Under the pieces are notes generated by a model. It saw nothing but the letters and a program-made list of their open reading frames with translations. It made no database searches and was not told where the DNA came from. Below are positions 1 through 64,000 of a stretch of 64,000 nucleotides of DNA, one piece after another. The position numbers and the translations under genes are program-made. Origin of the DNA: Candidatus Omnitrophota bacterium (GTDB taxonomy: Bacteria > Omnitrophota > Gorgyraeia > 2-01-FULL-45-10); the NCBI GenBank assembly GCA_041650935.1, contig JBAZKH010000004.1, forward strand, positions 5,040 through 69,039, in the 5' to 3' direction. Numbering within the stretch: the stretch's first letter is position 1; each line of letters begins with the position of its first letter.

Positions 1-330
1 CTTAACTGGGCGGCAAGGTCCTTGGGCTTTATGCTGCTCAGTACCCCGGCACATGAATTTGGCCACAGCATGCTTGCCCGGGACGCCCGGACAGAACGTC
101 ACATATTCTTAGGCTATGTAAAAGACGCCGAAGGTAACGCCGCAAAATACGGAGGGATCCTAGGCAATCTTTTAACAGCCTCTCTATTTGGCATAATAAC
201 AGCCGTCTCCATATGCTTTTCCGGCCAAATGAACGGGCTGCATTACTACGCATTATTTATCATAACCGCCAACCTATTTTCGATTCTTTCAGAACTTATA
301 GGTATACCCTTTGGCCGCGGAGACCTCTCA
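1..330 (+). other. Site-2-protease (peptidase M50)-like membrane module: HEFGH in a hydrophobic helix plus a downstream NLFSILSELIGIPFGRGD motif (compare NxxPxxxLDGG).
   Basis: HEFGH is encoded at 52-66 inside a TM segment. A second hydrophobic helix ending in ...IPFGRGD is at about 271-324. The spacing and context resemble the RseP/SpoIVFB family. Confidence 0.4.
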
Positions 331-3300
331 GTTACGAAGACCGCACCGGCGGAATCGGAATCTGCGCCTGCAACACAACCTGCGGAAACTATAACCCCGC
401 TTGCGCGTACCGGATGGCTGCTCAGCAGAGCGGCTATAGCTCTAAGTATTGGCGGCCTTATCGCCTATCCGGAGATATTATACGGCTACCTGCCTATATT
501 TATACAAGGATGGCTTATTATCGCTCTCTTAGCCGGTGTAAGCAAGATCAAAGATAAGTTCATCCTGAAGGCGGGGATATCATTTTTAGGCGTAGTAATG
601 ATAACCGGTATGTTCCAAGATATCGCAGTAAACGGCGTACTGCCGATAATGGCCGTTGAATCTGCCTGCAAATTTGCCGGCGCTCTCTTAGCCAGAAAGA
701 TCTTTACGAAAGAGCCTCTGAAGAAGACGATCGGCACCGCGACGAAATGGAGCCTGGGTCCGGCAGTGACCGACCAGTACTATTATAATCTCGTCCTATA
801 TCCTTTCCTGCAGGCGTCTTTCTCTAAAGCGCATTTCGGTGTTTGGGCGCCGTTATTAATGGCGTCATTCGACACGGCGCTGGCAACGCTGATCCTGCAT
901 ATGTGGCTTTCGGTAGCGGTTGGAACCATCCTGGTCGAAAATAAGGATATCTTTAAAGAGATGGCAAAGGCGCGCTCTGTCGCAAAGAAGGTCTATCCCT
1001 ACAATTTTCTCTTCTGGTTTACGGCGCTCCTGACGGGATGGATTATACTATATGCTTTTTCGCTCGACGCATCGTGGCTTAAAGTCATGCTTATGCCTTT
1101 TAAGATCGTATGGATAGGGGTTATTTCCGAGGTGATGAGGCGTAAATTCGAGACGGAAGAGTCCGCTCCGCCGGCCGGGACCAAAACCGTTGCCGGCGCC
1201 GGCCGGGTGGTTCGCGCCGTTTTGATAATGGTTACTTTTGGCATTGCATCGCTATTGTTTAATACCGGTACCGCCCTGGCAAATAAAGCGAACCAGCAGG
1301 AAACGCCAGCGGCGACCGTTGAAGAGGTTATGGACCTATCCGCCAAAGTCTATCCCGGCAGAGATGTGGAAGAAAAAGTGCGGGCCATGGATGCCGAAAA
1401 GCTTACTAATACGAGAGACAGGTTAAGAAAAATGTGGGAAAAGAAGCTGGCGGAGGAAGCAGAAAAGAAGCAGGATGTGCTGATAAAGGCCAGTGATCCG
1501 GCAGTGCAGGCTCAGTTTAGAAAAATAGCGGGTGAGAACGCGGTATATTTCAGCCCCGGCGTGGGATACGACACGACGACAGGCCTTGTATATAATCATA
1601 TAAAAGTAGATAACGGTATCATTGTAAGCAGGATGGGCTTTTTCAATGGGACCGACATCGGACTGTGCCTTGACTCCCTGAAAGATTCTGTAAAAGGCAA
1701 TATAAACATACCGGGAGTTACGCCTGTAAAGGCCGCGCAGATGATAAGAAAGACGCTTAATACCCTTTTAAAGATACAAAGGGATCCCAGGCTAAGTCAT
1801 AGAGGGCTATTTTACTGGTATCAGTTTAACGGGGAAAACATAAATGTAGATCCGGGCCATCCTATTGCTTCATCGGTCGATAATGGAAAGCTCAGCCTTT
1901 CTTTAGCGGCAGTAGCAGGCGGTTTGTTGAAGGAGAAAGGATGCCGGGATATAGTTCGCATGGCGCGCGAGATAATAAATGAACAAAATAAACCATTCAG
2001 GAACGCTGACGGCAGGATTGTAAACGGCGCCTGGGCAGAGCTTTACGATCCGGTTAAAGGTTTATTGCGGGCAGGTGTTGATAGTAACAGCAGCTTTCTT
2101 ACATATTGGATAGATAGAAAGACCAATGAATCCCGCTCGGCGGTCGCATGGGCTATCTTAAATTCCGGCGGTCAGGTGCCGATAAGCGCTTTTACGAACA
2201 TGGAAGCACCCGTCTGGCCTGAACCATATGAAACTCTGGGAGGGAAAAGCGTCAGCAGGGTCTTATCATGGAAGGGTTGCAAGTTTGAATTTGCCGATAC
2301 GTCTTTATGGATAGACGAGGGAGCTCTATCTTCCGCGTACCGCGAAGCAGCCTTGGAATTTCTCACGGTTATGATAGACAACAATATAGGAAGGGAAAAA
2401 TTGCCGGCTTTCAAGTCGGCAGCTTTTGGCCCAGACGGCACATACAGGACCTACGGAACGCATAGTTTGGCCGAAACGGAAGTGCGGTTCAATAATCAGG
2501 GAGAAGTCTGCGACGGGGTAGCGTCGCCCCACACTATAGGCCTGGCGCGTCTTATTTCACCCGATGTAGCGGCTACGCTAATGGCGCGGCTAATTGCCAA
2601 TTACCCTCAGCTTAATACACCGTTTGGATTATTGGACGGCATAGATACTAATGGAAATGTAGCTAATACCATATGCGGCCAAAACCAGGGTATGCTTGTC
2701 ATCGGATTGCAGGGACACGAAAACTCCAAAGATGTCGCCGCCTATTTACAATCGACCGGGCAATATAATCTGCTGAAGCAGATATATGCAGTTCAGGAAA
2801 TTACCGGTCTCCACAGTAACACAACACCCGAGGATGCGTTGCGCCTCATAATTGCCGCCGAAAAACGCCCGCACATAGCCATTCCCGATAAAAAACAGTC
2901 TCCCGCGCGGCATGCGCCCGCGCCGAAACCGGCGGCGGGTTATAACCTGCTGGCAGATTATGCCCTTTCTTCTTCTTCGGAAAACATGGGCGGCAAAGCG
3001 ATTATTTCATGGCACGGCGGTGTATTGACCGTAAAACATAATCCCGCAGACGGCGCCGGCCATAGTTATGCGGCAAACAATTTAAAGAAGCCGTATATAT
3101 TGGGAGAGGGCGAGGCGATCGAGATAAGGGGCCGCGGTAGTTTTACGCTGAAACTGGAAGGCTCTACGACGATACTCAGGAAAGTCGATCTCGATGGAAC
3201 GAACGGGGTATTTACGGTATCCGATCTGCCGGCCGGCATGAGTATAGGGATTATGGTTATAGATAATGTCAAGCCCGGCCCGCCGGTTATTATTAAAGAG

Positions 3301-6300
3301 ATACGGGTAATAAATACGCGGGGAAGCGTAAAGACAAGTCTCTTTAAGCCGGCAATTCCAGGTCTGAAGATTATGAGGGCCGCTGCAGGTTTGGGTATCT
3401 TCTTCGCCGCGCCGGCACTTTTACCGGCCGCGGAGGTAGCGGTCCGGAATACGCCCGGGGCCTCATTACCGTTATTTGCCGGCCTCGACCCGGCGGTTTA
3501 TGTAGCCTGCGGCGTTATAGGTTTTGTGGCGCTGTTATTAATAGGGTGCATGTCAGCCGGAATGATGCTTGATAAGAGCCGGCGGAAGGAATCTCATCAG
3601 GCGCAGTTTAATAGACTGGGATTGCAAGAGGCAAAAAAACCGACGGCACATGGGACTCCCGGTCTTCCAAAGAGCCCTGCAGGATCCGCGAAACCTCATG
3701 AGGAGACGGCAGGCGTTGCCTTGAAGGCGCCGGTTGCACCACCGGCTAGAGCGCCGGAAACGGTAAGCGTACCGCCTGCCGAAGCATCCGTAGAACATCA
3801 TACTGCCAGAGAGAAGACGGAAGAAGAGTTGAGGGAGGAAGGTAAGGCGCTAATAAATGGGTATTTCGCAACGATAAATGGCCACCTGGCTTACCTTGAA
3901 GGCCTGCGTAACAAATGCGCTGAAAAGAATACCGGTGCGGCGTGGAAAGAGTACGGGGAAGAGTATCAGGGCGTGAAGATGCTGATAGATGGGATAAGAG
4001 AAGATATAAAGAAGGCATACAGGGCGATATCCAGGGAAAAAAGCAGTATAGAAAAAAGCATAGTAAAATTCCTGACAGAGGCTAATGTGAAACTTAAAAA
4101 CCTTGCCCCCGGGCATGTTACCGGCGCCGGAGACCAAAGGTTCGGAACTACAGGCATGGTCCCGGCCGTATGGAAAAAAGTCATTCCCGTTTTAAGAAAT
4201 TGGGGTTTGCCAGCCAGGGTAATAGCGGCCATGGGCGGGTTCGAGGAGATCTTCTTTAGTTCAATAGTCGTCGGATGCCCGGGAGTTGCCGGAAAACTCA
4301 TCGGCGGCGCGTTCGGTCACGTAGGGATCGGAACATATACCGGCTTAGCGATCGGCTCGCTCCTAAGCGCCTGGCTATTCCGCAGGGCGCATGCGAAAGG
4401 AGTCTATCATTACGATGCCGGCGGAGAGCTGACCCGCGGCCCGCCGTCGGCCAGGGCTATAACTATCCTTGGTGTTGCTTTACGTCTCGCATATTTTATT
4501 CCAGCTCTGCTATTACCTCTAAATGTCCCGCCGCTGCTTTTATGGGCCCCTTTCTTTACCGCCGCTATCCACGCTATTTATAACAGCATTCTTGCGCCGG
4601 GTCTTGGCCTTGCGCTGGGGATAGCAAACATGCGGCACGCAATAAATTCTAACGAGAAAAGCGTACAGGGCAAGATAAACAGGGTAATAGAGAAGATACT
4701 CGCGATTCCGACTATTCAGCAGCATGGCGATGAGGCGGCTAAGTTTTTGAACGGTTTCGCCGATTCGATGCCGCTTCTTCATAAGGGCGAAGCGTCGGAA
4801 GAGCGGTTGTATGAGCAGATGCTTATAGTATACCAGTATTACAGATCCGCCCCAAAAGAAATCAAGTTTAACAACCCTTATGATGAAGACGGCCGCTCTT
4901 TTGGACATACCGATATTATATTCGTCGGGGAGAACAGGAATAATCTTGAATCGGAGGTAATGAAAATTATTAAAAAGAATTGCGCCGTCGAATCGAAATG
5001 GGCGTATGTATACGGCGATACCATAATCATAGTCTTCGAAGCAATAAAGAAGAAAGGCGTCTATGGCACATTGAACCGGCAAGGCATGCGTGCCATAAGG
5101 CGCGATGTCGAGAACCTTATAAACGTAGGAGGAGAACGCAGGAAGATCGCGATTGAAGGTACGGCATCCGATGTCCACAAGATCATCATCGGCGCGGCGC
5201 ACAAGCTCGATTTAATACACAGTGTGGATGTCTATGGATCTAATTTAGCCCATCCGTGGGACAAGCCTTACATAGCAGGGCTGAAGATAAAAAATGAGGT
5301 TCGGTACTTTATAAGCACTATGCTGGAGATAATAGCTGCCTTTGCCGCCGCCGGCGGGCCGGAAAGCACGGAAGCGCAGATTTTGTCTTCGCTGATAGAA
5401 CCGTCAATAACCCTGATAGAGAACCGCGGCAAACGATGCGAGATATGCTTCAAGTCGTGTATCGACGAGGAGATCCGCCGCTACCCCGGTAAACGGGATG
5501 AGCTTCGCAGACTGAAGGCTCGCGTCATGAAGGAGTTTAAAAAGCGTAATAACGTTAAGAAAGACGACGTAGAGAAAGAGATCCAGCTTTTTAACAGGGC
5601 GGTAGAAGGGGTTGTGCGGGAACTCGATGAGATGATTTGGCGGTTTAAGCGCGGCACTACGGGAAGCTCGAAGAGCATCGCCAGTGCATATGAAGTTGTC
5701 AAAGGCGCGTTCCTGGAATACGATCCCGCAAGCTGTGAAAAAATCAAGTCATGGATACGCGGCACGGACGGCCCCGCTAATCTCAGGGGTAAGAATGCTA
5801 TTACGATCGTCGAGCATCAGGCGCGTAACTATAAAAAATGTTATGACAAAACGCCCGCCAAACACCATGAGTTTAAGAGCACTATGTATGAGATGTACAC
5901 TATGTGGAATATGCTCTTGAACCAGCTCCACCGGGTGAGGGCCCTGGATGGCGGGATCGATGCCGTATCGCTTAAAGATCGTGTACGCGCAGAACAGAAG
6001 CGTTTGCAATATGCCATAATCCAGCTAAGGAGTGAGATAAGGGCATCGGCCAGCAGGCTATATCTCGAAGAATTTATCGATGATGTGAAGCGGCGCGCTC
6101 CCCGCATCATAAGGACGGGGGGTGTGACAGCGATGAGCGCAGTGGAGGATCTTGCAGGGGCCGCGGAAAGGTTGATAACCGGCGATAAAGATGTTTCCGA
6201 GACGGAGCGGGAGTCCAGGCGAAGCGGAGTGCGTCTTGTTGTCATGCGCCTTGCCGAGCTGATCGAGGGAGATCAGCTCGGGCCCATAGAGGTTAAGGGT

Positions 6301-9300
6301 AAAGAGGATATAGTCCTCTTCGTTGAGGCGATGGACCCGTCAAGGGTATGGCAGATAAAGCGTAACTGGGGTGACCGGGTAAAGACTATCGTGTGCCCGG
6401 TCGGAAGCTCTAACTCCCATTGGGTTGTGCTGGCGCGCCAGCTAGGTTTTAACGTCATAGCCGCCGCACGTTACAGGGCACGTAAAAGATTACCCATGAA
6501 CCCCTATGATATAGAGACGGGACAGCCTGTTTTGGTCGATACCGCGAGAGGGCTTGTAACTATTAACCCGAAAGAAGAGACTCTGAATAGTTACGCGGAG
6601 CGTAAAAAGATGCTTGGCTCAAGAGAGCGTTTCTACCTTTCGAAAGCCAAAGAGGATGCCTGCACCAAAGACGGTGCCAGGCTCAATGTTTTAGCGGATG
6701 TCGGCAACCTCGACCAGATCCCGGAGGTTATAAGCCGCGGCGCCGAAGGGGTAGGGTTATACAGGACCGAGTGGCTTTACGACGGCGCGCGGAGGCTGAC
6801 GGAAGACGAGATGACAAAGATTTTTGTAAAGGCGTCGGAGAAACTCGCCGCCGGTAAGCCTCTGACCCTGCGCCTTCTCGATATGCGCGAGGACAAGCTT
6901 CCCTCGACGCTTGCCCCCAGCAGTTACGGAGGGTGTGACTATTACTTTTCTGATCAGGAAGGGACCAGGGTGGCGATAGAAGAGTTGAGGGCAATGATGA
7001 AGGCTTACGCCAAAAGCAGGAAGAAGAATATCGAGATACTATTTCCCATGGTCTCCTCCGACGATATACCTATGATCAAAAAAATCGTCGAAGGGCAAAA
7101 GAGAATGTTGATAAATGAAGGTATCCCTGTCGAGGCGCTCAACGGAATTAAAATAGGCGGCATGATAGAGACGCCCGAAGCGGCCAGAGATGCGGAAAGG
7201 CTATTCGAGTATTTCGATTTCATCAAAGTCGGCATGAACGACTTCTACACGGAATCGAAACCCGGCACCGACAGGGAATCCGACAAAGACGACGAATATT
7301 TTACGACGCTCAACCCCGTGATACTGGGGCGGCTTGTGCATGTAGCGAAAGCGGCCAGGATAGCGCGAAAGTCTCTCGGTTTTTGCGGCATGTGGGCCAG
7401 TTCCCCGCGGTTTGCCCTATTCCTATTGCGGCTTACGCGTATATACCCGGACATTTCTATTACATCCGAAATAGAGGAATTACCCCGGCTTAAGGCGATA
7501 ATCAGGCGCTCTACGGTCAGAGAATGCCTGCAGTTATTCAGGCCCGTGCGTTCGATCGCGGATGCAAAGACTCCTGTCTCTTCCTCGGACCTTCTGGATA
7601 AAATGGCGCGCAAAAAGGAGAAGCAGGTGGAGGCTAGGATATTGCAGAGCGCCGAATACAGGAGATGGAAGGTGGAGGGCGCGGAGGCTAAGTTACAGGC
7701 TGGCGCGTGGACGGGCCTGGCTGAGCGATTCGGTATACGTAATTACTCGCCTTTTATACACGCACCCTTCTTGGAGGAACTTGCCAAAGTGTGTCTGCCG
7801 CTGTATATAGCCGGGAGCGTATCCTGGGCGGTATTAGGCATTGCCGCGTTTGTCTTTGTCGCGTTACACATCTTTAACGAGCCCCTGCCGTTTGCGCCGC
7901 GGAATATAGATCCTAAGGAAGCCGCGGGCGGGCTAGTTGCGGAACGTCCGGTAAGAATCATGGCCTCAAGCGGGGAAGTCTTCGATTTCCGGTATCAGAA
8001 AGTTCCGAAAGAAGGAAAAGCGGCTTTTACGCTGACCGCGCATGATAGCGCCGGCAGAGCCGTGGGATTTATAGACGTGGTCCGCGATGCGTACGGCCAA
8101 AACGCGGTATATGGGCCTTTTTCTCACGACCTGCATAGCGGCCTTAAATCCGATTATGGTTTATATGTAAGAGATGAATATAGGAATGGGGGTATTGCGA
8201 CCGGCCTGCTTATCCTCGCCATGGCAATAGCCCAGTCCAGGGGGAATGACACTTTTATACTAGGATGCCCGAATATAGACCAGAATATTTCCATGGAGAT
8301 ACTTGTCAACAAGCTTTCCGGGCAAGGAGTCATATTTTATAAGAGTAGTATGGGCAAGTATTGTGTTTCGCTGGTTGGTATCAGGGACAAGCTTCCCATT
8401 GCGTTACCATATGTGGTAATAGGCGATAAGGATAAGAAGTTTATAGAGCGTCCATGGGTTATCCTAAGCTGGTTTGCCAGAGTGTTTACCGCGCCGCTCG
8501 TCGCGGCGTCGGCCGGCATAGCGATACCTGTATTCGGCCCGTCATTATTCGATAAACTGGGCCTTGTCTATATGTCCGGATTTTCCTCCAACGCCTCCGG
8601 AGCGACGATCCTCGCCATGCTCGTTCACCTGGGGATCAATGCTTTAGCGGCATTGGTGAATAAGACGTCCGGCGCAAAGTCCGGATACGCCGCGTGGGCT
8701 GGGAAATTTTACGGAAGGAGCGGATCGCCGTCGGACGATCCTCTGTCGGTGAGGATAAAACAATACGTAAAGGGCGAGCCATTTGACGAACTAGCGCAAT
8801 ACATCGCGCATAAAACCGCGCCGGCTAATAAATTTGCCGGCGCTATCCGGAGATTCACAAGCCGTTTCTCCTCCAGGATAACTCCGGATGAAAAAGCCCA
8901 TCTTGAGAGATTTGCTTCGATGCTTTATATCATGGGCAGGAACGGCGCAGGGTTGTCGGAGATATTCAGGTCCGGGATTTCCGCCGATACTCGCGCCGCA
9001 TTACAGCAGAATAGACGTATACTAGCGCTGATAGACAACTATAACGATATTGTGAAGGAGATGGTCAAAGTGCCCGCCGGGCCGTTGGAACCGGCCTGGT
9101 CTATGGAACATGTCGCGGACATATTCGCAAGGCTCCATGATGAAGGTTCGACAGGCGCGGCGGAGAAGAAGTATATCCGCAAGATGCGCAAAGAGTTAGG
9201 CGAATTTTTAATCGCCAGTCCCAGCTTCAACTCTTATCTGGGAAATTTAAAGAGCAGGTTAATGGAAGCTGTTATGGAAGAGAGGGGCTGGGGTAAAGCG

Positions 9301-12300
9301 GTTGCATGTTTCGAGGACCTGATCAGGAGCGATACGGCGCGGCATTGCCTTAACGACCTGGATTTATTGTTAGCCGCGAAGAGTGATAAGTATATCATGC
9401 CGTACGATATCGAAACTATCGTAAAACTGGTGATGATAGGCCTGGCGGATAGGGACGGTATGATTATATGTCACACGGCCGAAGCGGCATTGAATGCTAT
9501 CCTTGAAGAGGCGTATAACCCTAAGTATTCCAATAGTAAAAAGCGCGATCTTATATTAAATACCGTTCGCAATACAAAAGTTATGATAGACGGCCGGGAA
9601 GAGACGGTCCTGAGCCTTGTGACCCGGAATGCGGTCGAAGGCAATGTGCTTATCCGCGCGGAAGCCCTTGAAACACTCAAGCTCTTAGGCGAACCCGGGC
9701 CGAAAGGCGGGACAGGCCCCGAACCGCTCGGCCCTTCGGGCTTCGGATCCGGGGCGGGCATAAGCGCTAAGTCGCTCCTGCCGATATTTATCGCGCTTAC
9801 ATTATTTGTCAGTATGGGCGCTAAAGGTGACGTTCCCATCTGGGAACTGCTGTGGAATATCGCAAAGAGTTATCCGGGCCCTATGCTTCTCTTTATAGCC
9901 GCTGTATTATTTATCCTAGCTAGTTTGATTAAAGAGCCGGACGCGACCATAAATAAGGCTAAAACCGCCAAGCCTGCCGACGTATCCAAACCGCCGGAAG
10001 TACCAAGTAGTGAGCCCGCTGTAGCGTATGAACCCGGTACATTGAACGATAAATCCGGGCGGATCAGTGTCATGGTATTTATATTCGGCGTGCTTCTAAT
10101 GGCGGGGAGCTGGATCTGCGTAAAATACGGCTATACCGGAGCGGCAGGTCTCTTGACCCCTCTTGCTATGTCCGGGCCGCATATGGCGATTCCGGTTGTA
10201 TTTGCCATAATATTCTCGGCTATAGGATTCTCCTCCGGGGGATTTGTCTCTTTTCTTTCTCTGGCCGCGTCTTCCGCCGCGAAGATATTTTTATGTACGG
10301 CAGTCAAGAATAATTACTATCATAATATATTGGCCATGATGCCGGGTTCGATATTCAACTATTCCGACATGGCGGCGTATGCTATCGGCGCGATAGTCAT
10401 ATATCTGGCATATCCGGATAAAAGATCCATTAGGGGGGCATTTATCTTCCCGCTCCTTATTATAGCGGCCATATTGGCAGGTTTCGAGATCATGCGTCCC
10501 GGTTCTCCCGTACCGGCGTGGCATGGCTTCTCTTGGGAGACGATCAAGTCGTCGCCGTTGCAGAACCTTGTGCCGAAAGGTTTCTCCGCGGCTATGCTTA
10601 CCGGTTTTGCCTTTATCGGAATGGCCGCGCAATTTAATGGCATAGGGAAGAAGCGGCCGGCTTCTTCTCCGGATTCCCCCGATGGTGATCCGCATCGTCG
10701 TCTTCGCAGGGATTACATTATATATGGAGCGGTTTTCCACGCTCTTAGTTTTGCCGCGTTTGGGTATTTGTCGGTACTGCTCGTCTCTTCCAGCAGCACT
10801 GTCTTACTGCGCAGTATAGCCGCTCCCGGCGTCCTGTATTTCCTGGCGCAATTCGCCTCTACGATGAGTTTTGTGGCTTATGGTATAGGGTTATTGCCTC
10901 CGATGGAAAAGTTTTTCATATCGACGCATGAAAAGATGCGCCGGTGGTTTGTCAGCGAGCCGCTCGCATGGACCGTCCAATATATAATATCGCCGTTCTG
11001 GGTGTTGCCGTATATGGTGATATCGTTTGGTAAGCGCGCAGGCGCGATAGAGGCCGCGGCGGATAATGAGCGCAGGATCTCTGAGCTGGAGGCGGAAGAG
11101 GTCGTCGAAAGAGAGTTCCCAGGTGAGAGTGTGCCTGTAAAAGAGACTTTAAAGAGATTTTTAACCGCGTACAAGATGCTGGTTCGGGGGCATAGCACTA
11201 TCAACAAAGTAAAATTCATTTATGCCGGGAATAAAGAATCTCCGGGTAATATCAAGAGGGTGATCGATGCTGTTACGCAGTCTCTTGCCCGGGAATCCGG
11301 CATTATTATGGATCAGCCGGAGATAGAACGCGCCATCGAGCTTTCTAAAGCGGCGCTTGCGCTCGAGTATATAACTAAAGGCAGTCCGGTACTTATCAAA
11401 GCCAATAAGAGTTTTTCGGATAAGGCCGAAAAATTAATTATAAGAGCACATAAAGCTCTTGGGGTGATCTCGATATTACTGATTTTCTCCCACGCATTTT
11501 TAGCAAATATCACCATCACTAGCATAGGATTCCTGGGCCTCGCTTTTGCAATAGGCGGATTTGCCGCTATTATGGCAGTACGTTTTGCGCCCGACGGGCT
11601 GATAAGAAAAAAGGGGCTGGAACTGCTTTCCGCATCGGATATCCCGGATCTTTATAGAAGAGCTATTATCGATAAAGTTATCGCTATGCTGGCGGACGGC
11701 AGACTGCCCCGGAAGTCTTATGAGGATAGCGTGATCAATAGTTTATCGCGGGTAGCAAAGACAGATTCCGATACGGAAAGTATCAGGCAATATTTGGATA
11801 CTCGCTTAATGACCGAAGGGAATATATTTACTCGCAGGAGACTGGAGGAGTACGTGACACTCACTGTGAACGTGGGCCCCAAACCACTCGGCCCTTCGGG
11901 CCTCGGATTCGGGGCAGGCCCCAAACCACTCGGCCCTTCGGGCCTCGGATTCGGGGCAGGCCCCAAACCACTCGGCCCTTCGGGCCTCGGACTGCGCCCA
12001 GAACCGGATGGTTCTGGGTCCGGGGCAGGCCCCGAACCACTCGGTCCTTCGGACCTCGGATTCGGGGCAGGCATGATACCGGCCCTGAGGTGGATATTCC
12101 AGAGGACGCAAAATACGCGGCTAAAGTATCTGGGCATGACCGAGCGCGGCCAGGCCGTGTGGGAGCAAGCCGTATTCACTGCTATTACTAATTTGCTTTC
12201 CTGGACAGGCTGGTACGGCGGGACGATCGGAGCCATCTTTATTAGCTGGTCTGTATTTTATGCGAGCCATTTGGGGAGCGTAGGCGGAGTAAGAGCCCCT

Positions 12301-15300
12301 CCGGCAAGCGCCATATTTCGCGTGTATTTATTGAATGTATTAAGCCTTTCTGCTATTACTCCTTTCGGCGGTATCACAGGTCTTGTATTAAATATCCTGC
12401 AATTTGCGGTAGTTTCAGCCATTCATTACAGATGGAATATCGGATACCTTGCTTCTACAACTAAAGAACCCCCTGCAGAATTAAAGGTGCCGGCCGATTT
12501 AAAAAGAGATATCATGATCTCTTTCGCAAGCGTAAGCATGTTCTTTGGAATTCTTGGAATTATTAATTTAGGCGGTTTTGTATCTATAGGTATGCTAATT
12601 GGCGGTATCGCTGTCATGGTATTCTATATCCTTAAAAGGGAATCCGATGAAGAAAGGGATCTGGTCAACAAGCGGATGGAATTGATGATACCCCATGAAC
12701 TCGTCGGGCGCATGCATAGTATGCTGCACGATTATTATAGCAAAATAGCTCCGGTCGGCGGTAACAGCTTTTTACAGCCCGTAATCCTTGTGGACAAAGA
12801 GTGTAAAGATAGAGTGATAAAAAGGCTGAGGTTTGATTTGGACATTTACGACGAAATGGAAAGGCATATAAACAGCACATGGCGTTCGCCGCGCGCTGTA
12901 AGAGAAGCGGCCCTTCTCCCCGTAGAAGCGCGTCACAAAAAATGGCGTGAAACTATCATAGCGCAGTTAGGGCTTAAGTATGAAGCGAGGGAACGAAGGG
13001 GCTTAAGCATAACAGGTATTTACGATGTTGCCGGAGATGTTGACGAAGAGTATATACGCATGATCGGGGACCTGGCCCTGGATTACCGTGTAAATCCAAT
13101 CCTGGTGACTACGGACGAAAAAGTTGCCGACCGGCTGATTAGAAATATGCGCGCGTCGGGCGTAGTGAAGTTTGACTTACGAGTCGGCTCGCCGGAACCC
13201 GTTGAAAATTATGAGGCTCCAAATATGCTCGAAATGCTCTCACCTGCCATCCGGGGAAAACTCGGCCGATTGTTATCGGAAAGGTTCCGTCCGGATCATT
13301 GGCATCCCGCGGCGGGGGTTATATTTGTAGACGACGCTGATGTGGAACCTGTGATGAAAGCCTTGGAAGAGGAACTGAAGTACCGGGTACCTTTTAATGT
13401 GATAAGAGGTAACTTATTATATTCCAGCGATGATCGCACAAAAGCCGGAAAGGAAAAGAGGCGGAGATATTACAGGGAACTTCAAGATGAGTTGGGAGTA
13501 AACGGTGATTTCCATTTCGAACCTGTCGCGTTAATAATAACCCGGGGGATGGATGAAGGATACGCGGCAATGCTTATGGGCTCAGATGCGAACAAGGAGT
13601 TTGCGCCTGTCTTGATAGTTCCGTCGGGAGCAAGAGCCGCGAAAGGTTTCGAAAAACTGGGCTCATCCAACCGGGTGGATTTCACATTTTACATGGATCT
13701 TAGAAGCGAAAAGTCCAGGCAGAAGGATCCGCTCCCTGAAAATAGTATCGCCGCGCATGCGGTAAAAGCGTGGGAAGAGCCTTTTGCCTGCGCCGGTTTT
13801 GCCGGAGGCCTTCCTTTTGGCTCGTCTGCCGCCGCAGTGCCTCATCTCGCGCCGGAATATAGGTATATAGGCGGGGCGGCGGGTTTTTTTGCGTCGGCGC
13901 CTTTCCTTATTGCTCAGCAGGGAACCCTCGGTCTGGCACTTGCGGTAATAATACCGGTCATCATGTTTCTGCCGGGATGGGGATTCCATGAACTTGGGCA
14001 CATAATAAACAGGGATTCCGCGAGAAACTCTTCCGATGAGATGTATGGCGGCCCGCTAGCCAGCGCTATATTATTTGCCATAACATCCGCCGCCGCGATA
14101 TTCTTTGCCTTCTCACCGGTCCAGGTACCGGTCATATTTACCAAAGTACCGCTGGCCGCTATCCTTACTTCCGCCGCCGCGAGTTACTTTGTCCACATCT
14201 TCGCGGATGAGAATGCGCTCATTATCAAACTGCGCTCCTCCGGGCTTGTTAAAAGGGCGGATAATTTTTATAAGCGCGGCGCCGCAGAGTTTTCGAACGG
14301 AAATTACATAGGAGCCATGCTTTTGTTCGATAAATCCATATGCGGTTACACCAGGATCGTCGAGAAATTTTCTTTTGTCCCCACCGGCTGTAAGGGCAAT
14401 ATTCTTTCGATGTTCCGGATGATGAAATCCATTATACGCTCGATCGAGATCAACGAACCTGGTGACGGCGAGAAGTCTCAATACCGTGATATTTGGAGAG
14501 GTTGTGATCACCGCATGACCAATTGCCTGAAGCTGATCGATTCGCATAGTAAGATATCCGCCCCGGCCAGAGAGATATCGATCCTGGAATTCCTTGCTGA
14601 CGATGAAGATGGCTCGGTCCAGCTCGCGCCGCGGTATATATTCGGCGGTATAGTTTTGGGCATAGCCGTCGCGGCGCCTCTTCTCTTTTTAGAGCTGGGA
14701 TGGTGGCCGCTTGCCTTAGACCTGGCGGTGATTACATCAATAGCTTCATTTACCGTGGGCTGGGTTGCCCATGAGCTTGGCCACTGGATAGGCGGAGATT
14801 TCGGCAGGACTAACGTCAAGGAGATGCGCGCCGGGCCGGCGGCGAGTCTCGCATTATTCGTAATAACATCCGCCGCCGCGATAATTTCATTTCTGTCACA
14901 CGCCCGGATATCGTTGATTTATCTGGACGTGCCGCTCTATAGCCTGTTTGCTTCCGCCGCCGCCAATTACCTGGTCCATATATTTGCCGACGGGGGCGCG
15001 CTATTCAGCGCCCGCGGTAAAGTTTCTCCGGAAGGATTGCTCGAAGAAGCGATCGGTCATTATGACGGAGGCGTAAAAGCTTTCAATGAGGATGATTATC
15101 TTGGGGCGATGATGGCGTTCGATAAAGCGATCTTAATATATAGCGAAGCATTAAAGCGATTCTCGATCGTACCGCCAGGCTGTGAGAGGATATTGAGAAA
15201 TATGTTACGGAAGATGGAAGAGATCGAGAAATTTATCAGTGGCAGGAAGTGGGATGAACAGATATACGAACCTTATTTAAAGCGATGGATACACTGCCAT

Positions 15301-16947
15301 AACCATTTGATCCATTATTTGGATATGGTCGCGACGTCGGGAAAAGTAAACGTTTCAAATGATAATACGTCCCGCCGCGGGTTGGGCGACGACGGATATT
15401 TTACACCCCGGGGTGTAATTCTCCTGCCCGCGGTCTTAGCGCTTGTTGCGGCTGTAAAAGAGGCCGGCTTTAAGTTTCCAAGTTTTAACGTGGATATCAG
15501 CCAGGTGCCGGCCGGCTATATAGTTACCTATGCTGTAGCAGGCGCTATTATTCTGTACTTTGCCGTCAAGATTTTAAGAGAGGCATATAAGATCATCGTT
15601 ACCGCGTTAAAGATTGCGGTAGGGTTAGCCCTGGTTTACGGTATCCTTGCCTACGCGGTCCCGTATATCACCGCGCACTGGCCGCAGATTACCGCTTCTT
15701 TCGGCGGACTGATGGAATGGCTCAACTCTTTAAAGAAGACCGGCGCCGCCGCGTTGTGGCTCGCGCCGGCCGGGCTCGGGGCAGCTATCTTGGGCTCAAT
15801 AATCGATATGCGAAGTTTTATGAATGGTGAAGAGGCGGGCCCCGCCCCAAGGAAACTCCTTATCGGGACGACGTCCGAAAAGATATACGATGAACTGAAG
15901 CCCAGAGTAGGCAGTGCCGGATTCCCGCAAGATATAGTTGCTGATGTGGTCTTGCTCAAAGATACGGTGTCTGCGGCTAAAGAATTGTCCGCCCGGGCCA
16001 GGGAGCAAAACCTCACAGGTGTCCTGGTCGACGACACGATCTCCATCGAGAATACAAGGACGGAACAATTCAAGCAAGACCTGGCCGAGGTTAAATTAAC
16101 AAGGGATTACGATATCGTATTCCGGGCGACGACGATAGATAATAGCGTCCGCGACCGGATAGACGATGTTATTAAAGCGCTCCTGCCGAGGCTCGGTAAG
16201 GTCGACTTCGACAAGGCAATACGCGAATATCAGAAGAAACATGCGGCTAAAGGCTTCAGCCTGGAAGAGGCCGAGAGGCTGGCTACATTGCGCAGGCTCG
16301 TTACGGAGCGCAGGGTCGATGAAAGGGTGAAGGATGCATATTACACCCCGGTCCCGGCCATCGATAGGTCTAGCCTGGCCAAACCGGTAGTCATAGTTAC
16401 AAGCGAGGATACGGCCCTCTCCGACCCGTACACCGTCGAGAACATGGACGAGGCCGCAAAACAGGGCATAGTAAGCTACATTGTCGGCGGAGACGATATA
16501 AAGAACGCGGAAGATATGCTCTTATTCTTACGCGCGGGCGGTTATGCGGGAGATGGCAGTATGGCCAGGTTCGTGAACAAGCACGACTACGCCTCCTATA
16601 GCGCGATGATGGATGCGATTGCGGGCCAGACTGGCACTTCCAGAGAATTCATAGGCGTGCGGGCCGCTAAGGGCGAACTTATGAAAGATGGTGAAAAGCC
16701 GGGCGCCGAAAAGTTCCTCGAGATCGAAGAGATAGAAGTGAATAATACCAGGGTCCTTGCCGCCATACACTCATACTCGGTGCTGGTCAACCTGGTTGTG
16801 GACGGGGCGGGCAAACTACCTCCGGGCGTTACCGATGAGCGTCAAGTTAGCGGTAAGTTCAGGTTTAACCCGATCCTGCCGATAGGCATAGATAAGGAGA
16901 TTGCAACATACAGGCACGCGATGCTCTTACTCAGCAGCGCCGCATAA
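1..16947 (+). CDS. Giant multidomain polytopic membrane protein, 5'-partial (at least 5,647 aa). It has M50-like HExxH modules, a GH144/DUF3131-like domain, a PEP-utilising-enzyme module, a GNAT-like domain and Gly/Pro tandem repeats.
   Basis: The reading frame is open from nt 1 (no stop before the first Met at 22) to TAA at 16945-16947. Many long hydrophobic segments alternate with recognisable soluble-domain motifs. A REP hairpin follows the stop. Confidence 0.8.
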   Translation, partial: LNWAARSLGFMLLSTPAHEFGHSMLARDARTERHIFLGYVKDAEGNAAKYGGILGNLLTASLFGIITAVSICFSGQMNGLHYYALFIITANLFSILSELIGIPFGRGDLSVTKTAPAESESAPATQPAETITPLARTGWLLSRAAIALSIGGLIAYPEILYGYLPIFIQGWLIIALLAGVSKIKDKFILKAGISFLGVVMITGMFQDIAVNGVLPIMAVESACKFAGALLARKIFTKEPLKKTIGTATKWSLGPAVTDQYYYNLVLYPFLQASFSKAHFGVWAPLLMASFDTALATLILHMWLSVAVGTILVENKDIFKEMAKARSVAKKVYPYNFLFWFTALLTGWIILYAFSLDASWLKVMLMPFKIVWIGVISEVMRRKFETEESAPPAGTKTVAGAGRVVRAVLIMVTFGIASLLFNTGTALANKANQQETPAATVEEVMDLSAKVYPGRDVEEKVRAMDAEKLTNTRDRLRKMWEKKLAEEAEKKQDVLIKASDPAVQAQFRKIAGENAVYFSPGVGYDTTTGLVYNHIKVDNGIIVSRMGFFNGTDIGLCLDSLKDSVKGNINIPGVTPVKAAQMIRKTLNTLLKIQRDPRLSHRGLFYWYQFNGENINVDPGHPIASSVDNGKLSLSLAAVAGGLLKEKGCRDIVRMAREIINEQNKPFRNADGRIVNGAWAELYDPVKGLLRAGVDSNSSFLTYWIDRKTNESRSAVAWAILNSGGQVPISAFTNMEAPVWPEPYETLGGKSVSRVLSWKGCKFEFADTSLWIDEGALSSAYREAALEFLTVMIDNNIGREKLPAFKSAAFGPDGTYRTYGTHSLAETEVRFNNQGEVCDGVASPHTIGLARLISPDVAATLMARLIANYPQLNTPFGLLDGIDTNGNVANTICGQNQGMLVIGLQGHENSKDVAAYLQSTGQYNLLKQIYAVQEITGLHSNTTPEDALRLIIAAEKRPHIAIPDKKQSPARHAPAPKPAAGYNLLADYALSSSSENMGGKAIISWHGGVLTVKHNPADGAGHSYAANNLKKPYILGEGEAIEIRGRGSFTLKLEGSTTILRKVDLDGTNGVFTVSDLPAGMSIGIMVIDNVKPGPPVIIKEIRVINTRGSVKTSLFKPAIPGLKIMRAAAGLGIFFAAPALLPAAEVAVRNTPGASLPLFAGLDPAVYVACGVIGFVALLLIGCMSAGMMLDKSRRKESHQAQFNRLGLQEAKKPTAHGTPGLPKSPAGSAKPHEETAGVALKAPVAPPARAPETVSVPPAEASVEHHTAREKTEEELREEGKALINGYFATINGHLAYLEGLRNKCAEKNTGAAWKEYGEEYQGVKMLIDGIREDIKKAYRAISREKSSIEKSIVKFLTEANVKLKNLAPGHVTGAGDQRFGTTGMVPAVWKKVIPVLRNWGLPARVIAAMGGFEEIFFSSIVVGCPGVAGKLIGGAFGHVGIGTYTGLAIGSLLSAWLFRRAHAKGVYHYDAGGELTRGPPSARAITILGVALRLAYFIPALLLPLNVPPLLLWAPFFTAAIHAIYNSILAPGLGLALGIANMRHAINSNEKSVQGKINRVIEKILAIPTIQQHGDEAAKFLNGFADSMPLLHKGEASEERLYEQMLIVYQYYRSAPKEIKFNNPYDEDGRSFGHTDIIFVGENRNNLESEVMKIIKKNCAVESKWAYVYGDTIIIVFEAIKKKGVYGTLNRQGMRAIRRDVENLINVGGERRKIAIEGTASDVHKIIIGAAHKLDLIHSVDVYGSNLAHPWDKPYIAGLKIKNEVRYFISTMLEIIAAFAAAGGPESTEAQILSSLIEPSITLIENRGKRCEICFKSCIDEEIRRYPGKRDELRRLKARVMKEFKKRNNVKKDDVEKEIQLFNRAVEGVVRELDEMIWRFKRGTTGSSKSIASAYEVVKGAFLEYDPASCEKIKSWIRGTDGPANLRGKNAITIVEHQARNYKKCYDKTPAKHHEFKSTMYEMYTMWNMLLNQLHRVRALDGGIDAVSLKDRVRAEQKRLQYAIIQLRSEIRASASRLYLEEFIDDVKRRAPRIIRTGGVTAMSAVEDLAGAAERLITGDKDVSETERESRRSGVRLVVMRLAELIEGDQLGPIEVKGKEDIVLFVEAMDPSRVWQIKRNWGDRVKTIVCPVGSSNSHWVVLARQLGFNVIAAARYRARKRLPMNPYDIETGQPVLVDTARGLVTINPKEETLNSYAERKKMLGSRERFYLSKAKEDACTKDGARLNVLADVGNLDQIPEVISRGAEGVGLYRTEWLYDGARRLTEDEMTKIFVKASEKLAAGKPLTLRLLDMREDKLPSTLAPSSYGGCDYYFSDQEGTRVAIEELRAMMKAYAKSRKKNIEILFPMVSSDDIPMIKKIVEGQKRMLINEGIPVEALNGIKIGGMIETPEAARDAERLFEYFDFIKVGMNDFYTESKPGTDRESDKDDEYFTTLNPVILGRLVHVAKAARIARKSLGFCGMWASSPRFALFLLRLTRIYPDISITSEIEELPRLKAIIRRSTVRECLQLFRPVRSIADAKTPVSSSDLLDKMARKKEKQVEARILQSAEYRRWKVEGAEAKLQAGAWTGLAERFGIRNYSPFIHAPFLEELAKVCLPLYIAGSVSWAVLGIAAFVFVALHIFNEPLPFAPRNIDPKEAAGGLVAERPVRIMASSGEVFDFRYQKVPKEGKAAFTLTAHDSAGRAVGFIDVVRDAYGQNAVYGPFSHDLHSGLKSDYGLYVRDEYRNGGIATGLLILAMAIAQSRGNDTFILGCPNIDQNISMEILVNKLSGQGVIFYKSSMGKYCVSLVGIRDKLPIALPYVVIGDKDKKFIERPWVILSWFARVFTAPLVAASAGIAIPVFGPSLFDKLGLVYMSGFSSNASGATILAMLVHLGINALAALVNKTSGAKSGYAAWAGKFYGRSGSPSDDPLSVRIKQYVKGEPFDELAQYIAHKTAPANKFAGAIRRFTSRFSSRITPDEKAHLERFASMLYIMGRNGAGLSEIFRSGISADTRAALQQNRRILALIDNYNDIVKEMVKVPAGPLEPAWSMEHVADIFARLHDEGSTGAAEKKYIRKMRKELGEFLIASPSFNSYLGNLKSRLMEAVMEERGWGKAVACFEDLIRSDTARHCLNDLDLLLAAKSDKYIMPYDIETIVKLVMIGLADRDGMIICHTAEAALNAILEEAYNPKYSNSKKRDLILNTVRNTKVMIDGREETVLSLVTRNAVEGNVLIRAEALETLKLLGEPGPKGGTGPEPLGPSGFGSGAGISAKSLLPIFIALTLFVSMGAKGDVPIWELLWNIAKSYPGPMLLFIAAVLFILASLIKEPDATINKAKTAKPADVSKPPEVPSSEPAVAYEPGTLNDKSGRISVMVFIFGVLLMAGSWICVKYGYTGAAGLLTPLAMSGPHMAIPVVFAIIFSAIGFSSGGFVSFLSLAASSAAKIFLCTAVKNNYYHNILAMMPGSIFNYSDMAAYAIGAIVIYLAYPDKRSIRGAFIFPLLIIAAILAGFEIMRPGSPVPAWHGFSWETIKSSPLQNLVPKGFSAAMLTGFAFIGMAAQFNGIGKKRPASSPDSPDGDPHRRLRRDYIIYGAVFHALSFAAFGYLSVLLVSSSSTVLLRSIAAPGVLYFLAQFASTMSFVAYGIGLLPPMEKFFISTHEKMRRWFVSEPLAWTVQYIISPFWVLPYMVISFGKRAGAIEAAADNERRISELEAEEVVEREFPGESVPVKETLKRFLTAYKMLVRGHSTINKVKFIYAGNKESPGNIKRVIDAVTQSLARESGIIMDQPEIERAIELSKAALALEYITKGSPVLIKANKSFSDKAEKLIIRAHKALGVISILLIFSHAFLANITITSIGFLGLAFAIGGFAAIMAVRFAPDGLIRKKGLELLSASDIPDLYRRAIIDKVIAMLADGRLPRKSYEDSVINSLSRVAKTDSDTESIRQYLDTRLMTEGNIFTRRRLEEYVTLTVNVGPKPLGPSGLGFGAGPKPLGPSGLGFGAGPKPLGPSGLGLRPEPDGSGSGAGPEPLGPSDLGFGAGMIPALRWIFQRTQNTRLKYLGMTERGQAVWEQAVFTAITNLLSWTGWYGGTIGAIFISWSVFYASHLGSVGGVRAPPASAIFRVYLLNVLSLSAITPFGGITGLVLNILQFAVVSAIHYRWNIGYLASTTKEPPAELKVPADLKRDIMISFASVSMFFGILGIINLGGFVSIGMLIGGIAVMVFYILKRESDEERDLVNKRMELMIPHELVGRMHSMLHDYYSKIAPVGGNSFLQPVILVDKECKDRVIKRLRFDLDIYDEMERHINSTWRSPRAVREAALLPVEARHKKWRETIIAQLGLKYEARERRGLSITGIYDVAGDVDEEYIRMIGDLALDYRVNPILVTTDEKVADRLIRNMRASGVVKFDLRVGSPEPVENYEAPNMLEMLSPAIRGKLGRLLSERFRPDHWHPAAGVIFVDDADVEPVMKALEEELKYRVPFNVIRGNLLYSSDDRTKAGKEKRRRYYRELQDELGVNGDFHFEPVALIITRGMDEGYAAMLMGSDANKEFAPVLIVPSGARAAKGFEKLGSSNRVDFTFYMDLRSEKSRQKDPLPENSIAAHAVKAWEEPFACAGFAGGLPFGSSAAAVPHLAPEYRYIGGAAGFFASAPFLIAQQGTLGLALAVIIPVIMFLPGWGFHELGHIINRDSARNSSDEMYGGPLASAILFAITSAAAIFFAFSPVQVPVIFTKVPLAAILTSAAASYFVHIFADENALIIKLRSSGLVKRADNFYKRGAAEFSNGNYIGAMLLFDKSICGYTRIVEKFSFVPTGCKGNILSMFRMMKSIIRSIEINEPGDGEKSQYRDIWRGCDHRMTNCLKLIDSHSKISAPAREISILEFLADDEDGSVQLAPRYIFGGIVLGIAVAAPLLFLELGWWPLALDLAVITSIASFTVGWVAHELGHWIGGDFGRTNVKEMRAGPAASLALFVITSAAAIISFLSHARISLIYLDVPLYSLFASAAANYLVHIFADGGALFSARGKVSPEGLLEEAIGHYDGGVKAFNEDDYLGAMMAFDKAILIYSEALKRFSIVPPGCERILRNMLRKMEEIEKFISGRKWDEQIYEPYLKRWIHCHNHLIHYLDMVATSGKVNVSNDNTSRRGLGDDGYFTPRGVILLPAVLALVAAVKEAGFKFPSFNVDISQVPAGYIVTYAVAGAIILYFAVKILREAYKIIVTALKIAVGLALVYGILAYAVPYITAHWPQITASFGGLMEWLNSLKKTGAAALWLAPAGLGAAILGSIIDMRSFMNGEEAGPAPRKLLIGTTSEKIYDELKPRVGSAGFPQDIVADVVLLKDTVSAAKELSARAREQNLTGVLVDDTISIENTRTEQFKQDLAEVKLTRDYDIVFRATTIDNSVRDRIDDVIKALLPRLGKVDFDKAIREYQKKHAAKGFSLEEAERLATLRRLVTERRVDERVKDAYYTPVPAIDRSSLAKPVVIVTSEDTALSDPYTVENMDEAAKQGIVSYIVGGDDIKNAEDMLLFLRAGGYAGDGSMARFVNKHDYASYSAMMDAIAGQTGTSREFIGVRAAKGELMKDGEKPGAEKFLEIEEIEVNNTRVLAAIHSYSVLVNLVVDGAGKLPPGVTDERQVSGKFRFNPILPIGIDKEIATYRHAMLLLSSAA
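1500..2800 (+). other. DUF3131/GH144-like (alpha/alpha)6 glucanase-like domain inside ORF1.
   Basis: The segment ...SSVDNGKLSLSLAAVAGGLL... through ...TPFGLLDGIDTNGNVANTICGQNQGMLVIGL... parallels the stand-alone GH144-like proteins in this window (STVDTAILVAGALTAGEYF ... YGFRDSIN ... GIGEAMILLPIEN). Confidence 0.4.
6270..7500 (+). other. PEP-utilising-enzyme module: a phosphohistidine swivel domain followed by a PEP-binding TIM-barrel domain.
   Basis: CPVGSSNSHWVVLARQLGFNVIAAA (His codon at 6418-6420) ends ...VDTARGLVTINP, matching the GGRTSHAAIIARELGIP...vdG..G.v.vnP pattern. Downstream, AEGVGLYRTEWLY, IKIGGMIETPEAA, VGMNDFYTE and GFCGMWASSP match the Enzyme I / PEP synthase TIM-barrel motifs. 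Confidence 0.6.
7960..8350 (+). other. GNAT N-acetyltransferase-like domain.
   Basis: YVRDEYRNGGIATGLLILAMAIAQSRG (8180-8212) has the RxxGxA acetyl-CoA motif A in a typical beta-alpha context. Confidence 0.45.
11875..12069 (+). repeat. In-frame 42-nt tandem repeat array of about four units, encoding GPKPLGPSGLGFGA.
   Basis: Units 11875-11916 and 11917-11958 are nucleotide-identical. Unit 3 (11959-12000) is identical for 33 nt and then diverges. After a 27-nt insert, unit 4 (12028-12069) has 4 substitutions. A diverged solitary copy (EPLGPSGFGSGAG) lies at about 9715-9765. Confidence 0.9.
13940..14470 (+). other. M50-like HELGH membrane module, copy 2, first unit of an internal tandem duplication.
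   Basis: WGFHELGHIINRD (HELGH at 13987-14001) is followed by ...GPLASAILFAITSAAAIFFAF..., ...SYFVHIFADENAL and a helical ...NYIGAMLLFDKSICGYTRIVEKFSFVPTGC... tail. Confidence 0.45.
14720..15250 (+). other. M50-like HELGH membrane module, copy 3, second unit of the tandem duplication.
   Basis: VAHELGHWIGGD (HELGH at 14770-14784) is followed by ...GPAASLALFVITSAAAIISF..., ...NYLVHIFADGGAL (an xDGG-type motif) and ...DYLGAMMAFDKAILIYSEALKRFSIVPPGC..., collinear with copy 2. Confidence 0.45.
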
Positions 16948-16953
16948 CCTATA

Positions 16954-16983
16954 TTCTTGCCGGGTGAATTCACCCGGCAAGAA
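16954..16983. repeat. REP family A copy 1: a perfect palindrome ttcttgccgggtgaattcacccggcaagaa.
   Basis: It lies 7 nt after the ORF1 stop. The same 24-nt core recurs at 33879 and 34585, both flanking a RAYT gene. Confidence 0.7.
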
Positions 16984-17010
16984 AGTGGTAATTGCGTAAA
17001 ATGTAAAAAA

Positions 17011-17087
17011 CACTACTGCGCGCCACCGCGGTAGTGGGTTAACTTTGCTCTTGCAGCCCCGCCAAGCGGTTGCAGAGCAAAGTTAAC
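17011..17087 (+). other. Two further stem-loops in the ORF1-ORF2 intergenic region.
   Basis: The first has cactac...gtagtg arms (17011-17036). The second has a 13-bp stem gttaactttgctc / gagcaaagttaac (17038-17050 / 17075-17087) enclosing an inner ccgc...gcgg hairpin. Confidence 0.5.
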
Positions 17088-17090
17088 CAT

Positions 17091-17112
17091 ATTTCCACCC
17101 CGGGGTGGAAAT
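17091..17112. repeat. REP family B copy 1: palindrome atttccaccccggggtggaaat.
   Basis: It is a perfect 22-nt palindrome. The same core recurs immediately after the ORF2 stop at 26675-26692. Confidence 0.6.
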
Positions 17113-17141
17113 TAAAATATAAAATAGTTAGTTTTTTTGTA

Positions 17142-17169
17142 TTGACATACCAGCTTAATATGGTAAACT
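17142..17169 (+). promoter_or_regulatory. σ70-like promoter for ORF2.
   Basis: -35 TTGACA (17142-17147), a 16-nt spacer, then extended -10 TGgTAAACT (17161-17169). RBS AAAGGAG at 17208-17214, 8 nt before the ATG at 17223. Confidence 0.4.
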
Positions 17170-17222
17170 TATTACACTATTTATTAATGTTAAAAAAGTT
17201 AGATATTAAAGGAGATAGAACT

Positions 17223-20200
17223 ATGATGCGAAAATTAATTTCGGTTCTAGTAATCCAGTCTTTCCTTCTCTCTAACATCGCGTTCGCGGAAACCCTTCAA
17301 ACCAAACCCAATACGCCGCAAAATACCCAAACTCTTACAAATGCTTCGAGTATCGCAATCGAAAAAGAGTACGGGCTCATCAAGTCCAGGTTTATGGGCA
17401 ATTCCAACAAACTGATAGTAAATATCCAGGACGCCCATTGTAACTATGAGGCACAGACCAATATAGTCCGTATCTTAGAGACGCTTATAAAGAATCATAA
17501 TCTCAGCCTGATATCGGTCGAAGGCGCGGACGGCATCATCGATACGACATGGTTCAAGGCTTTCCCGGATGAAGAGGTGCGCAAAGAGGTCGCGACCTAC
17601 TTCATGAAGAAAGGCGAGATCACCGGTCCGGAATTCCTATCCATAACCCAGAACTATGCGATAAAATTATTCGGCGCGGAAGATAGAGCCGCCTATATAC
17701 AGAATTTAAACGCGTTTACATCCAGTTATCCGCTCAAGGCCGATACCGAAAAGTACTATAATTCGATAAAAGGCGCCCTCAATAAATTAAAAGGTTTCAT
17801 ATATTCTAACGAACTGCGGGCGATGGACGCCAAAGCCGCGGATTACGACTCAAAGAAGATGCAATTTAACGATTATATACGCTTTTTACAGGAGATGGCC
17901 GAGAGGCGTAAGCTTAACGTAAGAAGCTACGAGAACTTCTTCAGGCTCGTAAGCGTACTCGGCTACGAGAAGAAGATAGACTTCAACGTAACCGACAGGG
18001 AAAGAAGCGCCCTCATCGACGAACTCTCCAAGCTCCTGGATAAGGACGGCTTGAGCGACATGGTGGCGCAGTCGATAGCGTTCAAGTCGGGCAAGATATC
18101 GTCCGTGGACTTTTATGCCTATCTAAAGAAATGCACTATCGATAAGAATATCGACCTCGCTAAGAAGTACCCCAACCTCTACAACTATATAATATATAAC
18201 TCCGTATATTCCAAGATCGATAACGAACGGCTCTTCACCGAGATAAAGACGGTAGAGACCGATATAAAGGAACGGCTCTTCACGAACGACGACCAGAGGA
18301 CGCTCGATAAACTGTCGCGCCATATCGATATCCTGATCGGCATGGTGAATATAAAACTATTGAACGGCGATTTTAACTATTACCAGACGCACAAGGATGA
18401 CTTTACGCACGACTCTTTCGCCGGCTTTATAAAGAAGAAGGGCGAGCAGTACGGCCTTGCCTATGCCCTCGAGCCTCCGAGCGATGCGGTCGCGAAGGCT
18501 ATGCCGAAGCTCGAAGACTTCTACATGATCGCCACAAAGCGCGATAAGGCGCTGGTCGAGAATACCTTAAAGGAGATGGACAGGGAGAAACAGTCGATAG
18601 CGGTGCTCGTTACGGGCGGTTTCCATTCCGAAGGCATGTCCAGACTGCTCGAGAAGAGCGGCGTATCATATATAGTAGTATGCCCGACCATCACAAAGGA
18701 TGTACCATCGCCTTATATCCAGATACTTACGAACCAGAGAACGCCAATAGAAGATATATTGACGGCCCCGGACACAGCGAAACAGCGCATGCTTGCTCCG
18801 ATAAGCCGGGCACAGCTCGTTACGATGGAGCCCAAGAAACTCAAAGTATTCTTAAGGGCCTCTCCCGTAGAAGACGCCAAGACAAAAGACCTCATAGAAA
18901 GAGTCATAGACAATAATGTGGAGTTCAGGGATGACTGGTTCTTTGCCATTATGAGGGATTGGCTCAGGAAGACAGTGGCTGTTAATCCCAACCATCGCTT
19001 AACGCGCGAAAAGGCGGCTATGCTGGAGGCATACATGATGGGTATGCAGCTCAGCCTCGAAAATTGTCTGCATGAAACATGGCCGCGCCAGTCCGATGCC
19101 AAGATTACCGCCCAGGCGAAAAAGATGCTGGAAGCGATAGCGGCAACGCCCGGGTTCAATGATGCGTTTGAGCGGGCATTCACTGCCGTTGCGCCCAAAG
19201 CCGAACTCGATATGATACGAGCAAGTGCTAAGCCGGCAGGCAAAATATCTCTTGCCGAAGCCTACTCCTCACCCGAATTATTCAATGCATACATATTACA
19301 GGCGATGAAAGAGTTGACGAAAGTTATCCCTGAGCTCCCGCGTATTATGAGCGAATACTCTGCATGGAGAACAGCCGAAGTAGAGCCGCTAGAGGCACAA
19401 CTCGCAGATATGCAAAAGCGCTTTGATGGCATGGAATCCGATCCGCAAGCCGACGCTACAGCCGTTGCCGCGCTCAAGGAAGAGATAAGGGTTCTCACCA
19501 AGAAGATCGGGGATATGATAAAGAAGAAGGTCGAGCCTGTAGATGATCTTATTTCCGAAAAGTATAATCAGTCTGTCGCCGAGTCATATGTCGGTTCTCT
19601 CGAGAATATATCGACCGATAACTTTTTTAAGGATATACCATTACTCGAAGACTTCATGAAATCACCGGAATTTCCTCAATATCTTGAGCAGGCACGCGCA
19701 TTGACCGCCAGTACCGAATGCGGTTATATTGACACATTCGCCGGCGCGGCCTCGCGTCTGTTTGGTGAAGGCCAGAAAGCCGACCCTACCAAATCGCACG
19801 CCGCAGCCGATGTCTATGATATTGCCGACAGGATGGGTAAAAAGATACCCGCGGATGGCATCAAGGACCTTAGCGTAATCACACGTATAGCCGTCCAGAG
19901 ATGGCTTAATATAGAGGAAGAGCTAAAGAAAAAATACGAGCGAGCCGGTATAAAAAAGACGGATAAACAAATTATTAAAGAACGGCAAAAGATCATACGG
20001 AACAGGCCGTGGACTATTATAATAAACGACGAAAGCGGTTTTCCGCTTATGCAGGAGATAATAAAGAATAATTTTTACGGTCATAATCCCGAACACGTGC
20101 TTTTTGTGGTCCAACCTACATTCCACGGATATGGTTTTAATGCATCGGGAAAACCTATATGCATGACGAATACCAAGCCTACCCCTGTCGGGCATGGCTC

Positions 20201-23200
20201 CGGCACTATGCAGGTCGTCGCGAATAACAGGGCTTTCTGGATAGACGCCAAAGGCGCTATTCATAATATTAAGGAAGACGCGGAGTCTTATCTGCGCAAA
20301 AGAACGGGAGTGAAGTACTGGATACAGGGCCGCGTAAATGATTTGATAGTAATGGGGTATTCGTCATCACCCCATCCGACCCTTTCGCCGTATGATATCG
20401 ACATGGGCATCATGGCCCTTGCGCTCAAGATGATGGGAAATCCCGACAGGCTCGATGAGGGCAAGAACGCGGTATTGGAGCAGACCCGTACGGATCCGAG
20501 GATAAAGGGCGGGACGCCTCTGGCGCTTAATGGAAAACATTTCTTGATGGAAAAAGTCGCAATGAATGCCAAGACCAGAAAAGTCGTTATAGGCCCCAAT
20601 CCACAGAACAGGTTCTATATCTATTATAAATGGATCGCCCTGCAGGAGATGAAGAAGCAGGGGCTCCCGGTCTATTTCAGGTTCCGGGACGGATTTATAT
20701 ATCCGGAGACGGTTACCGGCGACCTCACAATGCTGAAAAATATGAACGCAGGTTTCGCGATGGAGGCTTCACGTCAACTCGACGATTTTAAGAATCCGGA
20801 GACGGCGGACCAGGCCGTTGAGGCCAGTGATAGGCAGGATAAAAGGCCCGGCTTCGCAAGATGCATCGATGAGTTAAGGGCGTCCCAGAAAGATACCAGG
20901 ATCACCGGTATAGAATTGGTCCCAGATATAGCAAGGCACGTCGGCGCCGGCCCCGCCGGGACTCAAGCCCAGGGCGGGACAGGCGCGATACGCGCTAACG
21001 GTGAAGGCGTCTCGGCCGAGGATCATGGCGTCAGGACGAGCATCGCAGGCATACCTGCTGAGAAAAGGCTCTATGCCGAACGGACCCTGAACGGAATAAT
21101 TAGGAAGTTGATAGATTTTAATAGGCAGGCCGCTTCGCTTTTGCCCTATCATAATGTAGATAGTTATTCTGACCGGACGATACCCGAACTAGCGAAGGAA
21201 AACAATGTAGGCGTTAAAGGGGCCGATCTTGATAAGGTAAAAGAGTTGCAAGGAAAAGTGGAAACCAAATTCCCGGGGTTGAATTTTGTCATACTGAGAG
21301 GGCTTAAAGAAGAACTTGTAAAAAATAATATTACGCCGGACCTTTACTTCCATTACGGCCATATTAGAAGCTCCATATATGTGGATGAGGTTGACTTCCT
21401 GTATCTCTTATCGCTTCCGGACGGTTTAGATCTTATGATGGAGGCAATATGCCATGAAGTAGAGCATATAAAAAATCCGCAGCGTAACGGCGAGACGGAT
21501 GTCGAATACGAAGCGAGGATCGAGGGTATCGCATTGACAAAGAACGTCCGCGCGGCGCTTAACGAAAGAGACCTTGTCAATAATGTGCAGAAATTATCAA
21601 GAGTAGGGAATGGTATAGTGGCAGGTGCCGGTCTTACGGACATACATGGACGAAAATTCACACCCGACGGGCGTTTCTTTACCGCCGACGGCGAGATGAC
21701 GGAAGGCCTGAAAAAGTTTATGGACAGCCTCGACGAAGCGTCCGTCCAGCAGGCGCTCGAAGCGGGCATTATGTATTACGATATCCGTTCACCGTTCTGG
21801 AGAGACGGCGCCGACAAAGGGCATCCCGAATTTGCTGTTGCTTTTGCCTTTGCTTTCGCGAAAAAACTTCAGCAGAAGACCGGAAAAAAAGACGGCATAG
21901 TCCTTCACATAGGAGTCGATTGCTATAATAAACACTTTGAAGCGGCCCAGATTTTTGTGGATGCCATATTGCGCACCGGTATATGCGATAACGGAGGCGG
22001 TATCTATTACTGGGGCGTGATAAACGGCGGAGATATGCGTAATTATGCCCAACTCTATGATGCGGTAAACGGCACCGGCGGTAACTGGGCATTTTTTACC
22101 ATGAGTCATGTTAAAAATGACTTTTTAGGCGCAAAACTGGGTATCGATTCCCAGGTCTACTGCGGTCCTGAAGTGCGGCATTGCGAAGGCGTCACAAGCG
22201 GCACGTTGACCGATGCTATTGAGGAAAGAGATTTTGCTCCAATTAAGCATACAAAACCGGAAGGGAACATTGTGACCATTTCCAAGTTCCTGGATAATAA
22301 TATACAGGTAGCCGCGGATATGATCCGGGCAACTTCTGCCCCGAAGAATACTCCTACGAAAGAACTTCTGAAAGGCGCCAAGCTTTGTGTCGACATGAAT
22401 GGAAGCCCGATAGGTAAGAATCTCGTTGATATACTTAATGCTTTGGGCGCGGATGTAATGGTCGATAACGGAGTGCTTGAGCCTGATTATAAGACTGACT
22501 ATATAATCGATCCCAATGAGCATAAAAAAGATGCGATGAAGCGCCTGCGGGCTAAAGCCAAAGAGATCGGCCGTGTCATATTAGCAGTTGATCCCGACGG
22601 TGACAGAGGTTCTATAGTAGCCGTGGGGCCGGACGGTAACCCCGTATCGCTAAGCGGCGCGAAACTCTTGCTCTTAAGTATGGAACAACTCGCCATCAGC
22701 TATTATAAGCAGGGAAAGACGCTCACTATCATAAACGATATGAGGACTGGAGTGAGCGCGCGTGATCTGGCGAATGCGATCAATGATAAATATAGGAAGG
22801 AACTGGGGGGTAAGGATTTAGTCAGGGTCATTCCCCACGAGGCAGGATATCCTTTCTTTATGAGAGGCATGGCCGCGCTTCCTGCGGACCTGGCCGTAGA
22901 AAATACGACACATGCCTTTACTAACCCCATGACCAATACAAACTGGGGAGCGCCAAAAGATTATAAGCGGCCCGATGGAAAAGGATATCAGGGCGGGGAC
23001 AATGCCGCGCTTTATCTCATATCTTTATTGGGCGCCATGGTCCATCAGTGGGATGGTAGAAACCCGGTTGAACAGCTTGACTGGATAGAGAAGAATTACA
23101 ACCTCAGGCCGACGGTCGATGAGGAAAGAAAGCCTGCACTGGCAAAAGAAGACGATAGATTTAAATACATGGTTGCTGACAGGATGAAAGAGCTGGCCGA

Positions 23201-26200
23201 TCAATGGTTTGCGGGTGATGAACGGTTCCTAGTCAATTTTAACGACCCTAAAGTAACGGTGGTAAGCGGAGTCCATATAACCAATAGCATTACGGGGGCC
23301 ATGATGCTGGTGAGGTTCTCCAATACAGGAGCGACCTTTACAATATCCGGCGAAGCATATAAGGGCGTGGAAGGCCACGAGACAGATGAGCTTTATGAAA
23401 TGTTGGGGTTAGGGCAGCTTATCATTAAAACGGCAGTGGAGCAATTACAGGCGGAAGGCAATAATTTTACATTTGATCTGGCAGATGCCTCCGACCTGGC
23501 AGGAAAATTTGACGTAAACAGGTACTTCCCGCAAGGGTTACCCGGCGTGGCGAATGGACTCGCCGCTTCGGATCTTGAGAAAGCACTCGGTAAGTCTGAC
23601 AAAGTAGTTTTGCTCGGCAATGCCGAGGTAGCTACTTATGCGGCACGGTGCGGCACAGATAAGGCTATGGCCATTCCACACGGGTTCTTTAATATTAACC
23701 CTCAAGCCGCGGCGCCGAAAGATCTAACCATCAGTGTAGTGGGCTCGGTGACCACATGGTCGGATATGAGGTGGGTAAAAGACGTTGTAGGCTTGGTGAA
23801 GGAGATTAGAAGGCGGTCTGTTGAAACAAAAGCTCTTGGTTATGTGGCCGGTAAATTTGTTCCGTATAAGAATCCGGACGGAACCGTCGTAGATGAATTG
23901 AGAGAGTTAAGAACGAACCCGGACTGCATTATATTGAAAGCAGAAGATCTGGAGAGTGCATATAGGCAAACAGGCGGATTTACCGATCTAGCTTCATTTA
24001 AAACATGGCTATGGGAACGATCGGACGGAGGCAAAATTGTAATTGTCGACGGTGAAATAAATAAGGAAGAAGTGAAAAAGTTGCAGGCGTCTCTGGTTGA
24101 TTTCAATACTCAGATGTACAGGGAGTTATTGAATGGTTTCGAGCCTAAGGTAGAATATTCCGGCACTCTTCACGAGAATCCGGGTAGCTCGATTCCCGTG
24201 GTTTTTGAATCTCCTTCTATGACGGATGTCGCGTCAGAAGGTCTCAATATGGTAACTGTTAAGTTTGGACCCGACGGCAAGGTAGATTTTTCAGGGGCGG
24301 CGCAACGTATTATCGAATTGATAGGAAACCCTGCAATGTATAACGAACAACGCGCCCAGAGTTTAGCGGCGGCGCAGAAGTTGACAATGGCAGACGTCGC
24401 TTCCAGATATTTGGATGTTGCAAGAAAAGCGGCCTCAAAGAAGCCGGGCGAGGCCATACGTATCGCTATCGTTACGCCTATTTCTTTGAGAAACTACGGA
24501 GAAATATTGAATAACGGTTTTAGCGCATTAAACGCGGAAAACATAGTCGTGGATCTACTTGTGCCAAACGACAGTGAGGCTATGGGTGCGTTTGTTGCAC
24601 GAGTAAAAGACGGCCATTACGATGTCAATATACTACAGCTGCATGGAGCGCACACTGAAAAGCCTGTAGCTTTTGAGGATTTTGGAGATACTAAGAATGT
24701 CCTCCTCGTTCACAGGCCGGAAGAGGTTTTGGCGAGGGAGAAGACGGGCGTGACTCCGGATCGGGCTACTCGCGATAAAACGACGGATGCGTCGCGCTCA
24801 GACGGCACGATCGACAAGAACCAGGCGAAGATCGTAGACCTGTCAGGTTACGCGGGGCTCGACATAAAACTGACGAGCGGGACCGGGGAGCTGATTTTAG
24901 GCGGGAATATAGTATCCGAGCCGAAATGGGTAAGACCGCTCGCGGCCGCCGGCAACAGCATAATGAATCCGGGTGCCATAACAAGCGTGAATCGCGATAG
25001 GGTCGTATACTACGGGTATAGGAACGTGGCGGCCCGGCAGAGCGCCTCGGCTGTAGATCATAACCACCTGAGGTTCGATATAACGGTGCTTCAGCCCGGC
25101 GTTGTAGCGGCGGGCGCCGACGAAGAATTCATAATGACGAAAGGGCACATCCATCCCAGCCGCCGGGTAGTGTTTACCGATACGACTTCGCAGCCTGCTC
25201 CGGTCTGGTATCCCGAATTCTACGAAGTATGGAGCGGATACGCGCTATATGTCCAGCAGGGCAGGAATCCCGAAACCGGCGAGTTCGAAGTCGAGGTTAC
25301 ATTCGCTAAGCCCGGCGACAAGGTACTGCTCAAGCCCGGTTATTCGCACAGGACGGTCAATATAGGTAATGAGCCGCTTGTTATGGCGAACTGGATAGCC
25401 GAAGACGTCGGAGGGAAGAACGCGAGAGTAGAAGGCGAAGAGAGGTACGATGTAAGTAAAAAACCCGCGGAAACTGTCGCGCCTGCAGTGAGGCCGGACT
25501 TCTCGGAGATAGAGCGGAAGAATGGATATGCTTATTGGGTAGAACGTACTCCGGAAGGCGGCATCCGTTTCGAATTTAATCCGAATTATTCACCCGCCGA
25601 GGACCTTGGTTACGGGCCGCGGCGCGCGCAGCTTCGTTACGCGACGCCTGCCGCCGCAATACCGGCGCTCGGCCTTTCGAATAGCGAGCCGATGTATAAG
25701 CAAGCCGCTAATAGCGCGCTTAGCAGTTTCTTAAGAGGCGGCATGTCGGCTCCGGAAAGACGGGCCGAGTATAATGAATTGGCGGCTGCGGCATCTAATA
25801 AGGAAACAAAGGCAACGTTTGAAAGCAAGATACGGCAAGCTTTACCGGATGTTACGGTTACGGCTCCTCCGTCGAAGGGTGGGGCAAAAGCCGTGGAAAG
25901 CGATACTGCGGCAATTACGGATGACATAGATCCATTCGTAATTAAAACAGTGGAAGATGCTACGGGCGGCAAGCCTCTTACAGGGCCTAATGCCATAGAG
26001 ATCATGGCCAGCATTAAGCATGAAGGCGCGCTTTTGTGGTCGATTCTAGAGGATATCAGTAAAAAGAAGTTTGCCGGGAAAAAGGTCAAGCAGGTCGTCC
26101 TTTTGAGGGACACCGACCTTTATCCTACAAGCCTGGCACATTCGGGCGAAGATGCCGTGAAAAAGTATCTTGGGGATACGCTAATAGAAGTGTCCGGCAG

Positions 26201-26666
26201 AGGAAGCAGCCTCCTGGATAATGCGCGTAGGCAGCTGACTCAGCTTATTGACGTGGAGGGTAAAACCCCGGGTGAGGATTTTGTAGTGGTTACCTTGACG
26301 GGAAATAATACCTTGGCCGAGATTTCCGGGGTACAAGCGGAAAACCTGACTCCGGAGGTCTTAAACGGTAATGAAAAGATCAAAGATCTCGGCAAAATAT
26401 TAAGCATCCAGACGACGGAAGGGCATATACTGCCGCCGATAATCGGTTTATATGCCGTCGCATTGCGTCTTGCCAACGATACAGGTGAAGAGAATATATT
26501 GCGGTGCCTTAATAGCATCGCGTGGAATGGCCGGCCCAACCAGCCATTTACCGTAGCTGACCTGGCTCGAGGCGTACTTGTAATATTGCCGAGGGTCGGC
26601 CCGGTCAACTACACCGAGGTCGTAGAGGCATTTAAAGCGGCGGAAGCGGTACTGCGGGCATTATAA
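17223..26666 (+). CDS. Giant secreted or membrane-anchored multidomain protein (3,147 aa). Domain order: signal peptide, TraB/GumN-like, UDP-sugar pyrophosphorylase-like, phosphohexomutase-like, cupin-type phosphoglucose-isomerase-like.
   Basis: Start ATG with a good RBS. N-terminus MMRKLISVLVIQSFLLSNIAFA|ETLQ is a Sec-type signal peptide. Single ORF to TAA at 26664-26666. A REP and an intrinsic terminator follow. Confidence 0.85.
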   Translation: MMRKLISVLVIQSFLLSNIAFAETLQTKPNTPQNTQTLTNASSIAIEKEYGLIKSRFMGNSNKLIVNIQDAHCNYEAQTNIVRILETLIKNHNLSLISVEGADGIIDTTWFKAFPDEEVRKEVATYFMKKGEITGPEFLSITQNYAIKLFGAEDRAAYIQNLNAFTSSYPLKADTEKYYNSIKGALNKLKGFIYSNELRAMDAKAADYDSKKMQFNDYIRFLQEMAERRKLNVRSYENFFRLVSVLGYEKKIDFNVTDRERSALIDELSKLLDKDGLSDMVAQSIAFKSGKISSVDFYAYLKKCTIDKNIDLAKKYPNLYNYIIYNSVYSKIDNERLFTEIKTVETDIKERLFTNDDQRTLDKLSRHIDILIGMVNIKLLNGDFNYYQTHKDDFTHDSFAGFIKKKGEQYGLAYALEPPSDAVAKAMPKLEDFYMIATKRDKALVENTLKEMDREKQSIAVLVTGGFHSEGMSRLLEKSGVSYIVVCPTITKDVPSPYIQILTNQRTPIEDILTAPDTAKQRMLAPISRAQLVTMEPKKLKVFLRASPVEDAKTKDLIERVIDNNVEFRDDWFFAIMRDWLRKTVAVNPNHRLTREKAAMLEAYMMGMQLSLENCLHETWPRQSDAKITAQAKKMLEAIAATPGFNDAFERAFTAVAPKAELDMIRASAKPAGKISLAEAYSSPELFNAYILQAMKELTKVIPELPRIMSEYSAWRTAEVEPLEAQLADMQKRFDGMESDPQADATAVAALKEEIRVLTKKIGDMIKKKVEPVDDLISEKYNQSVAESYVGSLENISTDNFFKDIPLLEDFMKSPEFPQYLEQARALTASTECGYIDTFAGAASRLFGEGQKADPTKSHAAADVYDIADRMGKKIPADGIKDLSVITRIAVQRWLNIEEELKKKYERAGIKKTDKQIIKERQKIIRNRPWTIIINDESGFPLMQEIIKNNFYGHNPEHVLFVVQPTFHGYGFNASGKPICMTNTKPTPVGHGSGTMQVVANNRAFWIDAKGAIHNIKEDAESYLRKRTGVKYWIQGRVNDLIVMGYSSSPHPTLSPYDIDMGIMALALKMMGNPDRLDEGKNAVLEQTRTDPRIKGGTPLALNGKHFLMEKVAMNAKTRKVVIGPNPQNRFYIYYKWIALQEMKKQGLPVYFRFRDGFIYPETVTGDLTMLKNMNAGFAMEASRQLDDFKNPETADQAVEASDRQDKRPGFARCIDELRASQKDTRITGIELVPDIARHVGAGPAGTQAQGGTGAIRANGEGVSAEDHGVRTSIAGIPAEKRLYAERTLNGIIRKLIDFNRQAASLLPYHNVDSYSDRTIPELAKENNVGVKGADLDKVKELQGKVETKFPGLNFVILRGLKEELVKNNITPDLYFHYGHIRSSIYVDEVDFLYLLSLPDGLDLMMEAICHEVEHIKNPQRNGETDVEYEARIEGIALTKNVRAALNERDLVNNVQKLSRVGNGIVAGAGLTDIHGRKFTPDGRFFTADGEMTEGLKKFMDSLDEASVQQALEAGIMYYDIRSPFWRDGADKGHPEFAVAFAFAFAKKLQQKTGKKDGIVLHIGVDCYNKHFEAAQIFVDAILRTGICDNGGGIYYWGVINGGDMRNYAQLYDAVNGTGGNWAFFTMSHVKNDFLGAKLGIDSQVYCGPEVRHCEGVTSGTLTDAIEERDFAPIKHTKPEGNIVTISKFLDNNIQVAADMIRATSAPKNTPTKELLKGAKLCVDMNGSPIGKNLVDILNALGADVMVDNGVLEPDYKTDYIIDPNEHKKDAMKRLRAKAKEIGRVILAVDPDGDRGSIVAVGPDGNPVSLSGAKLLLLSMEQLAISYYKQGKTLTIINDMRTGVSARDLANAINDKYRKELGGKDLVRVIPHEAGYPFFMRGMAALPADLAVENTTHAFTNPMTNTNWGAPKDYKRPDGKGYQGGDNAALYLISLLGAMVHQWDGRNPVEQLDWIEKNYNLRPTVDEERKPALAKEDDRFKYMVADRMKELADQWFAGDERFLVNFNDPKVTVVSGVHITNSITGAMMLVRFSNTGATFTISGEAYKGVEGHETDELYEMLGLGQLIIKTAVEQLQAEGNNFTFDLADASDLAGKFDVNRYFPQGLPGVANGLAASDLEKALGKSDKVVLLGNAEVATYAARCGTDKAMAIPHGFFNINPQAAAPKDLTISVVGSVTTWSDMRWVKDVVGLVKEIRRRSVETKALGYVAGKFVPYKNPDGTVVDELRELRTNPDCIILKAEDLESAYRQTGGFTDLASFKTWLWERSDGGKIVIVDGEINKEEVKKLQASLVDFNTQMYRELLNGFEPKVEYSGTLHENPGSSIPVVFESPSMTDVASEGLNMVTVKFGPDGKVDFSGAAQRIIELIGNPAMYNEQRAQSLAAAQKLTMADVASRYLDVARKAASKKPGEAIRIAIVTPISLRNYGEILNNGFSALNAENIVVDLLVPNDSEAMGAFVARVKDGHYDVNILQLHGAHTEKPVAFEDFGDTKNVLLVHRPEEVLAREKTGVTPDRATRDKTTDASRSDGTIDKNQAKIVDLSGYAGLDIKLTSGTGELILGGNIVSEPKWVRPLAAAGNSIMNPGAITSVNRDRVVYYGYRNVAARQSASAVDHNHLRFDITVLQPGVVAAGADEEFIMTKGHIHPSRRVVFTDTTSQPAPVWYPEFYEVWSGYALYVQQGRNPETGEFEVEVTFAKPGDKVLLKPGYSHRTVNIGNEPLVMANWIAEDVGGKNARVEGEERYDVSKKPAETVAPAVRPDFSEIERKNGYAYWVERTPEGGIRFEFNPNYSPAEDLGYGPRRAQLRYATPAAAIPALGLSNSEPMYKQAANSALSSFLRGGMSAPERRAEYNELAAAASNKETKATFESKIRQALPDVTVTAPPSKGGAKAVESDTAAITDDIDPFVIKTVEDATGGKPLTGPNAIEIMASIKHEGALLWSILEDISKKKFAGKKVKQVVLLRDTDLYPTSLAHSGEDAVKKYLGDTLIEVSGRGSSLLDNARRQLTQLIDVEGKTPGEDFVVVTLTGNNTLAEISGVQAENLTPEVLNGNEKIKDLGKILSIQTTEGHILPPIIGLYAVALRLANDTGEENILRCLNSIAWNGRPNQPFTVADLARGVLVILPRVGPVNYTEVVEAFKAAEAVLRAL
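17390..18700 (+). other. TraB/GumN (Tiki-like) family domain.
   Basis: N-terminal ...KLIVNIQDAHCNYEAQTNIVRIL...ISVEG and C-terminal ...SIAVLVTGGFHSEGMSRLLEKSG match the family hallmarks (LVGTAHVS... and ...VVGAGHLxG). Confidence 0.45.
19650..20700 (+). other. UDP-sugar pyrophosphorylase (UDPGP family)-like region.
   Basis: FAGAASRLFG (19737-19766) resembles the AGGQGTRLG nucleotide loop. PVGHGSG (20184-20204) resembles the P(P)GHGD motif of UGPase/UAP enzymes. Confidence 0.4.
21700..23350 (+). other. Alpha-D-phosphohexomutase (PGM/PMM)-like region.
   Basis: TMSHVKNDFLGAKL (Ser-His at 22104-22109) resembles the TASHNPxxxNGxK phosphoserine loop. AVDPDGDRGSIV (22591-22608) matches the metal-binding DxDGDR loop. 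Confidence 0.5.
25000..25450 (+). other. Cupin-type phosphoglucose isomerase-like signature.
   Basis: TKGHIHP...PEFYEV (TxGHxH...ExY) and KPGYSHRTVNIGNEPL (Px3Hx3N) are the two cPGI signature motifs, found in order within one cupin-sized segment. Confidence 0.45.
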
Positions 26667-26674
26667 TCATCTCT

Positions 26675-26692
26675 TTCCACCCCGGGGTGGAA
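26675..26692. repeat. REP family B copy 2: palindrome ttccaccccggggtggaa.
   Basis: Begins 9 nt after the ORF2 stop. Identical core to 17091-17112. Confidence 0.6.
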
Positions 26693-26703
26693 GCCATGTG
26701 AAT

Positions 26704-26740
26704 TGTGGGGGAGGCCAAAAACCTCCCCCACAGTTTTTTT
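26704..26740 (+). terminator. Rho-independent terminator after ORF2.
   Basis: An 11-bp GC-rich stem tgtgggggagg / cctcccccaca with loop ccaaaaa, followed by TTTTTTT (26734-26740). Confidence 0.75.
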
Positions 26741-26762
26741 GGGATATTTATTCCTGTCCATA

Positions 26763-26771
26763 TGCTATAAT
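26763..26771 (+). promoter_or_regulatory. Extended -10 element TGcTATAAT for the HAMP-protein / GH144 operon.
   Basis: TG at 26763-26764 and TATAAT at 26766-26771, with only a weak -35. It lies 28 nt before the ATG at 26799, which has RBS AAAGGAAAA. Confidence 0.3.
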
Positions 26772-26798
26772 TATACTAATAAACGAAAGGAAAACGGT

Positions 26799-27485
26799 AT
26801 GGCGGCGGCATATAAAAGGAAGAATTATTTCATCAATAAACCCTTTCAGCTTAAGTATACCATTCTGATAGTGGGGGCGCTCCTGGCGGTGATGCTTGCG
26901 AGCGGTTTCGGCCTTTATATGGGGATGTGGGGCTCGATAATCGAGAACTTCTCGAAGTTCAAGGTCTCGCAGAGCCTGGAGAACGTGAACCGCATTACCG
27001 ATTACGAGGCGGCGCGCTACCGGAAGGGCGATTACCGTCTGGAGAAGATATTCCGCGAGGCGGAACTCTTGAGCGATCAGGAGCGGACGACACTTAAAGA
27101 GGCGCTCCGTTCCGTCAACAGGTCGCTCGTCCCGAAGATTGTTATCCTCACCGCGTTGATATTCCTCGCCGGGATATTCCTGTCGCACAAGATAGCCGGT
27201 CCCATGTACCGGATAGAGCGGTCGGCCGAGGCGATCCGGCACGGCGACCTGCGGGTGAATTTTAAGATAAGAAAGAATGACGAGATGAAGGATGCCGCCG
27301 CCGCGCTCGAAGAGATGGTCGAGACGCTACATAGCGATGTCAAGAGGATGAAGGCCGAGTCGATCGCCCTCGAAGAGAAGATGGATTCGCTTGTCAAAAT
27401 GGGCGCGATACCCGAAAACGAAATTACCCGCCTGAAAGAGATATTGAACAGCATAGACTCGGTGTTATCGAAATATAAGACGTGA
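26799..27485 (+). CDS. Small two-TM membrane protein with a HAMP domain and a coiled-coil tail, with no output domain.
   Basis: ATG at 26799 with an RBS. The track's longer start at 26703 lies inside the terminator hairpin. AGPMYRIERSAEAIRHGDLRVNFKIRKNDEMKDAAAALEEMVETL is a canonical HAMP domain. The stop overlaps the next gene's start. Confidence 0.6.
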   Translation: MAAAYKRKNYFINKPFQLKYTILIVGALLAVMLASGFGLYMGMWGSIIENFSKFKVSQSLENVNRITDYEAARYRKGDYRLEKIFREAELLSDQERTTLKEALRSVNRSLVPKIVILTALIFLAGIFLSHKIAGPMYRIERSAEAIRHGDLRVNFKIRKNDEMKDAAAALEEMVETLHSDVKRMKAESIALEEKMDSLVKMGAIPENEITRLKEILNSIDSVLSKYKT

Positions 27486-28726
27486 TGAAAAGACCGTTAT
27501 TGACGATATTGCTGATGATGACGATTTTGCCCGCTGTCTCTGCCCATACTGTCCGGGCGGAGGAGCTTTCGTTCCTGGACAAGCTGGAATATGACAGCAT
27601 AAAGTATTTTGCCGGAGAGGCCAACCGGGCAAACGGCCTTATTAAAGACTCATCGCGTCCCGGCGCGCCTGCGAGTGTCGCCGCCGTAGGCTTCGGGTTG
27701 ACCGCGCTCTGTATCGCGGATGCCCGCGGCTGGCTCGAGAGCGGCCAGGCGTACGAACGCGCGCTAAAGACGCTGGTCGCGTTCCGCGACGAGATCCCGA
27801 ACGAGCGCGGTTTCTTCTACCACTTCCTCGACATGAGGACGGGCCAGCGGACCTGGCGGTCGGAGCTCTCCTCGATCGACACGGCGCTCTTCCTGGCCGG
27901 TGCGCTCTTCGCGGGCGAGTATTTCAAAGGGACCGAGGTCGAGACCGTCGCGGGCCAGATATACGACAGGGTCGACTGGCCGTGGATGATGAACGGCCGC
28001 AAAGTTATCTGTATGGGCTGGACGCCCGAAAACGGGTTTCTGCCTTATTATTGGGATTCCTACAGCGAGGCGATGATACTATACGCGCTCGCGATAGGGT
28101 CTGCAACGCACCCGATCGACCCGGAATCGTGGTATGAATGGTCCCGCCCGGCGGATTCATACAAGGGCTACAAACTGATCTACTGTTATACGGGCAGTAT
28201 ATTTACCTACCAGTATTCGCACGCTTGGATAGATTTCCGCGGGCTGGTCGAGAACAGGACGGGCACGGACTATTATGCGAATTCCGCGAATGCCGTAAAA
28301 GCTAACCGCGAATTTTGCATAGATAATTCCGACTTATACAAAAGCTACGGCGCGGATAGCTGGGGCTTGACGGCATGTATCGGACCCGTTGGCTACAAGG
28401 GGTATGGCGCCAAGCCCGGAGAGGCTTTAAACGACGGGACGATAGCCCCGGCGGGCATAGCCGGTTCCATAGTATTCGATTGGCAGGATTCGATAAACGG
28501 CCTGGAGTATCTATACAGGGAGCACGGCGGTTTTCTATATGGGAAGTACGGTTTCAAGGATGCGTTCAATCTCGACAAGACGTGGTGGGCGGAGGAGTAC
28601 CTGGGTATCGATGTGGGCATAACGGTCATAATGGTCGAGAACTATCAGACGGGCCTTGTCTGGGAAAAGTTCATGCAGCTTGAGCCGGTAAAGAAGTGGG
28701 TGAGCCTCTGCTTTTCCAAACGCTAA
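27485..28726 (+). CDS. Secreted DUF3131/GH144-like glycoside hydrolase (putative endo-β-1,2-glucanase-like).
   Basis: ATG overlaps the upstream stop (tgATG); an alternative GTG lies at 27482. Signal peptide MKRPLLTILLMMTILPAVSAHTVRA. Motifs SSIDTALFLAGALFAGEYF, YQYSHAWIDFRG and YGFKDAFNLDKTWWAEEYLGIDVGITVIMVENYQ are shared with the other GH144-like proteins here. Confidence 0.8.
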   Translation: MKRPLLTILLMMTILPAVSAHTVRAEELSFLDKLEYDSIKYFAGEANRANGLIKDSSRPGAPASVAAVGFGLTALCIADARGWLESGQAYERALKTLVAFRDEIPNERGFFYHFLDMRTGQRTWRSELSSIDTALFLAGALFAGEYFKGTEVETVAGQIYDRVDWPWMMNGRKVICMGWTPENGFLPYYWDSYSEAMILYALAIGSATHPIDPESWYEWSRPADSYKGYKLIYCYTGSIFTYQYSHAWIDFRGLVENRTGTDYYANSANAVKANREFCIDNSDLYKSYGADSWGLTACIGPVGYKGYGAKPGEALNDGTIAPAGIAGSIVFDWQDSINGLEYLYREHGGFLYGKYGFKDAFNLDKTWWAEEYLGIDVGITVIMVENYQTGLVWEKFMQLEPVKKWVSLCFSKR

Positions 28727-28742
28727 GATCCTGCCAGGAGGC

Positions 28743-28770
28743 TTGACAAATATACAATATATGATAAGAT
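28743..28770 (+). promoter_or_regulatory. σ70-like promoter giving a near-leaderless transcript for the outer-membrane protein gene.
   Basis: -35 TTGACA (28743-28748), a 16-nt spacer, then extended -10 TGaTAAGAT (28762-28770). The predicted TSS is about 28777, 2 nt before the ATG at 28779. Confidence 0.45.
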
Positions 28771-28778
28771 TAATAAAA

Positions 28779-30128
28779 ATGAAGATATTAGCCATTACCT
28801 TTTGTGCCATCCTTTTCGCAAGCCCCGTCTTTTGCGCGGATGGCACTACCGTCTCCTCTGTGGAACCCGATATCCCGCCTGCCAAAGGAATAACTATTAC
28901 CAAGAACGGCATGATTAAAGAAGTTACGCCCGTAGAAGAACCGGTCCTCAAGAGGATAGATATAAATAAGATAGGCGTTACGCCTTACTATCCTACCTTC
29001 GAAGGATTGAGGCTGGCGAAGTACTTTACCGTCGCCCAGCGTGTGGAAATATTCCAGGAGCCGCGGCCGATCGACTCGTATATCCTGGATGCCAAGAAGA
29101 TCCGATGGCTGCACTGGAACCAGCCCTGGAACTGCGATGATAATTACAGGCTCCAGATAGTGCCTATATTTACAAGGGCCTACGGCACCGAAATTACGAT
29201 GAGCGACCCCCGGAATAAAGATGCCCAGTGGCGCTACACGCACGATTACCGCGATATATACCAGAACCAGTTCCCCATCTATCGCCTGAACCCCCGGCAG
29301 CTTACGCAGTTTACGGGGGTAGATACCCCTTACAGGATAAATACCAATTATAAACGTGAAGAATGGGACCAGAATGAGATACTCTGGATGTACGCTAAGA
29401 GGATCGAGCCTATAGATTGGCTCACGACGCTCAACTTCGGCTACCGGTATTCGACGATGGACGCCAAGAATGATGGTTCGACATCTTCCTATTACGAGAA
29501 CAGGCATACTTATTTTACATATTTTTCGGTGGCGCCTACCAATACATGCGAATTATTTGGACAGTTCGAATATTTTAAATCCAAGCGCCCGCACGCCGCC
29601 TTTATCTACAGCCCGGACCACTTCTTCTATGCCGGTGAGCTGAGGATGAAGTCTGCCGACATGAAGACGAGCGTTATACCCAGGATGAGCTATTCGATCG
29701 ATTACTACTGGCCTACCAAGAATACGTTCAGTAAATACGAGATGCAGATAAGGGCCGGCCACGAATTTACGCCGAAATTGAGCTGGACGAATACGGTCAG
29801 GGCCAATTTCGCTTTCAGGGACGAGCCCGATAACATGGCCCCTATGTATACGCGCCGGGGCGCTAACCCCGTACACGATATGGCGGGCTGGGTCGGAGAC
29901 GAAGTGCGCTTACAGTATAATTTCTACGACAAACTATGGTACCAGGGCGGCGTCGATTACGCGGCCGGTACGAACATGTGCGATTTCGACAACGGCGGCT
30001 TCCTGGCGGGCCTTGAATATTACGCGCCCGGGCTTATCAGGGTCGACGTCGGCTATAGGGGTAATTACTACTATAACATATCGGATTACCTCTCCTCGAT
30101 ATATTTCAAAGTTTACTTCTTCATGTAG
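28779..30128 (+). CDS. Outer-membrane β-barrel-like protein (putative glycan porin or OMP).
   Basis: Signal peptide MKILAITFCAILFASPVFCADG. The mature part is Tyr/Gly/Asn-rich with alternating hydrophobic patterning and an aromatic C-terminus ...YFKVYFFM. The start is chosen because the TTG at 28743 and the ATG at 28761 sit inside the promoter elements. Confidence 0.55.
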   Translation: MKILAITFCAILFASPVFCADGTTVSSVEPDIPPAKGITITKNGMIKEVTPVEEPVLKRIDINKIGVTPYYPTFEGLRLAKYFTVAQRVEIFQEPRPIDSYILDAKKIRWLHWNQPWNCDDNYRLQIVPIFTRAYGTEITMSDPRNKDAQWRYTHDYRDIYQNQFPIYRLNPRQLTQFTGVDTPYRINTNYKREEWDQNEILWMYAKRIEPIDWLTTLNFGYRYSTMDAKNDGSTSSYYENRHTYFTYFSVAPTNTCELFGQFEYFKSKRPHAAFIYSPDHFFYAGELRMKSADMKTSVIPRMSYSIDYYWPTKNTFSKYEMQIRAGHEFTPKLSWTNTVRANFAFRDEPDNMAPMYTRRGANPVHDMAGWVGDEVRLQYNFYDKLWYQGGVDYAAGTNMCDFDNGGFLAGLEYYAPGLIRVDVGYRGNYYYNISDYLSSIYFKVYFFM

Positions 30129-30163
30129 AATAGTGTAGCCTATGTAATAATGTCATGGCAATC

Positions 30164-30191
30164 TGCAGGGCACACTTAAGTGTGCCCTGCA
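30164..30191. repeat. Palindrome family C copy 1: tgcagggcacacttaagtgtgccctgca.
   Basis: A perfect 28-nt palindrome between the OMP and SBP genes, preceded by aatagtgta...gtaataat. It is related to 47121-47152. Confidence 0.6.
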
Positions 30192-30208
30192 AAATTAGAG
30201 GGCCTTTT

Positions 30209-31498
30209 GTGAATAGAAAACTCGCAGCGACAGTTTTTACGGCGCTCTTTTTGTTTTGCTTTTCCGGATGCGCCAAAGAAGGGGGCCTGTCCCAGGGCGC
30301 GGCAAAGCCCGTAGAGATCGAAGTGGCGTTCTGGGGCGCGCCCGACGAGATAAATATCATAACGGGCATGATAGAGCGGTGGCAGGCCAAGCACCCCGAG
30401 ATACTCGTAAAGCTTCAGCATACCCCTTACCGCGGTTATGTGGATAAACTCCTCACAAGAATAGCCGGCCGCGCCGCGCCGGACATCATCTGCACCGAGG
30501 TCGATCTATTCGTTACGTTCCAGACGAAGAATGTCCTGCTCCCCCTCGACGAATATGTAAAGAACGACCCGGAGTTCGACGCCAAAGCCTTTTATCCCGA
30601 GATAATAAAGAGATTCACCGTCGGCGGTAAGTTATACGCCATGCCCAGGGATACCGCTCCGTTTGCCTGCGTATATTATAATAAGAAGTTATTCGACGAG
30701 GCGGGCGTGCCTTATCCTTCGGATGATTGGGATGTAAATGATATGCTCGATAAGGCCAAGCGGCTTACCAAATATGATAAGGACGGCAGGGTCACGCAAT
30801 ACGGGTTCTACGCCTGGGCGTGGCAGAATTTTGTCTACGCCTTCGGCGGGAGCCTGGTCGACGATGTTAAGGCTCCCACAAGGTGCACGCTCGATTCGAA
30901 AGAGGCTGTAGCGGGACTACAGTTCTACGCCGACCTCATAAATAAACACAAGGTCCATCCGTCCTCGATAGCGATGACGAACCTGGCTATGGGCGTTCAG
31001 GCGATGTTCATGACGGGCAGGCTCGCGATGTTCTCGTCGGGCATCTGGGAGACTCCGGGCCTGAGGAAGACGAAAGAGTTCGATTGGGATGTCGCCATGT
31101 TTCCGAAAGGCTCGAAAGGCGTACGCGGCATGGGAACGGGCGGATCCGGTTACTGCATACTTAATACAACGCGGCATCCGAAAGAAGCCTACCAGGTCAT
31201 AAAGGCCCTGACGGGTAAAGACGCCGAGAGCATGCTCGCGGATACGGGACTTGCCCAGCCGGCGCTTGTCGAGATAGCTCAAGGCGTTCACTGGCTCGGC
31301 AGCGACCTGCCGCCCAGGAACAAGCGGATGCTCGACGAGGCGATGAAGTACGTCGTCTATTCCCCATTCCACCCCAAATGGAGGGAACTCCAGGACCTTT
31401 ACATCAATCCCCAATTCGACCTGCTATTCAGCGGAAAACGGACGGCCGCGGAAGCGGTAGCCGGCTTCATCAAGAAAGTAAATGACTCCCTTAAATGA
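30209..31498 (+). CDS. Extracellular solute-binding lipoprotein of a carbohydrate ABC transporter (family 1 SBP).
   Basis: GTG at 30209 with RBS AGAGGG at 30197-30202. The track's ATG at 30155 lies before the palindrome. Lipobox ...LFCFSGC. Typical sugar-SBP sequence features (...GGKLYAMPRDTAP..., ...FSSGIWE...). Confidence 0.8.
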   Translation: MNRKLAATVFTALFLFCFSGCAKEGGLSQGAAKPVEIEVAFWGAPDEINIITGMIERWQAKHPEILVKLQHTPYRGYVDKLLTRIAGRAAPDIICTEVDLFVTFQTKNVLLPLDEYVKNDPEFDAKAFYPEIIKRFTVGGKLYAMPRDTAPFACVYYNKKLFDEAGVPYPSDDWDVNDMLDKAKRLTKYDKDGRVTQYGFYAWAWQNFVYAFGGSLVDDVKAPTRCTLDSKEAVAGLQFYADLINKHKVHPSSIAMTNLAMGVQAMFMTGRLAMFSSGIWETPGLRKTKEFDWDVAMFPKGSKGVRGMGTGGSGYCILNTTRHPKEAYQVIKALTGKDAESMLADTGLAQPALVEIAQGVHWLGSDLPPRNKRMLDEAMKYVVYSPFHPKWRELQDLYINPQFDLLFSGKRTAAEAVAGFIKKVNDSLK

Positions 31499-33867
31499 GT
31501 AAATTCAAGACCAGATACGGCTATTTTACCGATGACGGGAAAGAGTTTGTCATAACCCGTCCCGATACGCCGCGGCCGTGGATAAATATACTCTCGAACG
31601 GCAGTTACGGGGCAATTATGTCGCAGACGGGCTCCGGTTACAGCTGGTGGAGAAATTCCGCCGTTGCCAGGATGACCCGCTGGTTCCAGGACCTTGTGTG
31701 CGACGACATGGGCAGGTATATCTTTATAAAGGACCGCGGCAATAAGAATTTTTGGTCGCTTGCCTGGAAGCCGCTATGCCCGAAATTCGATTTTTACGAG
31801 GTACGTAACGGCATAGGTTACACTACGATTACTTCGAAGCTATACGATATACGGGCTTCCGAGACGGTCTTTATCCCGCCGGACGAGGATCTTGAGATAT
31901 GGCGGATAACGATAAGGAACGAGGGCCCGCGCAAGCGGCGGCTAAGCCTTATAACATACCTCGAGTGGTGCCTCGGCAATTCCGACGATACCCACCGGGA
32001 ATTCCAGAAGACTTTCATAGCGACCCGGTTCGATAAAAATTTAAATGCCATATTTGCGCGGAAGAAGAAACATCTCGTCCCAAAATATATATCGACGGGC
32101 ATGGCCGAATATCCGCTTTCCGGGTTCGCGTCCATAAGCAAAAAGTGCGCTTCTTACGAAGGCGATAAGGAACGGTTCTTCGGCCTGTACAGGTCGATAG
32201 CCAATCCCGTTGCGCTTGAGAATGATAAGCTTTCGAATACCGTCGGAGAATGGTATGATCCGATTTCGAGTCTCCAGGTAAATATCGACCTGAAGCCCGG
32301 CGAAAAGAAGACGATTATCTATACGATCGGCCACATGGCCGATGAGCGGACGGCGAGGGCCATGATCAGGAAGTACCATAGCGTCAAAGCCGCCGATAAG
32401 GCATTTGAAAGGACGAAGAAGTTCTGGGCCGATCTCTTCGCGGGGCTCGAAGTCAAGACTCCCGACGACGCGTTCAATATCCTTACGAATAGATGGCTCA
32501 AATACCAGACGATCGCCGGCAGGCTGTGGGCAAAGACGGCGTATTACCAGTTCTCCGGCGGTACCGGCTTCAGGGACCAGCTGCAGGATTCGCAGGTCTT
32601 CCTTCCCCTGAGGCCTGCGCTATGCAAGAAGCAGATACTGGAGCACGCCGGGCATCAATTTAAAGACGGCACGGTCCACCACTGGTGGCACCAGCTTACG
32701 AAGATAGGCGCGCCTACGGATATGACGGATAACCTTCTCTGGATGGTCTATATACTATTGAGTTATCTCGAGGAGACAAAAGATTTCGGCGCCCTGGACG
32801 AGCGGATAGCGTATCTGGACGGCCCGGCGGGCACTCTCTACGAACATTGCTGTAAGGCCATAGACAGGGTTCTCTCGCGCTTTTCTAAGCGCGGCCTGCC
32901 GCTAATCGGAGCGGGCGACTGGAATGACGGGTTTAACCTCATCGGGGCGGGTTGGAAGGGCGAGAGCACGTGGCTCGGGCAGTTCCTCTACGGCATCCTT
33001 ATTAAATTCGCGGATATCGCCGGGAGACGGAAGGACAGGAAGCGGGCGAGGAGTTACATTGCCCGCGCGCGGCGGCTCAAAGACGCTGTAAACAGGTATT
33101 GCTGGGATGGGGAATGGTACTTTGCCGCGACAAGAGATGACGGAAAAGTCGTAGGCAGCCGCAAGTGTAAAGAAGGTAAAATATATCTTATGACTCAGAC
33201 CTGGGGTGTCTTTAACGACGTCTCGACCGAGGAACGCAAAGTTAAGTCGATGAACTCCGTCTGGAAGCGCCTGCAAAAAGAGTACGGCCCGCTTTTAATA
33301 GCGCCCGGTTTCACGGTCCCTGACGAACATATCGGCTACATTACGCGGTATGCTCCAGGAGTGCGGGAGAACGGCGCTGTCTATACGCACGCGGCGTGCT
33401 GGGCGGTATTGGCGGAGTGCGTGCTCGGCCGCGGCGACAGGGCATACGAAATGTACTCGAGTTTCTGCCCGGTAAAGCGCGGTATGGATCCCGACCTCTA
33501 CAAGTGCGAGCCGTACGTTACCCCCGGTAATACAAACGGCCCGCAGGCCGCCGATTACGGCGCGGGCGGATGGACCTGGTATTCGGGTTCCGGCGGCTGG
33601 CTCTACAGGGTATCGACCAACTGGATCCTTGGCGTGCGGCCGACTTACGAGGGGCTGCTCATCGATCCGTGTATCCCTTCGAAATGGGATGGTTTCACAA
33701 TGAAACGGCGATACGGCAACGCTACATATAATATCGAAGTGAAGAATCCGCGGCATCTTTCGCGAGGCGTCAAGGAAGTTTTTCTAGACGGAAAAATGCA
33801 AAATTCCAACCTGATAAAAGACTTGAGCGATGATAAACCCCACCATATCAAGATCATCCTTGGTTAA
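31495..33867 (+). CDS. GH94 family glycoside phosphorylase, probably a cytoplasmic β-1,2-oligoglucan / cellobiose-type phosphorylase.
   Basis: ATGA overlap with the SBP stop. N-terminus MSKFKTRYGYFTDDGKEFVITRPDTPRPWINILSNGSYG is typical of GH94. GTGFRDQLQD at 32566-32589. Catalytic-acid motif GDWNDG at 32914-32931. No signal peptide. Confidence 0.85.
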   Translation: MSKFKTRYGYFTDDGKEFVITRPDTPRPWINILSNGSYGAIMSQTGSGYSWWRNSAVARMTRWFQDLVCDDMGRYIFIKDRGNKNFWSLAWKPLCPKFDFYEVRNGIGYTTITSKLYDIRASETVFIPPDEDLEIWRITIRNEGPRKRRLSLITYLEWCLGNSDDTHREFQKTFIATRFDKNLNAIFARKKKHLVPKYISTGMAEYPLSGFASISKKCASYEGDKERFFGLYRSIANPVALENDKLSNTVGEWYDPISSLQVNIDLKPGEKKTIIYTIGHMADERTARAMIRKYHSVKAADKAFERTKKFWADLFAGLEVKTPDDAFNILTNRWLKYQTIAGRLWAKTAYYQFSGGTGFRDQLQDSQVFLPLRPALCKKQILEHAGHQFKDGTVHHWWHQLTKIGAPTDMTDNLLWMVYILLSYLEETKDFGALDERIAYLDGPAGTLYEHCCKAIDRVLSRFSKRGLPLIGAGDWNDGFNLIGAGWKGESTWLGQFLYGILIKFADIAGRRKDRKRARSYIARARRLKDAVNRYCWDGEWYFAATRDDGKVVGSRKCKEGKIYLMTQTWGVFNDVSTEERKVKSMNSVWKRLQKEYGPLLIAPGFTVPDEHIGYITRYAPGVRENGAVYTHAACWAVLAECVLGRGDRAYEMYSSFCPVKRGMDPDLYKCEPYVTPGNTNGPQAADYGAGGWTWYSGSGGWLYRVSTNWILGVRPTYEGLLIDPCIPSKWDGFTMKRRYGNATYNIEVKNPRHLSRGVKEVFLDGKMQNSNLIKDLSDDKPHHIKIILG

Positions 33868-33878
33868 TTACCATGTCC

Positions 33879-33910
33879 TTGCCGGGTGAATTCACCCGGC
33901 AAATTTTTTT
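33879..33910. repeat. REP family A copy 2 (ttgccgggtgaattcacccggcaa) plus a T7 run. It acts as the terminator for the GH94 gene and contains the RAYT stop codon.
   Basis: The palindrome is at 33879-33902 and TTTTTTT at 33904-33910. On the minus strand the RAYT reading frame ends ...KKFAG-TGA inside the REP. Confidence 0.7.
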
Positions 33911-34554
33911 GAGATTGCTGTTTGTCTCTGATATTCAATGTTTTCCTTAACAAACTTTTCGTAACTAGTACTATCCAGAGTTAAATATTCACCAAAATTA
34001 CATATTTTTTCATGAGAATCAATAGATCCTATGTATTCTTTGAAGGAAGAATACTTCCAATCTTCAGGGTTTTCAACAAGATATGCTGTGACTGGATTTA
34101 AGTGAAGGTAGCGGGTGAGGTGCAGTAATTGTTCGTCATTTTTTATTAAAACATTACCGAATCGGTTTTCCCATAATGGCCCCTTACGCTCATACTTTAT
34201 ATTGAAGTATCTACTATAGCTATTTAATATATGCCGCATATAATTCGATATTCCATCTTGACGAACTTCTTTTAGAACTAGATGGATGTGCGTGGGCATA
34301 ATACAATAACAAACAAGGTTGGTGCATTGCGGAGAAGGGTTGGATGCTAGAAATTCATCTTTTGCTTTTGCGTCAGCACAGATTTTACGAAATTCACGAA
34401 AAGTACAGGGAGATTTATCGTGTAAATAGAAACGGATCAGATCCAAAATTAATCGATAATCATTTTCGTTATTGAATATTTTAAAATCAGCGATGCTTTT
34501 ATTATATACATGATATAAGCCATCCATAAACAACGGAATCTCTCGTATTGGCAT
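33892..34554 (-). CDS. REP-associated tyrosine transposase (RAYT; IS200/IS605 TnpA-like Y1 HUH enzyme).
   Basis: HUH motif CYCIMPTHIHLVL and the catalytic-Tyr helix ...HLTRYLHLNPV (YxxxNP). AGGAGG RBS 5 nt upstream of the ATG (34554). Flanked by REP-A copies. The gene is markedly AT-rich relative to its neighbours. Confidence 0.8.
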   Translation of the reverse strand: MPIREIPLFMDGLYHVYNKSIADFKIFNNENDYRLILDLIRFYLHDKSPCTFREFRKICADAKAKDEFLASNPSPQCTNLVCYCIMPTHIHLVLKEVRQDGISNYMRHILNSYSRYFNIKYERKGPLWENRFGNVLIKNDEQLLHLTRYLHLNPVTAYLVENPEDWKYSSFKEYIGSIDSHEKICNFGEYLTLDSTSYEKFVKENIEYQRQTAISKKFAG

Positions 34555-34969
34555 AACATCCTCCTGTTTTATTCTTACTTTTACCCTTACTCTTGCCGGG
34601 TGAATTCACCCGGCAAGAGTAAGGTCTCTCATCTATAAGGACGCAAAAAGGGGCAAATTTGTTGCAATTTTTTTTAAATAAGCTTACTTCGAATTTTTCC
34701 CCGACGGGAAATGAATGTTGTGTAACTCTGATAGTGCACAGATATGTTACGCAGTCCAAATTCGTTAAGATTTCAAAAAGATAGACTTTGCTGCTTGACA
34801 AACTTCCCTTATATGCTAAACTAAACACAATGTCGCCCTCCTTCGCTAACTGACTTAAGATAACGGAAAGCTTCGGAGGGTGTTCTAATACAGAAAACAA
34901 TAACGAATGCTTGGCAAAGTTGCCAGGCATTTTTGTTTTATAAGTAAAGTAATTTATTAAGTCAGTCAA
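34502..34969 (-). CDS. Hypothetical small protein upstream of the RAYT on the same strand. Doubtful.
   Basis: A 155-codon ORF, mostly in the AT-rich spacer where random ORFs are rare. It reads through REP-A3 and overlaps the RAYT start by 52 nt. No recognisable motifs. Confidence 0.15.
   Translation of the reverse strand: MTDLINYFTYKTKMPGNFAKHSLLFSVLEHPPKLSVILSQLAKEGDIVFSLAYKGSLSSSKVYLFEILTNLDCVTYLCTIRVTQHSFPVGEKFEVSLFKKNCNKFAPFCVLIDERPYSCRVNSPGKSKGKSKNKTGGCYANTRDSVVYGWLISCI
34585..34624. repeat. REP family A copy 3: a 40-nt perfect palindrome ccttactcttgccgggtgaattcacccggcaagagtaagg.
   Basis: It lies 31 nt upstream of the RAYT start and completes the REP-RAYT-REP arrangement. Confidence 0.75.
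34795..34822 (+). promoter_or_regulatory. σ70-like promoter candidate for ORF3, implying a leader of about 160 nt.
   Basis: -35 TTGACA (34795-34800), a 16-nt spacer, then extended -10 TGcTAAACT (34814-34822). The architecture matches the ORF2 promoter. Confidence 0.35.
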
Positions 34970-34989
34970 ACCTGAGGAGCAGACTAATA

Positions 34990-37900
34990 ATGAAACGAAT
35001 AAATCGAGCGATTTCAGTCTTAATTTTAACCTCCTTTATATTCAATACTGCCGTATCGGACTTTGCTTACGGTGCGCCGATAAATTTAAAACCTTCCGTT
35101 GATAAACTTGCCCCGTCGTCTAAGTTCTGTGATCTGACCGGACGTATAGATAACCAGGATATTGCGAGGGTAGAGATGACCCTCGAGAGCCTGGTCTGGA
35201 AGGCGAGGAAATCCGACGGCACGCTCGATATCGAAAAGCTCATTAAAAACTCCAATGAATCTAGCGACAGCCTTTTCAAATCCCCCGTAAGGTTCGGAGA
35301 GGGGCTCCAGTTCTTCCCGCGCGAAGCAAAAGACTTACCCGGCGGATGCTGGCGTATTACCGCAAAGATAAACGACCGCCAAAATTTCAGCGGCAAAGGC
35401 TTTAGGACATATTATGCGGTACTTCCTGCGCATACCGATGCGCTCGGCGGATTCCCTGTAAGGGGTTATAAAGTAGAAGAGTGGCCGGCGGTAGAGAAAG
35501 AGATATTGGAGCGCGGGAAAACGCCTGACAGGGCGTCCGAAAGGTCCGAAGACGCTAAAGCGATCAACCGTTATAAAGAGAGTAACGAACGGATTATATC
35601 GACTTTTATCCGCGAACGTCTCTATGCGGGTGATTTCGCCGAAATAGAGGGGAGGGCCCATGCGCTCGACTGGGACGCGGAGTATCCGAACAGGATATCG
35701 CCTGATAGCAATCATAATGCCGCATACTGGACTAAAGATATAGAAGATATCTTCCGTAGTAATTCCAGGGAATTTTTTGATCTATTCGGCATAGAGTTCG
35801 ATAAAGTCTTCGGGAAGAAAAATTTCGTATTCATGAAGATCCCCAGGGGGATGGAAAGGCAGCTCGATATTATCGAGAACGGCGAAAGAGTACCGGTAAG
35901 AAGCCGCACGAGCAATAATGCCGTATACTTCTTCCTGAATGAAGATGATTTTAATGAGATCGGCAATTTATCGGCTTCTCATGATGTTGCACAGCTTCGG
36001 GAGCTTGTTATTAGCAGTATGCTGTTAAGTTTTATTCACGAGACAGGCGCCGCCTGCGGCCTGCCATTTTCCGTCCTGGAAGGCGGATTGGTCCAAAGCG
36101 ATCTGGACATAGCCTATAATACTTACTGGAGAATATTTACCGCGGCAACTTTAGAACCTATCGACGTACCGAAGGCTCGCCTCGCCGAAAAATTTTCCAA
36201 CCTTAAAAATCTAAAAGCCGTCGACCTTGATATTCTGCGCGGAGTGAATTTAGCCGGCGAGGAGTACAACCGTGACCTTGCGGCGGCAGTGTTTCCAAAA
36301 ACAGCGCGCGAAGCGACACGCGCACAAGATCTCCCGGGCGATCTGTTCCAGAGTTATGTACGCAGTAATGTGAATAATGTTACCGGGTTGGCTGCGTATG
36401 TGGAAAGCCGCCCGGCGCATGAGAGACCCGCTATTACCCAGAATATCCGCCGCATCCTGAGGGGTTTTCCCGTTGCCCGCAGGGCATTTAACCGCGCCAT
36501 AGCAGATAGCGCTATGAAGAACGCCGATAGCAGGTTAAAAGAGCTCGCCGCGGCCGTCCTGGACGATCGCGATATAAGAGGTTTCGATTTTTCTGTCCGA
36601 TACACCAATACCGGCAGGATTCCCGAGTACTACGAGACATTGCTGATAGATTTTGTAAACCCGCTAAGGCCCGGAGACAGCCAGGAGTTTGTGATTTCGC
36701 TGGTTGCGGGAACCGTAGGCTTGAAGGCCCTGTGGAATGGAGAACCTTACTACTATAGTAGCTTCTCCTCCGGCGGCGTACTGACTACTACCATAACAAA
36801 TGAATTCAAAGCCCGCCTGGCCAAAGTCAAAGAGGAGAATGCGTGGCAGGATTGGGCGCGTATTACGGACGAAGAAGCCGCCGAACAGCCCATTCCGCAA
36901 CCGAAAGGGCCTGTTGCCGGGGAATCCCTCACAAATCAGTCAAAAAGGAAGGTTCAGGAACTTGCTCTGGCGTCCAGGCGCGCTGCAAGGAAGGCCGCTA
37001 GAGAGCTAAAATGGGCCACAGGTTTAGTAGATGACGCAGAACCTCAAGATGCGGAGCCGGCGCTTCTCGCAGAGCCCGCCAAACCCGCGGCAAACCTGGC
37101 AACGATTGACGCTAAACATGCATATTTTTCTGAACTTCACCGGAAAGCCGGGGAGTTAGGCAAGAAAGCTGTGGTCGAGCTTCAGTTCCTTGAGGCCGAC
37201 GGCCGGATAGGCAGAGAGACCGTAACGCTTCCTATTGGTGAAGTCTCCAGGAATATGGATTGCCTGGTAGATTATCTTGCGACATTGCTTAACGTCAGGG
37301 GGCTAATAAACGGCGCAACAAAAGTTGCCGTTCTGACGAAAGAAACCGATGCCGGAGACATTATAGCGCGTTTACGCGAGCACCTGAGGGCGAATTTCGG
37401 AAAGACGGAATTTATGATGTCGTTCGGCCAGGGGATCAGCTTTACCAGGAAACCACTGAAGGCTGAAGCCCGAACCGAAAATAAGGCTAAGACTGTTCCG
37501 GTTGATTATGATAAAGGCGTCGGTGTTGGTTTTGACCTGGGCGGCCAGGGGATAAAATGGGCCCAGAGAACAAAGCCCGGCGAAAAGCCTGCTACCGGTC
37601 GTGTAGATATGGAAGAGCTTATGCGGCCCGGCGCTCTGGCTGGTTTCATCGAGCAAAAGATCAAAGAGACCGAGGAGTCGACGGGCCAGAAAGTAAGTCC
37701 AGGTCACCCCTGTATTATTACCATACCGGGTCCGGTTACACCGGATGGGCGTATAGTACTTATCACTAACCTGGAAAAGACAAGGCCTGGTACCCAGAAG
37801 GAACTTGAAGAGTTGCAGGCAAAGTATCCTCGCGGGACGATCCAGTTCCAGAATGATGCCAATGTGCCCGGCCACTTCTATACTGTATCCCAAAATATAA

Positions 37901-40900
37901 AAGGAAACGTTATCTTCAATACTCTCGGGACAGGCCTGGGGCTTGCGGTCCTCAAAGATCAAAAGTTGGGGCTGGGGCCGATGGAGGCTCATATAAAGAT
38001 GACCTCGGCGCCGGACGCCATTTATCATGATGGTTTTGGCATGAGTGGCGACCTTGAATCCTACGCGAATGCCGAGTTCGTGGTATGGAGAGCGAAGCAG
38101 CTTTGCGCGGAAAGAGGCGTTAGATGGATAGACGGCGCTTCCCCTAAAACCATTGCCAAATGGCTGGACCATCCTGTAGTAGATGCCGAAAAATATCTTA
38201 TTGCCAAAGATGTGTTTATGGAATTCGGAGAGAATCTCACCGTTCTTTATTCTGAAATTGCGCGTGTCCAGGAGGAAAACGAATGGACGGTCGTATGTAT
38301 AGGAGGTATTGCTCAGGGTAAAGCTATAGAAGCGATAATAAAGGGAGTGAACGCAGCGGTTAAGACGAAATATCCGCATTTAAAATTAAATATCAAAACT
38401 TTCCCCGAAGCCGCTTACGCAGGTGCCATAGGCGCTCTCAATCTGGGTATTCAGGCCGCCGCAGAGACAGCGAAAACTACTGTCGAAGCCGCGCGGAATA
38501 CCGGCGGAGACGGCCAGGCGTACGGTGATAGCAATAAGTCTACGGTGGAAGTTATTCGCGCAGCCGAATCTAAGTGGGGCGGAGAGCTCTGGAAAAAAGA
38601 AGAGCTCAAGGCATTTGTAGATGAAAAGTTTGATGCCGTAACGGCGCTTTCCGCCGGCCCGATCTTTGTGCCGAGATCCGTAGTCCCAAATGAGGCGAGG
38701 GTGGGCTTGACACCTATCGGCATCGCATTTTTACGCGCCATAGGTGTTAAAAATCCCATTTATGTCCAAGTGGGTTGCGGTGTTAATCGCGGCACAGGCG
38801 AAGTCTATTTTTCCGACGATGAATACCGTCGGGCAGGGGCCGAGGTGCTTACCTGGGATGCTTTTGTGGCGAAAGCGCAAAGCGTTGACCGGAAGACTGT
38901 AGTCAATACAAAAGATCCGCAAGAATCCGAATTCCCGATCCTCAAAGGAGCGACTTTATTTGCGTATTTACACCTGGCGGCGCATCCGGAGCTTGCCCGA
39001 AGGCTATGCGATGTCATTGAAACAGGTATTGGTTACGAAACGATCGCTTTCTATGACAACGGAGTTTTACGCACTCCCGTTCTTCGCCCGGCAAGCCGTC
39101 CGACAGGCTGGTTATCCGCGCTTCGTTATTTAGAAACGGTGCGTGCGAAAAAAGAAGGACTGGATTTAAAGTCACCCGCGGTGCAAGTTCAGATGGGGCG
39201 TTGGTATAATGAAGACGCCGGGCAGTATCCTATGATGCCGCGACATACTACAGGAGCCCTTTCCGGCAAGACGGTAGTTGTTTTAGGCGGAGGGGAAGTA
39301 GGCTCAAGCGCCGCATTTGCGGCCGCCGACATGGGAGCCGCTGTTTATGTCACCGAAATCAATAGCAATCGTATTACCGAACTTGAGCAGATGATAGCCG
39401 AACGGCGCATAAGAGGCGCCGCGGGTTCCGTAGAAGTGGTCGCGAGAGACCAGAGAACGCCTATCGGCCAGGACGGGATCGGCAAGCATTTGTGGGAAGC
39501 CGACGCCATAATCGGCGCCTGTTATGTCGAAGGTTCCAGGCCTCCCGTTGAGATCGACTATACGCTTTACCGGGCACTTGTTGAACATGGCAACCTTGAG
39601 TATATGGCGGATCCCCCGATTGACCAGGGAGGAAGTATCGCGATAAGGCCCGGCCCGGAAGCTTCTGTTGAGCATACTGTTGAGCATACTTATGAGGATG
39701 GCTGGATAATAGAAGACGGTGTCTCGATCTTTACCGTGAGGAATATACCGAGCCTTCTGTCGCTTCAAGTTTCTCTCGGCCTTGAGCGGGCCAAGATGCC
39801 GTATCTTGTAGCGTCTCTCATGGGGCTCGAAAAAGCGATCGCTGCTTTCCCCGAGTTTGCCAGGGGCGTTAATGTTTATAAGGGGGCAGTAACCCAAGAG
39901 AATGTTGCCAGAGACATCGGCAAAGAGTATCTTCCGCTGGATACCGCTCTTTCCGGCGCAGGGTTGGGCGCGAGGCCGACAGCCGAGTATGTACTGCCGG
40001 CAGGTATTAAGGTAAATGATGTGAATGGCGCGATAAATGTAAAAGTATTCGAGCGCGAGGCATCCTTTAGTGTTTCGGATAATGCCGCAGTGATCGAGCA
40101 AAAATTAAGGGATATTTTAACGCCTTACAACATGCGGATCGGGGAAGGATGTTTAATTAACACTTATTTAAAACGTAAAGTGCTGCTCCCGAAGTTTGTG
40201 CGCAGTGCCGAAGGACTTCGCGCCGTTATCGCGGAACTGTTCGGCAGGATAAGCATTACGCTGCCCGGCCGAAAAGACAGGATCGAGATAACGAATTCTG
40301 CCAGTGTGGTTACCGCTCAACTTAACATAAGTGAAGCATTCAGGGGTAGCGGTATAGATGCATATGCAATAGGCGGCGATATGGTTACGTTGACACGCCC
40401 CGGCGTGAGCAGGATTAACGTCCCCGTACCGTTAGAACCGGCCAAACTCCAGGAAGCCTTCGAAACGCTATATGGAGAAACTCCGGCTAGTGACGTGCCT
40501 GTAGCAGGGACGACGCTTTCACTGAAAGATATTGTCAGGCATGATGTATTGAACGCGCTCTTAAACATGGCCATCAACTATTCCCGTGGAAGAAATGATA
40601 ACTTTATAAAGCATGAATATGATGGCGATGCTGAAATCTACTGGATTAAAGGAGGCGATTTCCGCGGTCTGCTGCAGTATTTGCTTGATTGCAAGCGTGA
40701 AGACCTGAAAATGGCAAAACGGTCTGTCGAAAACGATACCGAGTTATTCACTCTACTCATGCGCAATATCTTGAGCAGGTCTTATATATCCAACGAGATA
40801 CGCGTGATGTATGATTTAAGCTCATTTGCAGAACAGGTCGACAGCATGTTTTTGCTGGACTACCAACTGTCGGGGCAATTTGAACACTTCGGAGTCGGCT

Positions 40901-43900
40901 CCGGTGTTTCCACCGGCCCCATAAGGATCTTTATGTCTTCAGGCATGAGAGAGCATAAAGATGAGATCATTGCTCACGTCAAGGCCGAACGGGCACTCCA
41001 CTGGGCGGTCATCAATAAGTATTTTAAAGGCAACCTCAATAACTATCGGGAATGGAGAAAAAGCAGGATATCTATTAAGATCAATGTCGAGATAGAAGCC
41101 GAAAATTATACGGAGAAAAAAGGTGCCGTTACCTTATTACAAATCGATTCAGGAAGTAAACAGTTAACTTATAACGAATTTGCGGAAGAGGCCCATAAAA
41201 CGGCCGATGTTATTGCGAATGTTTCCCGTTTCAAAGAAATCTACAAGCGGCAGGGGGGAAGAAATACATCTCTTCTGCATGGGGAAGTTTCGGTTGCCGG
41301 CACCGCCTCCGGGCAGGATGGAGGCAAGCCGGATGAAAGGAAGAAAGATCTCGCTGGCATGGTTAGAAGCCTGACCAAGGCTGGCAAGAGCCCGGAAGAC
41401 GCGATCATAATTATCGCGATGGAAGGCCTGCGTAAATTTACTATAGATAAGTATAAAAGTGTTTATGAGTTACAAAGATCGCGAGGGGTATTAAAGCTCG
41501 ATCCCCTTGCCGGCAGCGATTCTACCGTGAGGGATAACATCTACCGTGGTTCCAATTCGCTCGAGAGCCGGCATTTAATCGCGCCTATCTATGGCGAGGT
41601 TAATGTAAAGGGCAGGTCTGTGCGCGCATGGCAACTGACAAGGCGCGGCGCGGAGATGGCAGAAGCGATAAGGATAATAAGGATCACCATGCAGGATATT
41701 ATGACAACGAGCGAGTCTATGCGTGGTGAGATCGAGGATGGCGAAGCGAAATCTGTCGCTAAAGCACTAGAAAGCGAATGCAGACAGGTTTTCGATCTCA
41801 AAGGTCCGGAATTTTTTGCAGAAATGGGGAGTCCGATAAATTTTGCAAATGCGCTTTACACAGCGCATTTGTCGAGACTTATAACCGTTTTAAGCGGCCT
41901 GAGCGCCAGGGAACATTCGGATTATTTTGGGAAACTGTCCAATAAACTGCGTGGTTATCGTGATGCGCTTCGGACGGGCGCGGACAAATTTGCGGCATCC
42001 CTTAAAGGAGAATTTTCCGGGGGCTCGCGCATCGATTTACCCAAAGCTGCCGACGCCGGCGCGATAGGCGGCGCTTCCAATATGGGTGTCCAGGCGGCTG
42101 TGCGTGCAGGGACGGAAAGCGCAAGCGAGCCGCAGCCGGCTAGTGACGCGCCTGTGGCGGAAGACGACAAAATGTCGTCTATTTCGCGTCTTACGAAAAT
42201 TTTAGACAGGGCACGGGAGGAAGGGATAAGGAATGCCCTGTTTGTCTTCGATATCGGCGGGACCCTTACAGGATGGAACGATGTTAAAGTCAATGAAATG
42301 GGAGGATATCCCGAAGTAAACAAGAGCCTGGAATCTTTATTGAAGAATGGGTACTATTCCGGCGTGCCGGATTTTGCGCAGGTTGTTTCACTTCTGGCAA
42401 GATATGGACACAAGGTGGGATTTATAACTACCGCAACGCTGGAGGAGACTGTAGGGATATTGCATGAGACCATGAGGGTGGAAGATTTGAATAGTGTGGC
42501 GTTAATAGTCGCGAAAAAATCGAACTCGCAATATATTCCTTCCCTTGCGGGCAGGTTTGGTATCCCGGCCGGTTTAGCAACAAGCGGTGAGCTCATCAAT
42601 CATTTACAAACGGCATATCCCGGCATGGTGGTTGAGTTAAGCGCCCTTCCAAAGCCGGAGATCGTAACGTCTGTGCCAAGAGTTGAAGATCTGCTTGATA
42701 AATATCCCGTCATTGCCATAGGTGATAGAGAAGAGGATTGTTCTTGGACGCAGGCCCTAAGCATGGCCGCAGGCGTTCGGGTCCCGTCCATCGGTAAAGA
42801 CGCTATAAATAATGTTGCCAAGACGGCCGCCGCGGGAATAGAGCTTTTATTGGAAAAGGACCAGCCTGCCGCGCCGGCGAGTAGTACCGGAGAAACAGCG
42901 GAAGTAGGGGGCCTTGGCCGTTTTATCGATAGTTCCGATCTGGGAGAGCACTACCGCGCTGTTATGGATGAAAATCCCGGGCCGACGGATCGTATCAGCA
43001 TTATAGTGAGCGGCAGGATAAGCCAATTAGATGGAAGCAGTGATCCCGTTTCCTATAATATAATCATCGGTAACGGGTGTATTGAGATTTGGGAACGTGA
43101 CGCATGGGACGTAAGATGGTATCCGGTTAAAGCGGAGATGACAGGGGCAAGACAGCTTACCTTGAGAGGTTCTGGTAAATCCGAAGTTGTCAAATTACCT
43201 GCGAGAATATTTGATCTTGTGGCGGCTATTAATAATGTCCTGGGACATAGATTTGTAAGCGTCCCATCGGTGAAGTTATCCAAAATAGCCGAGGAATCAG
43301 AAATAGAAGACCATGGCAGCCGGCCGGCGCCGCAAAATTCGTCGAAGGCAGCGGCCCTTGCGAAGACGTGCGCGGAAATTAAAGCTATGAGCGAAATAGC
43401 GCCGCAGATAGGCGACATAGCCGAACTTGCCGGAAAACAGATGGACAGGGAAAAGGACGGGAAGTATACCCTAGCTGTGCCGCCGGAAATGTTCAAGAAT
43501 AAGTGGGAGTTCAATAAACGCCGCAGGGAGTATGGCGACAGGTTCAACCTGGTCGAGACGAGTGCGCTTACGGCATCGGCGGAGACGTTTGTTAATAATC
43601 TGTTGAATCCCAAAACCATTCCGGAAGATCAAAGAAGCAAAACGATTGCGCTTGTACCGAAGAGTTTATCCAGAGATGACCTGGCAAGGCTCAAGGATGC
43701 CAAGATAAGATTTATCCCGGTCAGCGACCAACTGGCAAGCGTGAAAAGCTATCCTGAAGACGACAGGAAAATATTCCAGGTAAATACTTTTGCCGCCATG
43801 CATTCTTTGCGTCACGTAAACGATTCGCACGATACCGCATCCGTAGTTTATAGGATATCGGCTTTCTACGCATTACGCCATATTACTTCAAAAGACGGCG

Positions 43901-44043
43901 TTAAGATCAGTATAGAGGATTTCATCAAGGCAGTCGTCGATGGAAATGTCGACATATTGATCGATGTCTGTTTCGAGCCGGTCCGTCCGAAAGACGCGGA
44001 GAAAGAGCATGATATGGTTTCGAAACCTCTGATATTTGCGTAA
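34990..44043 (+). CDS. Giant secreted or anchored multidomain protein (3,017 aa). It has a ROK/glucokinase-like ATPase, an alanine-dehydrogenase/transhydrogenase-like NAD module and a degenerate HAD-like module.
   Basis: ATG at 34990 with RBS GAGGAG at 34974-34979. Signal peptide MKRINRAISVLILTSFIFNTAVSDFAYGAP. Single ORF to TAA at 44041-44043. Confidence 0.85.
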   Translation: MKRINRAISVLILTSFIFNTAVSDFAYGAPINLKPSVDKLAPSSKFCDLTGRIDNQDIARVEMTLESLVWKARKSDGTLDIEKLIKNSNESSDSLFKSPVRFGEGLQFFPREAKDLPGGCWRITAKINDRQNFSGKGFRTYYAVLPAHTDALGGFPVRGYKVEEWPAVEKEILERGKTPDRASERSEDAKAINRYKESNERIISTFIRERLYAGDFAEIEGRAHALDWDAEYPNRISPDSNHNAAYWTKDIEDIFRSNSREFFDLFGIEFDKVFGKKNFVFMKIPRGMERQLDIIENGERVPVRSRTSNNAVYFFLNEDDFNEIGNLSASHDVAQLRELVISSMLLSFIHETGAACGLPFSVLEGGLVQSDLDIAYNTYWRIFTAATLEPIDVPKARLAEKFSNLKNLKAVDLDILRGVNLAGEEYNRDLAAAVFPKTAREATRAQDLPGDLFQSYVRSNVNNVTGLAAYVESRPAHERPAITQNIRRILRGFPVARRAFNRAIADSAMKNADSRLKELAAAVLDDRDIRGFDFSVRYTNTGRIPEYYETLLIDFVNPLRPGDSQEFVISLVAGTVGLKALWNGEPYYYSSFSSGGVLTTTITNEFKARLAKVKEENAWQDWARITDEEAAEQPIPQPKGPVAGESLTNQSKRKVQELALASRRAARKAARELKWATGLVDDAEPQDAEPALLAEPAKPAANLATIDAKHAYFSELHRKAGELGKKAVVELQFLEADGRIGRETVTLPIGEVSRNMDCLVDYLATLLNVRGLINGATKVAVLTKETDAGDIIARLREHLRANFGKTEFMMSFGQGISFTRKPLKAEARTENKAKTVPVDYDKGVGVGFDLGGQGIKWAQRTKPGEKPATGRVDMEELMRPGALAGFIEQKIKETEESTGQKVSPGHPCIITIPGPVTPDGRIVLITNLEKTRPGTQKELEELQAKYPRGTIQFQNDANVPGHFYTVSQNIKGNVIFNTLGTGLGLAVLKDQKLGLGPMEAHIKMTSAPDAIYHDGFGMSGDLESYANAEFVVWRAKQLCAERGVRWIDGASPKTIAKWLDHPVVDAEKYLIAKDVFMEFGENLTVLYSEIARVQEENEWTVVCIGGIAQGKAIEAIIKGVNAAVKTKYPHLKLNIKTFPEAAYAGAIGALNLGIQAAAETAKTTVEAARNTGGDGQAYGDSNKSTVEVIRAAESKWGGELWKKEELKAFVDEKFDAVTALSAGPIFVPRSVVPNEARVGLTPIGIAFLRAIGVKNPIYVQVGCGVNRGTGEVYFSDDEYRRAGAEVLTWDAFVAKAQSVDRKTVVNTKDPQESEFPILKGATLFAYLHLAAHPELARRLCDVIETGIGYETIAFYDNGVLRTPVLRPASRPTGWLSALRYLETVRAKKEGLDLKSPAVQVQMGRWYNEDAGQYPMMPRHTTGALSGKTVVVLGGGEVGSSAAFAAADMGAAVYVTEINSNRITELEQMIAERRIRGAAGSVEVVARDQRTPIGQDGIGKHLWEADAIIGACYVEGSRPPVEIDYTLYRALVEHGNLEYMADPPIDQGGSIAIRPGPEASVEHTVEHTYEDGWIIEDGVSIFTVRNIPSLLSLQVSLGLERAKMPYLVASLMGLEKAIAAFPEFARGVNVYKGAVTQENVARDIGKEYLPLDTALSGAGLGARPTAEYVLPAGIKVNDVNGAINVKVFEREASFSVSDNAAVIEQKLRDILTPYNMRIGEGCLINTYLKRKVLLPKFVRSAEGLRAVIAELFGRISITLPGRKDRIEITNSASVVTAQLNISEAFRGSGIDAYAIGGDMVTLTRPGVSRINVPVPLEPAKLQEAFETLYGETPASDVPVAGTTLSLKDIVRHDVLNALLNMAINYSRGRNDNFIKHEYDGDAEIYWIKGGDFRGLLQYLLDCKREDLKMAKRSVENDTELFTLLMRNILSRSYISNEIRVMYDLSSFAEQVDSMFLLDYQLSGQFEHFGVGSGVSTGPIRIFMSSGMREHKDEIIAHVKAERALHWAVINKYFKGNLNNYREWRKSRISIKINVEIEAENYTEKKGAVTLLQIDSGSKQLTYNEFAEEAHKTADVIANVSRFKEIYKRQGGRNTSLLHGEVSVAGTASGQDGGKPDERKKDLAGMVRSLTKAGKSPEDAIIIIAMEGLRKFTIDKYKSVYELQRSRGVLKLDPLAGSDSTVRDNIYRGSNSLESRHLIAPIYGEVNVKGRSVRAWQLTRRGAEMAEAIRIIRITMQDIMTTSESMRGEIEDGEAKSVAKALESECRQVFDLKGPEFFAEMGSPINFANALYTAHLSRLITVLSGLSAREHSDYFGKLSNKLRGYRDALRTGADKFAASLKGEFSGGSRIDLPKAADAGAIGGASNMGVQAAVRAGTESASEPQPASDAPVAEDDKMSSISRLTKILDRAREEGIRNALFVFDIGGTLTGWNDVKVNEMGGYPEVNKSLESLLKNGYYSGVPDFAQVVSLLARYGHKVGFITTATLEETVGILHETMRVEDLNSVALIVAKKSNSQYIPSLAGRFGIPAGLATSGELINHLQTAYPGMVVELSALPKPEIVTSVPRVEDLLDKYPVIAIGDREEDCSWTQALSMAAGVRVPSIGKDAINNVAKTAAAGIELLLEKDQPAAPASSTGETAEVGGLGRFIDSSDLGEHYRAVMDENPGPTDRISIIVSGRISQLDGSSDPVSYNIIIGNGCIEIWERDAWDVRWYPVKAEMTGARQLTLRGSGKSEVVKLPARIFDLVAAINNVLGHRFVSVPSVKLSKIAEESEIEDHGSRPAPQNSSKAAALAKTCAEIKAMSEIAPQIGDIAELAGKQMDREKDGKYTLAVPPEMFKNKWEFNKRRREYGDRFNLVETSALTASAETFVNNLLNPKTIPEDQRSKTIALVPKSLSRDDLARLKDAKIRFIPVSDQLASVKSYPEDDRKIFQVNTFAAMHSLRHVNDSHDTASVVYRISAFYALRHITSKDGVKISIEDFIKAVVDGNVDILIDVCFEPVRPKDAEKEHDMVSKPLIFA
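37510..38450 (+). other. ROK / glucokinase-like ASKHA sugar-kinase domain.
   Basis: VGFDLGGQGIKWA (the phosphate-1 DxGGT-type loop, from 37525), FQNDANVPG (the ROK NDAN motif), NTLGTGLGLAV (the phosphate-2 GTGxG loop) and ...CIGGIAQG... Confidence 0.55.
38680..39800 (+). other. Alanine dehydrogenase / pyridine-nucleotide transhydrogenase-like N-terminal and NAD(H)-binding domains.
   Basis: ...RVGLTPIGIAFLRAIG... followed by KTVVVLGGGEVGSSAAFAAADMGAAVYVTEINSNRITELE (a GxGxxG Rossmann fingerprint at 39275-39316). Confidence 0.5.
42200..42830 (+). other. HAD-like module with a degenerate motif I.
   Basis: LFVFDIGGTLTGW (42247-42267) is DxGGTL rather than DxDGTL. Downstream ...VIAIGDREEDCSWTQ... 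resembles a GDxxxD motif IV. It may be non-catalytic. Confidence 0.3.
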
Positions 44044-44056
44044 CCTTTGCTTTCTC

Positions 44057-44077
44057 CCCGGCAAGAAGCTTGCCGGG
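44057..44077. repeat. REP-A-related hairpin cccggcaag-aag-cttgccggg, with the REP-A arms in swapped order.
   Basis: A 9-bp stem with a 3-nt loop, 14 nt after the ORF3 stop. The arms are identical to those of REP-A but arranged as at a REP-REP junction. Confidence 0.5.
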
Positions 44078-44088
44078 ATAAGCCTGTA

Positions 44089-44097
44089 TGGTATAAT
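44089..44097 (+). promoter_or_regulatory. Extended -10 TGgTATAAT, giving a leaderless transcript for the response-regulator gene.
   Basis: TATAAT at 44092-44097 with TG at 44089-44090. The ATG at 44104 is 7 nt downstream, so the TSS falls at or near the A of the ATG. No RBS is possible. Confidence 0.4.
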
Positions 44098-44103
44098 ATC
44101 CCT

Positions 44104-44787
44104 ATGCGAATACTCGTTATCGAAGACGAGCGGAAGATAGCCGATTTCATCAGGCGCGGCTTAAAAGAAGAAGGCTATGCCGTCGATACTTCTTACGACG
44201 GCGAGAACGGCCTATTTCTCGCCAAGACCAATAACTATGACCTCATCCTTCTCGATCTTATGCTCCCTAAAATAGACGGTATTACGGTCTGCAAAAAGCT
44301 GAGAGCGGATAAGATCGTATCGCCTATCATAATGCTTACCGCCAAAGACGCCGTAAAGGATAAGGTCACAGGCCTCGACGCCGGCGCCGACGATTATCTG
44401 ACAAAACCATTTGCCTTCGAGGAGCTATTGGCCAGGATCCGCGCAATATTAAGGAAGAAGGGCGAACAGGAACAGGCGACGCGTCTTGCGGTCGGCGATC
44501 TTTCACTCGACCTCACGACGCATAAAGTTACCAGGGCGGGGAAAGATATAGAGCTGACTTCAAAAGAATTTGCGCTGCTGGAATACCTTATGAGAAACGC
44601 CGGCAAGGTTGTGACCAGGACGATGATATCCGAGCACGTCTGGGATATAGATTTCGACACGTTCACCAACGTCATAGACGTCTACATCAATTATCTCCGT
44701 AATAAAATAGACTCCGACGCCAGAGTGAAGCTCATCCAGACCGTGAGGGGAAGAGGATATATACTGAAAAGTGATAATGACAAATGA
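44104..44787 (+). CDS. OmpR-family response regulator (receiver plus winged-helix DNA-binding domain).
   Basis: MRILVIEDERKIADFIRRGL...DLILLDLMLPKIDG...LTAKDAVKDKVTGLDAGADDYLTKPF... followed by a trans_reg_C-like C-terminus ...LEYLMRNAGKVVTRTMISEHVW... Confidence 0.85.
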   Translation: MRILVIEDERKIADFIRRGLKEEGYAVDTSYDGENGLFLAKTNNYDLILLDLMLPKIDGITVCKKLRADKIVSPIIMLTAKDAVKDKVTGLDAGADDYLTKPFAFEELLARIRAILRKKGEQEQATRLAVGDLSLDLTTHKVTRAGKDIELTSKEFALLEYLMRNAGKVVTRTMISEHVWDIDFDTFTNVIDVYINYLRNKIDSDARVKLIQTVRGRGYILKSDNDK

Positions 44788-44811
44788 CAAAATCCGAATG
44801 ACAAATTAATC
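44772..44811 (+). promoter_or_regulatory. Conserved direct-repeat element, copy 1: gtgataatgacaaatgacaaaatccgaatgacaaattaatc. It spans the response-regulator stop codon.
   Basis: 35 of 41 positions are identical to 63513-63552. Three TGACAAA half-sites at about 14-nt spacing. An inverted copy tttgtcattg lies at 44825-44834. The element sits between the response-regulator and kinase genes. Confidence 0.4.
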
Positions 44812-44860
44812 ATTAAATATCAAATTTGTCATTGAACACCGTATTCTTGGGCAAAAATAT

Positions 44861-46336
44861 ATGTTCTACAAGTCCATCCGCTTCAAGGTATCGATCGTCT
44901 ACATGGCCATACTGGCCATCACGCTCTCCATATTCAGCACGCTCCTGTATCACCAGGTGAGCAAATCCCTCTACGATAATATCGATGCTATCTTAAGTTC
45001 GCGCGCCGAAGGTATAGTCTCGGCTATCGGCACGTACTGGTCGACAGAACGGCTGGGCACGGCCCGTTACGGCGCGGCGGCGCAGATACCTCCGCCTGCC
45101 GGAGAGAATGCCGATTTCGCGACCATTGCCCAGCGCTGGGTCGAGGCGCGGTCAAAGGACCCGAAGCTCCTCAATATCATAGTCCAGATATTCGATGCCA
45201 GGGGAGATATAGTCACCTCATCGAAGAATACTCAGGGCATAACGAGCGTCTCCGACTCCACCCTCTACGCGGCACTCCAGGGCAAGAGCACGTTCGATAC
45301 GCTTACGACGTCATTTCCCACGAAAAAGATGCAGGTATTCCGCGTCTACATTACGCCCGCGCTCCAGGACGAGCGGGTGGAATATATCGTCCAGGTCGCC
45401 AGTCCGCTCGATTCGATAATAGACGCCCTGAATACCCTTAAAGTCACGGTCTTCATACTCTTCCCGATAACGGTTTTGATCACCGGGGTCATGGGCGCAT
45501 TCCTGGCGAAGCTTACCCTGCGGCCGGTAGACAGCATGATACGCACGATACATAATATAACCGTCGAGAATATGAAGATGAAGCTGGCGATCCCCAACAC
45601 CAAAGACGAGATACAGAAACTCGCCGAAACTTTTAACGATATGCTCGGCCGGCTCGATATAGCTTTCACTTCCCAGCGGCATCTTTTTGAAAACCTTTCG
45701 CATGAGCTGAAGACCCCGCTCACGATACTTAACGGCGAGTTCGAGGTCATCCTTAAGAAGATGCGTTCCCCGGCGGATTATGAGGCCGTCCTGCGTTCGA
45801 GCCTCGAAGAGATCAATAAGATGACACGGCTGGTGGAGAATCTCCTTCTCCTGGCGAGTTTCGAATCGAAAAATTTCATGCCGGAGAAAAAGACGCTCGA
45901 CCTGACGGCCTTGCTGAAGGGCGTAAGCGACAATATGCGCAGGCTGGCCGAAAGGAAGAAGATAGCCATATCGTTTACGGCCAAAGAGGCGGTCGGGATA
46001 GTCGGCGATGAAAAAGAGCTGAAGCAGCTCTTCCTTAATATAATAGATAATGCCGTTAAGTATACCCCCGATGGCGGCCGGATAAGCGTGAGCGTTGAAA
46101 AGTCCTATGAGTCGGCCAGGATCGTCATAAGCGATACGGGTGTCGGCATCCCATCGGGCGATACAGTGCACATATTCGACAGGTTCTATCGTGTCCAGGA
46201 TACGAGATCGAGCTGCGGTTTTGGTCTCGGATTGAGCATAGCCAAGGCCGTTATAGACTCCCATAACGGCTCCGTTAAGGTAGAGAGCGCCCCGGGAGAA
46301 GGAAGTTCCTTCATTATTACCCTGCCATTGCGATAG
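44861..46336 (+). CDS. Sensor histidine kinase (two TM helices with a periplasmic loop, then HAMP, HisKA and HATPase_c).
   Basis: H-box HELKTPL (45701-45721). N-box ...IIDNAVKYTP... G-boxes DTGVGIP and GFGLGLSIAK. TM segments at the N-terminus and at about residue 190. Confidence 0.85.
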   Translation: MFYKSIRFKVSIVYMAILAITLSIFSTLLYHQVSKSLYDNIDAILSSRAEGIVSAIGTYWSTERLGTARYGAAAQIPPPAGENADFATIAQRWVEARSKDPKLLNIIVQIFDARGDIVTSSKNTQGITSVSDSTLYAALQGKSTFDTLTTSFPTKKMQVFRVYITPALQDERVEYIVQVASPLDSIIDALNTLKVTVFILFPITVLITGVMGAFLAKLTLRPVDSMIRTIHNITVENMKMKLAIPNTKDEIQKLAETFNDMLGRLDIAFTSQRHLFENLSHELKTPLTILNGEFEVILKKMRSPADYEAVLRSSLEEINKMTRLVENLLLLASFESKNFMPEKKTLDLTALLKGVSDNMRRLAERKKIAISFTAKEAVGIVGDEKELKQLFLNIIDNAVKYTPDGGRISVSVEKSYESARIVISDTGVGIPSGDTVHIFDRFYRVQDTRSSCGFGLGLSIAKAVIDSHNGSVKVESAPGEGSSFIITLPLR

Positions 46337-46406
46337 CCAATATTAGAATCTTTTAATCTTTCTCTAATTGGGATTTAATGGCCTATTGTGTATACTTTTA
46401 CTAAAA

Positions 46407-46445
46407 GCCTTAGACTCCGCTCAGGATTTTATCCAGAGTATGGCC
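46407..46445 (+). promoter_or_regulatory. Shared upstream motif, copy 1: agccttagactccgctcagg-attttat-ccagagtatggccg.
   Basis: GACTCcGCTCAGG, a 7-nt spacer, CCaGAG, then TATCCAGA and GGCCG. It is related to 51236-51275 and partly to 57481-57505. Confidence 0.3.
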
Positions 46446-46470
46446 GAGGGCTAAAAGAAAGGGGGAGGGT

Positions 46471-47091
46471 ATGGTTAAAAAGCTTGTATATATAGCTATG
46501 CTCATAGCTATGGTTTGCGCTATGGCGCTGCCGTCGGCAAATGCCGCCGATAAGGCCGCGACAGCAGGTCCCGCGGGCGAGCTTCTTGTTGCGGATTTCG
46601 AGTCCGGGGAGAAGCCGAACAATATCGGCGGTGACTTCGGTGCGTGGAACAAAGATCCCACCGATTTTTCGCAGGGCTGCAGCGAGGCCTTTGACAGTGT
46701 CAACAGGTATGGCACCAAAGGATTCGCCATGAAGCTCGAATACAGCGTTGAATCCAAGAATCCCGCATATAACGGATTCTGGATGTTCCTTCAGAACCTG
46801 GATGCTACAAAGTACGATAACGTAGCGTTAAGGGTAAAAGGTGATGCGAAGACCGGTTATACCACGGTATTCAAAATCGAGCTTAAGAACGCGGCGAAGC
46901 AGGTCGGCCGTTATTATGTAACAAACATAACGGACCAGTGGCAGGATATCGTGATCCCGCTCAAAGAGTTCAAGGGTATCACCGACTATTCTAACCTCAC
47001 AGAGTTTGTAATCGTCTTTGAAGACAGGATTGCCTCCAATAAGAAGGGCGTAATCTACATCGACGATATCAGATTCACGAAGAACAAATAA
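46471..47091 (+). CDS. Secreted stand-alone CBM-like β-sandwich protein.
   Basis: RBS GGGGGAGGG. Signal peptide MVKKLVYIAMLIAMVCAMALPSANA. The body is collinear with the N-terminal domains of the 47199 and 57517 proteins (...LEYSV...NGFW...VKGD...KIE...WQ...IPL...VIYIDDIRF). Confidence 0.7.
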   Translation: MVKKLVYIAMLIAMVCAMALPSANAADKAATAGPAGELLVADFESGEKPNNIGGDFGAWNKDPTDFSQGCSEAFDSVNRYGTKGFAMKLEYSVESKNPAYNGFWMFLQNLDATKYDNVALRVKGDAKTGYTTVFKIELKNAAKQVGRYYVTNITDQWQDIVIPLKEFKGITDYSNLTEFVIVFEDRIASNKKGVIYIDDIRFTKNK

Positions 47092-47120
47092 AAATAGTGA
47101 ATAGTGTATAGTAAATAAAT

Positions 47121-47152
47121 ATTGTAGGGCAGGCTTAAGCCTGCCCTACAAT
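47121..47152. repeat. Palindrome family C copy 2: attgtagggcaggcttaagcctgccctacaat.
   Basis: A perfect 32-nt palindrome, preceded by aatagtgaatagtgtatagtaaataaat. It shares the gggcaNNcttaagNNtgccc core and upstream flank with 30164-30191. Confidence 0.6.
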
Positions 47153-47198
47153 AATGTGCAGAAAGATAGCTACGTACTACCTCTGTAAAAGGATAGCA

Positions 47199-49460
47199 AT
47201 GAAGCGCATAGCCGCTCTTATACTACTCTTCGGACTGATCCTAGATATACCATCATCCGCATCCGCGCAGAATAAAGCGCAGAAATTCGTTGCACCCATT
47301 ATTGTAAGCGATTATACAGACGGGACAATTACAAACTCTCTCGGCGGCATATCCGGCGGGAAAGAGACGCTGCCGGGTGTGCTCTACGCCGCGGCCACTC
47401 CCGATGAGTGCTCTACGCGCGGCGCTTCGGGTTATTCGCTGCAGCTCGATTATGATGTCTCTAAGCTAGGAGAATACGCGTTTTACTGGATGAAGCTCGG
47501 CGGGGAGATACCCGGCCGCGATAAGGCCACAAAGACGCTCGACCTGACCGGTTATAGTTACATTACCTTCTGGGTGAAGGGCGCGCAGGAGGGCGGAGAC
47601 CTGAAGATAGAACTCCATCAGGATATAGACGCTAACGGCATCTTCGAATTCGGCAAGGATATTACAAGCTGCGTATACGCCAAAGGCTACCTTAAGAGCG
47701 GCACCATTACCAAAGAGTGGCAGAAGCTCGTGATACCGTTAAAAAATTTTACTTTAATTACAGACTGGAAACGGATCCTGGAATTTGTCATTGTCCTTGA
47801 GAACAAAGCGGGCAATGCGGCGGGAACGGTATATATAGACGATATCCTTTTTGGTTACAGGCCGGCCGATGTTTTGGAGAGCCTGGGCACAGAGGATCTG
47901 AAAGCCCCGGCGGAATCTTCTTTCACGGTGAACGGCGTCAATTCCAAAAGATGCGCCGCGTTTGCCGGCACCACAACGCTGGCTATAAAAGCGGAAGATG
48001 TAAATAACAACCCGTTCATCGAAAGCGTCAGGTTTGAGTATTCGGTGGACAAGGGCGCGAACTGGCGGATCATAGGCTGCGATTACAACGTCTCCAAGAA
48101 CGTATATAAAGTAGAGTGGCAGCCCGATAATTCCAGACAGCTTTACAATTATGAAATAAGGGCCGTTGCTTCCAGCGTGGGAGGCGTCGAAAAGGCCACG
48201 GGCGTCCTGATAGACTGTCCCGTCAAGCCGATAACGGACGATGAGTTCCTGGACCTGGTCGAGCGTAAAGCGTTCGACTTCTTCAAGGACCACCAGAATC
48301 CGGTTACAGGCCTCTTCGCCGATACATCCGGCGGCGGGGACGCGAGCATCGCCTCGACCGGTTTTGGCATGGCGGCTCTTTGTGTCGGCGCCCAGCGGGG
48401 TTGGATCGACAAGAAGGAAGCTAAGGCGCGCGTCCTTACGGCGCTGAACATGTTCCTTCCCAAAGGACCGGAGGCCGAACCGCTTGCCGACGGAAGATAC
48501 GGTTTCTTCTACCATTTCCTGAATGCGCATAACGGCAAAAGGGCCGGCAGGAGCGAGATATCGACCGTCGATACCGCAATACTGGTTGCCGGGGCGCTCA
48601 CCGCGGGTGAATATTTCGGCCAGGACGTGAAAGCCAGGGCGGAAGAGATATATAAACGGGTCGAGTGGGAAAAATTTTTGTGTACAACGAAAGGCGGATG
48701 GTATAACTGTTATTCGATGGGATGGTCGCCCGAGAGAGGGTTCCTCGATTCTTACTGGGATTATTATACGGATGAAGTTGTACTCATAACGCTCCTTGCC
48801 ATAGGTTCCCCGACCCACCCCGCGCCGCCGGATGTTTTTTACGCGTGGGCCAGGAACAAAGATGCTTATAAGGACGGGAAACCGTTTATCTACAGCTGGC
48901 ATGGCAGTCTCTTCTCTTATCAGTATGCCAATATATGGTTCGATTTCCGCGGCATAGCCGACAAACAGGGTGTGAACTGGTTCGAGAATTCGACGAACGC
49001 GACATTGGCAAACAGACAATTTTGTATCGATAATGCCGACAAACTTAAAGGCATGGGCCCGAATATGTGGGGGATAACTTCGATGTCCAGGCCGGAGGGT
49101 TATACAATGCATTTCGGCGTCCCCCCTACGGGAAACGGCGAACCCGAATACGACAACACCGTATCGCCCACAGGGCCGGCCGGGTCGATCGTATTTACGC
49201 CGTATCTTTCGTTGTCGGCCCTGAAGCATATGTACCTGACATATCCGAGGCTCTGGGGCCAGTATGGGTTCAGGGATTCGATCAATGCCGGACGCAGCTG
49301 GTACGCCTTTACATATTACGGTATAGGCGAGGCGATGATACTTCTGCCGATAGAGAATTTCCGTTCCGGATTTATCTGGAAGAATTTTATGAAGAATACG
49401 TATATAAAGGATGCGCTTACGAAAGCCGGTTTCACCAAGGCGAAAGGGGCACTAAAGTGA
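47199..49460 (+). CDS. Secreted CBM-like domain + Ig-like linker + DUF3131/GH144-like glucanase-like domain.
   Basis: ATG at 47199 with RBS AAAAGGA. The track's ATG at 47154 is inside the palindrome. Signal peptide MKRIAALILLFGLILDIPSSASA. C-terminal motifs STVDTAILVAGALTAGEYF, YQYANIWFDFRG and YGFRDSINAGRSWYAFTYYGIGEAMILLPIEN. Confidence 0.8.
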   Translation: MKRIAALILLFGLILDIPSSASAQNKAQKFVAPIIVSDYTDGTITNSLGGISGGKETLPGVLYAAATPDECSTRGASGYSLQLDYDVSKLGEYAFYWMKLGGEIPGRDKATKTLDLTGYSYITFWVKGAQEGGDLKIELHQDIDANGIFEFGKDITSCVYAKGYLKSGTITKEWQKLVIPLKNFTLITDWKRILEFVIVLENKAGNAAGTVYIDDILFGYRPADVLESLGTEDLKAPAESSFTVNGVNSKRCAAFAGTTTLAIKAEDVNNNPFIESVRFEYSVDKGANWRIIGCDYNVSKNVYKVEWQPDNSRQLYNYEIRAVASSVGGVEKATGVLIDCPVKPITDDEFLDLVERKAFDFFKDHQNPVTGLFADTSGGGDASIASTGFGMAALCVGAQRGWIDKKEAKARVLTALNMFLPKGPEAEPLADGRYGFFYHFLNAHNGKRAGRSEISTVDTAILVAGALTAGEYFGQDVKARAEEIYKRVEWEKFLCTTKGGWYNCYSMGWSPERGFLDSYWDYYTDEVVLITLLAIGSPTHPAPPDVFYAWARNKDAYKDGKPFIYSWHGSLFSYQYANIWFDFRGIADKQGVNWFENSTNATLANRQFCIDNADKLKGMGPNMWGITSMSRPEGYTMHFGVPPTGNGEPEYDNTVSPTGPAGSIVFTPYLSLSALKHMYLTYPRLWGQYGFRDSINAGRSWYAFTYYGIGEAMILLPIENFRSGFIWKNFMKNTYIKDALTKAGFTKAKGALK

Positions 49461-51235
49461 AAAAGATAACGTTAGCGGTTTTAGCGATAGTACTCGCGGC
49501 AACGGCCTTCGCAGCCGAGCCGGCAAATTTCGACGATGAACTTGCCCGCATAGCTCATGCCGATTCCGACGCAGCCATAATGAAGATCACCGAAGAGGCG
49601 ATCGCGAAATGCGCGGCGGCGGCGGATTTCGAAAAACTTGCCTTGAGCATAAAGAATTTCGTTTCCGAGAAGTCCGATTTCAAGTATTCGAACGCGTTAT
49701 ATTATGCCATCGCAAAGACCAGGATAGACGAGCTCACGTTCCTTTCCCAGAAGAATGACATAGAATCCGGCAGGCTCTATATGTCCCTGAACGAAAGTTA
49801 CCGCATCGAGGCGGCCGATTATATCGATAAGGTGCTCGGTAACGCGAAATCGAAAGACCTCGCCCTGGACGCGTATCTCCTGAAGTTCCTTACGATAAAG
49901 GATGAATTCCAGCCGCAGAGGACGGAAGCATTCCTAGATGAGATGGCGGATAGGATCGCGAAATATTCCGACGACGGCGCGCTCAACAGGCGCCAGCTCT
50001 CGCGCATAGCGGGTGAATTGACGGATAAGGGGTCCGGTAATTATGCCATGAAGTTAAGGATCTCGTATGCTCAGAAGGTCGACCCGAAATCGGCCCAGGA
50101 GGTATTGGAGGATATACGCAGGGACGGCGACAAAAGCTTTGCTCAAGGCAACATGAGGGGCGCCGCCGCGTTATACGATACGTACATAAATTCGGCGCAG
50201 TCATATTTCAATAAAGAGGCCATGGGCGCCAAGGTCATGGAGATAGCGGAGCGGTACTTCGGTTCCAACAGGTACCGCGATGCGAGAAAATATTATGAGC
50301 TGTTTGCGCAGGGCTATCCGGATTCCAAAGTCATAGATTACTGCAAATATAAGACGGCGCTCTGTTATTGCTATGAGAAGGATTATGCCAATGCTGTTGC
50401 TAACCTCGAAAGTTTCCTGGGGACTTACCAGAATTCCGTATGGTTTGACCGCGCCTTCGAGACGCTTTGCCGCATATATTTCGGCGAATTCCCGAAAGAG
50501 AAAGCCGCTGCCGGGCTCCAGAAACTGATCGACAATTATTACCGGAAGAATATAGGCGATTACGCTTATCTGCTCCTGGGGGCTCTCTATTACTCGGACA
50601 AAGAGTATGACAAAGCGGCCGAGTACCTCAAGAAAGTGGATATCAACAGCGTCTATTCGTACGCGGCCGAGATATTAAGCGCCGATATAAAAGATATAAA
50701 GAACGGCAGCAACCCTTCGTATAGTTTCGGCGGGAAAGATAAATACAGGATGTGGGAACCGGGAAAGCCTAGTAAAATAGATATGGTTCCTATGGCGGCC
50801 GGGGACGCGAGCGCGTGGATTAAAGGCGGCGGCAAAGGCGAGGACAAGAAACTGGAAGTTACTTATAACGAGGCCGGGGCCGCGCAGATTACAGTCCCGC
50901 CCGGCACTAAGGTAAAATTCGCTCTCTCTACGCTTATAGACGACGACCGCTTCGCAGAATATCTGCAGGATAAAGAGGATTTGAGCAGGCTTCCCAAGAA
51001 GGTAAAAGATGAGGACGAAAAAGATTTCATTGCGCTCCAGTGGAAGAGTGAGGGCGGGCGGTTTGTAGATGAGAGACAAACAAGGGACAAGATATGGCAG
51101 GCTCCGGATGAACCGGGCGCCTATAAGATATCTGTCCTTGCCGACGACCTGGGCCTTGTCCGCACACCTGATAAAGGTGTAAGAAAGGACCCGGCCAAGG
51201 AAGTCGCAATTATCGTGAATGTCGTAAAATCATAG
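49457..51235 (+). CDS. Secreted TPR-like repeat protein.
   Basis: GTG at 49457 overlaps the upstream TGA (GTGA), with RBS AAAGGGG. Signal peptide VKKITLAVLAIVLAATAFA|AEP. Helical repeats (...YYELFAQGYPDSKVIDYCKYKTALCYCYEKDYANAVANLESFL...). Confidence 0.7.
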   Translation: MKKITLAVLAIVLAATAFAAEPANFDDELARIAHADSDAAIMKITEEAIAKCAAAADFEKLALSIKNFVSEKSDFKYSNALYYAIAKTRIDELTFLSQKNDIESGRLYMSLNESYRIEAADYIDKVLGNAKSKDLALDAYLLKFLTIKDEFQPQRTEAFLDEMADRIAKYSDDGALNRRQLSRIAGELTDKGSGNYAMKLRISYAQKVDPKSAQEVLEDIRRDGDKSFAQGNMRGAAALYDTYINSAQSYFNKEAMGAKVMEIAERYFGSNRYRDARKYYELFAQGYPDSKVIDYCKYKTALCYCYEKDYANAVANLESFLGTYQNSVWFDRAFETLCRIYFGEFPKEKAAAGLQKLIDNYYRKNIGDYAYLLLGALYYSDKEYDKAAEYLKKVDINSVYSYAAEILSADIKDIKNGSNPSYSFGGKDKYRMWEPGKPSKIDMVPMAAGDASAWIKGGGKGEDKKLEVTYNEAGAAQITVPPGTKVKFALSTLIDDDRFAEYLQDKEDLSRLPKKVKDEDEKDFIALQWKSEGGRFVDERQTRDKIWQAPDEPGAYKISVLADDLGLVRTPDKGVRKDPAKEVAIIVNVVKS

Positions 51236-51275
51236 GAGCCCTTCGACTCAGCTCAGGGCTGTATCCTGAGCGCCG
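51236..51275 (+). promoter_or_regulatory. Shared upstream motif, copy 2: gagcccttcgactcagctcagg-gctgtat-cctgagcgccg.
   Basis: A perfect 7-bp inverted repeat GCTCAGG / CCTGAGC with a 7-nt spacer, then TGTATCCTGA and GCCGCCG. It lies 21 nt before the ORF4 ATG, where the RBS is AGGAGAG. Confidence 0.3.
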
Positions 51276-51295
51276 CCGAAGGATAGGAGAGTTTT

Positions 51296-54200
51296 ATGAT
51301 CGAGTGCTGCAGAAAAAAATGTTTTTCCCTGTTGATCCCGGTTATTTTACTAACTGTCTGCGCCACGGCCGCGTTTGCCGATGAGGGCCGCCGGTCCTCG
51401 ATCGTGACGGACCCGACCGGCTTCAGTATCCTGGAGGCCGGTGAAAAAGGCATGTTCAACATGGGGCCTGCCATGGGCGATGTGACGAGCGAGCGCGAAG
51501 AATTTATCAATAAAGACGTCCTGAAATTCGATTACACAATATTTGGCGGCGCGATAGTCGGCGTATGGACGAAGAGTTTTCCTCCGAGGCTGGGACCGAA
51601 GCTGGTTGACGCTGTGAGGATCGGCGTAAAAATTTCGACGAAAGAACAACTGCGCCAGATATCGGTAAAGGCGGAGATAAAAGGCAAGAATGCCGTCCAG
51701 ACGATACCGCTGCGTCTTGAAAATGGATGGATACATGTGCGTGAGGCGGTCGACTGGAACAGGATAGGCGCTCTCAATGAGGCTGTATTTGTGGTCAGCC
51801 CTATGGTAACGAATAAGAAGCTCGATGGGATCATCTATTTTGAGCTCGATTTCTACAAGATGACATTTCTGGAGAAGCGCCTTGCCGCAATAAAGGACGT
51901 TATAGTCCTGGCGCTGGCGCTTTTCTTAATTTTGGCAGCCGGATTTTTAGGCAGGCTATTCGTCCGGAAAAGCGGCGATGGCCGTGCGGTGTCGGGCATC
52001 AAACGGGATTTCCTGTACGGTATAACAGCCGTCTTGATCGCAAGCGCCGGTCTCGGTATATATGCCATGGGAATGGAGAACCCCCTCAATACCGGCCTTC
52101 GTTTCGATTTCGTGATAATTGCGTTCCTGGGTCCGGCAATAGCAGAAATTTTTAAACGCGGCCTCACCGGAAGACACCTCACACCCGGTGAAGTTTTTCA
52201 GAATGTTTTAATCTCGGGTTTCCTTGCCGCCGCTTCAAGCAGGATGACTCTCTTGCAGGCCCCTTCTTCATGGGTCCAGCTTATCATGTTCAATAATTTT
52301 GCGGCAGCCCTTACCTTTATAATATATCATGCGGCCAATGGGCGGGCGCTTGCAGTGCATGGTAAACACTTAAGGCCTATTACCGTAGCGCTTATCGGCG
52401 GAACGCCGTATATATTCAACTGGCTTCTTCTTCTGGAAAGTTCCGGCATTGTGGAGGCTATCGGTAACGCCTTTACTTTCGGCATATGGGTATACTGGTC
52501 TGATATATTACAGAATATAGGAAGGTTTATAGTAATATTCGTCTTTAACGAAATCATCGCCAACGGTATCAGTCTTGCGTTGAGGGAGAGGGTGCTCAAA
52601 CCCGCAAAGGCCCATATAGCCATCTTTTTGGTCTCCGTGGGCGTTGTGATAGCCCCGATTATTGCCGACCTCGGCTCGACAGCGGCGATAGCGTCGCTGC
52701 CGGCATTCCTGAAGGCTGTCGCGTGTATCCTGACAAGCATGCTGTCTTTCGGCGGTCTATGGGCGGAGGTCTACCTGATCACCGGAATGTTTCTGGATAG
52801 CGGGAAACTTATAGCGCCCTCGGCCGAAACATTGGTGAGGCATGTAAACGCCGGCACGAAGAAGGGTATGGCATTCAGCGCGATTGTGATGGCGATCCTC
52901 TTTGCGCTTAGCATGGTGATCGCGGCGCCGATATCGCAAAAAGTAATTAGCGGGATACCTCTTGTGATCGGGATTATAGTCGGAGCTATCATCTTCCCGT
53001 TTGCCAAGACTATTATGGAGACCTTCGACGGCAGCCTGCCGTTTTTCGAGAGGACGCGTTACAGTTATAAAGACGTGTCATTATATGCCAGAGGCGCAGT
53101 CGTAGGATTCGGCTTCGCCTACGCCCTTAGTAAGGGTATGGTGGGCCGCCCGATGGGCGACAGGGTCCTCTTCGGTTTTATCATAGGTATCTTGTCGTCC
53201 GGCGGGGTGAGTTTCCTGAGAGATGTGGTCTGGGCCTTTAAAGGCCAGGGCCGCGTCCACACCTGGAAGCTCTATTTCGTCGATTCCATATTCGGCGCGT
53301 TTATAGGGAGCGCCGCGGCGTTCTATATGGACGCCCTGCAGGTCCCGGTTATCGTCGATAAATTTAAACTCTATGTAAGTTCCGGATTCCAGGCGATGGA
53401 GTACATAACCTACCCGCTTATCAATAACAATAAATGGGGCAATATAAACCTCGGCGCCTATACCGGCGGAGTGAAGCTGTTGTATACAGAGTCTTTGGCC
53501 GGCGTCATCAACTGGTCGATCGCGGCATGGCTCTTTGCCATAAACAAAGTCTTTATGCAGGCGTATTTCGAGAAAGACAAGACGCCTATAAAATTCTTCT
53601 TCTCGAAGGCAGGATTTGCCCAGCTCGTCGAGCACATGATATATGTTTTGCGGTGGGGCCTCTGGATGTCGCCGATCATATTTACCGGGTTGCGCATGAT
53701 GCCCGACCCGACGTGGTATAACCAGGACGGAGCCATCCGCACCATCTTTGCCACCTTCAATAATATTACTATGTCGCCGGAGGGTTTCAGGCAGTGGAGC
53801 CTGCAGGTATTTATATGGATAATGGCCTTCGATTTCTTCCGGGTACTTATCTGGATGGACCATATGGGACTGCGTGTCGCGACGCTGGTCAATTTGAGCT
53901 TCCTCGGCCTCGACAGGCTCGATGAGAAACTGGCCAGGTTCATAGGCCCGGCCGCGGCACAGAGATATATTCCCGACGCCGTCAAGCGCTTCGCGACATG
54001 GGCGCCGCTCTTGATTCCTTTTTATATTCCGCGCGGCAGGGAGTGGGACCAGGTGTGGGATACTTCGCAGGCGATGCAGAATGCGGCTATGTCCAGGAAG
54101 GGAATGGTTGCCGTGTTCCAGGATTTTCCGGCCCTTGAAAAAATACTTATCCTCGCAGGAGCAGTGATCCTATTTACCGCCGTCTCGTTCGGCGTGCGCG

Positions 54201-57200
54201 CCCTGCACCGCCGCCGCAAGGCCCGCAGCGGTGAGAGTTACGAGATGTCCAACATGGAATACAGGGTGATACTTAGAAATACCGGGGAGATATTCAGCGA
54301 GGGTATTCACAAGGAATGCGACGTGACCAGGCGCTCTTACGACCCGATGGACCCTTGCGGAAGGATACTCTTTATTATGGATGCGGCCGAGAAACCCGAT
54401 AGCGCAAAACGCTTCTGGCCGGTCGTCGGAAATTTCCCGCAAGGCAAATTCGAGGCCTCTTCTATCGAAAAGAAGGCAGATGCCTTCAATATCCTCAATA
54501 CATCCAACGGTATCAGGACGACCGTAAAGATCGGCCTGCCCGACAAAGAGAGCACGGTGGAGATATGGGAAGTTACCGTAGAGAATACGACGGATAAGGC
54601 GCGCCGGATCAAAGTTGTGCCGTATCTGGAATGGGTGCTCGTCGGAGGGATTCACGACAGGTTCCATACGCAGTACGCAAGGTTATATCCCGAGATGGAG
54701 TATGCGGCCCAGGCCAACGCTATCCTCGCTTATCAGAAGAGCGCTAAGACGATGGGACTATTGGCGAGCGATATTCCGCCGGAAGGTTTTCTTACTTCAC
54801 GCATCGATTTTATCGGCCGGAGCCGGAGTATCTGGTCGCCGCGGATCGCCCAGACTATGGATTTCCTGGGAGCCGGGGATACGAACCCTTATCCGACGTT
54901 CGATCCGATAGGGAGCCTTGCGGTAAATGCGGAATTGCAGGCCGGGGGTTCTATAAAGATGCGTTTTGCAATAGGTTTTACAAAGAATAGGAAGATGGCG
55001 CTCGAGATGATAACAAGGTTCCTGAAGCCGGCTGTGTCCAAGGCGGCTGTTGCGCCGGAGAAGAAGAAAGAGCTTTTGATAGGCCACGGCGAGATCCCCC
55101 CGGGGACGCCGCAGCCGTACTCGACATTTACCGATAACGGCAGGCGGCTCGTCGTCCATACGCCGTTTACGCCGCGGCCGGTCGATCATGCCGTGTCGAA
55201 TGCCATACATTCCATAATGGTCACCAACCGCGGCCTTCACACGTCGTCCAACGGCAATTCACAGCAGAACCGCCTGACGCCGGATTGGCCGGATATAGTT
55301 ACAAAAGAGATACCGACCGAGGCGTTCTATCTATACGACCCGGACGCCAAAGAGTGGTATTCGCCGACCTATCTTCCGCTCGCCGATGGCAGCGCGAAGA
55401 ACGAATCGGAGTTCGGCGTGGACGGGACGGCAGTCTTCCGCATGTCCCGCGGGGACATTGCGACGGAGCTGACGGTATTCGTTCCGCCGGATGATCCCGC
55501 AGGCATCTATCTATTAACGATAAGGAATAACGCAAAACGCGAAAAGCGCCTGCGTATCGTGCCGTATTTCCAGATGGTTCTGGGGTTCCAGCCCGAAAGA
55601 GCGGGTCCTCTGGTGATGCGTTACGATAAGACATTGCAGACACTCTTCTTCTCTAACCCGCGCAACATCTTCCGTACAGGATGGGCCTTTGTCTCCACAT
55701 CGATGCGGCAGGTGCGCGTAGAGACGAATCGCGGCAGATTTTTCGGCAAGGGACGCGATGTTGTGCATCCGTTCATGGTCAAGGAAGGCTCGCCGGACAG
55801 GAAACAATCCGGCGATGAGTCGCAGGTGGCATCTTTCTTAAGCGAGGTGCGGATACCAGCCGGAGGAGAATATACGCTCGCGGTCGTTATGGGACAGACC
55901 GACGAATGCAAGGACGCGCGTAAGATCATCGAGAAGTATAAAGACCTCGACGCCGCGCGTAAGAGCCTTGAGGATACAAAGAAGTGGTGGTTAAGTCTCA
56001 TGGGAACGCTAGAGGTCCAGACCAACTCTCCGGAGTTCGACCGTTACCAGAACTGGCTTAAATACCAGGCTCTCGCGGAGCGCATATGGGCCCGCCGGGG
56101 TTTTTACCAGACGAGCGGCGCTTACGGTTTCAGGGACCAGCTGCAGGATACCGTGAATCTTATATGGGTCGATCCGGCCCTGGCGCGCAAGCAGATAATA
56201 TTACATGCCTCTCAGCAGTTTATCGAAGGCGACGTATTCCACTGGTTCTTTACATTGACAGACGGCCGTACTGCATTTTCGTGCCGGTCGCATGCCTCCG
56301 ATAACCCGATATGGCTGGTATGGGGCGTTGCGGAGTATATAAAAGCAACGGGGGATTCGTCGATCCTGGACGAGATGGCTTCGTACGTGGTATCGCAATT
56401 CCCGTTTGCAAAGCTTCCCAAGAATAAACAGGGATGGGGCCACCTGTATCACAGGACGACCCGCGCGGATACTGTCTACAGACACTGCGTAAAGTCGCTC
56501 GACCTCATACTGAATGATCGTATGGGCAAGAACGAACTGCCGCTTATCCAGACCGGCGACTGGAATGACGGTCTCGACGAGATAGGCAGCGAGGGGCGGG
56601 GCGAGAGCGTATGGCTCGGCTTCTTCCTATATTATATATTGAGGGACATGCTCGGTGTGATCGAGCTAAAAGAAGGCCCGAAACGCAGGGCGCATTACGC
56701 TGCCAGGATGGAGGCGCTAAAAGCCGCTTTAGAAAAGACATGGCGCTCGGACCGTTACCTCAGGGCGATCCATGACGACGGCACCGAGATCGGCATAAAA
56801 GGCAGCGGCGTCTGGGAGATAGACGCGCTTACCGCGTCGTGGGCCGTCATGAGCGGTATAAATTTCGAAAGGGGCCTTACGATATTCAATACCGCCCTTA
56901 GCATTCTTGAAAAAGATAACGCGATACTTTTGGGATGGCCCGCCCTGCGCGAAGATACCAAGCCGTATCTCGGCCGCTCGAGCAAGTACCCCGAAGGCGT
57001 CCGCGAGAACGGCATGTATTGCCATGGCGTCCAGTGGCTCGTAAAGGCCGCGAGGATCCTGGCGGAAGAATTCGACAAGAGAAATCAGGCCGCCGAAGCG
57101 GATGAGTATAGAAAGACCGCTTACAGGCTCTGGCTCAAGGTCTCGGCGATCCCGCGCGTAAAAGAGATGGAACTCTACGGGGGACAGCCGAACAAACAGT

Positions 57201-57430
57201 CCGCCGATATACTCACTACCTTCGACCGCGGCCGCATGATATGGCACGGTTATACCGGCGCTGCCGGATGGATGCTGCGCCAGGCTTTTGAAGGCGTCGT
57301 CGGTGCGTCGCTTGTCAAGAATGAGCTCATCCTGCCCAAGGACCTCGATAAGCCAAGAGGCGACCTTAAGGTAAAGAGCGTGCGCCGCGACATAACGAAA
57401 AGCCCGATCAAAGATCTGAAACCCTGTTAA
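51296..57430 (+). CDS. Giant membrane protein (2,044 aa): signal peptide + CBM-like domain + large polytopic membrane region + C-terminal GH94 domain. It is like the cyclic-β-1,2-glucan-synthase C-terminus, but lacks a recognisable GT84 domain.
   Basis: Signal peptide MIECCRKKCFSLLIPVILLTVCATAAFA|DEG. About 700 residues of stacked TM helices. C-terminal YGFRDQLQD (56122-56150) and GDWNDG (56554-56571). Confidence 0.85.
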   Translation: MIECCRKKCFSLLIPVILLTVCATAAFADEGRRSSIVTDPTGFSILEAGEKGMFNMGPAMGDVTSEREEFINKDVLKFDYTIFGGAIVGVWTKSFPPRLGPKLVDAVRIGVKISTKEQLRQISVKAEIKGKNAVQTIPLRLENGWIHVREAVDWNRIGALNEAVFVVSPMVTNKKLDGIIYFELDFYKMTFLEKRLAAIKDVIVLALALFLILAAGFLGRLFVRKSGDGRAVSGIKRDFLYGITAVLIASAGLGIYAMGMENPLNTGLRFDFVIIAFLGPAIAEIFKRGLTGRHLTPGEVFQNVLISGFLAAASSRMTLLQAPSSWVQLIMFNNFAAALTFIIYHAANGRALAVHGKHLRPITVALIGGTPYIFNWLLLLESSGIVEAIGNAFTFGIWVYWSDILQNIGRFIVIFVFNEIIANGISLALRERVLKPAKAHIAIFLVSVGVVIAPIIADLGSTAAIASLPAFLKAVACILTSMLSFGGLWAEVYLITGMFLDSGKLIAPSAETLVRHVNAGTKKGMAFSAIVMAILFALSMVIAAPISQKVISGIPLVIGIIVGAIIFPFAKTIMETFDGSLPFFERTRYSYKDVSLYARGAVVGFGFAYALSKGMVGRPMGDRVLFGFIIGILSSGGVSFLRDVVWAFKGQGRVHTWKLYFVDSIFGAFIGSAAAFYMDALQVPVIVDKFKLYVSSGFQAMEYITYPLINNNKWGNINLGAYTGGVKLLYTESLAGVINWSIAAWLFAINKVFMQAYFEKDKTPIKFFFSKAGFAQLVEHMIYVLRWGLWMSPIIFTGLRMMPDPTWYNQDGAIRTIFATFNNITMSPEGFRQWSLQVFIWIMAFDFFRVLIWMDHMGLRVATLVNLSFLGLDRLDEKLARFIGPAAAQRYIPDAVKRFATWAPLLIPFYIPRGREWDQVWDTSQAMQNAAMSRKGMVAVFQDFPALEKILILAGAVILFTAVSFGVRALHRRRKARSGESYEMSNMEYRVILRNTGEIFSEGIHKECDVTRRSYDPMDPCGRILFIMDAAEKPDSAKRFWPVVGNFPQGKFEASSIEKKADAFNILNTSNGIRTTVKIGLPDKESTVEIWEVTVENTTDKARRIKVVPYLEWVLVGGIHDRFHTQYARLYPEMEYAAQANAILAYQKSAKTMGLLASDIPPEGFLTSRIDFIGRSRSIWSPRIAQTMDFLGAGDTNPYPTFDPIGSLAVNAELQAGGSIKMRFAIGFTKNRKMALEMITRFLKPAVSKAAVAPEKKKELLIGHGEIPPGTPQPYSTFTDNGRRLVVHTPFTPRPVDHAVSNAIHSIMVTNRGLHTSSNGNSQQNRLTPDWPDIVTKEIPTEAFYLYDPDAKEWYSPTYLPLADGSAKNESEFGVDGTAVFRMSRGDIATELTVFVPPDDPAGIYLLTIRNNAKREKRLRIVPYFQMVLGFQPERAGPLVMRYDKTLQTLFFSNPRNIFRTGWAFVSTSMRQVRVETNRGRFFGKGRDVVHPFMVKEGSPDRKQSGDESQVASFLSEVRIPAGGEYTLAVVMGQTDECKDARKIIEKYKDLDAARKSLEDTKKWWLSLMGTLEVQTNSPEFDRYQNWLKYQALAERIWARRGFYQTSGAYGFRDQLQDTVNLIWVDPALARKQIILHASQQFIEGDVFHWFFTLTDGRTAFSCRSHASDNPIWLVWGVAEYIKATGDSSILDEMASYVVSQFPFAKLPKNKQGWGHLYHRTTRADTVYRHCVKSLDLILNDRMGKNELPLIQTGDWNDGLDEIGSEGRGESVWLGFFLYYILRDMLGVIELKEGPKRRAHYAARMEALKAALEKTWRSDRYLRAIHDDGTEIGIKGSGVWEIDALTASWAVMSGINFERGLTIFNTALSILEKDNAILLGWPALREDTKPYLGRSSKYPEGVRENGMYCHGVQWLVKAARILAEEFDKRNQAAEADEYRKTAYRLWLKVSAIPRVKEMELYGGQPNKQSADILTTFDRGRMIWHGYTGAAGWMLRQAFEGVVGASLVKNELILPKDLDKPRGDLKVKSVRRDITKSPIKDLKPC
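51390..51860 (+). other. CBM-like β-sandwich at the ORF4 N-terminus.
   Basis: ...VLKFDYTIFGGAIVGVWTKSF...AVRIGVKIS...IIYFELDFY follows the pattern of the other CBM-like domains in this window. Confidence 0.3.
54240..57430 (+). other. GH94 (glycosyl transferase family 36-type) phosphorylase-like domain of ORF4.
   Basis: Collinear with the 31495 GH94 protein: the N-terminal β-sandwich ...YRVILRNTGE..., the (alpha/alpha)6 core with FRDQLQD, and the catalytic DWNDG loop. Confidence 0.6.
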
Positions 57431-57463
57431 TTCTGCAGGGGGAGAAGGGTCCTGACATAAACC

Positions 57464-57505
57464 TTGCCTTGCATCCGGTAATCTGATATCCTGATGGCCG
57501 CAACT
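57464..57505 (+). promoter_or_regulatory. Promoter candidate and shared motif, copy 3, for the 57517 gene.
   Basis: -35 TTGCCT (57464-57469), a 17-nt spacer, then TGaTATCCT (57484-57492). ...TATCCTGAtGGCCGCaa parallels TATCCTGAgcGCCGCcg (copy 2) and TATCCAGAgtatGGCCGag (copy 1). Confidence 0.35.
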
Positions 57506-57516
57506 AACGGGGCAAA

Positions 57517-59565
57517 ATGAAGATTATTGCGAGAATTATCGTATTAAGCATGCTCTTGGCCGCTATAGACTCACCTTTGGTATTTTGCGAAAAAGATACT
57601 GCGAAAGAACCTTCCTATATAGTAATAGCCGATTTTAGCAATCCCCATCTGATCAATAATCTTAACGGCGAATCCGGCACATGGGAAAAGAATCCCGAGG
57701 ATAGATCGCAGTGGATAACTGCGTCGATCGACGATGTGACCCGCCGCGGCGAATCCGGGTCCTCGCTGAAACTGGAGTACAGCGTTGCTTCGCCCAATGA
57801 TGCGGTCAATGGTTTCTGGACGCAGCTCAGGGATTTCGACGCCTCGGGTTATGACCATTTCGAGTTTTGGGTAAAGGGGGACGAGAAGAGAGGATTTACA
57901 ACGACTTTCAAGATTGAATTTAAAAAATTCCAGAAGAGCTGGGTAGACCAGGCGGAAGAGACGGTTACCGGTACATATATAGTGAAGGGCGTTACATCCG
58001 AATGGCAGAAGGTATCGATTCCTCTGAATGTAATGAGCGGCATATCGGATTGGAAGGGCATGAGAGAGATGGTGATAAGCTTCGAGCGGAAGCGCATAAA
58101 TTCGCTCGAAGGCACTTTGTATTTCGACGACTTCGCTTTTGTCCGCACAGGTAACCCTGGCCCCGGTATAAATGATATAGTCGCGCACAAAAAGCAGAAG
58201 GCGGACATCCCTCTGGAGACGGAGGAGTTTGCCAGGTTCCTCATAGCGCGCCTGGGCGGATTTCCCGCCAAGGTCTTCGTCAAGAAAGAGTTTCCCAGGA
58301 CGGACACGGCGTTCCTGAAAGAGATTGCCAGGGATACGTGGAAATACTTCGATCTCATCGTCGACAAACAATACGGCCTGCCGCTCGATTACATAAAGTT
58401 TAATGAAACCATGACCGTTTCGAAAGATACCCGCGTCGGGGACTACACAAGCGTTACCGATATCGGCCTTTACCTGATGTGCGTAATATCCGGCTATGAC
58501 CTGGGTTTTATTACGAAAGAGGAGGCCGTCAGGCGTCTTGGCCTTACGCTCGCTTCCATAGAGAATCTTGAAAAGTATCATAATTTTCCATATAACTATT
58601 ATGATATTACGATCTTCCAGCGGACAAGCAACTTTATATCTTACGTCGACAGCGGATGGCTTGTTGCCGGTATCATCGTCACAAAGAACGCGTTTCCGAA
58701 GGAACTCGGCGCGCGGTGTCAAAAACTGATCGACAGCATAGATTTCGCCTTTTTCTACGATCCCGTGGAAGAAGAGATGTATCACGGTTTTTACACAAAT
58801 ATCGATTATTATTCGGAATACCATTACGGTGCGTTTTATACTGAGCCCAGGGCAGTGAGTTATATAGCTATAGGCAAAGGAGACGTTCCCAAACAGCATT
58901 GGTTTTCGCTCGACAGGACTATTCCAGAAACGTGGTATTGGCAGACGCAGAAACCCAAGAACAGGAAAGAGAAGACCTATCTTGGCTGTAAGACGATGGG
59001 CGGTTATTATGAATATGAAGGCGCGAAGTTCGTCCCGAGCTGGGGCGGGAGTATGTTCGAGGCGCTTATGCCGACGCTTATATTAGAGGAAAGACGCCTT
59101 GCGCCGAAAGGACTGGGACTTAACGATGAGGTCCATGCGCGGATACAGGCCAAATACGCGCTCGAGAAACTGAACTATCCCGTCTTCGGCATGTCGCCGT
59201 CGTGCGTGCCTGCCAACGGGTATTCGGAATACGGCGTAAAGCTTCTGGGCATGAAAGGGTATAAGACGGGTGTCGTTACGCCTCACGCCTCTTTTTTAGC
59301 GCTCGAATTCATCCCGAAAGAGTGCATTAAAAACCTGCGCACGATCCTGGCAAAATATAATGCCTACGGCGAATACGGCTTTTATGATGCGATAGATGTC
59401 AATACCGGTAAAGTTGCCGTAGAGTATCTCTGTCTCGACCAGGCGATGTCGCTGGTCGCTATAAATAATTACCTCAATAACGGCGCCATCCGCAAAAGGT
59501 TCCACGCCGACCCCATAGCCAAGAAAGCCGAAGAACTGCTCAAAATCGAAAAAATCTTCGAATAG
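57517..59565 (+). CDS. Secreted CBM-like domain + DUF3131/GH144-related six-hairpin glycoside-hydrolase-like domain.
   Basis: Signal peptide MKIIARIIVLSMLLAAIDSPLVFC. The N-terminal domain is collinear with the 46471 protein (...LEYSV...NGFW...VKGD...KIE...WQKVSIPL...TLYFDDFAF). C-terminal ...TSVTDIGLYLMCVISGYDLGF... and ...YGFYDAIDVNTGKVAVEYLCLDQAMSLVAINNYL parallel the GH144-like proteins. Confidence 0.75.
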   Translation: MKIIARIIVLSMLLAAIDSPLVFCEKDTAKEPSYIVIADFSNPHLINNLNGESGTWEKNPEDRSQWITASIDDVTRRGESGSSLKLEYSVASPNDAVNGFWTQLRDFDASGYDHFEFWVKGDEKRGFTTTFKIEFKKFQKSWVDQAEETVTGTYIVKGVTSEWQKVSIPLNVMSGISDWKGMREMVISFERKRINSLEGTLYFDDFAFVRTGNPGPGINDIVAHKKQKADIPLETEEFARFLIARLGGFPAKVFVKKEFPRTDTAFLKEIARDTWKYFDLIVDKQYGLPLDYIKFNETMTVSKDTRVGDYTSVTDIGLYLMCVISGYDLGFITKEEAVRRLGLTLASIENLEKYHNFPYNYYDITIFQRTSNFISYVDSGWLVAGIIVTKNAFPKELGARCQKLIDSIDFAFFYDPVEEEMYHGFYTNIDYYSEYHYGAFYTEPRAVSYIAIGKGDVPKQHWFSLDRTIPETWYWQTQKPKNRKEKTYLGCKTMGGYYEYEGAKFVPSWGGSMFEALMPTLILEERRLAPKGLGLNDEVHARIQAKYALEKLNYPVFGMSPSCVPANGYSEYGVKLLGMKGYKTGVVTPHASFLALEFIPKECIKNLRTILAKYNAYGEYGFYDAIDVNTGKVAVEYLCLDQAMSLVAINNYLNNGAIRKRFHADPIAKKAEELLKIEKIFE

Positions 59566-59618
59566 GAAAATTTTCGCTATTATTCTCAAATCTCTTATGA
59601 TACAATATAGGCATAGCG

Positions 59619-59647
59619 GGACAGATATCGAGGGGAGGTATCTGTCC
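59619..59647 (+). other. Stem-loop ggacagata / tatctgtcc with an RBS-like loop (tcgaggggagg), between the 57517 gene and the permease gene.
   Basis: A 9-bp perfect stem with an 11-nt purine-rich loop. It is followed by ttaatt rather than a T-run. It could be a terminator, a processing site or an RBS-sequestering element. Confidence 0.35.
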
Positions 59648-59665
59648 TTAATTGGAGCTACTTAA

Positions 59666-60610
59666 TTGACGAAATTAAAAAGTTCTGAAAAAGAAGCTAT
59701 CTCCGGATACCTGTTCATCCTTCCGAATTTTTTAGGGTTCCTTGTCTTTACTCTTCTGCCGGTCATATTCTCTCTGGTCTTCAGTTTCGTCAGGTGGGAC
59801 CTGCTCTCCGCGCCGGTATTTATCGGCTTCAGTAATTTCATAAGTCTTCTCGGGTTCCATAAAGAGGGGGCGGGCTGGATTGCCAACGATCCGCTATTCT
59901 GGAAGTGTTTCGGCAATACTCTTTACCTTATGATGATAATCCCCCTGGAGATAATGGCCTCCCTTATCGTTGCGCTCGTCATGAACCATAAAATGAAAGG
60001 CATGAACTTTTTTAAGACCGTCTTTTTCCTGCCCACGATCACGAACGGCGTTGCTATATGCCTTTTGTGGTACTGGATATATAATACGGATTTTGGGTTG
60101 ATAAATACCGTGATGGTAAATGCCGGCAGAGCGCTTGGCATACATATAAACGGCATCCCGTGGCTCACTTCTACGCTGTGGTCCAAGCCGTCTTTGATGA
60201 TGATGGGACTGTGGATAATGATCGGCGGCTACAACATGATCCTGTTTCTTGCCGCGCTGCAGGGGGTGCCGAGAGAGCTTTATGAAGCTGCGGAGATAGA
60301 TGGGGCGGGTTCATGGGAGAAGTTCTGGTCGATAACGTGGCCCATGATAAGCCCGACAACCTTTTTCGTCACGATAATGGCCGTTATAGGCGGGTTCCAG
60401 GGCGGGTTTATGCAGGCCTATATAATGACGGGCGGCGGACCGGAATATTCGACTACTACGCTCGAGTACCTGATATACAACCATCTCTATAGCTGGCATA
60501 ACGTCGGATATGCCGCCGCCATAGCGTGGTTTGTCTTTATAGTCATATTTTTAGTGACGCTGTTCAACTGGCGGTTCGGCGGCAAGCTCGTACAATATGC
60601 GCATTATTAA
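59666..60610 (+). CDS. Carbohydrate ABC transporter permease (MalF/UgpA-like).
   Basis: TTG start with GGAG 9 nt upstream. Six TM helices. The EAA loop ...LYEAAEIDGAGSWEKFWSITWP... Confidence 0.8.
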   Translation: MTKLKSSEKEAISGYLFILPNFLGFLVFTLLPVIFSLVFSFVRWDLLSAPVFIGFSNFISLLGFHKEGAGWIANDPLFWKCFGNTLYLMMIIPLEIMASLIVALVMNHKMKGMNFFKTVFFLPTITNGVAICLLWYWIYNTDFGLINTVMVNAGRALGIHINGIPWLTSTLWSKPSLMMMGLWIMIGGYNMILFLAALQGVPRELYEAAEIDGAGSWEKFWSITWPMISPTTFFVTIMAVIGGFQGGFMQAYIMTGGGPEYSTTTLEYLIYNHLYSWHNVGYAAAIAWFVFIVIFLVTLFNWRFGGKLVQYAHY

Positions 60611-60627
60611 GGGCATGAGGGATAACG

Positions 60628-61512
60628 ATGCGTGATGAAGTCTCGCTGGCTAAAAGGGTAAGACATTCGAACGCGCGGAAGACCTTTAAGAAGGTCTTCA
60701 TGTATCTTTTCCTTATAGCCGGCGGCATTACTATGGTACTGCCTTTCCTGTGGATGGTATCGACGTCGCTTAAATCGAACAATTCCATCTTCGCTTTCGA
60801 CATGACCAGTATACAATGGGTACCACGGCCGGTATACTGGCAGAATTATTTTGATGTTTGGAAAGTCGTGCCGTTCGCGCGATTTTACATCAACAGCATA
60901 TTTGTATGCGTCGTTGTCACGTTCGGCCAGGTCGCGACGAGCGCCCTGGCGGCATACGCGTTCGCGCGGCTGAAGTTCCCCGGCAGGGACAAGCTCTTCT
61001 TCGCGTATCTGGCGACTATGATGATCCCCGGCTCGGTGACGATGATACCGGTATTTACCATGATGAGCGTATTCGGCTGGATCGACAGCTATAAGGCGCT
61101 TATAATACCGGCCATATTCTCTGCTTACGGGACGTTCCTCCTGCGGCAATTCTTCATGACATTACCGCGCGACCTGGAAGACGCCGCCAAGATCGACGGC
61201 TGCAGCCTGTGGGGGATATTCTGGCGTGTCATACTCCCGCTTTCGCATACGGCGCTGGCAACGCTTACGATATTCGTTTCGCTCGGCAACTGGGTGAGCT
61301 TTATGTGGCCGCTGCTCGTCACGAATTCGATTGAGAAGAAGACACTGCCGATAGGGCTGGCGTATTTCCAGGAACTCTACCAGTATGCGCAGCCGGAGTG
61401 GGGGCTTTTGATGGCGGGCTCACTCATAACGATGGTTCCTATAATCATAATATTCCTCTTCAACCAGCGTTTCTTTATCGAGGGGATCAAACTTACGGGA
61501 ATGAAAGGATAA
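60628..61512 (+). CDS. Carbohydrate ABC transporter permease (MalG/UgpE-like).
   Basis: RBS GAGGG 6 nt upstream. The EAA loop ...LEDAAKIDGCSLWGIFWRVILP... Six TM helices. Confidence 0.85.
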   Translation: MRDEVSLAKRVRHSNARKTFKKVFMYLFLIAGGITMVLPFLWMVSTSLKSNNSIFAFDMTSIQWVPRPVYWQNYFDVWKVVPFARFYINSIFVCVVVTFGQVATSALAAYAFARLKFPGRDKLFFAYLATMMIPGSVTMIPVFTMMSVFGWIDSYKALIIPAIFSAYGTFLLRQFFMTLPRDLEDAAKIDGCSLWGIFWRVILPLSHTALATLTIFVSLGNWVSFMWPLLVTNSIEKKTLPIGLAYFQELYQYAQPEWGLLMAGSLITMVPIIIIFLFNQRFFIEGIKLTGMKG

Positions 61513-61529
61513 GCTGCAATATAGAGACG

Positions 61530-62288
61530 ATGAGTAAAATTGTTGAGACTATGACAAATCCGTTTAAAAAAGAACGCGTCCGCGCGTCCGCCCAGGAAGA
61601 GATCGCGAAGATATACCTTAAGGTTTCCGACAAGAGTAAAAGTAAAAAAGAGCGGGTGGTGTCGAAATTTCCATGGCTCGTTGCGGCAGCGGCAGTTGTT
61701 ATCGCGCTTGCGACGCTTCTATTCAAGAGTAATATAGATGTCAGGATAAGGATACTGGGCGAGATACCGTCGATCGGTTTCGAGGGTACCGACAAATTCG
61801 GCAGTCTTCGCGAAAAAGGCCTGTATCTGGTCAGGGGCAGCGAGCTTAATACGTACCTGGTCAAGAACGCCGATTTTACCGGTGATGCGCGGACCTTCAG
61901 CAAAGCCGGCGACGGCGCGCTCATCCTGTGTAATTCGAGGGGCAGCGGCTGGGCGAATTACGAGATATCCATGAGAGATCCTGTAAATTTGCGCAAGCTC
62001 GATCTTAAGTATATGGCTAAAGGCGGCGCCGGTGACGAGTACCTTACTGTAGTCATAGTCGATTCCGACAACAGGTCGTACAGGATAGAGAAAGATATAG
62101 TTTCGAAATTGTCGAAAGATTGGCGGCCCTATACTATAAATTTTAAACCTTTAAGCAACGCCATAGACCTGGCGAATATAATAAAGGTAAGGTTCGAATT
62201 CGGGACATTGACGGCGGGAAACAGTTCTACGTCGACACTTTTTTTAAAAGATGTATGTGTCGTTAAAACCAAGAGGATGGGGCTATGA
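61530..62288 (+). CDS. Membrane-anchored protein with an extracytoplasmic CBM-like β-sandwich.
   Basis: A single TM FPWLVAAAAVVIALATLLF after a charged N-terminus. C-terminal ...GWANYEISM...YLTVVIVDSD...WRPYTINF...IKVRFEFG...LFLKDVCVV. The start is uncertain: the alternative is the ATG at 61551, and the track's 61398 overlaps the permease. The stop overlaps the ROK gene's ATG. Confidence 0.5.
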   Translation: MSKIVETMTNPFKKERVRASAQEEIAKIYLKVSDKSKSKKERVVSKFPWLVAAAAVVIALATLLFKSNIDVRIRILGEIPSIGFEGTDKFGSLREKGLYLVRGSELNTYLVKNADFTGDARTFSKAGDGALILCNSRGSGWANYEISMRDPVNLRKLDLKYMAKGGAGDEYLTVVIVDSDNRSYRIEKDIVSKLSKDWRPYTINFKPLSNAIDLANIIKVRFEFGTLTAGNSSTSTLFLKDVCVVKTKRMGL

Positions 62289-63511
62289 CAAAAGGCTCTA
62301 ATGTCTTTAGTTTTCATATTACGCAGGACAGGGAGAGGAGGAACCTCGCCATACTCGAGCTTATCCGCAAACGCGGCCCGGTCTCCAGGGCGGAGATATC
62401 GAGGATCCTCGGATCGAATATCGTTACGGTTACTAACTACGCCGACTATTATATCAACAAGAAGATAATACTCGAGGTTGGCCTCGATATGTCATCCGGG
62501 GGCAGGCGGCCCGAGCTTCTGGAATTGAGCCCGAAGAGCGGCTATGTTGTCGGCGTCGACGTCAGCCCTGCGAATATAATGGCGATAGTGGCCGATCTCA
62601 AGGTTAACGCCGCGGCGAAAGTCAGGATGCCCAGGCCGTCGACGAACATGGAAGAGCTGATCGCGCCGGTTGCCAGAATAGTAAAAGAGGTAATGGAAAA
62701 GAGTAAGATAAGCAAGCCCGATATTAAGAATATAGGTATGGGCATCTCCGGTATCATAGATTATCCTTCCGGCACGATCCGCGATACGGATCCTACCAGG
62801 GGCAGGACGCGCGTAAGTTTCCTGAAGTTCGCGAAAGCGATCGAACAGGAGTTCGACATGCCTGTATATATAGGTAACGACGCTTCCTGCGCCGCGTTCG
62901 GAGAGCGGACGCTTAATCCCTCAGCCGACGTGGATAATATCGTATATGTATATTCGGATGTGGGATGCGGTATGGTAATAAACGGCGACGTCTATACGGG
63001 TTCGAGCGGCTGCGCGGGCGAGACGCAGATAGCTTACAACGGCCTCCAGGTCGACGAGGCCAGTTACGTCGAGGAGTTTACTCATCTCAGGCCGTGGGGA
63101 GTCGACCTTGGGATAGTTGCGGGTGCGCGCAAAGCGCTGGCGGATAAAGAGACCACCGCGATCGCGGATCTAGTCGGCGGTAAAGCGGAGAAAATAACGA
63201 AGGAGATCGTGATAGACGCCGCTAAGAAAGGCGATAAACTTGCCGCGGAACTCCTGGAGATTGCCGGGAAGAACCTGGGCGTGCGTATAGCCTATATGAT
63301 AAATTTCCTGAATCCTGCCATGATAATAATAGGCGGGGGCATGGAGACGGCAGGAGATTTTATCTTCGAGCCGGTCAAGCAGATGGTGAAGAAATTTGCG
63401 TTCGAAGAACCGGCGAGCATGGTTAAGATAGTGCCGAGCTTTCTGGGCGAGGATGCGATAGTGATGGGCGCCGCGGCGCTCGCGGCCAGGGAAGTGTTTA
63501 TAGAGGCATGA
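62285..63511 (+). CDS. ROK-family transcriptional regulator (N-terminal wHTH plus sugar-kinase-like domain).
   Basis: RBS GAGGA. N-terminal ...LAILELIRKRGPVSRAEISRILGSNIVTVTNYADYY. VVGVDVSPANIMA, IGNDASCAAFGE, and a Zn-motif-like ...GCGMVINGDVYTGSSGCAGE. Confidence 0.8.
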   Translation: MTKGSNVFSFHITQDRERRNLAILELIRKRGPVSRAEISRILGSNIVTVTNYADYYINKKIILEVGLDMSSGGRRPELLELSPKSGYVVGVDVSPANIMAIVADLKVNAAAKVRMPRPSTNMEELIAPVARIVKEVMEKSKISKPDIKNIGMGISGIIDYPSGTIRDTDPTRGRTRVSFLKFAKAIEQEFDMPVYIGNDASCAAFGERTLNPSADVDNIVYVYSDVGCGMVINGDVYTGSSGCAGETQIAYNGLQVDEASYVEEFTHLRPWGVDLGIVAGARKALADKETTAIADLVGGKAEKITKEIVIDAAKKGDKLAAELLEIAGKNLGVRIAYMINFLNPAMIIIGGGMETAGDFIFEPVKQMVKKFAFEEPASMVKIVPSFLGEDAIVMGAAALAAREVFIEA

Positions 63512-63512
63512 A

Positions 63513-63552
63513 GTATAATGGCAAATGACAAAATCCAAATGACAAATCAATC
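63513..63552 (+). promoter_or_regulatory. Conserved direct-repeat element, copy 2: agtataatggcaaatgacaaaatccaaatgacaaatcaatc, with a third TGACAAA at 63557-63563.
   Basis: It sits immediately after the ROK gene stop and 83 nt upstream of htpX. It is 35/41 identical to 44772-44811. It is followed by loose gatttgg/gatttga repeats up to the RBS. Confidence 0.4.
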
Positions 63553-63634
63553 GTCAATGACAAATATTTGGATTTAAACGATTGATTTGGATTTTGAAAT
63601 TGGGATTTGAAAATTGTGATTGGAGGGTTGCGCG

Positions 63635-64000
63635 ATGTGGAGTTTGAGGCTGCGGATGTGGTTACTTACGGTAGTCCTGTTTGCGATAATATACGCGATA
63701 ATATCGATGGTGAGCTATTCGCTCGGTATCGGCAACTTTTATTTTTACCTTATATTGTCGCTTGTTATGATGTTCGCCCAATATATGCTGGGGCCGAAAC
63801 TTATCGAGTGGTCCATGCAGGTGAGGTATCTCAAGGCCGGTGAACTGCCGGAGCTTCAAACGATGGTCCGTTCGCTTGCTATGGCCGCCAACATACCGGC
63901 GCCGCGTATAGGTCTCGCCAGGATTTCGGTACCCAATGCGTTTGCGTTCGGCCGTTCCATAAAGGATGGGAGAATTTGTGTTACCGAAGGCATAATGGGT
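63635..64000 (+). CDS. htpX: Protease HtpX homologue (M48 family), 3'-truncated by the window end.
   Basis: RBS GGAGGG at 63622-63627. MWSLRLRMWLLTVVLFAIIYAIIS... two N-terminal TM helices. ...ELQTMVRSLAMAANIPAPRIGLARISVPNAFAFGRS... matches the HtpX signature PNAFATG. Confidence 0.8.
   Translation, partial: MWSLRLRMWLLTVVLFAIIYAIISMVSYSLGIGNFYFYLILSLVMMFAQYMLGPKLIEWSMQVRYLKAGELPELQTMVRSLAMAANIPAPRIGLARISVPNAFAFGRSIKDGRICVTEGIMG

Follow-up and report, generated by a model that had tools for sequence, protein, structure and literature searches.

A predicted RAYT-REP module at one end of an apparent lineage-specific 10.2-kb insertion in an Omnitrophota genome

The window analysed here is a 64,000-nucleotide stretch of DNA from a Candidatus Omnitrophota bacterium. 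It carries a gene for a RAYT-type transposase that is bracketed by copies of a GC-rich hairpin, termed REP-A, and that is located upstream of a giant open reading frame, ORF3. The features discussed below are as follows, with hairpins listed without strand.

31495-33867, plus strand: cellobiose-phosphorylase-like gene of family GH94, conserved, flanking the insertion on its left
33868-44103, plus strand: lineage-specific 10.2-kb insertion (boundaries +/- 3 nt, from synteny, junction alignment and a GH94 identity matrix)
33892-34554, minus strand: RAYT-type HUH/Y1 tyrosine transposase gene (220 aa; identified by Pfam, NCBIfam and fold)
34795-34942, plus strand: promoter-like site TTGACA-16-TAAACT with TG, plus a structured leader or small RNA
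34990-44043, plus strand: giant ORF3 (3017 aa; ROK and AlaDH/PNT domains), the cargo carried by the insertion
44104-44787, plus strand: OmpR-type response regulator gene, the conserved right flank of the insertion
16944-16993: REP-A copy 1, a solo dispersed copy 17 kb from the RAYT gene, immediately 3' of the ORF1 stop codon
33866-33910: REP-A copy 2, with an AATTACC outer arm overlapping the GH94 stop codon, an ATGTC spacer and a core hairpin at 33878-33902
34581-34626: REP-A copy 3, in which 34585-34624 is a perfect palindrome of 40 nt, with outer tags (ACC/GGT) on either side
44041-44077: right-boundary hairpin, with TAACC overlapping the ORF3 stop codon, then N11 and CCCGGCAAG-AAG-CTTGCCGGG
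17091-17112: REP-B (TTCCACCCCGGGGTGGAA), from a second family of hairpins, with TAACC in front

An earlier note on this DNA had recognized a Y1 HUH transposase with RAYT hallmarks, and this identification is borne out. Both of the motifs it had cited, HIHLVL and YLHLNPV, are found in the translated ORF 33892-34554 (minus strand), which has a ribosome-binding site (AGGAGG) 6 nt ahead of its ATG. The HUH motif corresponds to H89-I-H91 and the catalytic tyrosine to Y149, within YLHLNP. An alignment of 27 clade sequences reveals that H89-I-H91 is invariant, as are Y149, H151, L152, N153 and P154, which together provide the class-2 signature Y---NP. WE and SS motifs are also found in the window protein, and all of its catalytic and clade-invariant residues are intact. 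The protein scores 27.4 bits against Pfam Y1_Tnp (above the cut-off of 23) and 65.7 bits against NCBIfam REP_Tyr_transpos (NF047646; below the equivalog cut-off of 80), a family that is matched by all 27 clade members with a top E-value of 3.6e-21. The closest PDB fold to an AF2 model of the protein (pLDDT 87) is 4er8_A, E. coli TnpA_REP bound to REP (E 3e-7, TM 0.72), and 4er8 is again the top match when the PDB is searched by sequence.

A single RAYT copy is present in the 64-kb window, and its nearest non-self match among 5.8e9 proteins searched is 54% identical. This copy may not be active, because its C-terminal five residues deviate from the clade consensus. No clear sigma-70 promoter for the gene was found between it and REP-A copy 3 or upstream of that copy. 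Two other ORFs in this area were rejected as spurious. The first, of 155 aa (34502-34969, minus strand), lacks family matches and runs across the palindrome into the start of the RAYT gene; the second, a 41-aa ORF in the spacer, likewise has no family matches.

The 24-mer TTGCCGGGTGAATTCACCCGGCAA that represents REP-A occurs exactly at 16957, 33879 and 34593, with 0 copies expected from 100 shuffles. Two perfect GC-rich REP copies therefore flank the RAYT gene, as had been proposed, and the repeat also recurs away from it, both as the exact copy at 16957 and as a permuted relative at 44057. The further claim that the RAYT stop codon resides inside one REP is equally correct: the TGA at 33892-33894 (minus strand) falls within the copy at 33879-33902, and the last five codons plus the stop codon are located in the hairpin and T-run of REP-A copy 2. 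Altogether the window holds three REP-A copies and one derivative, and two of them flank the RAYT gene. In the derivative, the hairpin at 44057-44077, both 9-nt REP-A outer arms are present with their order swapped. The arm 9-mer occurs eight times in the window versus 0.69 expected, and 7/8 of these occurrences lie within REP-A or the right-boundary hairpin.

In full, REP-A is a ~50-nt double-foot element in which a GC-rich hairpin of 26 nt is separated by 5-6 nt on either side from T[AT]ACC (left) and GGT[AT]A (right). For example, copy 1 (repeat I1, 37 nt, 92%) reads TAACC-N6-core-N6-GGTAATT, and 10/13 positions of its right flank agree with the reverse-complemented left flank of copy 2. 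Copy 3 yields a DNA fold of -22.4 kcal/mol (z -10). The GT[AG]G tag of canonical REPs is absent at the hairpin foot, where REP-A instead carries ATGTC, TTACT or ATATT. The recurrent tag is T[AT]ACC, 5-6 nt away from the foot, and AACC is 5-fold enriched with a peak at 15-17 nt from the hairpin apex.

Could these palindromes be ordinary terminators or regulatory hairpins beside a decaying transposase gene, with no relationship between enzyme and repeat? REP-A copy 2 has the look of one, since it is a textbook hairpin followed on the plus strand by a T7 run that creates a terminator-like site for GH94, and every REP-A copy is positioned just after a stop codon or in a 5' region. However, T-runs are absent at copies 1 and 3, there are three exact copies of the 24-mer, their outer arms conserved, where none is expected, the catalytic and clade-invariant residues are all preserved, and two-sided, genome-specific hairpins are seen in 74% of relatives versus 3% in a control (described below). 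We consider this explanation extremely unlikely. Regarding local roles, we infer that REP-A copy 2 probably serves as a GH94 terminator, and that copy 3 probably insulates or throttles RAYT expression.

Additional copies of REP-B are present at 26675-26692 and, as a variant, at 15401-15418, and a core identical to REP-B is found on both sides of a RAYT homolog at another locus (L123). A scan of metagenome_contigs, which do not include the source MAG, with a REP-A 20-mer yielded 47 singletons, none with the 24-mer, and nearly all of these lie within a conserved coding motif of unrelated bacteria. Scans for REP-A yielded 0 matches in genome_contigs (22-mer; source MAG likewise not among them) and 0 in viral_contigs. 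Misassembly at the 40-nt palindrome was considered and rejected: two independent Logan contigs (SRR8542065) end or start inside it, which is the behaviour expected of a k=31 graph. Each confirms one junction, GH94-REP-RAYT or ORF3-response regulator, and the 178-kb assembly is the one source that spans the palindrome.

Relatives of the window RAYT are encoded by more than 579 species genomes, mostly Omnitrophota, with other hosts in Elusimicrobia, Planctomycetota and further poorly known phyla; no clade members were found in phage in IMG/VR. The upstream and downstream flanks of the gene share at least 14 nt in 54 of 73 relatives (74%), compared with 2 of 73 (3%) in a mismatched control. At distances above 600 nt from the gene, the relatives' loci contain 3.3 cognate hairpins per 100 kb versus 0.056 in the control (~59-fold), and the window has one such distal hairpin in 63 kb. 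Hairpin positions are also conserved, in that one is situated 30-75 nt upstream of the start codon and another abuts or overlaps the stop codon; in the window, the copy 3 palindrome lies 31-70 nt upstream of the RAYT start codon. Closely related RAYTs, such as those at L099 and L117, have near-identical REPs with compensatory changes. The locus is no oddity but an ordinary representative of a large RAYT clade that has no name. RAYTs are a textbook example of a domesticated transposase, and to our knowledge they have been studied almost only in Proteobacteria and Cyanobacteria. Our literature search found no paper linking REP or RAYT elements to Omnitrophota, Elusimicrobia, Planctomycetota and the like.

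The earlier note had described both the RAYT gene and the 365-nt spacer between it and ORF3 as strikingly AT-rich. For the gene this is correct, because its coding sequence is 34.1% GC versus 50.8% for the rest of the window (GC3 0.30 versus 0.59), and the GC minimum of the whole 64 kb is the 1-kb interval 34001-35000. The spacer is 36.4% GC, which falls within the 27-39% of the window's other intergenic spacers that bear promoters. The compositional anomaly is the RAYT coding sequence alone, because the spacer matches ordinary intergenic DNA in its composition. At 77 of 80 RAYT loci the gene exceeds its flanks in AT content, and the GC3 of RAYT homologs is lower in 68 of 73 cases. Low GC thus characterises the whole clade, as is typical of genes that are selfish or under weak selection, and it carries no timestamp. 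Because this is a family trait, AT-richness does not date the acquisition, and the proposal that compositional contrast marks a recently acquired or mobile RAYT finds no support in AT-richness, although the locus does prove to be lineage-specific by synteny with six relatives. A recent foreign island defined by GC content was likewise rejected, since the shift is clade-wide, the spacer is ordinary and ORF3 is host-like (GC3 0.52, with a host-like tetranucleotide signature).

A search for the same island in related genomes gave a clear result. In six relatives whose GH94 proteins are 74-82% identical to that of the window, the response regulator gene directly follows GH94 at a distance of 1-144 nt, and the block is missing from all six. 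Because GH94 directly abuts the response regulator in these genomes, 33868-44103 is shown by synteny to be an insertion that holds both the RAYT gene and giant ORF3 and that splits an otherwise conserved sugar-utilisation operon (GH94-RR-HK). It extends from the GH94 stop codon to the response regulator start codon and contains, in order, REP-A, RAYT, REP-A, the spacer, ORF3 and the right-boundary hairpin, with the RAYT module at the left end and a REP-A-derived hairpin bounding the right. The earlier picture had the module wedged in next to the GH94 operon and in front of giant ORF3; ORF3 is not resident there, given that RAYT and ORF3 together make up the 10.2-kb insert. The sequence TGGTATAAT is present at 44088-44096, ahead of the response regulator gene.

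If the block were instead ancestral and had been lost in the relatives, for example by REP-REP recombination, the three REPs kept at the site in one relative (L130) would be in keeping with this. REPs are indeed recombination substrates. However, those REPs belong to a different family, and the block is absent from six of six relatives including the more distant P0129 (74%). Moreover, four relatives have only 1-9 nt between the two genes with no scar, and ORF3 has no ortholog among 5.8e9 proteins. Loss of an ancestral block is consequently very unlikely.

Apart from itself, the only match to ORF3 in that protein search is 41% identical over 10% of the query. A REP-mediated intragenomic duplication of ORF1 or ORF2 was rejected as its origin, since there is no similarity. 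The promoter-like site ahead of ORF3 lies 170 nt past the REP and has the same hexamers as the ORF2 promoter. It precedes a putative structured leader or small RNA of ~115 nt at 34830-34942 (MFE -39.6, z -4.65), closed by an intrinsic terminator ahead of the ORF3 ribosome-binding site. Rfam gave no match for this RNA at either gathering or permissive thresholds, and the window lacks tRNA genes. The idea that insertion rewired ORF3 expression does not survive these data, because ORF3 is itself part of the insertion. The genes with a changed context are the downstream response regulator and histidine kinase genes.

The whole of 33868-44103 might also be a single REP-delimited cargo transposon that was mobilised by RAYT as ssDNA, with same-strand tag-plus-hairpin ends; the clade would then still be mobile for large cargo, such as an orphan giant gene, and not domesticated. 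T[AT]ACC plus a REP-A-type hairpin occurs on the plus strand at both ends of the block, gene orientation and GC skew indicate that this is the lagging-strand-template strand, and the junctions with the six relatives lacking the block are clean. Set against these observations, the right hairpin is a permuted REP-A and not a copy, an internal REP-A (copy 3) intervenes between RAYT and ORF3, and the difference in composition between RAYT (GC3 0.30) and host-like ORF3 (GC3 0.52) fits separate arrivals. Furthermore, this is the single instance known, and the occurrence of three unrelated REPs (L130) and another palindrome (L132) in the same GH94-response regulator spacer suggests that the site may be a hot spot for insertion or recombination. 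We view such a cargo element as unlikely.

These findings argue that the locus is probably a REPtron-like module, in which a RAYT (a predicted TnpA_REP-like HUH/Y1 ssDNA endonuclease/ligase) is accompanied by cognate REP-A on both sides. The module belongs to the large, unnamed, Omnitrophota-centred clade described above. By analogy with TnpA_REP of E. coli, Stenotrophomonas and Marinomonas (PMC8266576, PMC3479197), the enzyme would bind the folded hairpin when the DNA is single-stranded and might read the flanking tag as a guide. Cleavage beside the hairpin would employ Y149 and an HUH-bound metal and be followed by strand rejoining, and solo hairpins such as the copy at 16957 could be dispersed in this way at low density. 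Several points count against the REPtron-like interpretation: the 64 kb show no more than three REP-A copies and one derivative, two of them beside the gene, REP-A lacks the GT[AG]G tag, the protein falls under the NCBIfam equivalog cut-off, its last five residues depart from the clade consensus, and its motifs resemble those of subclass 2.1, which is reported without REPs (PMC6006769).

Much of the same evidence could be accommodated by an autonomous IS200/IS605-type element, in which the two hairpins would form the left and right ends of the element, the protein would mobilise the gene that encodes it, and a solo end or MITE would account for the copy at 16957. The geometry of a transposase between two subterminal hairpins is the same, the fold also matches IS608 and ISDra2 TnpA, and the locus is a lineage-specific insertion. 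In addition, mobile elements are usually AT-richer than their hosts, as is this gene. However, tnpB is absent, no near-identical copy occurs among the 5.8e9 proteins searched (the top match being 54%), and same-genome RAYT paralogs are only 49-60% identical in three two-copy genomes. Solo hairpins are also dispersed without the gene, and the protein carries Y...NP rather than the Y...Q of subclass 1.1 IS200 transposases (PMC6006769). An IS200/IS605-type element is therefore unlikely.

The REPtron-like module opens onto a RAYT clade that spans at least several hundred species-level genomes in poorly known phyla. This clade has a T[AT]ACC tag in place of GTAG, and its genes are AT-rich whatever the host composition, which is a trait of selfish elements. 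In the single case examined here, physical linkage connects the clade with the gain of an orphan giant gene of 9 kb, which breaks up a conserved operon. Should RAYT be causally involved in the insertion, RAYT/REP systems would shape gene content beyond scattering hairpins. If not, the locus is a well-documented but ordinary REPtron.

Comparison with known systems places the module among several families. Like IS200/IS605 elements (IS608, ISDra2), it has the catalytic fold, a hairpin-gene-hairpin arrangement and a guide-like tag 5' of each hairpin, with neither target-site duplications nor inverted terminal repeats. It differs from them in having Y...NP instead of Y...Q, in showing no multicopy identical elements, in lacking tnpB, and in hairpins that are dispersed independently of the gene.

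Subclass 2.1 of TnpA_Y1 (Quentin et al. 2018, PMC6006769), which equals Bertels group 1 and the TIRYTs of Di Nocera 2013, shares with the window protein Y[IV]HLNP (clade consensus YIHLNP, window YLHLNP), WE, and SS in the proximal tail. Length (220 versus a median of 238 aa) and a wide, patchy taxonomic spread are also similar. In the published account (PMC6006769), REP-like sequences are missing from subclass 2.1, whose members have an HTH-like domain at the C-terminus or terminal inverted repeats of the GGGGWSAS type. In contrast, REP hairpins are obvious here, the flanks are not TIRs, Pfam finds only Y1_Tnp and no HTH, and T rather than N precedes HuH, in a comparison made by motifs and published description.

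REP-A copies 1 and 3, in which the tag and its reverse complement flank a symmetric hairpin, resemble the double-foot REPs of subclass 2.4 (PMC6006769). Since the tag is thus present in both orientations, either strand offers the same substrate. Unlike subclass 2.4, the tag is T[AT]ACC and not GT[AG]G, the WQ and YIxNNP motifs are absent, and no REP is inserted inside the gene.

REPtrons, in which TnpA_REP/RAYT genes have flanking REPs, are described from E. coli (yafM), Pseudomonas and Stenotrophomonas (Nunvar 2010, PMC2817692; Messing 2012, PMC3479197; Corneloup 2021, PMC8266576). The module departs from these in its tag (T[AT]ACC/GGT[AT]A, 5-6 nt from the hairpin foot, with no GT[AG]G), in a much lower REP density (~1-3 per 100 kb near the gene), in a longer protein (220 aa) whose C-terminus has ~50 additional, conserved aa, in a score under the NCBIfam equivalog threshold, and in a gene that is strongly AT-shifted versus its host. 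As in REPtrons, the protein has an HUH/Y1 fold whose top structural match is 4er8 together with a Y...NP motif, no near-identical gene copies are seen among the proteins searched, and the gene is bracketed by cognate GC-rich hairpins. Solo hairpins are likewise intergenic and located just after stop codons, and different RAYTs are associated with different REPs.

The earlier note described a RAYT gene (a HUH/Y1 gene resembling TnpA_REP) between two copies of its cognate palindromic repeat, REP-A, and this description proved accurate with regard to the HUH and tyrosine motifs, the exact flanking 24-mers and the stop codon inside a REP. The features concerned are as follows.

33892-34554, minus strand: RAYT open reading frame, 220 aa, with HUH motif PTHIHLVL and tyrosine motif YLHLNPV
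34585-34624: REP-A copy 3, upstream of the RAYT, a perfect 40-nt palindrome
44057-44077: permuted REP-A hairpin, CCCGGCAAG-AAG-CTTGCCGGG, in which the two 9-nt outer arms of REP-A have exchanged places

A strong ribosome-binding site (AGGAGG) lies 6 nt ahead of the RAYT ATG. With 27.4 bits the protein passes the cut-off of 23 for Pfam Y1_Tnp, and it scores 65.7 bits against the NCBIfam equivalog REP_Tyr_transpos, which is under that model's cut-off of 80. E. coli TnpA_REP (4er8) is the top solved structure by sequence, and 4er8_A also ranks first in a Foldseek search with the AlphaFold2 model (mean pLDDT 87.3; E 3.2e-7, target-normalised TM 0.72), with IS200/IS605 transposases next. The RAYT is 100% identical to a protein labelled 'transposase' on a 178-kb contig of a Candidatus Omnitrophota MAG, and its closest non-self match among 1823 database proteins (E up to 1e-3) has 54% identity. 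An alignment of 27 sequences of the RAYT clade holds 39 invariant positions, including H89, H91, Y149-x-H-L-N-P, PLW and an SS pair.

The 24-mer TTGCCGGGTGAATTCACCCGGCAA has three exact occurrences in the window where none is expected, at 16957 (copy 1, solo), 33879 (copy 2, on the 3' side of the RAYT) and 34593 (copy 3, on its 5' side). Comparison of these copies in both orientations defined a unit of ~50 nt that reads T[AT]ACC, 5-6 nt, a 26-nt hairpin, 5-6 nt and GGT[AT]A; the tag GT[AG]G is absent from all three. The outer tag stands on either side of copies 1 and 3. In copy 2 it is confined to the GH94 side and overlaps the stop codon of GH94; the RAYT reading frame enters the hairpin from the opposite side and ends within it. 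The two convergent stop codons are just 24 nt apart. Because a T7 run follows on the plus strand, copy 2 looks like a GH94 terminator in its sequence. A 9-mer of the REP-A outer arm is found eight times in the window (0.69 expected), seven of these within REP-A or the 44057-44077 hairpin, and the latter is preceded by a TAACC that overlaps the stop codon of the giant gene ORF3.

Relatives of the RAYT were found at more than 579 loci in GTDB species representatives, the majority labelled Omnitrophota and others Elusimicrobia/Endomicrobia, Planctomycetia, Scalindua, Nitrospirota, WOR-3 and two CPR lineages; none were found in IMG/VR viral contigs. For the 73 loci with complete flanks, the 300 nt upstream of the RAYT homolog were compared with the 300 nt downstream. 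The longest exact word common to both flanks was at least 14 nt at 54 loci, versus 2 of 73 when the upstream flank of one locus was paired with the downstream flank of another, and with few exceptions this word is a GC-rich hairpin. The hairpin-gene-hairpin layout is a property of the clade, with one hairpin 30-75 nt 5' of the start codon and the other 0-25 nt past, or overlapping, the stop. Hairpin sequence varies between genomes, and closely related RAYTs (L099/L117, at 88% protein identity, and L082/L090) have nearly the same hairpins with compensatory changes. The motif AACC is 5.2-fold enriched 5' of these hairpins (63/160 versus 12 expected), with a sharp peak 15-17 nt from the apex. Since the RAYT stop codon TAA lies within TAACC at many loci, the stop inside REP-A in the window is a tighter form of the normal clade arrangement.

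Among the 54 loci with a flank word of at least 14 nt, cognate hairpins more than 600 nt from the gene numbered 23 in 700 kb (3.3 per 100 kb, in 14 loci), compared with 0.056 per 100 kb when the hairpin of another locus was used as the control. The solo REP-A of the window, at 1 copy per 63 kb, is of the same order of magnitude. REP densities in E. coli and Pseudomonas are far above those near RAYTs of this Omnitrophota-centred clade. In the three genomes with two RAYTs, the paralogs are just 49-60% identical and each has its own hairpin. The solo hairpins, the diverged paralogs, the lack of near-identical copies and a Y...NP rather than Y...Q motif suggest that a RAYT/REP system fits and that a multicopy IS does not.

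Other palindromic families also occur in the window. REP-B (TTCCACCCCGGGGTGGAA) is present at 17091-17112, 26675-26692 and 15401-15418, as two exact copies past giant-gene stop codons and one variant within ORF1, and is preceded by TAACC at 17083. An identical 18-nt core stands on either side of a RAYT homolog in a different Omnitrophota genome (L123, 9216-9233 and 9919-9936), which predicts a second RAYT elsewhere in the source genome. A long near-perfect hairpin at 17037-17090 (GGTTAACTTTGCTCT...AGAGCAAAGTTAACC) adjoins REP-B and lies 50 nt from REP-A copy 1, and thus the ORF1/ORF2 spacer is a BIME-like cluster of three different palindromic elements. Canonical GTAG...CTAC double-foot palindromes such as TATTGTAGGGCAGGCTTAAGCCTGCCCTACAATA are found at 47120-47153 and 30164-30191, and in related genomes (L129, 15246-15273 and 5161-5186; L132, 5845-5870). 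The palindrome that separates the CBM11 and glycoamylase genes has a counterpart at the orthologous site of L129, where the stem differs by compensatory changes, which points to vertical retention of a GTAG-type REP or terminator alongside the TAACC-tagged families. GC-rich GGGGCAGGCCCCAAACCACTCGGCCCTTCGGGCCTCGGATTC units within ORF1 (9703-9759 and 11863-12072) have an in-frame period of 42 nt, or 14 codons; three are in tandem, a fourth stands at an offset of 69 nt, and another unit lies separately 2.1 kb upstream.

The earlier note took the AT-richness of the locus as a sign of a recently acquired or mobile RAYT. GC content is indeed low in the RAYT coding sequence (34.1% versus 50.8% in the remaining window), as is GC3 (0.30 versus 0.59), but the 365-nt spacer ahead of ORF3 (36.4% GC) is ordinary, as other promoter-bearing spacers in the window have 27-39%. 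Moreover, low GC is the rule for the clade. RAYT homologs are AT-richer than their flanks at 77 of 80 loci (mean -8.6 points), and fall below neighbouring genes in GC3 at 68 of 73 (mean -11.7 points) and in GC1+2 at 73 of 73. Given that RAYT GC3 follows host GC3 with a slope of just 0.38 (r 0.64), the deficit is larger in GC-richer hosts, of which the window is just one. Persistent AT bias is generally seen in selfish or weakly selected genes. Such a clade-wide bias is silent on when the window copy arrived, and the inference of recency is therefore invalid.

Relatives of the GH94 protein adjacent to the RAYT have 82, 79, 78, 77, 77 and 74% identity, indicating that related genomes are in the database despite the absence of a close RAYT. 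All six contigs share the gene order HAMP, glycoamylase, (hypothetical), SBP, GH94, response regulator, histidine kinase, CBM11, glycoamylase, TPR and giant GH94, with a gap of just 1-144 nt between GH94 and the response regulator. The window has this same order, save for one interposed block.

33868-44103: inserted block, comprising REP-A, RAYT, REP-A, spacer, ORF3 and the permuted REP-A hairpin
34795-34822: promoter-like site of ORF3, TTGACA-16-TAAACT with TG, whose hexamers are identical to those of a site before ORF2
34990-44043, plus strand: ORF3, 3017 aa, with ROK and alanine-dehydrogenase (AlaDH)/PNT domains
12374-12517 of L130: GH94/response-regulator spacer with three TCAACCGCGTAGGTTGA-type REPs of another family, with GGTAA tags
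12374-12469 of L132: palindromic element in the same spacer, CATTGCGAGG...CCTCGCAATG

Nucleotide homology ends at the GH94 stop codon and resumes at the response-regulator ATG (44104). Because the matrix of GH94 identities is star-like and the block is also missing from the more distant P0129, its gain in the lineage of the window is the parsimonious reading. Independent Logan contigs confirm both the GH94-REP-RAYT and ORF3-response-regulator junctions, and both break within the 40-nt palindrome, as expected of a k=31 graph. The notion of an acquired locus holds as a lineage-specific insertion, but one that is bigger than claimed and includes ORF3. The GH94/response-regulator spacer is 1-9 nt in the four other relatives, and the unrelated elements in L130 and L132 suggest that palindromic elements target this site repeatedly.

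Since ORF3 belongs to the insert, the earlier proposal that the insertion rewired its expression was wrong. ORF3 is lineage-specific relative to the six related genomes, and no orthologs were found in 5.8e9 proteins, the sole match being 41% identical over 10% of the query. Comparison with ORF1 and ORF2 revealed no paralogy, and this origin was ruled out. The tetranucleotide signature of ORF3 is host-like (mean r 0.856, inside the 0.843-0.878 of other window segments), and therefore the insert as a whole is no fresh foreign island. The RAYT and ORF3 may be separate arrivals. That the entire REP-bounded 10-kb block, seen in one instance, is a cargo element mobilised by the RAYT is improbable.

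The stretch 34795-34942 comprises the ORF3 promoter-like site and, downstream of it, a putative, strongly structured RNA of ~115-118 nt (MFE -39.6 kcal/mol, z -4.65). An intrinsic terminator forms the end of this RNA, 45 nt 5' of the ORF3 ribosome-binding site. The RNA has no match in Rfam and may be an attenuator leader or a small RNA. A small hairpin in the same spacer (TTTCCCCGACGGGAAA, 34698-34716) has a CCCGTCGGG-type core resembling the flanking hairpins of the RAYT homologs in L056 and L100, and may be a degraded REP. The response-regulator and histidine kinase genes, translationally close to GH94 in the relatives, are 10 kb away from it in the window and are preceded by TGGTATAAT at 44088-44096. 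A 69-nt repeat (75% identical) with three ATGACAAA direct repeats occurs at the end of the response-regulator gene (44748-44816) and past the ROK gene (63489-63557), where a Logan contig ends within it; these may be response-regulator binding sites. All sizeable genes of the window except the RAYT have plus-strand orientation, the cumulative GC skew shows a monotonic rise, and the RAYT is the sole gene transcribed against the inferred replication direction. The REP-A tags at both insert ends are on the would-be lagging-strand template.

A literature search found nothing tying Omnitrophota to RAYT, IS200 or REP. By analogy with TnpA_REP biochemistry from E. coli, Stenotrophomonas and Marinomonas (PMC8266576), the RAYT would bind the REP hairpin on single-stranded DNA, with the flanking tag serving as a guide, and would cleave beside the hairpin, followed by strand transfer. 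Under the double-foot REP concept of Quentin et al. 2018 (PMC6006769), REP-A is formally double-foot and resembles the REPs of subclass 2.4 in form, but its tag differs and is without GT[AG]G. By the motif table of the same study, the nearest class is subclass 2.1 (Bertels group 1), with which the clade shares Y[IV]HLNP, WE, SS and a similar length class. However, members of subclass 2.1 are reported to be free of REPs and to possess a C-terminal HTH or GGGGWSAS inverted repeats (PMC6006769), and none of these traits holds here. We conclude that the module is a genuine REP-RAYT-REP; the clade to which it belongs is large and uncharacterised, has a REP tag of its own and is persistently AT-biased.

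What the first reader, a model, noticed from the sequence alone, without database searches (positions are those of the whole stretch)
34990..44043. Second giant secreted protein combining a ROK glucokinase-like ATPase, an AlaDH/transhydrogenase-like NAD module and a degenerate HAD module
The ROK-type sugar-kinase motifs (DLGGQG, NDAN, GTGLG) would phosphorylate glucose. This is the step immediately upstream of the enzymes fused in ORF2, so ORF2 and ORF3 together may encode a complete glucose to UDP-glucose route split across two megaproteins. The Rossmann module (VVVLGGGEVGSSAA) and the HAD-like module with DIGGTL in place of DxDGTL suggest redox and phosphatase-like modules that may be catalytically dead. 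A signal peptide is again present.
Basis: partly seen in the sequence, partly recalled or inferred. Interest (0 to 1): 0.7.

Follow-up and report, generated by a model that had tools for sequence, protein, structure and literature searches.

The report
Capped enzyme-carrier protein of Omnitrophota
This 3,017-residue protein from an uncultured Omnitrophota bacterium carries a sugar kinase and an alanine dehydrogenase, both normally cytoplasmic, behind an export signal. It belongs to a previously undescribed family (at least 264 sequence clusters) in which conserved N- and C-terminal "cap" domains flank swappable central-metabolism enzymes.

Summary
The ORF is real: 34990-44043 on the + strand, 3,017 aa, with a strong Shine-Dalgarno sequence. 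The ROK (aa 846-1152) and AlaDH/PNT (aa 1227-1636) calls are confirmed. All five AlaDH catalytic residues and the NAD motif are intact and conserved in related proteins, so that module is not dead. The HAD call stays unproven: PF00702 scores E = 0.31 and the AlphaFold2 model has pLDDT 43. The proposed glucose to UDP-glucose route with ORF2 is unsupported, because ORF2 shows only a cupin-type GPI and a weak PGM domain.

ORF3 belongs to a family seen so far only in Omnitrophota. Members share four parts:
- a strongly conserved Sec-type signal peptide;
- an N-cap of about 430 aa;
- variable cargo;
- a C-cap of about 200 aa ending in ...L-[ILM]-[SF]-A.

Cargo in 89 members includes hexokinase, PFK, aldolase, PGK, transaldolase, AlaDH, CsrA and a sigma-54 activator AAA+ domain. 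The caps match no Pfam, NCBIfam or PDB entry. The family has no transmembrane helices.

My best reading (confidence 0.45) is that these are exported carriers of active cytoplasm-type enzymes that work outside the producer's cytoplasm, possibly in prey. The main rival is a tethered multi-enzyme assembly in the producer's own cytoplasm. Metabolic domains in exported Omnitrophota giant proteins are already reported; the capped family is new.

The parts
34795..34822 (+). sigma-70-like promoter candidate (TTGACA-16-TAAACT with a TG extension)
   Evidence: This is a consensus match only. The number of such sites in the region is no greater than in shuffled sequence.
34905..34932 (+). hairpin followed by a T-run in the 5' leader of ORF3; function unknown
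   Evidence: No Rfam family matches it.
34974..34979 (+). Shine-Dalgarno sequence GAGGAG, 10 nt upstream of the ATG
   Evidence: Read directly from the sequence.
34990..44043 (+). ORF3, 3,017 aa plus stop codon. It is 100% identical to the NCBI entry 'MAG: ROK family protein [Candidatus Omnitrophota bacterium]'.
34990..35073 (+). Family-typical Sec-type signal peptide, aa 1-28 (MKRINRAISVLILTSFIFNTAVSDFAYG|AP)
   Evidence: Hydropathy scan. 64 of 66 complete N-caps pass a crude test for a charged n-region plus a hydrophobic h-region. Positions -3 and -1 are mostly small residues across the family. Cleavage is predicted, not shown.
35074..36369 (+). N-cap domain, aa about 29-460. Conserved motifs are RYKxNE, FIRER, KNxVF, SNNAxYxF, HExG...GLPF, VDLD and RD[YL]AA.
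   Evidence: Shared at 35-41% identity with P0002-P0006. The N-cap profile finds 264 representative clusters. No Pfam or PDB match. No structural analogue was found.
36370..37524 (+). Unannotated region, aa 461-845, including an Ala/Glu/Lys/Pro-rich linker at about aa 600-750
   Evidence: No Pfam hit even when scanned on its own. Not shared with other family members. Composition.
37525..38445 (+). ROK-family sugar-kinase module, aa 846-1152. It lacks the zinc motif and most resembles polyphosphate/ATP glucomannokinase.
   Evidence: Pfam ROK, 29.4 bits against a gathering score of 22.9. NCBIfam polyphosphate-glucose phosphotransferase, E = 1.6e-6. PDB 1woq, E = 1e-5. Motif positions.
38668..39897 (+). 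Alanine-dehydrogenase-like NAD module, aa 1227-1636, with an intact catalytic set
   Evidence: Pfam AlaDh_PNT_N and AlaDh_PNT_C. TIGR00518 scores 128.8 bits. PDB 8hyh, E = 6e-34, with R, K, H, E and D aligned. These residues are conserved across seven family cargo modules.
40396..41391 (+). Recurrent module of unknown function, aa about 1803-2134. Invariant residues are H1851, N1855, H1966, H1996, E2000, H2004, Y2019, W2022 and R2023.
   Evidence: Shared with seven other family proteins, twice in one of them. Alignment A8. No PDB or Pfam match.
42241..42741 (+). Possible degenerate HAD-like module, aa 2418-2584 (motif I DIGGT, II VGFITT, III KPE, IV GDREED); unproven
   Evidence: Motif positions. 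PF00702 scores E = 0.31, covering motif I only. No PDB hit. AlphaFold2 pLDDT 43. No relatives in metagenomes.
43405..44040 (+). C-cap domain, aa about 2806-3017. It starts around KYTLAVPPEMF, contains YGDRF and IRFIPV, and ends in the conserved tail ...SKPLIFA.
   Evidence: C-cap HMM scores E = 1e-87 (4-sequence model) and 1.5e-57 (85-sequence model). It is present at the extreme C-terminus of 85 of the 150 best N-cap proteins. In the model of P0113 it folds as a flavodoxin-like domain plus a helical bundle.

Best explanation
ORF3 belongs to a previously undescribed family of soluble, modular 'capped cargo' proteins, found so far only in Omnitrophota.

Shown here:
- The gene is intact and has a good ribosome-binding site.
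- The product begins with a canonical signal peptide that is unusually well conserved across the family.
- Next comes an N-cap of about 430 aa, and the protein ends in a C-cap of about 200 aa with a conserved extreme C-terminus.
- Between the caps lie modules that differ from member to member and come from cytoplasmic central metabolism.
- In ORF3 these are a divergent, zinc-less ROK sugar kinase, an alanine-dehydrogenase-like NAD enzyme with every catalytic residue intact, a His-rich module of unknown function that recurs in the family, and perhaps a degenerate HAD-like module.

Inferred:
- The protein is exported through Sec and its leader is cleaved after AYG28.
- The two caps, being common to all cargos, carry out the step all members share. 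That step could be sorting, anchoring, assembly or onward translocation.
- The enzymes then act outside the producer's cytoplasm, at the predator-prey interface or inside an attached prey cell. Those are the only external places that hold ATP or polyphosphate, NAD(H), RNA and RNA polymerase.
- The ROK module would phosphorylate a hexose at the entry to glycolysis. The AlaDH module would convert pyruvate, ammonium and NADH to alanine and NAD+ at the exit.
- Together the two would push a redox-balanced sugar-to-alanine flux.
For: Gene and domains.

N-cap:
- It is shared with P0002-P0006, which carry PFK, CsrA or LmbE plus a GlcN6P-isomerase-type domain.
- An exhaustive profile search found 264 representative clusters at E <= 1e-3 and 86 at E <= 1e-30. 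The N-cap almost always starts at residue 1.

C-cap:
- 85 of the top 150 proteins also carry the C-cap at the very C-terminus, with the tail [DE]Y-x-x-[IV]-[AS]-x-x-L-[ILM]-[SF]-A.

Cargo census of 89 members:
- hexokinase 4, class II FBP aldolase 4, transaldolase 3, PGK 2, PFK 1, PfkB 2, AlaDH 6, CsrA 3;
- also GH77, MurB, a sigma-54 activator AAA+ domain and others.

Enzyme competence:
- AlaDH catalytic residues are intact in ORF3 and in six other family AlaDH modules at under 35% identity. This indicates selection for activity.
- ROK keeps the catalytic Asp, the GTGLG motif, the sugar-binding Glu and His, and the GG adenosine motif.

Export:
- 64 of 66 leaders pass the crude test for a charged n-region plus a hydrophobic h-region, and in most the hydrophobic run is 12 residues, too short for a membrane anchor.
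- Position -3 is A, S, V or T and position -1 is A, G or S.
- Only 4 of 140 members have a marginal internal hydrophobic window.

Taxonomy: every taxon-labelled member is Omnitrophota, apart from one MAG labelled 'uncultured Planctomycetia'.

Literature:
- Omnitrophota are proposed predators or parasites, and some classes carry ATP/ADP translocases (PMC10066038).
- Predator RNA has been seen in dead prey cells (PMC13153191).
- Metabolic Pfam content of long Omnitrophota proteins is predicted to lie on the extracytoplasmic side (10.64898/2026.06.07.730766; 10.1101/2023.11.21.568195).
Against: - Export is predicted from sequence heuristics only. No SignalP run or experiment backs it.
- ATP- and NAD-dependent enzymes, CsrA and sigma-54 activators have no known substrates in a periplasm or outside cells. 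No route for moving a 3,000-aa protein into prey is known or encoded nearby.
- The locus logic fits a cytoplasmic role. The 790-aa GH94 phosphorylase next door has no signal peptide and would release glucose and glucose-1-phosphate inside the cell.
- The ROK match is weak at 29 bits, and Thr is replaced by Gln in the phosphate-1 motif (DLGGQ).
- The AlaDH score is far below the equivalog cut-off (128.8 against 391.85 bits), so its substrate is not certain.
- About 60% of ORF3 has no annotation at all.
- The function of the caps is wholly inferred. I could not inspect the cap model's inter-domain geometry (PAE).
Confidence: 0.45

Rival explanations
1. ORF3 is a membrane-tethered multi-enzyme assembly in the producer's own cytoplasm. 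The hydrophobic N-terminus would serve only to attach the protein to the inner membrane. The enzyme modules would process the products of the surrounding beta-1,2-glucan locus, with ROK converting glucose to glucose-6-phosphate and AlaDH handling pyruvate and alanine.
For: - All cargo types in the family need cytoplasmic cofactors or partners.
- ORF3 sits among three GH144 genes, two GH94 genes, a solute-binding protein with ABC permeases, and a ROK-type regulator.
- The 790-aa GH94 lacks a signal peptide.
- The 2026 preprint notes that hexokinase and GPI are found in only part of Omnitrophota genomes. That leaves room for fused versions to be the working copies.
Against: - The hydrophobic stretch is only about 12 residues. 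It is followed by a conserved polar region and a cleavage site with small residues at -3 and -1. That is the pattern of a cleaved signal peptide, not an anchor.
- The positive charges before the hydrophobic stretch predict that the body of the protein lies outside.
- No other membrane segment exists to bring the cargo back inside.
Confidence: 0.3
2. ORF3 is a polyprotein precursor. The giant chain would be cut after synthesis into separate enzymes, and the caps would serve folding or processing. This can be combined with either location.
For: - West-Roberts et al. propose autocatalytic cleavage of Omnitrophota giant proteins.
- Long low-complexity linkers separate the modules.
- A low-confidence linker follows the conserved RDYAAG motif at the end of the N-cap.
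Against: - No protease domain is detected in ORF3.
- No conserved cleavage motif was found between cargo modules.
- A cargo-less member exists (P0113), which argues that the caps have a function of their own.
Confidence: 0.15
3. One reading: ROK phosphorylates glucose upstream of enzymes in ORF2, giving a glucose to UDP-glucose route split across two megaproteins. The Rossmann and HAD modules would be catalytically dead.
For: - A ROK module is present in ORF3.
- ORF2 has a weak PGM domain II and a cupin-type GPI.
- The HAD-like motif I lacks the second Asp.
Against: - ORF2 shows no UDP-glucose pyrophosphorylase or other nucleotidyltransferase signal.
- GPI leads to fructose-6-phosphate, not UDP-glucose.
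- The AlaDH catalytic set is intact and conserved.
- ORF2 and ORF3 belong to different families.
Confidence: 0.05
4. ORF3 is a surface adhesin or coat protein. The enzyme-derived modules would act only as sugar- or nucleotide-binding domains and would not catalyse anything.
For: - Giant Omnitrophota proteins are widely read as adhesins or coat proteins.
- ORF3 is predicted to be exported.
- The ROK module is very divergent.
Against: - Catalytic residues, not only binding residues, are conserved in AlaDH across the family.
- Cargo such as CsrA, PGK and sigma-54 activators has no plausible adhesin role.
- No adhesin-type repeats are detected.
Confidence: 0.08

Closest known systems
Omnitrophota giant or long multi-enzyme proteins ('Archaeovorins'; West-Roberts et al. 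2023 bioRxiv 10.1101/2023.11.21.568195, and 2026 bioRxiv 10.64898/2026.06.07.730766)
   Same: - Same phylum.
- Very long proteins with signal peptides that carry glycolytic and sugar-metabolism Pfam domains (TIM, GPI, FBPase, PGM, aldolase, PPDK; ROK in 44 long proteins).
- The domains are predicted to lie on the extracytoplasmic side, which raises the same topological puzzle.
   Different: - Those reports describe much larger proteins, often with many transmembrane helices, HEAT/TPR repeats and glycosyltransferases.
- In the passages I searched, they do not describe a family defined by a conserved N-cap and C-cap. The term 'conserved N-terminal' has 0 hits in the 2026 preprint.
- This family is 600-4,500 aa long, has no transmembrane helices, and has a fixed cap-cargo-cap layout.
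Microsporidian secreted hexokinases (PMC6460350)
   Same: A parasite adds a signal peptide to an otherwise cytosolic glycolytic enzyme so that it acts in the host. The family here includes hexokinase cargo behind a signal peptide.
   Different: - The microsporidian case is eukaryotic and uses single-domain enzymes without cap domains.
- Delivery into the host is shown there. Here it is only inferred.
MARTX toxins (from my own knowledge, not tested here)
   Same: Conserved N- and C-terminal regions flank a variable set of central effector domains.
   Different: - MARTX proteins have glycine-rich repeats and a cysteine protease domain, and they use type I secretion without a Sec leader. None of these features was detected.
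- MARTX cargo consists of toxins, not metabolic enzymes.
Type IX secretion cargo (N-terminal Sec signal plus conserved C-terminal domain; from my own knowledge)
   Same: The logic of a Sec leader plus a conserved C-terminal sorting domain, regardless of cargo.
   Different: - The T9SS C-terminal domain is a beta-sandwich of about 80 aa. The C-cap is a 200-aa flavodoxin-like domain plus a helical bundle.
- No T9SS C-terminal-domain model matched.
- There is an additional large N-cap.
Polyphosphate/ATP glucomannokinase (PDB 1woq), for the ROK module
   Same: It is the best solved relative. Shared features are the phosphate-1 motif, the NDA catalytic Asp, the TLGTG[IL]G motif, and the absence of the cysteine zinc motif.
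   Different: - The match is only 28 bits.
- Thr is replaced by Gln in DxGGT.
- The module is embedded in a 3,017-aa protein.
L-alanine dehydrogenase (PDB 8hyh, 2vhw, 1pjb), for the NAD module
   Same: Two-domain AlaDH/PNT architecture with all catalytic residues and NAD-binding motifs.
   Different: - It scores 128.8 bits against the equivalog cut-off of 391.85.
- The stretch between the two Pfam domains (about aa 1359-1426) is long, and the NAD domain also carries an insert.

Membership tests
Capped-cargo family (defined here) | N-cap domain directly after the signal peptide | tested here: met
   N-cap HMM scores E = 1.7e-212 (6-sequence model) and 5e-132 (66-sequence model) on ORF3 aa 1-460. 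It is the top hit of the exhaustive profile search.
Capped-cargo family (defined here) | C-cap domain at the extreme C-terminus with the conserved tail ...L-[ILM]-[SF]-A | tested here: met
   C-cap HMM scores E = 1.7e-87 and 4.3e-58. The ORF3 tail is ...SKPLIFA.
Capped-cargo family (defined here) | Family-type leader: M-[KR]-[KR]-x-x-[KR]-[IV]-[IV]-S-x-x-V-L-x-x-F-L-[FL]-N | tested here: met
   The ORF3 leader is MKRINRAISVLILTSFIFN.
Sec/SPase I signal peptide | Positive n-region, h-region of 7-15 residues, small residues at -3 and -1 | tested here: met
   Charge +3, 12 hydrophobic residues, A-Y-G|A. These are heuristics only. No trained predictor was available.
Sec/SPase I signal peptide | Actual export and cleavage | not testable with these tools
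   This needs reporter fusions or N-terminal proteomics.
ROK family (PF00480) | Profile match above the curated cut-off | tested here: met
   29.4 bits against 22.9, covering profile positions 2-290 of 294.
ROK family (PF00480) | ASKHA phosphate-1 motif DxGGT | tested here: inconclusive
   The motif reads DLGGQ at aa 849-853. Asp and Gly-Gly are kept, but Thr is replaced by Gln.
ROK family (PF00480) | Catalytic Asp (NDAN) and the GTG[IL]G motif; sugar-binding Glu and His | tested here: met
   QNDANV at aa 954-959, TLGTGLGLA at aa 978-986, MEAH at aa 998-1001.
ROK family (PF00480) | Zinc-binding motif CxCGxxGCxE | tested here: not met
   No cysteines occur in the corresponding stretch (...HDGFGMSGDLES...). 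From my own knowledge, the polyphosphate-glucokinase clade of ROK also lacks this motif.
ROK glucokinase / polyphosphate glucokinase equivalogs (TIGR00744, NF045942) | Score above the equivalog or subfamily cut-off | tested here: not met
   20.4 bits against 260, and 28 bits against 250. The sugar and phosphate-donor specificity is therefore open.
AlaDH/PNT family (PF05222 + PF01262) | Both domains above the curated cut-off, in order | tested here: met
   58.5 bits against 30.4, and 65.7 bits against 23.
AlaDH/PNT family (PF05222 + PF01262) | Catalytic residues R15, K75, H96, E118 and D270 (AlaDH numbering, from my own knowledge of AlaDH structures) | tested here: met
   They align with R1237, K1308, H1328, E1350 and D1545 in the 8hyh and 9unz alignments. 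They are conserved in 7 of 7 family modules.
AlaDH/PNT family (PF05222 + PF01262) | NAD-binding GxGxxG motif plus an acidic residue after beta-2 | tested here: met
   LGGGEVG at aa 1432-1438, and VYVTE with E1456.
L-alanine dehydrogenase equivalog (TIGR00518) | Score above the equivalog cut-off | tested here: not met
   128.8 bits against 391.85. I therefore call it AlaDH-like, not a proven AlaDH.
HAD superfamily | Profile match above the cut-off | tested here: not met
   PF00702 scores E = 0.31 and 11.8 bits against 26.4, covering motif I only. Whole-protein scans show nothing.
HAD superfamily | Motif I DxDx[TV] | tested here: not met
   The motif reads D-I-G-G-T. The second Asp is replaced by Gly.
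HAD superfamily | Rossmannoid fold with motifs II-IV in the correct places | tested here: inconclusive
   Candidate motifs can be read by eye. The AlphaFold2 model has pLDDT 43, and no relatives were found to build a profile.
MARTX / T9SS cargo / autotransporter | Glycine-rich repeats with a cysteine protease domain; a por_Secre_tail C-terminal domain; a C-terminal beta-barrel | tested here: not met
   No such Pfam or NCBIfam matches. The C-cap is predicted to be alpha/beta plus helical.

The most novel reading that the evidence does not exclude
Omnitrophota may possess a dedicated sorting or delivery system, recognised by a conserved leader plus N- and C-terminal cap domains with no detectable structural relatives. 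The system would export a whole toolkit of cytoplasm-type proteins:
- glycolytic and pentose-phosphate enzymes;
- alanine dehydrogenase;
- CsrA;
- sigma-54 activators.

The proteins would go either into attached prey cells as metabolic and regulatory effectors, or into an extracytoplasmic metabolic compartment. The first case would be a bacterial counterpart of the secreted hexokinases of microsporidia. The second would resemble the targeting of glycolytic enzymes to glycosomes.
Probability: 0.25. Interest if true: 0.9.

Novelty: new variant of a known kind. Interest (0 to 1): 0.65.

Why it matters
Preprints have already noted that exported Omnitrophota giant proteins contain metabolic enzyme domains, and they left this unexplained. 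This analysis turns that oddity into a defined family that can be tested.

- **Size and layout.** There are at least 264 sequence clusters with a fixed leader, N-cap, cargo and C-cap order. A cargo-less member exists (P0113). The catalytic residues of the cargo are under selection.
- **If the caps are a sorting or delivery device.** They would explain how ultra-small predatory bacteria place ATP- and NAD-dependent enzymes and RNA- or RNA-polymerase-binding regulators outside their own cytoplasm. They would also give a sequence tag for listing the whole exported set.
- **If the proteins stay inside the cell.** The family would show that a textbook signal-peptide pattern can mean something else in this phylum. 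That would change how Omnitrophota metabolism is reconstructed from genomes.

In either case, the N-cap core domain and the His-rich module are new domains worth solving.

Tried and rejected
- **Paralogy among the window's giant proteins.** BLASTP found none. Cap HMMs and hhalign showed that ORF1 and ORF2 lack the caps. A by-eye resemblance of their C-terminal tails was therefore rejected.
- **Word-indexed protein searches.** The whole-protein search was dominated by ROK and AlaDH words and found only 2 proteins. The search with the C-cap profile returned only one fragment.
- **Alignment of cap fragments to P0113 (A6).** MAFFT smeared the rows across the reference, so I discarded it. A 67-protein full-length alignment crashed. 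The 38-protein version was used instead.
- **HAD-like region.** All of these were negative or unusable: PDB sequence search, single-sequence AlphaFold2, a metagenome scan for relatives, and a Pfam scan of the isolated segment.
- **Profile searches against PDB sequences.** The N-cap, the C-cap and the His-rich module all gave nothing.
- **Phage origin.** No family member occurs on IMG/VR viral contigs.
- **Conserved neighbours or secretion genes next to family members.** None was seen in two long contigs.
- **Known RNA element in the 5' leader.** None.
- **ORF2-ORF3 co-occurrence test.** It could not be run, because ORF3 has no orthologue with the same cargo.


Full report
**1. Checking the observation**

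The window has one uninterrupted ORF at 34990-44043 on the + strand, 3,017 aa long. GAGGAG lies 10 nt upstream of the ATG. The protein is 100% identical to an NCBI entry named 'MAG: ROK family protein [Candidatus Omnitrophota bacterium]', on a 178-kb contig.

Pfam places three domains on it:
- ROK at aa 846-1152 (E = 7.5e-7; 29.4 bits against a gathering score of 22.9);
- AlaDh_PNT_N at aa 1227-1358 (E = 1e-15);
- AlaDh_PNT_C at aa 1427-1636 (E = 5e-18).

NCBIfam agrees. The alaDH model scores 128.8 bits, and polyphosphate-glucose phosphotransferase scores E = 1.6e-6. The only strongly hydrophobic segment is the N-terminal one, MKRINR-AISVLILTSFIF-NTAVSDFAYG|AP. The ORF, the signal peptide, ROK and AlaDH are therefore confirmed at the stated coordinates.

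The HAD module is not confirmed.
- No HAD family matches the whole protein.
- The isolated segment gives only PF00702 at E = 0.31, covering motif I.
- PDB sequences give nothing.
- The metagenome scan found no relatives.
- The single-sequence AlphaFold2 model has pLDDT 43.
- By eye the four HAD motifs can be read, at aa 2418-2428, 2476-2483, 2553-2557 and 2575-2584. This remains a hint only.

**2. State of the enzyme modules**

I aligned the NAD module to solved alanine dehydrogenases (8hyh, E = 6e-34; 9unz). It keeps the equivalents of R15, K75, H96, E118 and D270, the GGGxxG motif and the acidic residue after beta-2. The same residues are conserved in six other AlaDH-like modules found as cargo in related proteins, at under 35% identity. 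This argues for selection on catalysis. The score is well below the equivalog cut-off, so I call the module AlaDH-like.

The ROK module is very divergent. Its best solved relative is the polyphosphate/ATP glucomannokinase 1woq (E = 1e-5).
- It keeps the catalytic Asp (NDAN), the TLGTGLG motif, a Glu-x-His sugar-binding pair and the GG adenosine motif.
- Gln replaces Thr in DxGGT.
- It lacks the cysteine zinc motif.
- Whether it is active, and which phosphate donor it uses, cannot be decided here.

**3. What the protein really is**

The word-indexed search with the N-terminal 840 aa found proteins that share aa 1-460 at 35-41% identity but carry other enzymes: PFK, CsrA, or LmbE plus a GlcN6P-isomerase-type domain. 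Their C-terminal 200 aa are also alike, down to the last residues.

An exhaustive profile search with the N-terminal domain (the 'N-cap') covered 1.84 billion representative proteins.
- It found 264 clusters at E <= 1e-3 and 86 at E <= 1e-30.
- The match nearly always starts at residue 1.
- The proteins range from about 600 to 4,500 aa.

Of the best 150 proteins, 85 also carry the C-terminal domain (the 'C-cap'). It always sits at the extreme C-terminus and ends in [DE]Y-x-x-[IV]-[AS]-x-x-L-[ILM]-[SF]-A. Some of the remainder are short fragments.

Pfam scans of 89 members give the cargo list:
- hexokinase, PFK, PfkB kinase, class II FBP aldolase, PGK, transaldolase, cupin-type GPI;
- aldose epimerase, histidine-phosphatase (PGAM-type), GH77, GlcN6P isomerase/6PGL, PIG-L, NAD-dependent epimerases, MurB;
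- AlaDH, Glu/Leu dehydrogenase, 2-hydroxyacid dehydrogenase;
- ARMT1-like phosphatase, RidA, CsrA and a sigma-54 activator AAA+ domain.

One member, P0113 (677 aa), is essentially N-cap plus C-cap with no cargo.

Within ORF3:
- the AlaDH module recurs in eight other members;
- an unannotated module at aa about 1803-2134 recurs in seven other proteins, twice in one of them, and has an invariant His/Glu/Trp/Arg constellation;
- the ROK module and the HAD-like stretch are unique to ORF3 among the 150 proteins.

ORF1 and ORF2 of the window do not carry the caps.

**4. Nature of the caps**

No Pfam, NCBIfam or PDB sequence matches either cap, even as profiles.

I predicted the structure of P0113 with AlphaFold2, using 38 full-length members as the alignment. 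The model has pLDDT 75 and pTM 0.62.
- The N-cap is a mixed alpha/beta domain.
- The C-cap is a flavodoxin-like beta/alpha unit followed by a helical bundle.
- Foldseek finds nothing at E <= 1e-3.

The N-cap core can occur three times in one protein (L005), and two family genes can sit side by side. The core is therefore an autonomous domain, not just a leader extension.

**5. Localisation**

- 64 of 66 complete N-caps pass a crude signal-peptide test. Most have a six-residue n-region of charge +2 or +3, then a 12-residue hydrophobic run ending in a well-conserved Asn.
- Position -3 is A, S, V or T. Position -1 is A, G or S. Position +1 is often Q.
- In 140 members (218,000 residues across the full set of 150), only four have even a marginal internal hydrophobic window, and these lie in globular motifs.
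- The family is therefore 'signal peptide only', and the prediction is export of the whole chain.
- The leader is unusually conserved. ORF2 shares it, although it is otherwise unrelated. The ordinary signal peptides of the neighbouring GH144 and CBM proteins do not.
- Every taxon-labelled member is Omnitrophota, apart from one MAG labelled 'uncultured Planctomycetia'.
- None lies on viral contigs.
- No conserved neighbour or secretion gene was seen next to two other members.

**6. Genomic surroundings**

ORF3 sits in what looks like a beta-1,2-glucan utilisation locus:
- three GH144-type ('Glycoamylase', PF10091) proteins with signal peptides;
- a CBM protein;
- a lipoprotein-type solute-binding protein and two ABC permeases;
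- a 790-aa GH94 phosphorylase without a signal peptide;
- a 2,044-aa GH94 protein with one;
- a ROK-family regulator with an N-terminal winged helix;
- an OmpR-type response regulator and a histidine kinase directly downstream of ORF3.

The cytoplasmic GH94 would release glucose and glucose-1-phosphate inside the cell. This fits a cytoplasmic role for a glucokinase and is the main argument for the rival explanation.

ORF2 shows only a cupin-type GPI and a weak PGM domain II, and no nucleotidyltransferase. The UDP-glucose route is therefore unsupported. If the two proteins are linked, the link points towards glycolysis.

**7. How it most likely works**

Shown: the architecture, the family, the intact catalytic residues, the leader pattern and the absence of membrane segments.

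Inferred:
- The protein is exported through Sec and its leader is cleaved.
- The caps perform the step shared by all members, whatever the cargo.
- The cargo acts outside the producer's cytoplasm.
- CsrA, sigma-54 activators, kinases and dehydrogenases need RNA, RNA polymerase, ATP and NAD(H). The only external place that offers these is another cell's cytoplasm.

Published work gives some context.
- Omnitrophota are proposed epibiotic predators or parasites, and some classes carry ATP/ADP translocases (PMC10066038).
- Predator RNA has been seen in dead prey cells (PMC13153191).
- Microsporidia secrete hexokinase into their hosts (PMC6460350).

In ORF3, a hexose kinase at the entry to glycolysis and an AlaDH at its exit would together favour a redox-balanced sugar-to-alanine flux. 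This last point is my own inference.

I put this reading at 0.45. The tethered cytoplasmic multi-enzyme reading gets 0.30. A polyprotein precursor, which is compatible with either location, gets 0.15. A non-catalytic adhesin gets 0.08.

**8. Comparison with what is known, and novelty**

Two preprints already report metabolic enzyme domains in exported Omnitrophota giant proteins, including ROK in 44 long proteins, and both discuss the same topological puzzle.

I did not find the cap-cargo-cap family in those texts. The new elements are:
- its conserved leader;
- its N-cap without a detectable structural relative, and its C-cap with only a generic flavodoxin-like match;
- its cargo-less member;
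- its size of at least 264 clusters.

I rate the whole as a new variant of a known kind, with interest 0.65.

**9. Limits**

- No trained signal-peptide predictor was available.
- Taxonomy is known only for the labelled minority of members.
- The Pfam census covered 89 of the 264 clusters.
- I could not inspect the inter-domain confidence (PAE) of the cap model.
- About 60% of ORF3 remains unannotated.

Noticed in passing
window 16957-16980, 33879-33902, 34593-34616; gene 33892-34554 (-): A perfect 24-nt palindrome, TTGCCGGGTGAATTCACCCGGCAA, occurs three times (0 expected by chance). One copy follows ORF1, one follows the 790-aa GH94 gene, and one lies on the far side of an IS200/Y1-transposase-like gene. 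That gene sits in a 36% GC island. The arrangement looks like REP elements with a REP-associated tyrosine transposase. A Y1_Tnp gene also lies about 4 kb upstream of family member P0036.
   Followed up: partly
window 26703-33867 and 44047-63511: The surroundings look like a beta-1,2-glucan utilisation locus. It holds three GH144-type (PF10091) proteins with signal peptides, a CBM11/30 protein, a lipoprotein-type solute-binding protein with two ABC permeases, a 790-aa GH94 without a signal peptide, a 2,044-aa GH94 with one, a ROK-type regulator with a winged helix, and an OmpR-type response regulator with a histidine kinase.
   Followed up: partly
window 17223-26666 (ORF2): The true start of ORF2 is probably the ATG at 17223, which has an AAAGGAG Shine-Dalgarno sequence. 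Its leader, MMRKLISVLVIQSFLLSN, is of the same unusual conserved type as the capped family. ORF2 has neither cap, so this leader type is shared by at least two unrelated families of long multi-enzyme proteins.
   Followed up: partly
window 22-16947 (ORF1, 5,641 aa): ORF1 starts with an HExxH motif (PAHEFGHSM) followed by a hydrophobic stretch, which suggests a membrane metalloprotease. It also carries PEP-utilising (PPDK/PEP synthase-like) domains at aa about 1837-2495. The rest has no Pfam match.
   Followed up: no
window 40396-41391 (ORF3 aa about 1803-2134): A module of unknown function recurs in seven other family proteins, twice in one of them. Its invariant motifs are H-x3-N-A-L, an invariant His in (E/D)-H-(F/L), H-x3-E-x3-H and Y-x2-W-R, which suggests a metal or catalytic site. 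It has no Pfam or PDB match.
   Followed up: partly
L005 2688-5282 (-) and 5971-11373 (+): Two family genes lie back to back. The longer one holds three copies of the N-cap core domain. Several database members also show 2-6 matched stretches.
   Followed up: no
P0113 (677 aa; NCBI MFH1877942.1): This is a cargo-less family member, with an N-cap joined to a C-cap by a linker of about 70 aa. It is useful as a minimal construct for structural or localisation work.
   Followed up: yes
window 34905-34932: A 12-bp hairpin followed by a T-run lies inside the 5' leader of ORF3, between the promoter-like site and the start codon. It could be an attenuator. No Rfam family matches it.
   Followed up: no
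window 51296-57430: This 2,044-aa protein has a signal peptide, and its GH94 supersandwich and catalytic domains occupy only the C-terminal third. The N-terminal 1,290 aa have no Pfam match. An exported GH94-type phosphorylase is unusual.
   Followed up: no

Follow-up and report, generated by a model that had tools for sequence, protein, structure and literature searches.

In a 64-kb stretch of Omnitrophota DNA (64,000 nucleotides; hereafter, the window), direct repeats of TGACAAA stand beside an OmpR-type response-regulator gene and upstream of a sensor kinase gene, and occur again upstream of htpX. What, then, is this motif? An earlier note on the same DNA had read it as the operator through which the adjacent regulator autoregulates its operon and controls htpX, and had named a small mobile repeat as the alternative. 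Our results make it likely that in this motif we see the conserved left end of a bounded hairpin repeat and that the two window copies are gene-less members of this repeat, not an operator.

The two copies and their host genes

The assignments of the regulator, kinase, and htpX genes in the earlier note held when domains were assigned. Copy 1 lies downstream of the response-regulator gene (44104..44787, + strand; Pfam Response_reg and Trans_reg_C), whose exact protein is also found on contig L117, and is followed by a HAMP/HisKA/HATPase sensor kinase gene (44861..46336, +), which some source annotations call "heavy metal sensor kinase." Copy 2 is preceded by the gene of a ROK-family protein (62285..63511, +) and followed by that of an M48/HtpX protease (63635..64000, +), which continues past the window end; the ROK–HtpX synteny is kept in relatives. 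Both copies lie between the stop codon of one gene and the start of the following one, one copy in the regulator–kinase operon and the other in the ROK–htpX pair.

The two 40-nt strings quoted earlier do exist and share 35 of 41 bases, and each begins one base earlier than the position assigned to it, at 44771 and 63512, respectively. The word AATGACAAA occurs eight times in the 64-kb window, compared with 0.40 expected and a maximum of two in shuffled sequence, and seven of these sites fall within the two elements (+ strand at 44776, 44783, 44797, 63524, 63538, and 63556; − strand at 44825-44833). The 24-mer AATGACAAAATCCRAATGACAAAT was found twice, against an expectation of zero. Spacings between the words in the window are 7, 14, and 18 nt; the direct repeats are real, and the spacing of about 14 nt given for them is the double of a 7-nt period. 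The eighth AATGACAAA, at 47784-47792 (−), is located within an ORF and looks like a chance occurrence.

Copy 1 is a short gene-less heptad-repeat element of 58 nt (44776..44833, +; aatgacaaatgacaaaatccgaatgacaaattaatcattaaatatcaaatttgtcatt) between the response-regulator and kinase genes. Its left terminus (44776..44806, +) reads AATGACAAA, TGACAAA, ATCCGAA, TGACAAA, and then T, and agrees with the left-terminus consensus of the family described below, AATGACAAATGACAAAATCCAAATGACAAAT, at 30 of 31 positions. The overlap with the end of the regulator gene noticed earlier was borne out: copy 1 encodes the final codons (RGYILKSDNDK*), and the TGA at 44785-44787 is the stop of the gene. The same TGA, 12 nt into the element, also terminates the host ORF in 7 other loci among the matches listed. 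The inverted motif of copy 1 was likewise recovered as a minus-strand AATGACAAA at 44825-44833, within a vestigial right arm, AAATTTGTCATT (44822..44833, +), that ends in the inverted terminal word and matches the right-terminus consensus at only 17 of 31 positions. The terminal inverted repeats of this copy are AATGACAAAT...ATTTGTCATT.

Copy 2 was a genuine second copy of the motif, but proved far larger than the stretch first reported. It is a full-size gene-less heptad-repeat hairpin of 105 nt (63517..63621, +) that fills the gap from 5 nt past the ROK stop to the htpX ribosome-binding site. The left arm (AATGGCAAA TGACAAA ATCCAAA TGACAAA TCAATCGTCAA TGACAAA; 63517..63564, +) again agrees with the left-terminus consensus at 30 of 31 positions. 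The complete right arm of TTTG words (TTTGGAT TTAAACGATTGA TTTGGAT TTTGAAA TTGGGAT TTGAAAA TTGTGATT; 63567..63621, +), which had been overlooked, matches the right-terminus consensus ATTTGACATTTGAGCTTTGACATTTGACATT at 21 of 31 positions and abuts the ribosome-binding site GGAGGG of htpX.

A stem made by complementary ends, with a loop between them, is clear in copy 2 and weak in copy 1. The predicted RNA hairpin of copy 2 contains a perfect 12-bp core, CAAAUCAAUCGU/ACGAUUGAUUUG, and reaches −27.9 kcal/mol (z −2.0), and that of copy 1, in which AAUGACAAAUU pairs with AAUUUGUCAUU, reaches −14.7 kcal/mol (z −1.4), both z-scores being modest. The copy 1 stem of 11 bp is too short for a canonical RNase III substrate, and this copy is probably a decayed, nearly inert remnant. 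A word-array scan of the 64 kb revealed no class member beyond these two.

Scans for promoters and terminators gave nothing convincing within either element. The sole good sigma-70-like promoter in this region (44070-44097) lies upstream of the regulator gene and contains no TGACAAA. Canonical GC-rich hairpins are present elsewhere in the window; at both elements the intrinsic terminator, a GC-rich stem plus a U-tract, is absent and the stems are AU-rich. Rfam at the gathering score gave no match to the elements (relaxed E-values returned only chance-level matches, E ≥0.04) and no rRNA in the window, both copies lying between protein-coding genes.

A dispersed family with defined ends

We found that the 21-mer TGACAAAATCCNAATGACAAA matches at least 116 loci, compared with about 1–5 expected from our own composition estimate. 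These loci are labelled as many phyla, chiefly Patescibacteria and Omnitrophota, labels that come mostly from metagenome bins and may reflect mis-binning, the two archaeal ones especially. At least 10 genomes carry the 21-mer twice. Conservation begins abruptly about 10 nt upstream of it, which gives the consensus left end AATGaCAAATGACAAAATCCAAATGACAAAT, and beyond a distinct right end, ATTTGACATTTGAGCTTTGACATTTG(A/T)CATT, the sequence is unique. Among the matches listed, 58 full elements of 63–224 nt (median about 124) were delimited. Their ends are imperfect inverted repeats, with ATCCAAA as the third word of one and GCTCAAA as that of the other. The 5′ arm consists of 7-nt words of the form NNNCAAA (TGACAAA, ATCCAAA, TGTCAAA, GCTCAAA) and the 3′ arm of words TTTGNNN, mostly four to seven words per arm. 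Among the matches listed, polarity is fixed (TTTG arrays downstream in 59 of 103 and upstream in 0 of 103) and 375 of the 538 CAAA spacings follow the 7-nt period. The window copies belong to this dispersed family and have its heptad architecture. Because an NNNCAAA arm faces an arm of the complementary type TTTGNNN, an AU-rich hairpin, imperfect and with several possible registers of pairing, can form from either strand.

These results bear directly on the operator. In its favor, the direct repeats adjoin a regulator gene and lie upstream of the kinase gene and of htpX. Dimers of OmpR-family regulators occupy direct repeats spaced by 10–11 bp, roughly a turn of the helix, and the 7-bp period of the element does not suit such winged-helix tandem sites. 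Copy 1 is located downstream of the regulator gene, whereas the promoter upstream of that gene has no copy. Above all, the search for unrelated sites, which the earlier note had itself named as able to overturn the operator, returned the same 21-mer at the at least 116 loci of other phyla. The orthologous junctions point the same way. L118, L120, and L126 lack the element at the regulator|kinase junction, where only 1–6 nt separate the stop from the ATG, although the regulator and the kinase, 61–77% identical to the window kinase, are conserved there; L122 and L124 carry unrelated palindromes instead. L131 has an empty ROK|htpX junction, and in L129, L132, and L332 the place is taken by hairpins of other heptad or REPIN-like types. 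Wherever both junctions of a genome were scored (four genomes), they were in one shared state, and presence of the element at both junctions is lineage-specific. That the adjacent regulator binds these repeats to autoregulate its operon and control htpX is thus hardly credible, and no evidence was found in the window for an envelope-stress regulon of the CpxR–htpX type. The alternative given in the earlier note, a small mobile repeat, agrees far better with the evidence.

A second reading takes the element as an RNA signal selected by the host to set the regulator:kinase and ROK:HtpX ratios, either as a bidirectional terminator or attenuator or as a 3′ stabilizing hairpin, a role put forward for REP and STRR hairpins. 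The elements begin soon after stop codons (median 14 nt, among the matches listed), the hairpin has a U-rich 3′ arm, and some hairpin occurs at the same junctions in several relatives; in addition, STRR hairpins between hupS and hupL were proposed to stabilize transcripts or to terminate them (PMC2670836). Against these points, a GC-rich stem with a U-tract is missing and the terminator scan is blank at the elements, there is no excess of convergent contexts (57 co-directional, 8 convergent, and 9 divergent among the matches listed), and the close relatives L120/L131 lack any hairpin at both junctions. Moreover, the real order of the right-arm words folds no better than permuted orders (mean z +0.33), so exact pairing is not conserved. 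We regard selection by the host for such a role as rather improbable.

Pure slippage yields monotonous arrays. The arms of this family instead keep a fixed order of differing words between two distinct, sharp ends, to the extent that both window copies match the left consensus at 30 of 31 positions, and copies in different Omnitrophota records are 81–89% identical outside the searched 21-mer at differently flanked sites, a similarity that the low-complexity vocabulary inflates. Viral control arrays were monotonous and built of other words, and a TTTG arm followed in 3 of 121. It is therefore quite unlikely that the element is a non-mobile heptanucleotide microsatellite of the STRR type, produced by local replication slippage with words that merely converged. 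What speaks for a microsatellite is that, among long simple-sequence repeats, heptamers are the most frequent in many bacteria (PMC4679880, PMC4692102), that Coxiella strains differ in repeat number, that the arm words of relatives differ at the same junction, and that the type of arm is hardly coupled to protein relatedness.

The 58 full elements showed no target-site duplication, and the available empty sites are too diverged for an insertion footprint. Near the at least 116 loci there was no recurrent transposase or other neighboring gene, the sole enclosed gene being that of a PF05635 protein. The top recurrent unrelated gene clusters, in 11 and 8 loci among the matches listed, looked housekeeping-like by eye. 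Integron attC sites were discarded on inspection, given no RYYYAAC/GTTRRRY cores and flanks made of syntenic housekeeping genes rather than cassettes. The idea of a stop-loaded top strand over an open bottom strand was weakly true (5.9 vs. 4.4 stops per element) and was dropped. Shine–Dalgarno motifs were not enriched after the right end (8 vs. 11 in controls), and literature searches for the element sequence returned primers only.

The PF05635 gene and its heptad arms

In two Omnitrophota loci (L052 and L054), a PF05635 gene is immediately preceded by the canonical left end and immediately followed by a TTTG-word arm, which in L054 finishes on the canonical right terminus. These are the only two clean long forms with the canonical left end among the matches listed, L004 and L080 being composite. 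[quoted passage not shown]

The association was also tested in reverse. At 69 metagenomic PF05635 loci, a heptad-periodic flank was present on at least one side in 94% and on both sides in 65% (upstream 78%, downstream 81%), compared with 2.9% of controls. Complementarity of the flanks is locus-specific: the flanks of one locus pair at −50.4 kcal/mol, those combined across loci at −36.1 kcal/mol, and a locus paired better with itself in 54 of 68 cases. Heptad arms also accompany all nine plasmid PF05635 genes examined from cultured or enrichment-grown bacteria, namely Nostoc, Anabaena, Gloeocapsa, Planktothrix, Bernardetia, Treponema, and Chlorohelix. In Nostoc punctiforme PCC 73102, for instance, NPUN_RS35560 on plasmid pNPUN02 stands between the arms (CAATTCG)4 and (CGAATTG)4. 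PF05635 genes are thus generally linked to heptad arms. The neighbors of the metagenomic genes are co-oriented in 77–79%, with gaps of about 80 nt, and every sampled metagenomic locus with long enough flanks has an ORF neighbor within 600 nt, an observation that speaks against rRNA as the setting of these loci.

Searches with blastx found no PF05635 remnant inside the short elements, the window copies included, so that descent of the short from the long form is suggested by the shared ends only. The type of arm word hardly tracks protein relatedness (53.5% vs. 51.7% identity); the arms may therefore be remade locally by slippage.

These data also allow the repeat to be viewed as an array of binding sites, one 7-nt word per protein subunit or domain, in which the functional form is the protein-bound state and not the hairpin. 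Candidate proteins are the pentameric four-helix-bundle protein, cold-shock-domain proteins for the U-rich arm, and nucleoid proteins such as IHF/HU. The strict 7-nt register, the conserved CAAA/TTTG cores with free NNN, arms mostly of four to seven words, and pairing that is not exactly conserved would all suit such an array, as would the homology of PF05635 to Avd, the binding of heptamers by CspB (as discussed in PMC4679880), and the proposal that paired heptanucleotide arrays of Geobacter are IHF/HU sites (PMC2700814). Nevertheless, neither the window nor the loci of relatives contain a PF05635 gene according to tblastn, and word type does not follow protein relatedness. We consider an array of this kind improbable.

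Known repeats and a possible element class

Returning to the bounded hairpin repeat, we compared it with known systems. Intervening sequences of 23S rRNA with an S23p ORF were described in the early 1990s. In Coxiella burnetii and Leptospira their complementary ends form a stem with a PF05635 ORF in the loop, as in the long forms of our family. The Coxiella sequence has three tandem heptamers GACAGAT directly upstream of the S23p ORF, and RNase III makes its 5′ cut at the first of them (PMC4990558); GACAGAT is one base away from the window word GACAAAT. Like our element, these sequences are sporadic; they lie within a host transcript, as our element would, and are thought to be horizontally transferred (PMC4990558). 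Unlike them, the window copies are located between protein-coding genes and outside 23S helix 9, 25, or 45, have no ORF, and have imperfect stems of mixed words, and excision by RNase III would apply to them only by analogy.

STRRs were described about 1990. Those of cyanobacteria resemble the element in their 7-nt tandem words, intergenic position in operons, hairpin potential, and lack of a known function (PMC2670836), and in Nostoc and Anabaena heptamer arrays flank four-helix-bundle genes. The differences are that an STRR reiterates one word, whereas the window element has mixed words and conserved, defined ends, and that STRRs belong to heterocystous cyanobacteria while the window host is an Omnitrophota, to judge by the source names attached to an identical ROK protein and to kinase homologues. 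Our literature search turned up no publication that connects STRRs with PF05635 genes. In Geobacter metallireducens, tandem heptamers are paired on opposite strands at operon junctions such as proB|proA, and in a sister species a multicopy element of another kind occupies that junction (PMC2700814). TAACTGA repeats in Beggiatoaceae and cyanobacteria have an unexplained cross-phylum distribution (PMC4679880). Both differ from our family in their words (MTYCTGA and TAACTGA) and have been interpreted as sites for a regulator or for IHF/HU or as signals in translation, with no associated gene reported.

Miniature elements such as Correia, ERIC, and the Coxiella MITEs are also small, AT-rich, multicopy, non-coding, and hairpin-forming, with imperfect terminal inverted repeats and an intergenic position, and they are cotranscribed with their neighbors, as our element would be. 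For our family, in contrast, neither a target-site duplication nor a transposase-bearing parent insertion sequence was found, the sole enclosed gene encodes a 120-aa four-helix bundle, and conservation of the 31-nt end extends over records labelled as different phyla. REP/REPIN–RAYT systems share with it the extragenic palindromes just past stop codons and genome-specific "house" families at common junctions among relatives, but the window element has neither the GTAG/CGTC head nor a short GC-rich palindrome. The window does contain a RAYT-like gene (33892-34554), flanked by a different REP, CTTGCCGGGTGAATTCACCCGGCAAG.

Within its host operon, the element would be transcribed by read-through. 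The arms of copy 2 may then form a long imperfect duplex in the transcript, which, by analogy with the 23S intervening sequences, might be cut by RNase III, or at least stand as an intercistronic hairpin. In either case, the fates of the upstream and downstream cistrons would be uncoupled.

On a wider scale, STRR heptanucleotide repeats, S23p-bearing rRNA intervening sequences, and the abundant "four helix bundle protein" genes may form one element class. More specifically, and only tentatively, since we hold it to be doubtful, PF05635/TIGR02436 genes and heptad inverted arms could constitute a single unrecognized, cross-phylum class of selfish hairpins. Members would include the 23S intervening sequences, the cyanobacterial STRR hairpins, and the gene-less window copies. 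Such elements would need no promoter: they would ride on host operon transcripts and be cut out by RNase III in the heptad stem. The 7-nt words would be recognized by the pentameric Avd-like protein, which would have a share in the copying or movement of the element. Published statements leave the heptameric repeats without detailed study and S23p without a known function. Considering that the association is seen in tractable strains, for example Nostoc punctiforme PCC 73102, the question is testable.

For annotation, the window loses a tempting but wrong regulatory feature. Elements of this kind lengthen ORF calls, may inflate apparent associations with CRISPR arrays, and break short-read assemblies; copy 2 is itself the breakpoint of one short-read contig.

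Two heptad-word elements at gene junctions of the window

The two approximately 40-nt strings that an earlier note had reported as similar are both present and identical at 35 of 41 positions, but their first bases are 44771 and 63512, in each case one base earlier than given. A repeat scan of the window paired 44748-44816 with 63489-63557 (family D3), the 24-mer proposed in that note occurs twice when none is expected, and AATGACAAA occurs eight times against 0.40 expected, seven of these within the two copies. The direct-repeat TGACAAA half-sites were found to be real; their 7-nt word period, with NNNCAAA words in a 5' arm and TTTGNNN words in a 3' arm, had been missed. Copy 1 (44776-44833, 58 nt) lies between the genes of an OmpR-type response regulator (44104-44787) and a HAMP/HisKA/HATPase kinase (44861-46336) and, as claimed, overlaps the regulator's 3' end, encoding its final codons and TGA (…GYILKSDNDK*). 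Copy 2 (63517-63621, 105 nt) lies between a ROK-family gene (62285-63511) and the gene of an M48/HtpX protease (from 63635); it had been recognised without its full right arm of TTTG words, which ends at 63621 and abuts the htpX ribosome-binding site. Pfam assigned these four genes, in agreement with the identities proposed for regulator, kinase and htpX. The left end of each copy matches the family consensus at 30 of 31 positions, while the right end of copy 2 is degenerate (21/31) and the right side of copy 1 is reduced to the terminal word AAATTTGTCATT. No further class members were found in the 64-kb window by a word-array scan.

Assemblies are broken by these repeats. Of two short-read contigs from the source sample, L128 stops within copy 2, at window position 63551, and L117 starts at 34595, within a REP palindrome.

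Dispersal of the family and the operator reading

The direct repeats had been read as an OmpR-type operator serving the adjacent two-component system and htpX, with a small mobile repeat as the alternative, and a motif search had been proposed as a test. In GTDB representatives (one genome per species), TGACAAAATCCNAATGACAAA was found in at least 116 loci across many phyla, against 1-5 chance matches expected from our own composition estimate. Among 80 record titles listed, 24 were Patescibacteria and 17 Omnitrophota; the others included Planctomycetota, Desulfobacterota, Chlamydiota, Verrucomicrobiota, Chloroflexota, one Nostoc and two archaeal bins, though bin labels, including the archaeal ones, could be incorrect. 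Two matches each were present in at least 10 genomes.

The window is from an Omnitrophota bacterium, and the orthologous junctions were then compared in related Omnitrophota (loci with L-numbers). The regulator/kinase junction is empty, with a stop-ATG distance of 1-6 nt, in L118, L120 and L126, whose kinases are 77%, 73% and 61% identical to the window's. It holds a GC-rich REPIN-like palindrome in L122 (9905-10000; tgtcattctgagg…cctcaggatgaca, also given as tgtcattctgag…ctcaggatgaca) and a heptad hairpin of other words in L124 (gtgataa gtagtaa gttataa … ttaactt aaaactt). The ROK/htpX junction is compact in L131 (23 nt, without the element), contains just two TTTG-words in L130, and is filled by heptad hairpins of AGACC/GGTCT words in L129 and GTGTAAT/ATTACAC words in L332, and in L132 (11225-11313) by the same tgtcattctga palindrome as in L122. 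Within each of four genomes scored, the state of both junctions was identical: CAAA-type in the window genome, the tgtcattctga palindrome in GCA_041643055.1 (L122, L132), GT-rich heptads in Ga0265297_10001327 (L124, L332) and empty in GCA_028715345.1 (L120, L131). Junction contents thus vary among related Omnitrophota, and the window copies are lineage-specific insertions at operon junctions, occupying permissive stop|start sites; the element is not conserved together with the regulator. Akin to the L122/L132 palindrome, 'gtcattcc…' palindromes recur in the flanks of L050, L068 and L116, from other phyla.

Winged-helix tandem sites lie about 10-11 bp apart, and the 7-bp word period is at odds with this spacing. 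The sole good promoter-like site, 5' of the regulator gene, is without a copy of the element. Considering the at least 116 loci elsewhere, the orthologous junctions that are empty or differently filled and the 7-bp period, we rejected an operator for the adjacent two-component system. The small mobile repeat was upheld and made more specific: the window copies are members of a dispersed, bounded family of heptad hairpins.

Across the loci matching TGACAAAATCCNAATGACAAA (at least 116), 375 of 538 spacings between CAAA units were 7 nt long, as were 240 of 356 between TTTG units. The polarity is fixed, the TTTG array lying 3' of the CAAA 21-mer in 59 of 103 loci and 5' of it in none. Column statistics gave a sharply defined left edge, about 10 nt 5' of the 21-mer (consensus AATGaCAAATGACAAAATCCAAATGACAAAT), and a different right terminus, ATTTGACATTTGAGCTTTGACATTTG(A/T)CATT, with no conservation beyond. 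Both ends were present in 58 elements of 63-224 nt (median about 124), in which no target-site duplication was found. Copies at differently flanked sites in different Omnitrophota records are 81-89% identical outside the searched 21-mer. The element starts a median 14 nt 3' of the preceding stop codon, and in seven other loci, as in copy 1, a TGA within the element, 12 nt from its start, is the stop codon of the host ORF. Gene contexts, from crude ORF calls, were co-directional (57), convergent (8) or divergent (9). Arm complementarity is confined to the CAAA/TTTG core, and the fold was no weaker when right-arm words were permuted (mean z +0.33, n = 66 elements); the hairpin is therefore able to pair in several registers and is no precise palindrome. 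Control viral contigs scanned with (CAAANNN)4CAAA yielded mostly monotonous microsatellites of other words, with a TTTG arm next in just 3 of 121. In L071, L097, L116 and L020, TGACAAA-type elements lie in the loop of another palindromic repeat (e.g., gggaatccag…ctggattccc), which suggests nested insertions.

Arms enclosing PF05635 genes

Clustering of all nearby ORFs revealed no transposase near these loci, and in several of them a gene of 110-125 codons lies between the two arms. L052 and L054 are from Omnitrophota; in each, the canonical left end abuts the ATG of the gene, whose stop is followed by a TTTG-word arm. In L054 this arm finishes with the canonical right terminus. Composite or nested arrangements are seen in L004 and L080. 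The enclosed proteins belong to Pfam PF05635 '23S rRNA-intervening sequence protein' (E 1.5e-21 to 1.8e-12) and also match TIGR02436 'four helix bundle protein'. Thus, the family arms also enclose PF05635 genes; no remnant of such a gene was found in the gene-less elements.

In the reverse test, a five-protein alignment was used to search metagenomes for PF05635; 587 of 600 candidate stretches were confirmed and the best 80 kept. Their flanks carry many kinds of heptad word (including NNNCAAA, NNNCTAA, NNNCGAA, GGCAAAG and TTATAAA), with the reverse-complement kind on the opposite side of the gene. Mean lag-7 identity was 0.40 upstream and 0.42 downstream (control 0.26). A 35-nt window with a lag-7 identity of 0.6 or more occurred on at least one side in 94% of 69 loci, against 2.9% of 102 control windows, and on both sides in 65% of the loci. 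The duplex energy of the upstream with its own downstream flank was -50.4 kcal/mol, compared with -36.1 across loci and -28.1 as direct repeat, and the own-locus duplex was the better in 54 of 68 loci. Neighbours were mostly co-oriented (upstream 48/61, downstream 44/57; gaps about 80 nt), and in every locus whose flanks were long enough an adjacent ORF lay no more than 600 nt away, which speaks against an rRNA setting.

Heptad arms were likewise found at all nine four-helix-bundle genes examined on plasmids from bacteria grown in culture or enrichment (Nostoc, three strains; Anabaena cylindrica, Gloeocapsa, Planktothrix, Bernardetia, Treponema saccharophilum and Chlorohelix), as in the arrangement (CAATTCG)4 … gene … (CGAATTG)4 of N. 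punctiforme PCC 73102. Several are intra-operonic, lying between cas2 and cas1 or between the defence-type genes DUF1156 and Swt1-HEPN (L334, A. cylindrica PCC 7122 pANACY.01; L336, Nostoc TCL26-01; L340, Gloeocapsa PCC 7428; L339, Chlorohelix). Such settings may explain why '23S rRNA IVP' is listed among CRISPR-associated proteins (PMC10910872).

The 23S intervening sequences were described as parasitic stem-loops, co-transcribed with rRNA and excised by RNase III, some of which contain an S23p (PF05635) ORF without known function (PMC4990558). The Coxiella 5' stem is made up of three GACAGAT followed by GACAGAA directly 5' of the S23p ATG; the heptamer count differs among strains, and RNase III makes its 5' cut at the first repeat (PMC4990558). 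The Coxiella word GACAGAT and the window word GACAAAT are one base apart. Avd, a protein of diversity-generating retroelements, is a homologue of PF05635 (PMC10053308). Hairpins of 7-bp repeats with unknown function occur in filamentous cyanobacteria, e.g., between hupS and hupL (PMC2670836), and paired inverted heptanucleotide arrays at the proB|proA junction of Geobacter metallireducens, a site that in G. sulfurreducens is occupied by another multicopy element (PMC2700814). The cross-phylum distribution of TAACTGA repeats was left unexplained (PMC4679880), and detailed literature on heptameric repeats was stated not to exist (PMC4692102). In the literature searched, we found no statement of the rule that PF05635 genes lie between inverted heptad-repeat arms and have gene-less versions.

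Transcription of the elements would occur by host-operon read-through. Copy 2 has a predicted fold of -27.9 kcal/mol with a perfect 12-bp core and, by analogy with intervening sequences, could plausibly be an RNase III substrate or an intercistronic hairpin. Copy 1, with a predicted 11-bp stem (-14.7 kcal/mol), probably represents a decayed remnant that does little more than add four residues to the regulator. Arm words change faster than the PF05635 protein, slippage and inter-arm recombination being probable contributors. At its two window junctions the element is a modest occupant and probably near-neutral; the class is the more interesting part.

Other repeats and reading frames of the window

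A 220-aa ORF (33892-34554, -) resembles a REP-associated tyrosine transposase (RAYT; Pfam Y1_Tnp, E 3.9e-6; NCBIfam NF047646, E 3.9e-18, below cut-off). The palindrome CTTGCCGGGTGAATTCACCCGGCAAG lies on both sides of it (33878-33903, 34592-34617), and a third copy follows the 5641-aa gene (16956-16981). In relatives, RAYT-like genes are accompanied by other palindromes (L118, 973-1623; L130, 14748-15386). The RAYT-like gene and a 3017-aa gene (34990-44043) separate a GH94 gene (31495-33867) from the regulator gene, which directly follows GH94 in L118, L120 and L126; this block thus appears to be inserted in a conserved glucan-utilisation cluster.

Three other giant ORFs encode 5641 aa (22-16947), 3198 aa (17070-26666) and 2044 aa (51296-57430). 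The palindrome TTCCACCCCGGGGTGGAA has exact copies where the 3198-aa gene is predicted to begin (17093-17110, overlapping its TTG-called 5' end) and just past its stop (26675-26692), and a 2-mismatch copy at 15401-15418. Within the 5641-aa ORF, a GC-rich repeat unit (…GGCCCCAAACCACTCGGCCCTTCGGGCCTCGGATTCGGGGCAGGC), about 42-57 nt long, occurs in five copies between 9703 and 12072, with one copy at 9703-9759 and four clustered at 11863-12072, three of them at 42-nt spacing.
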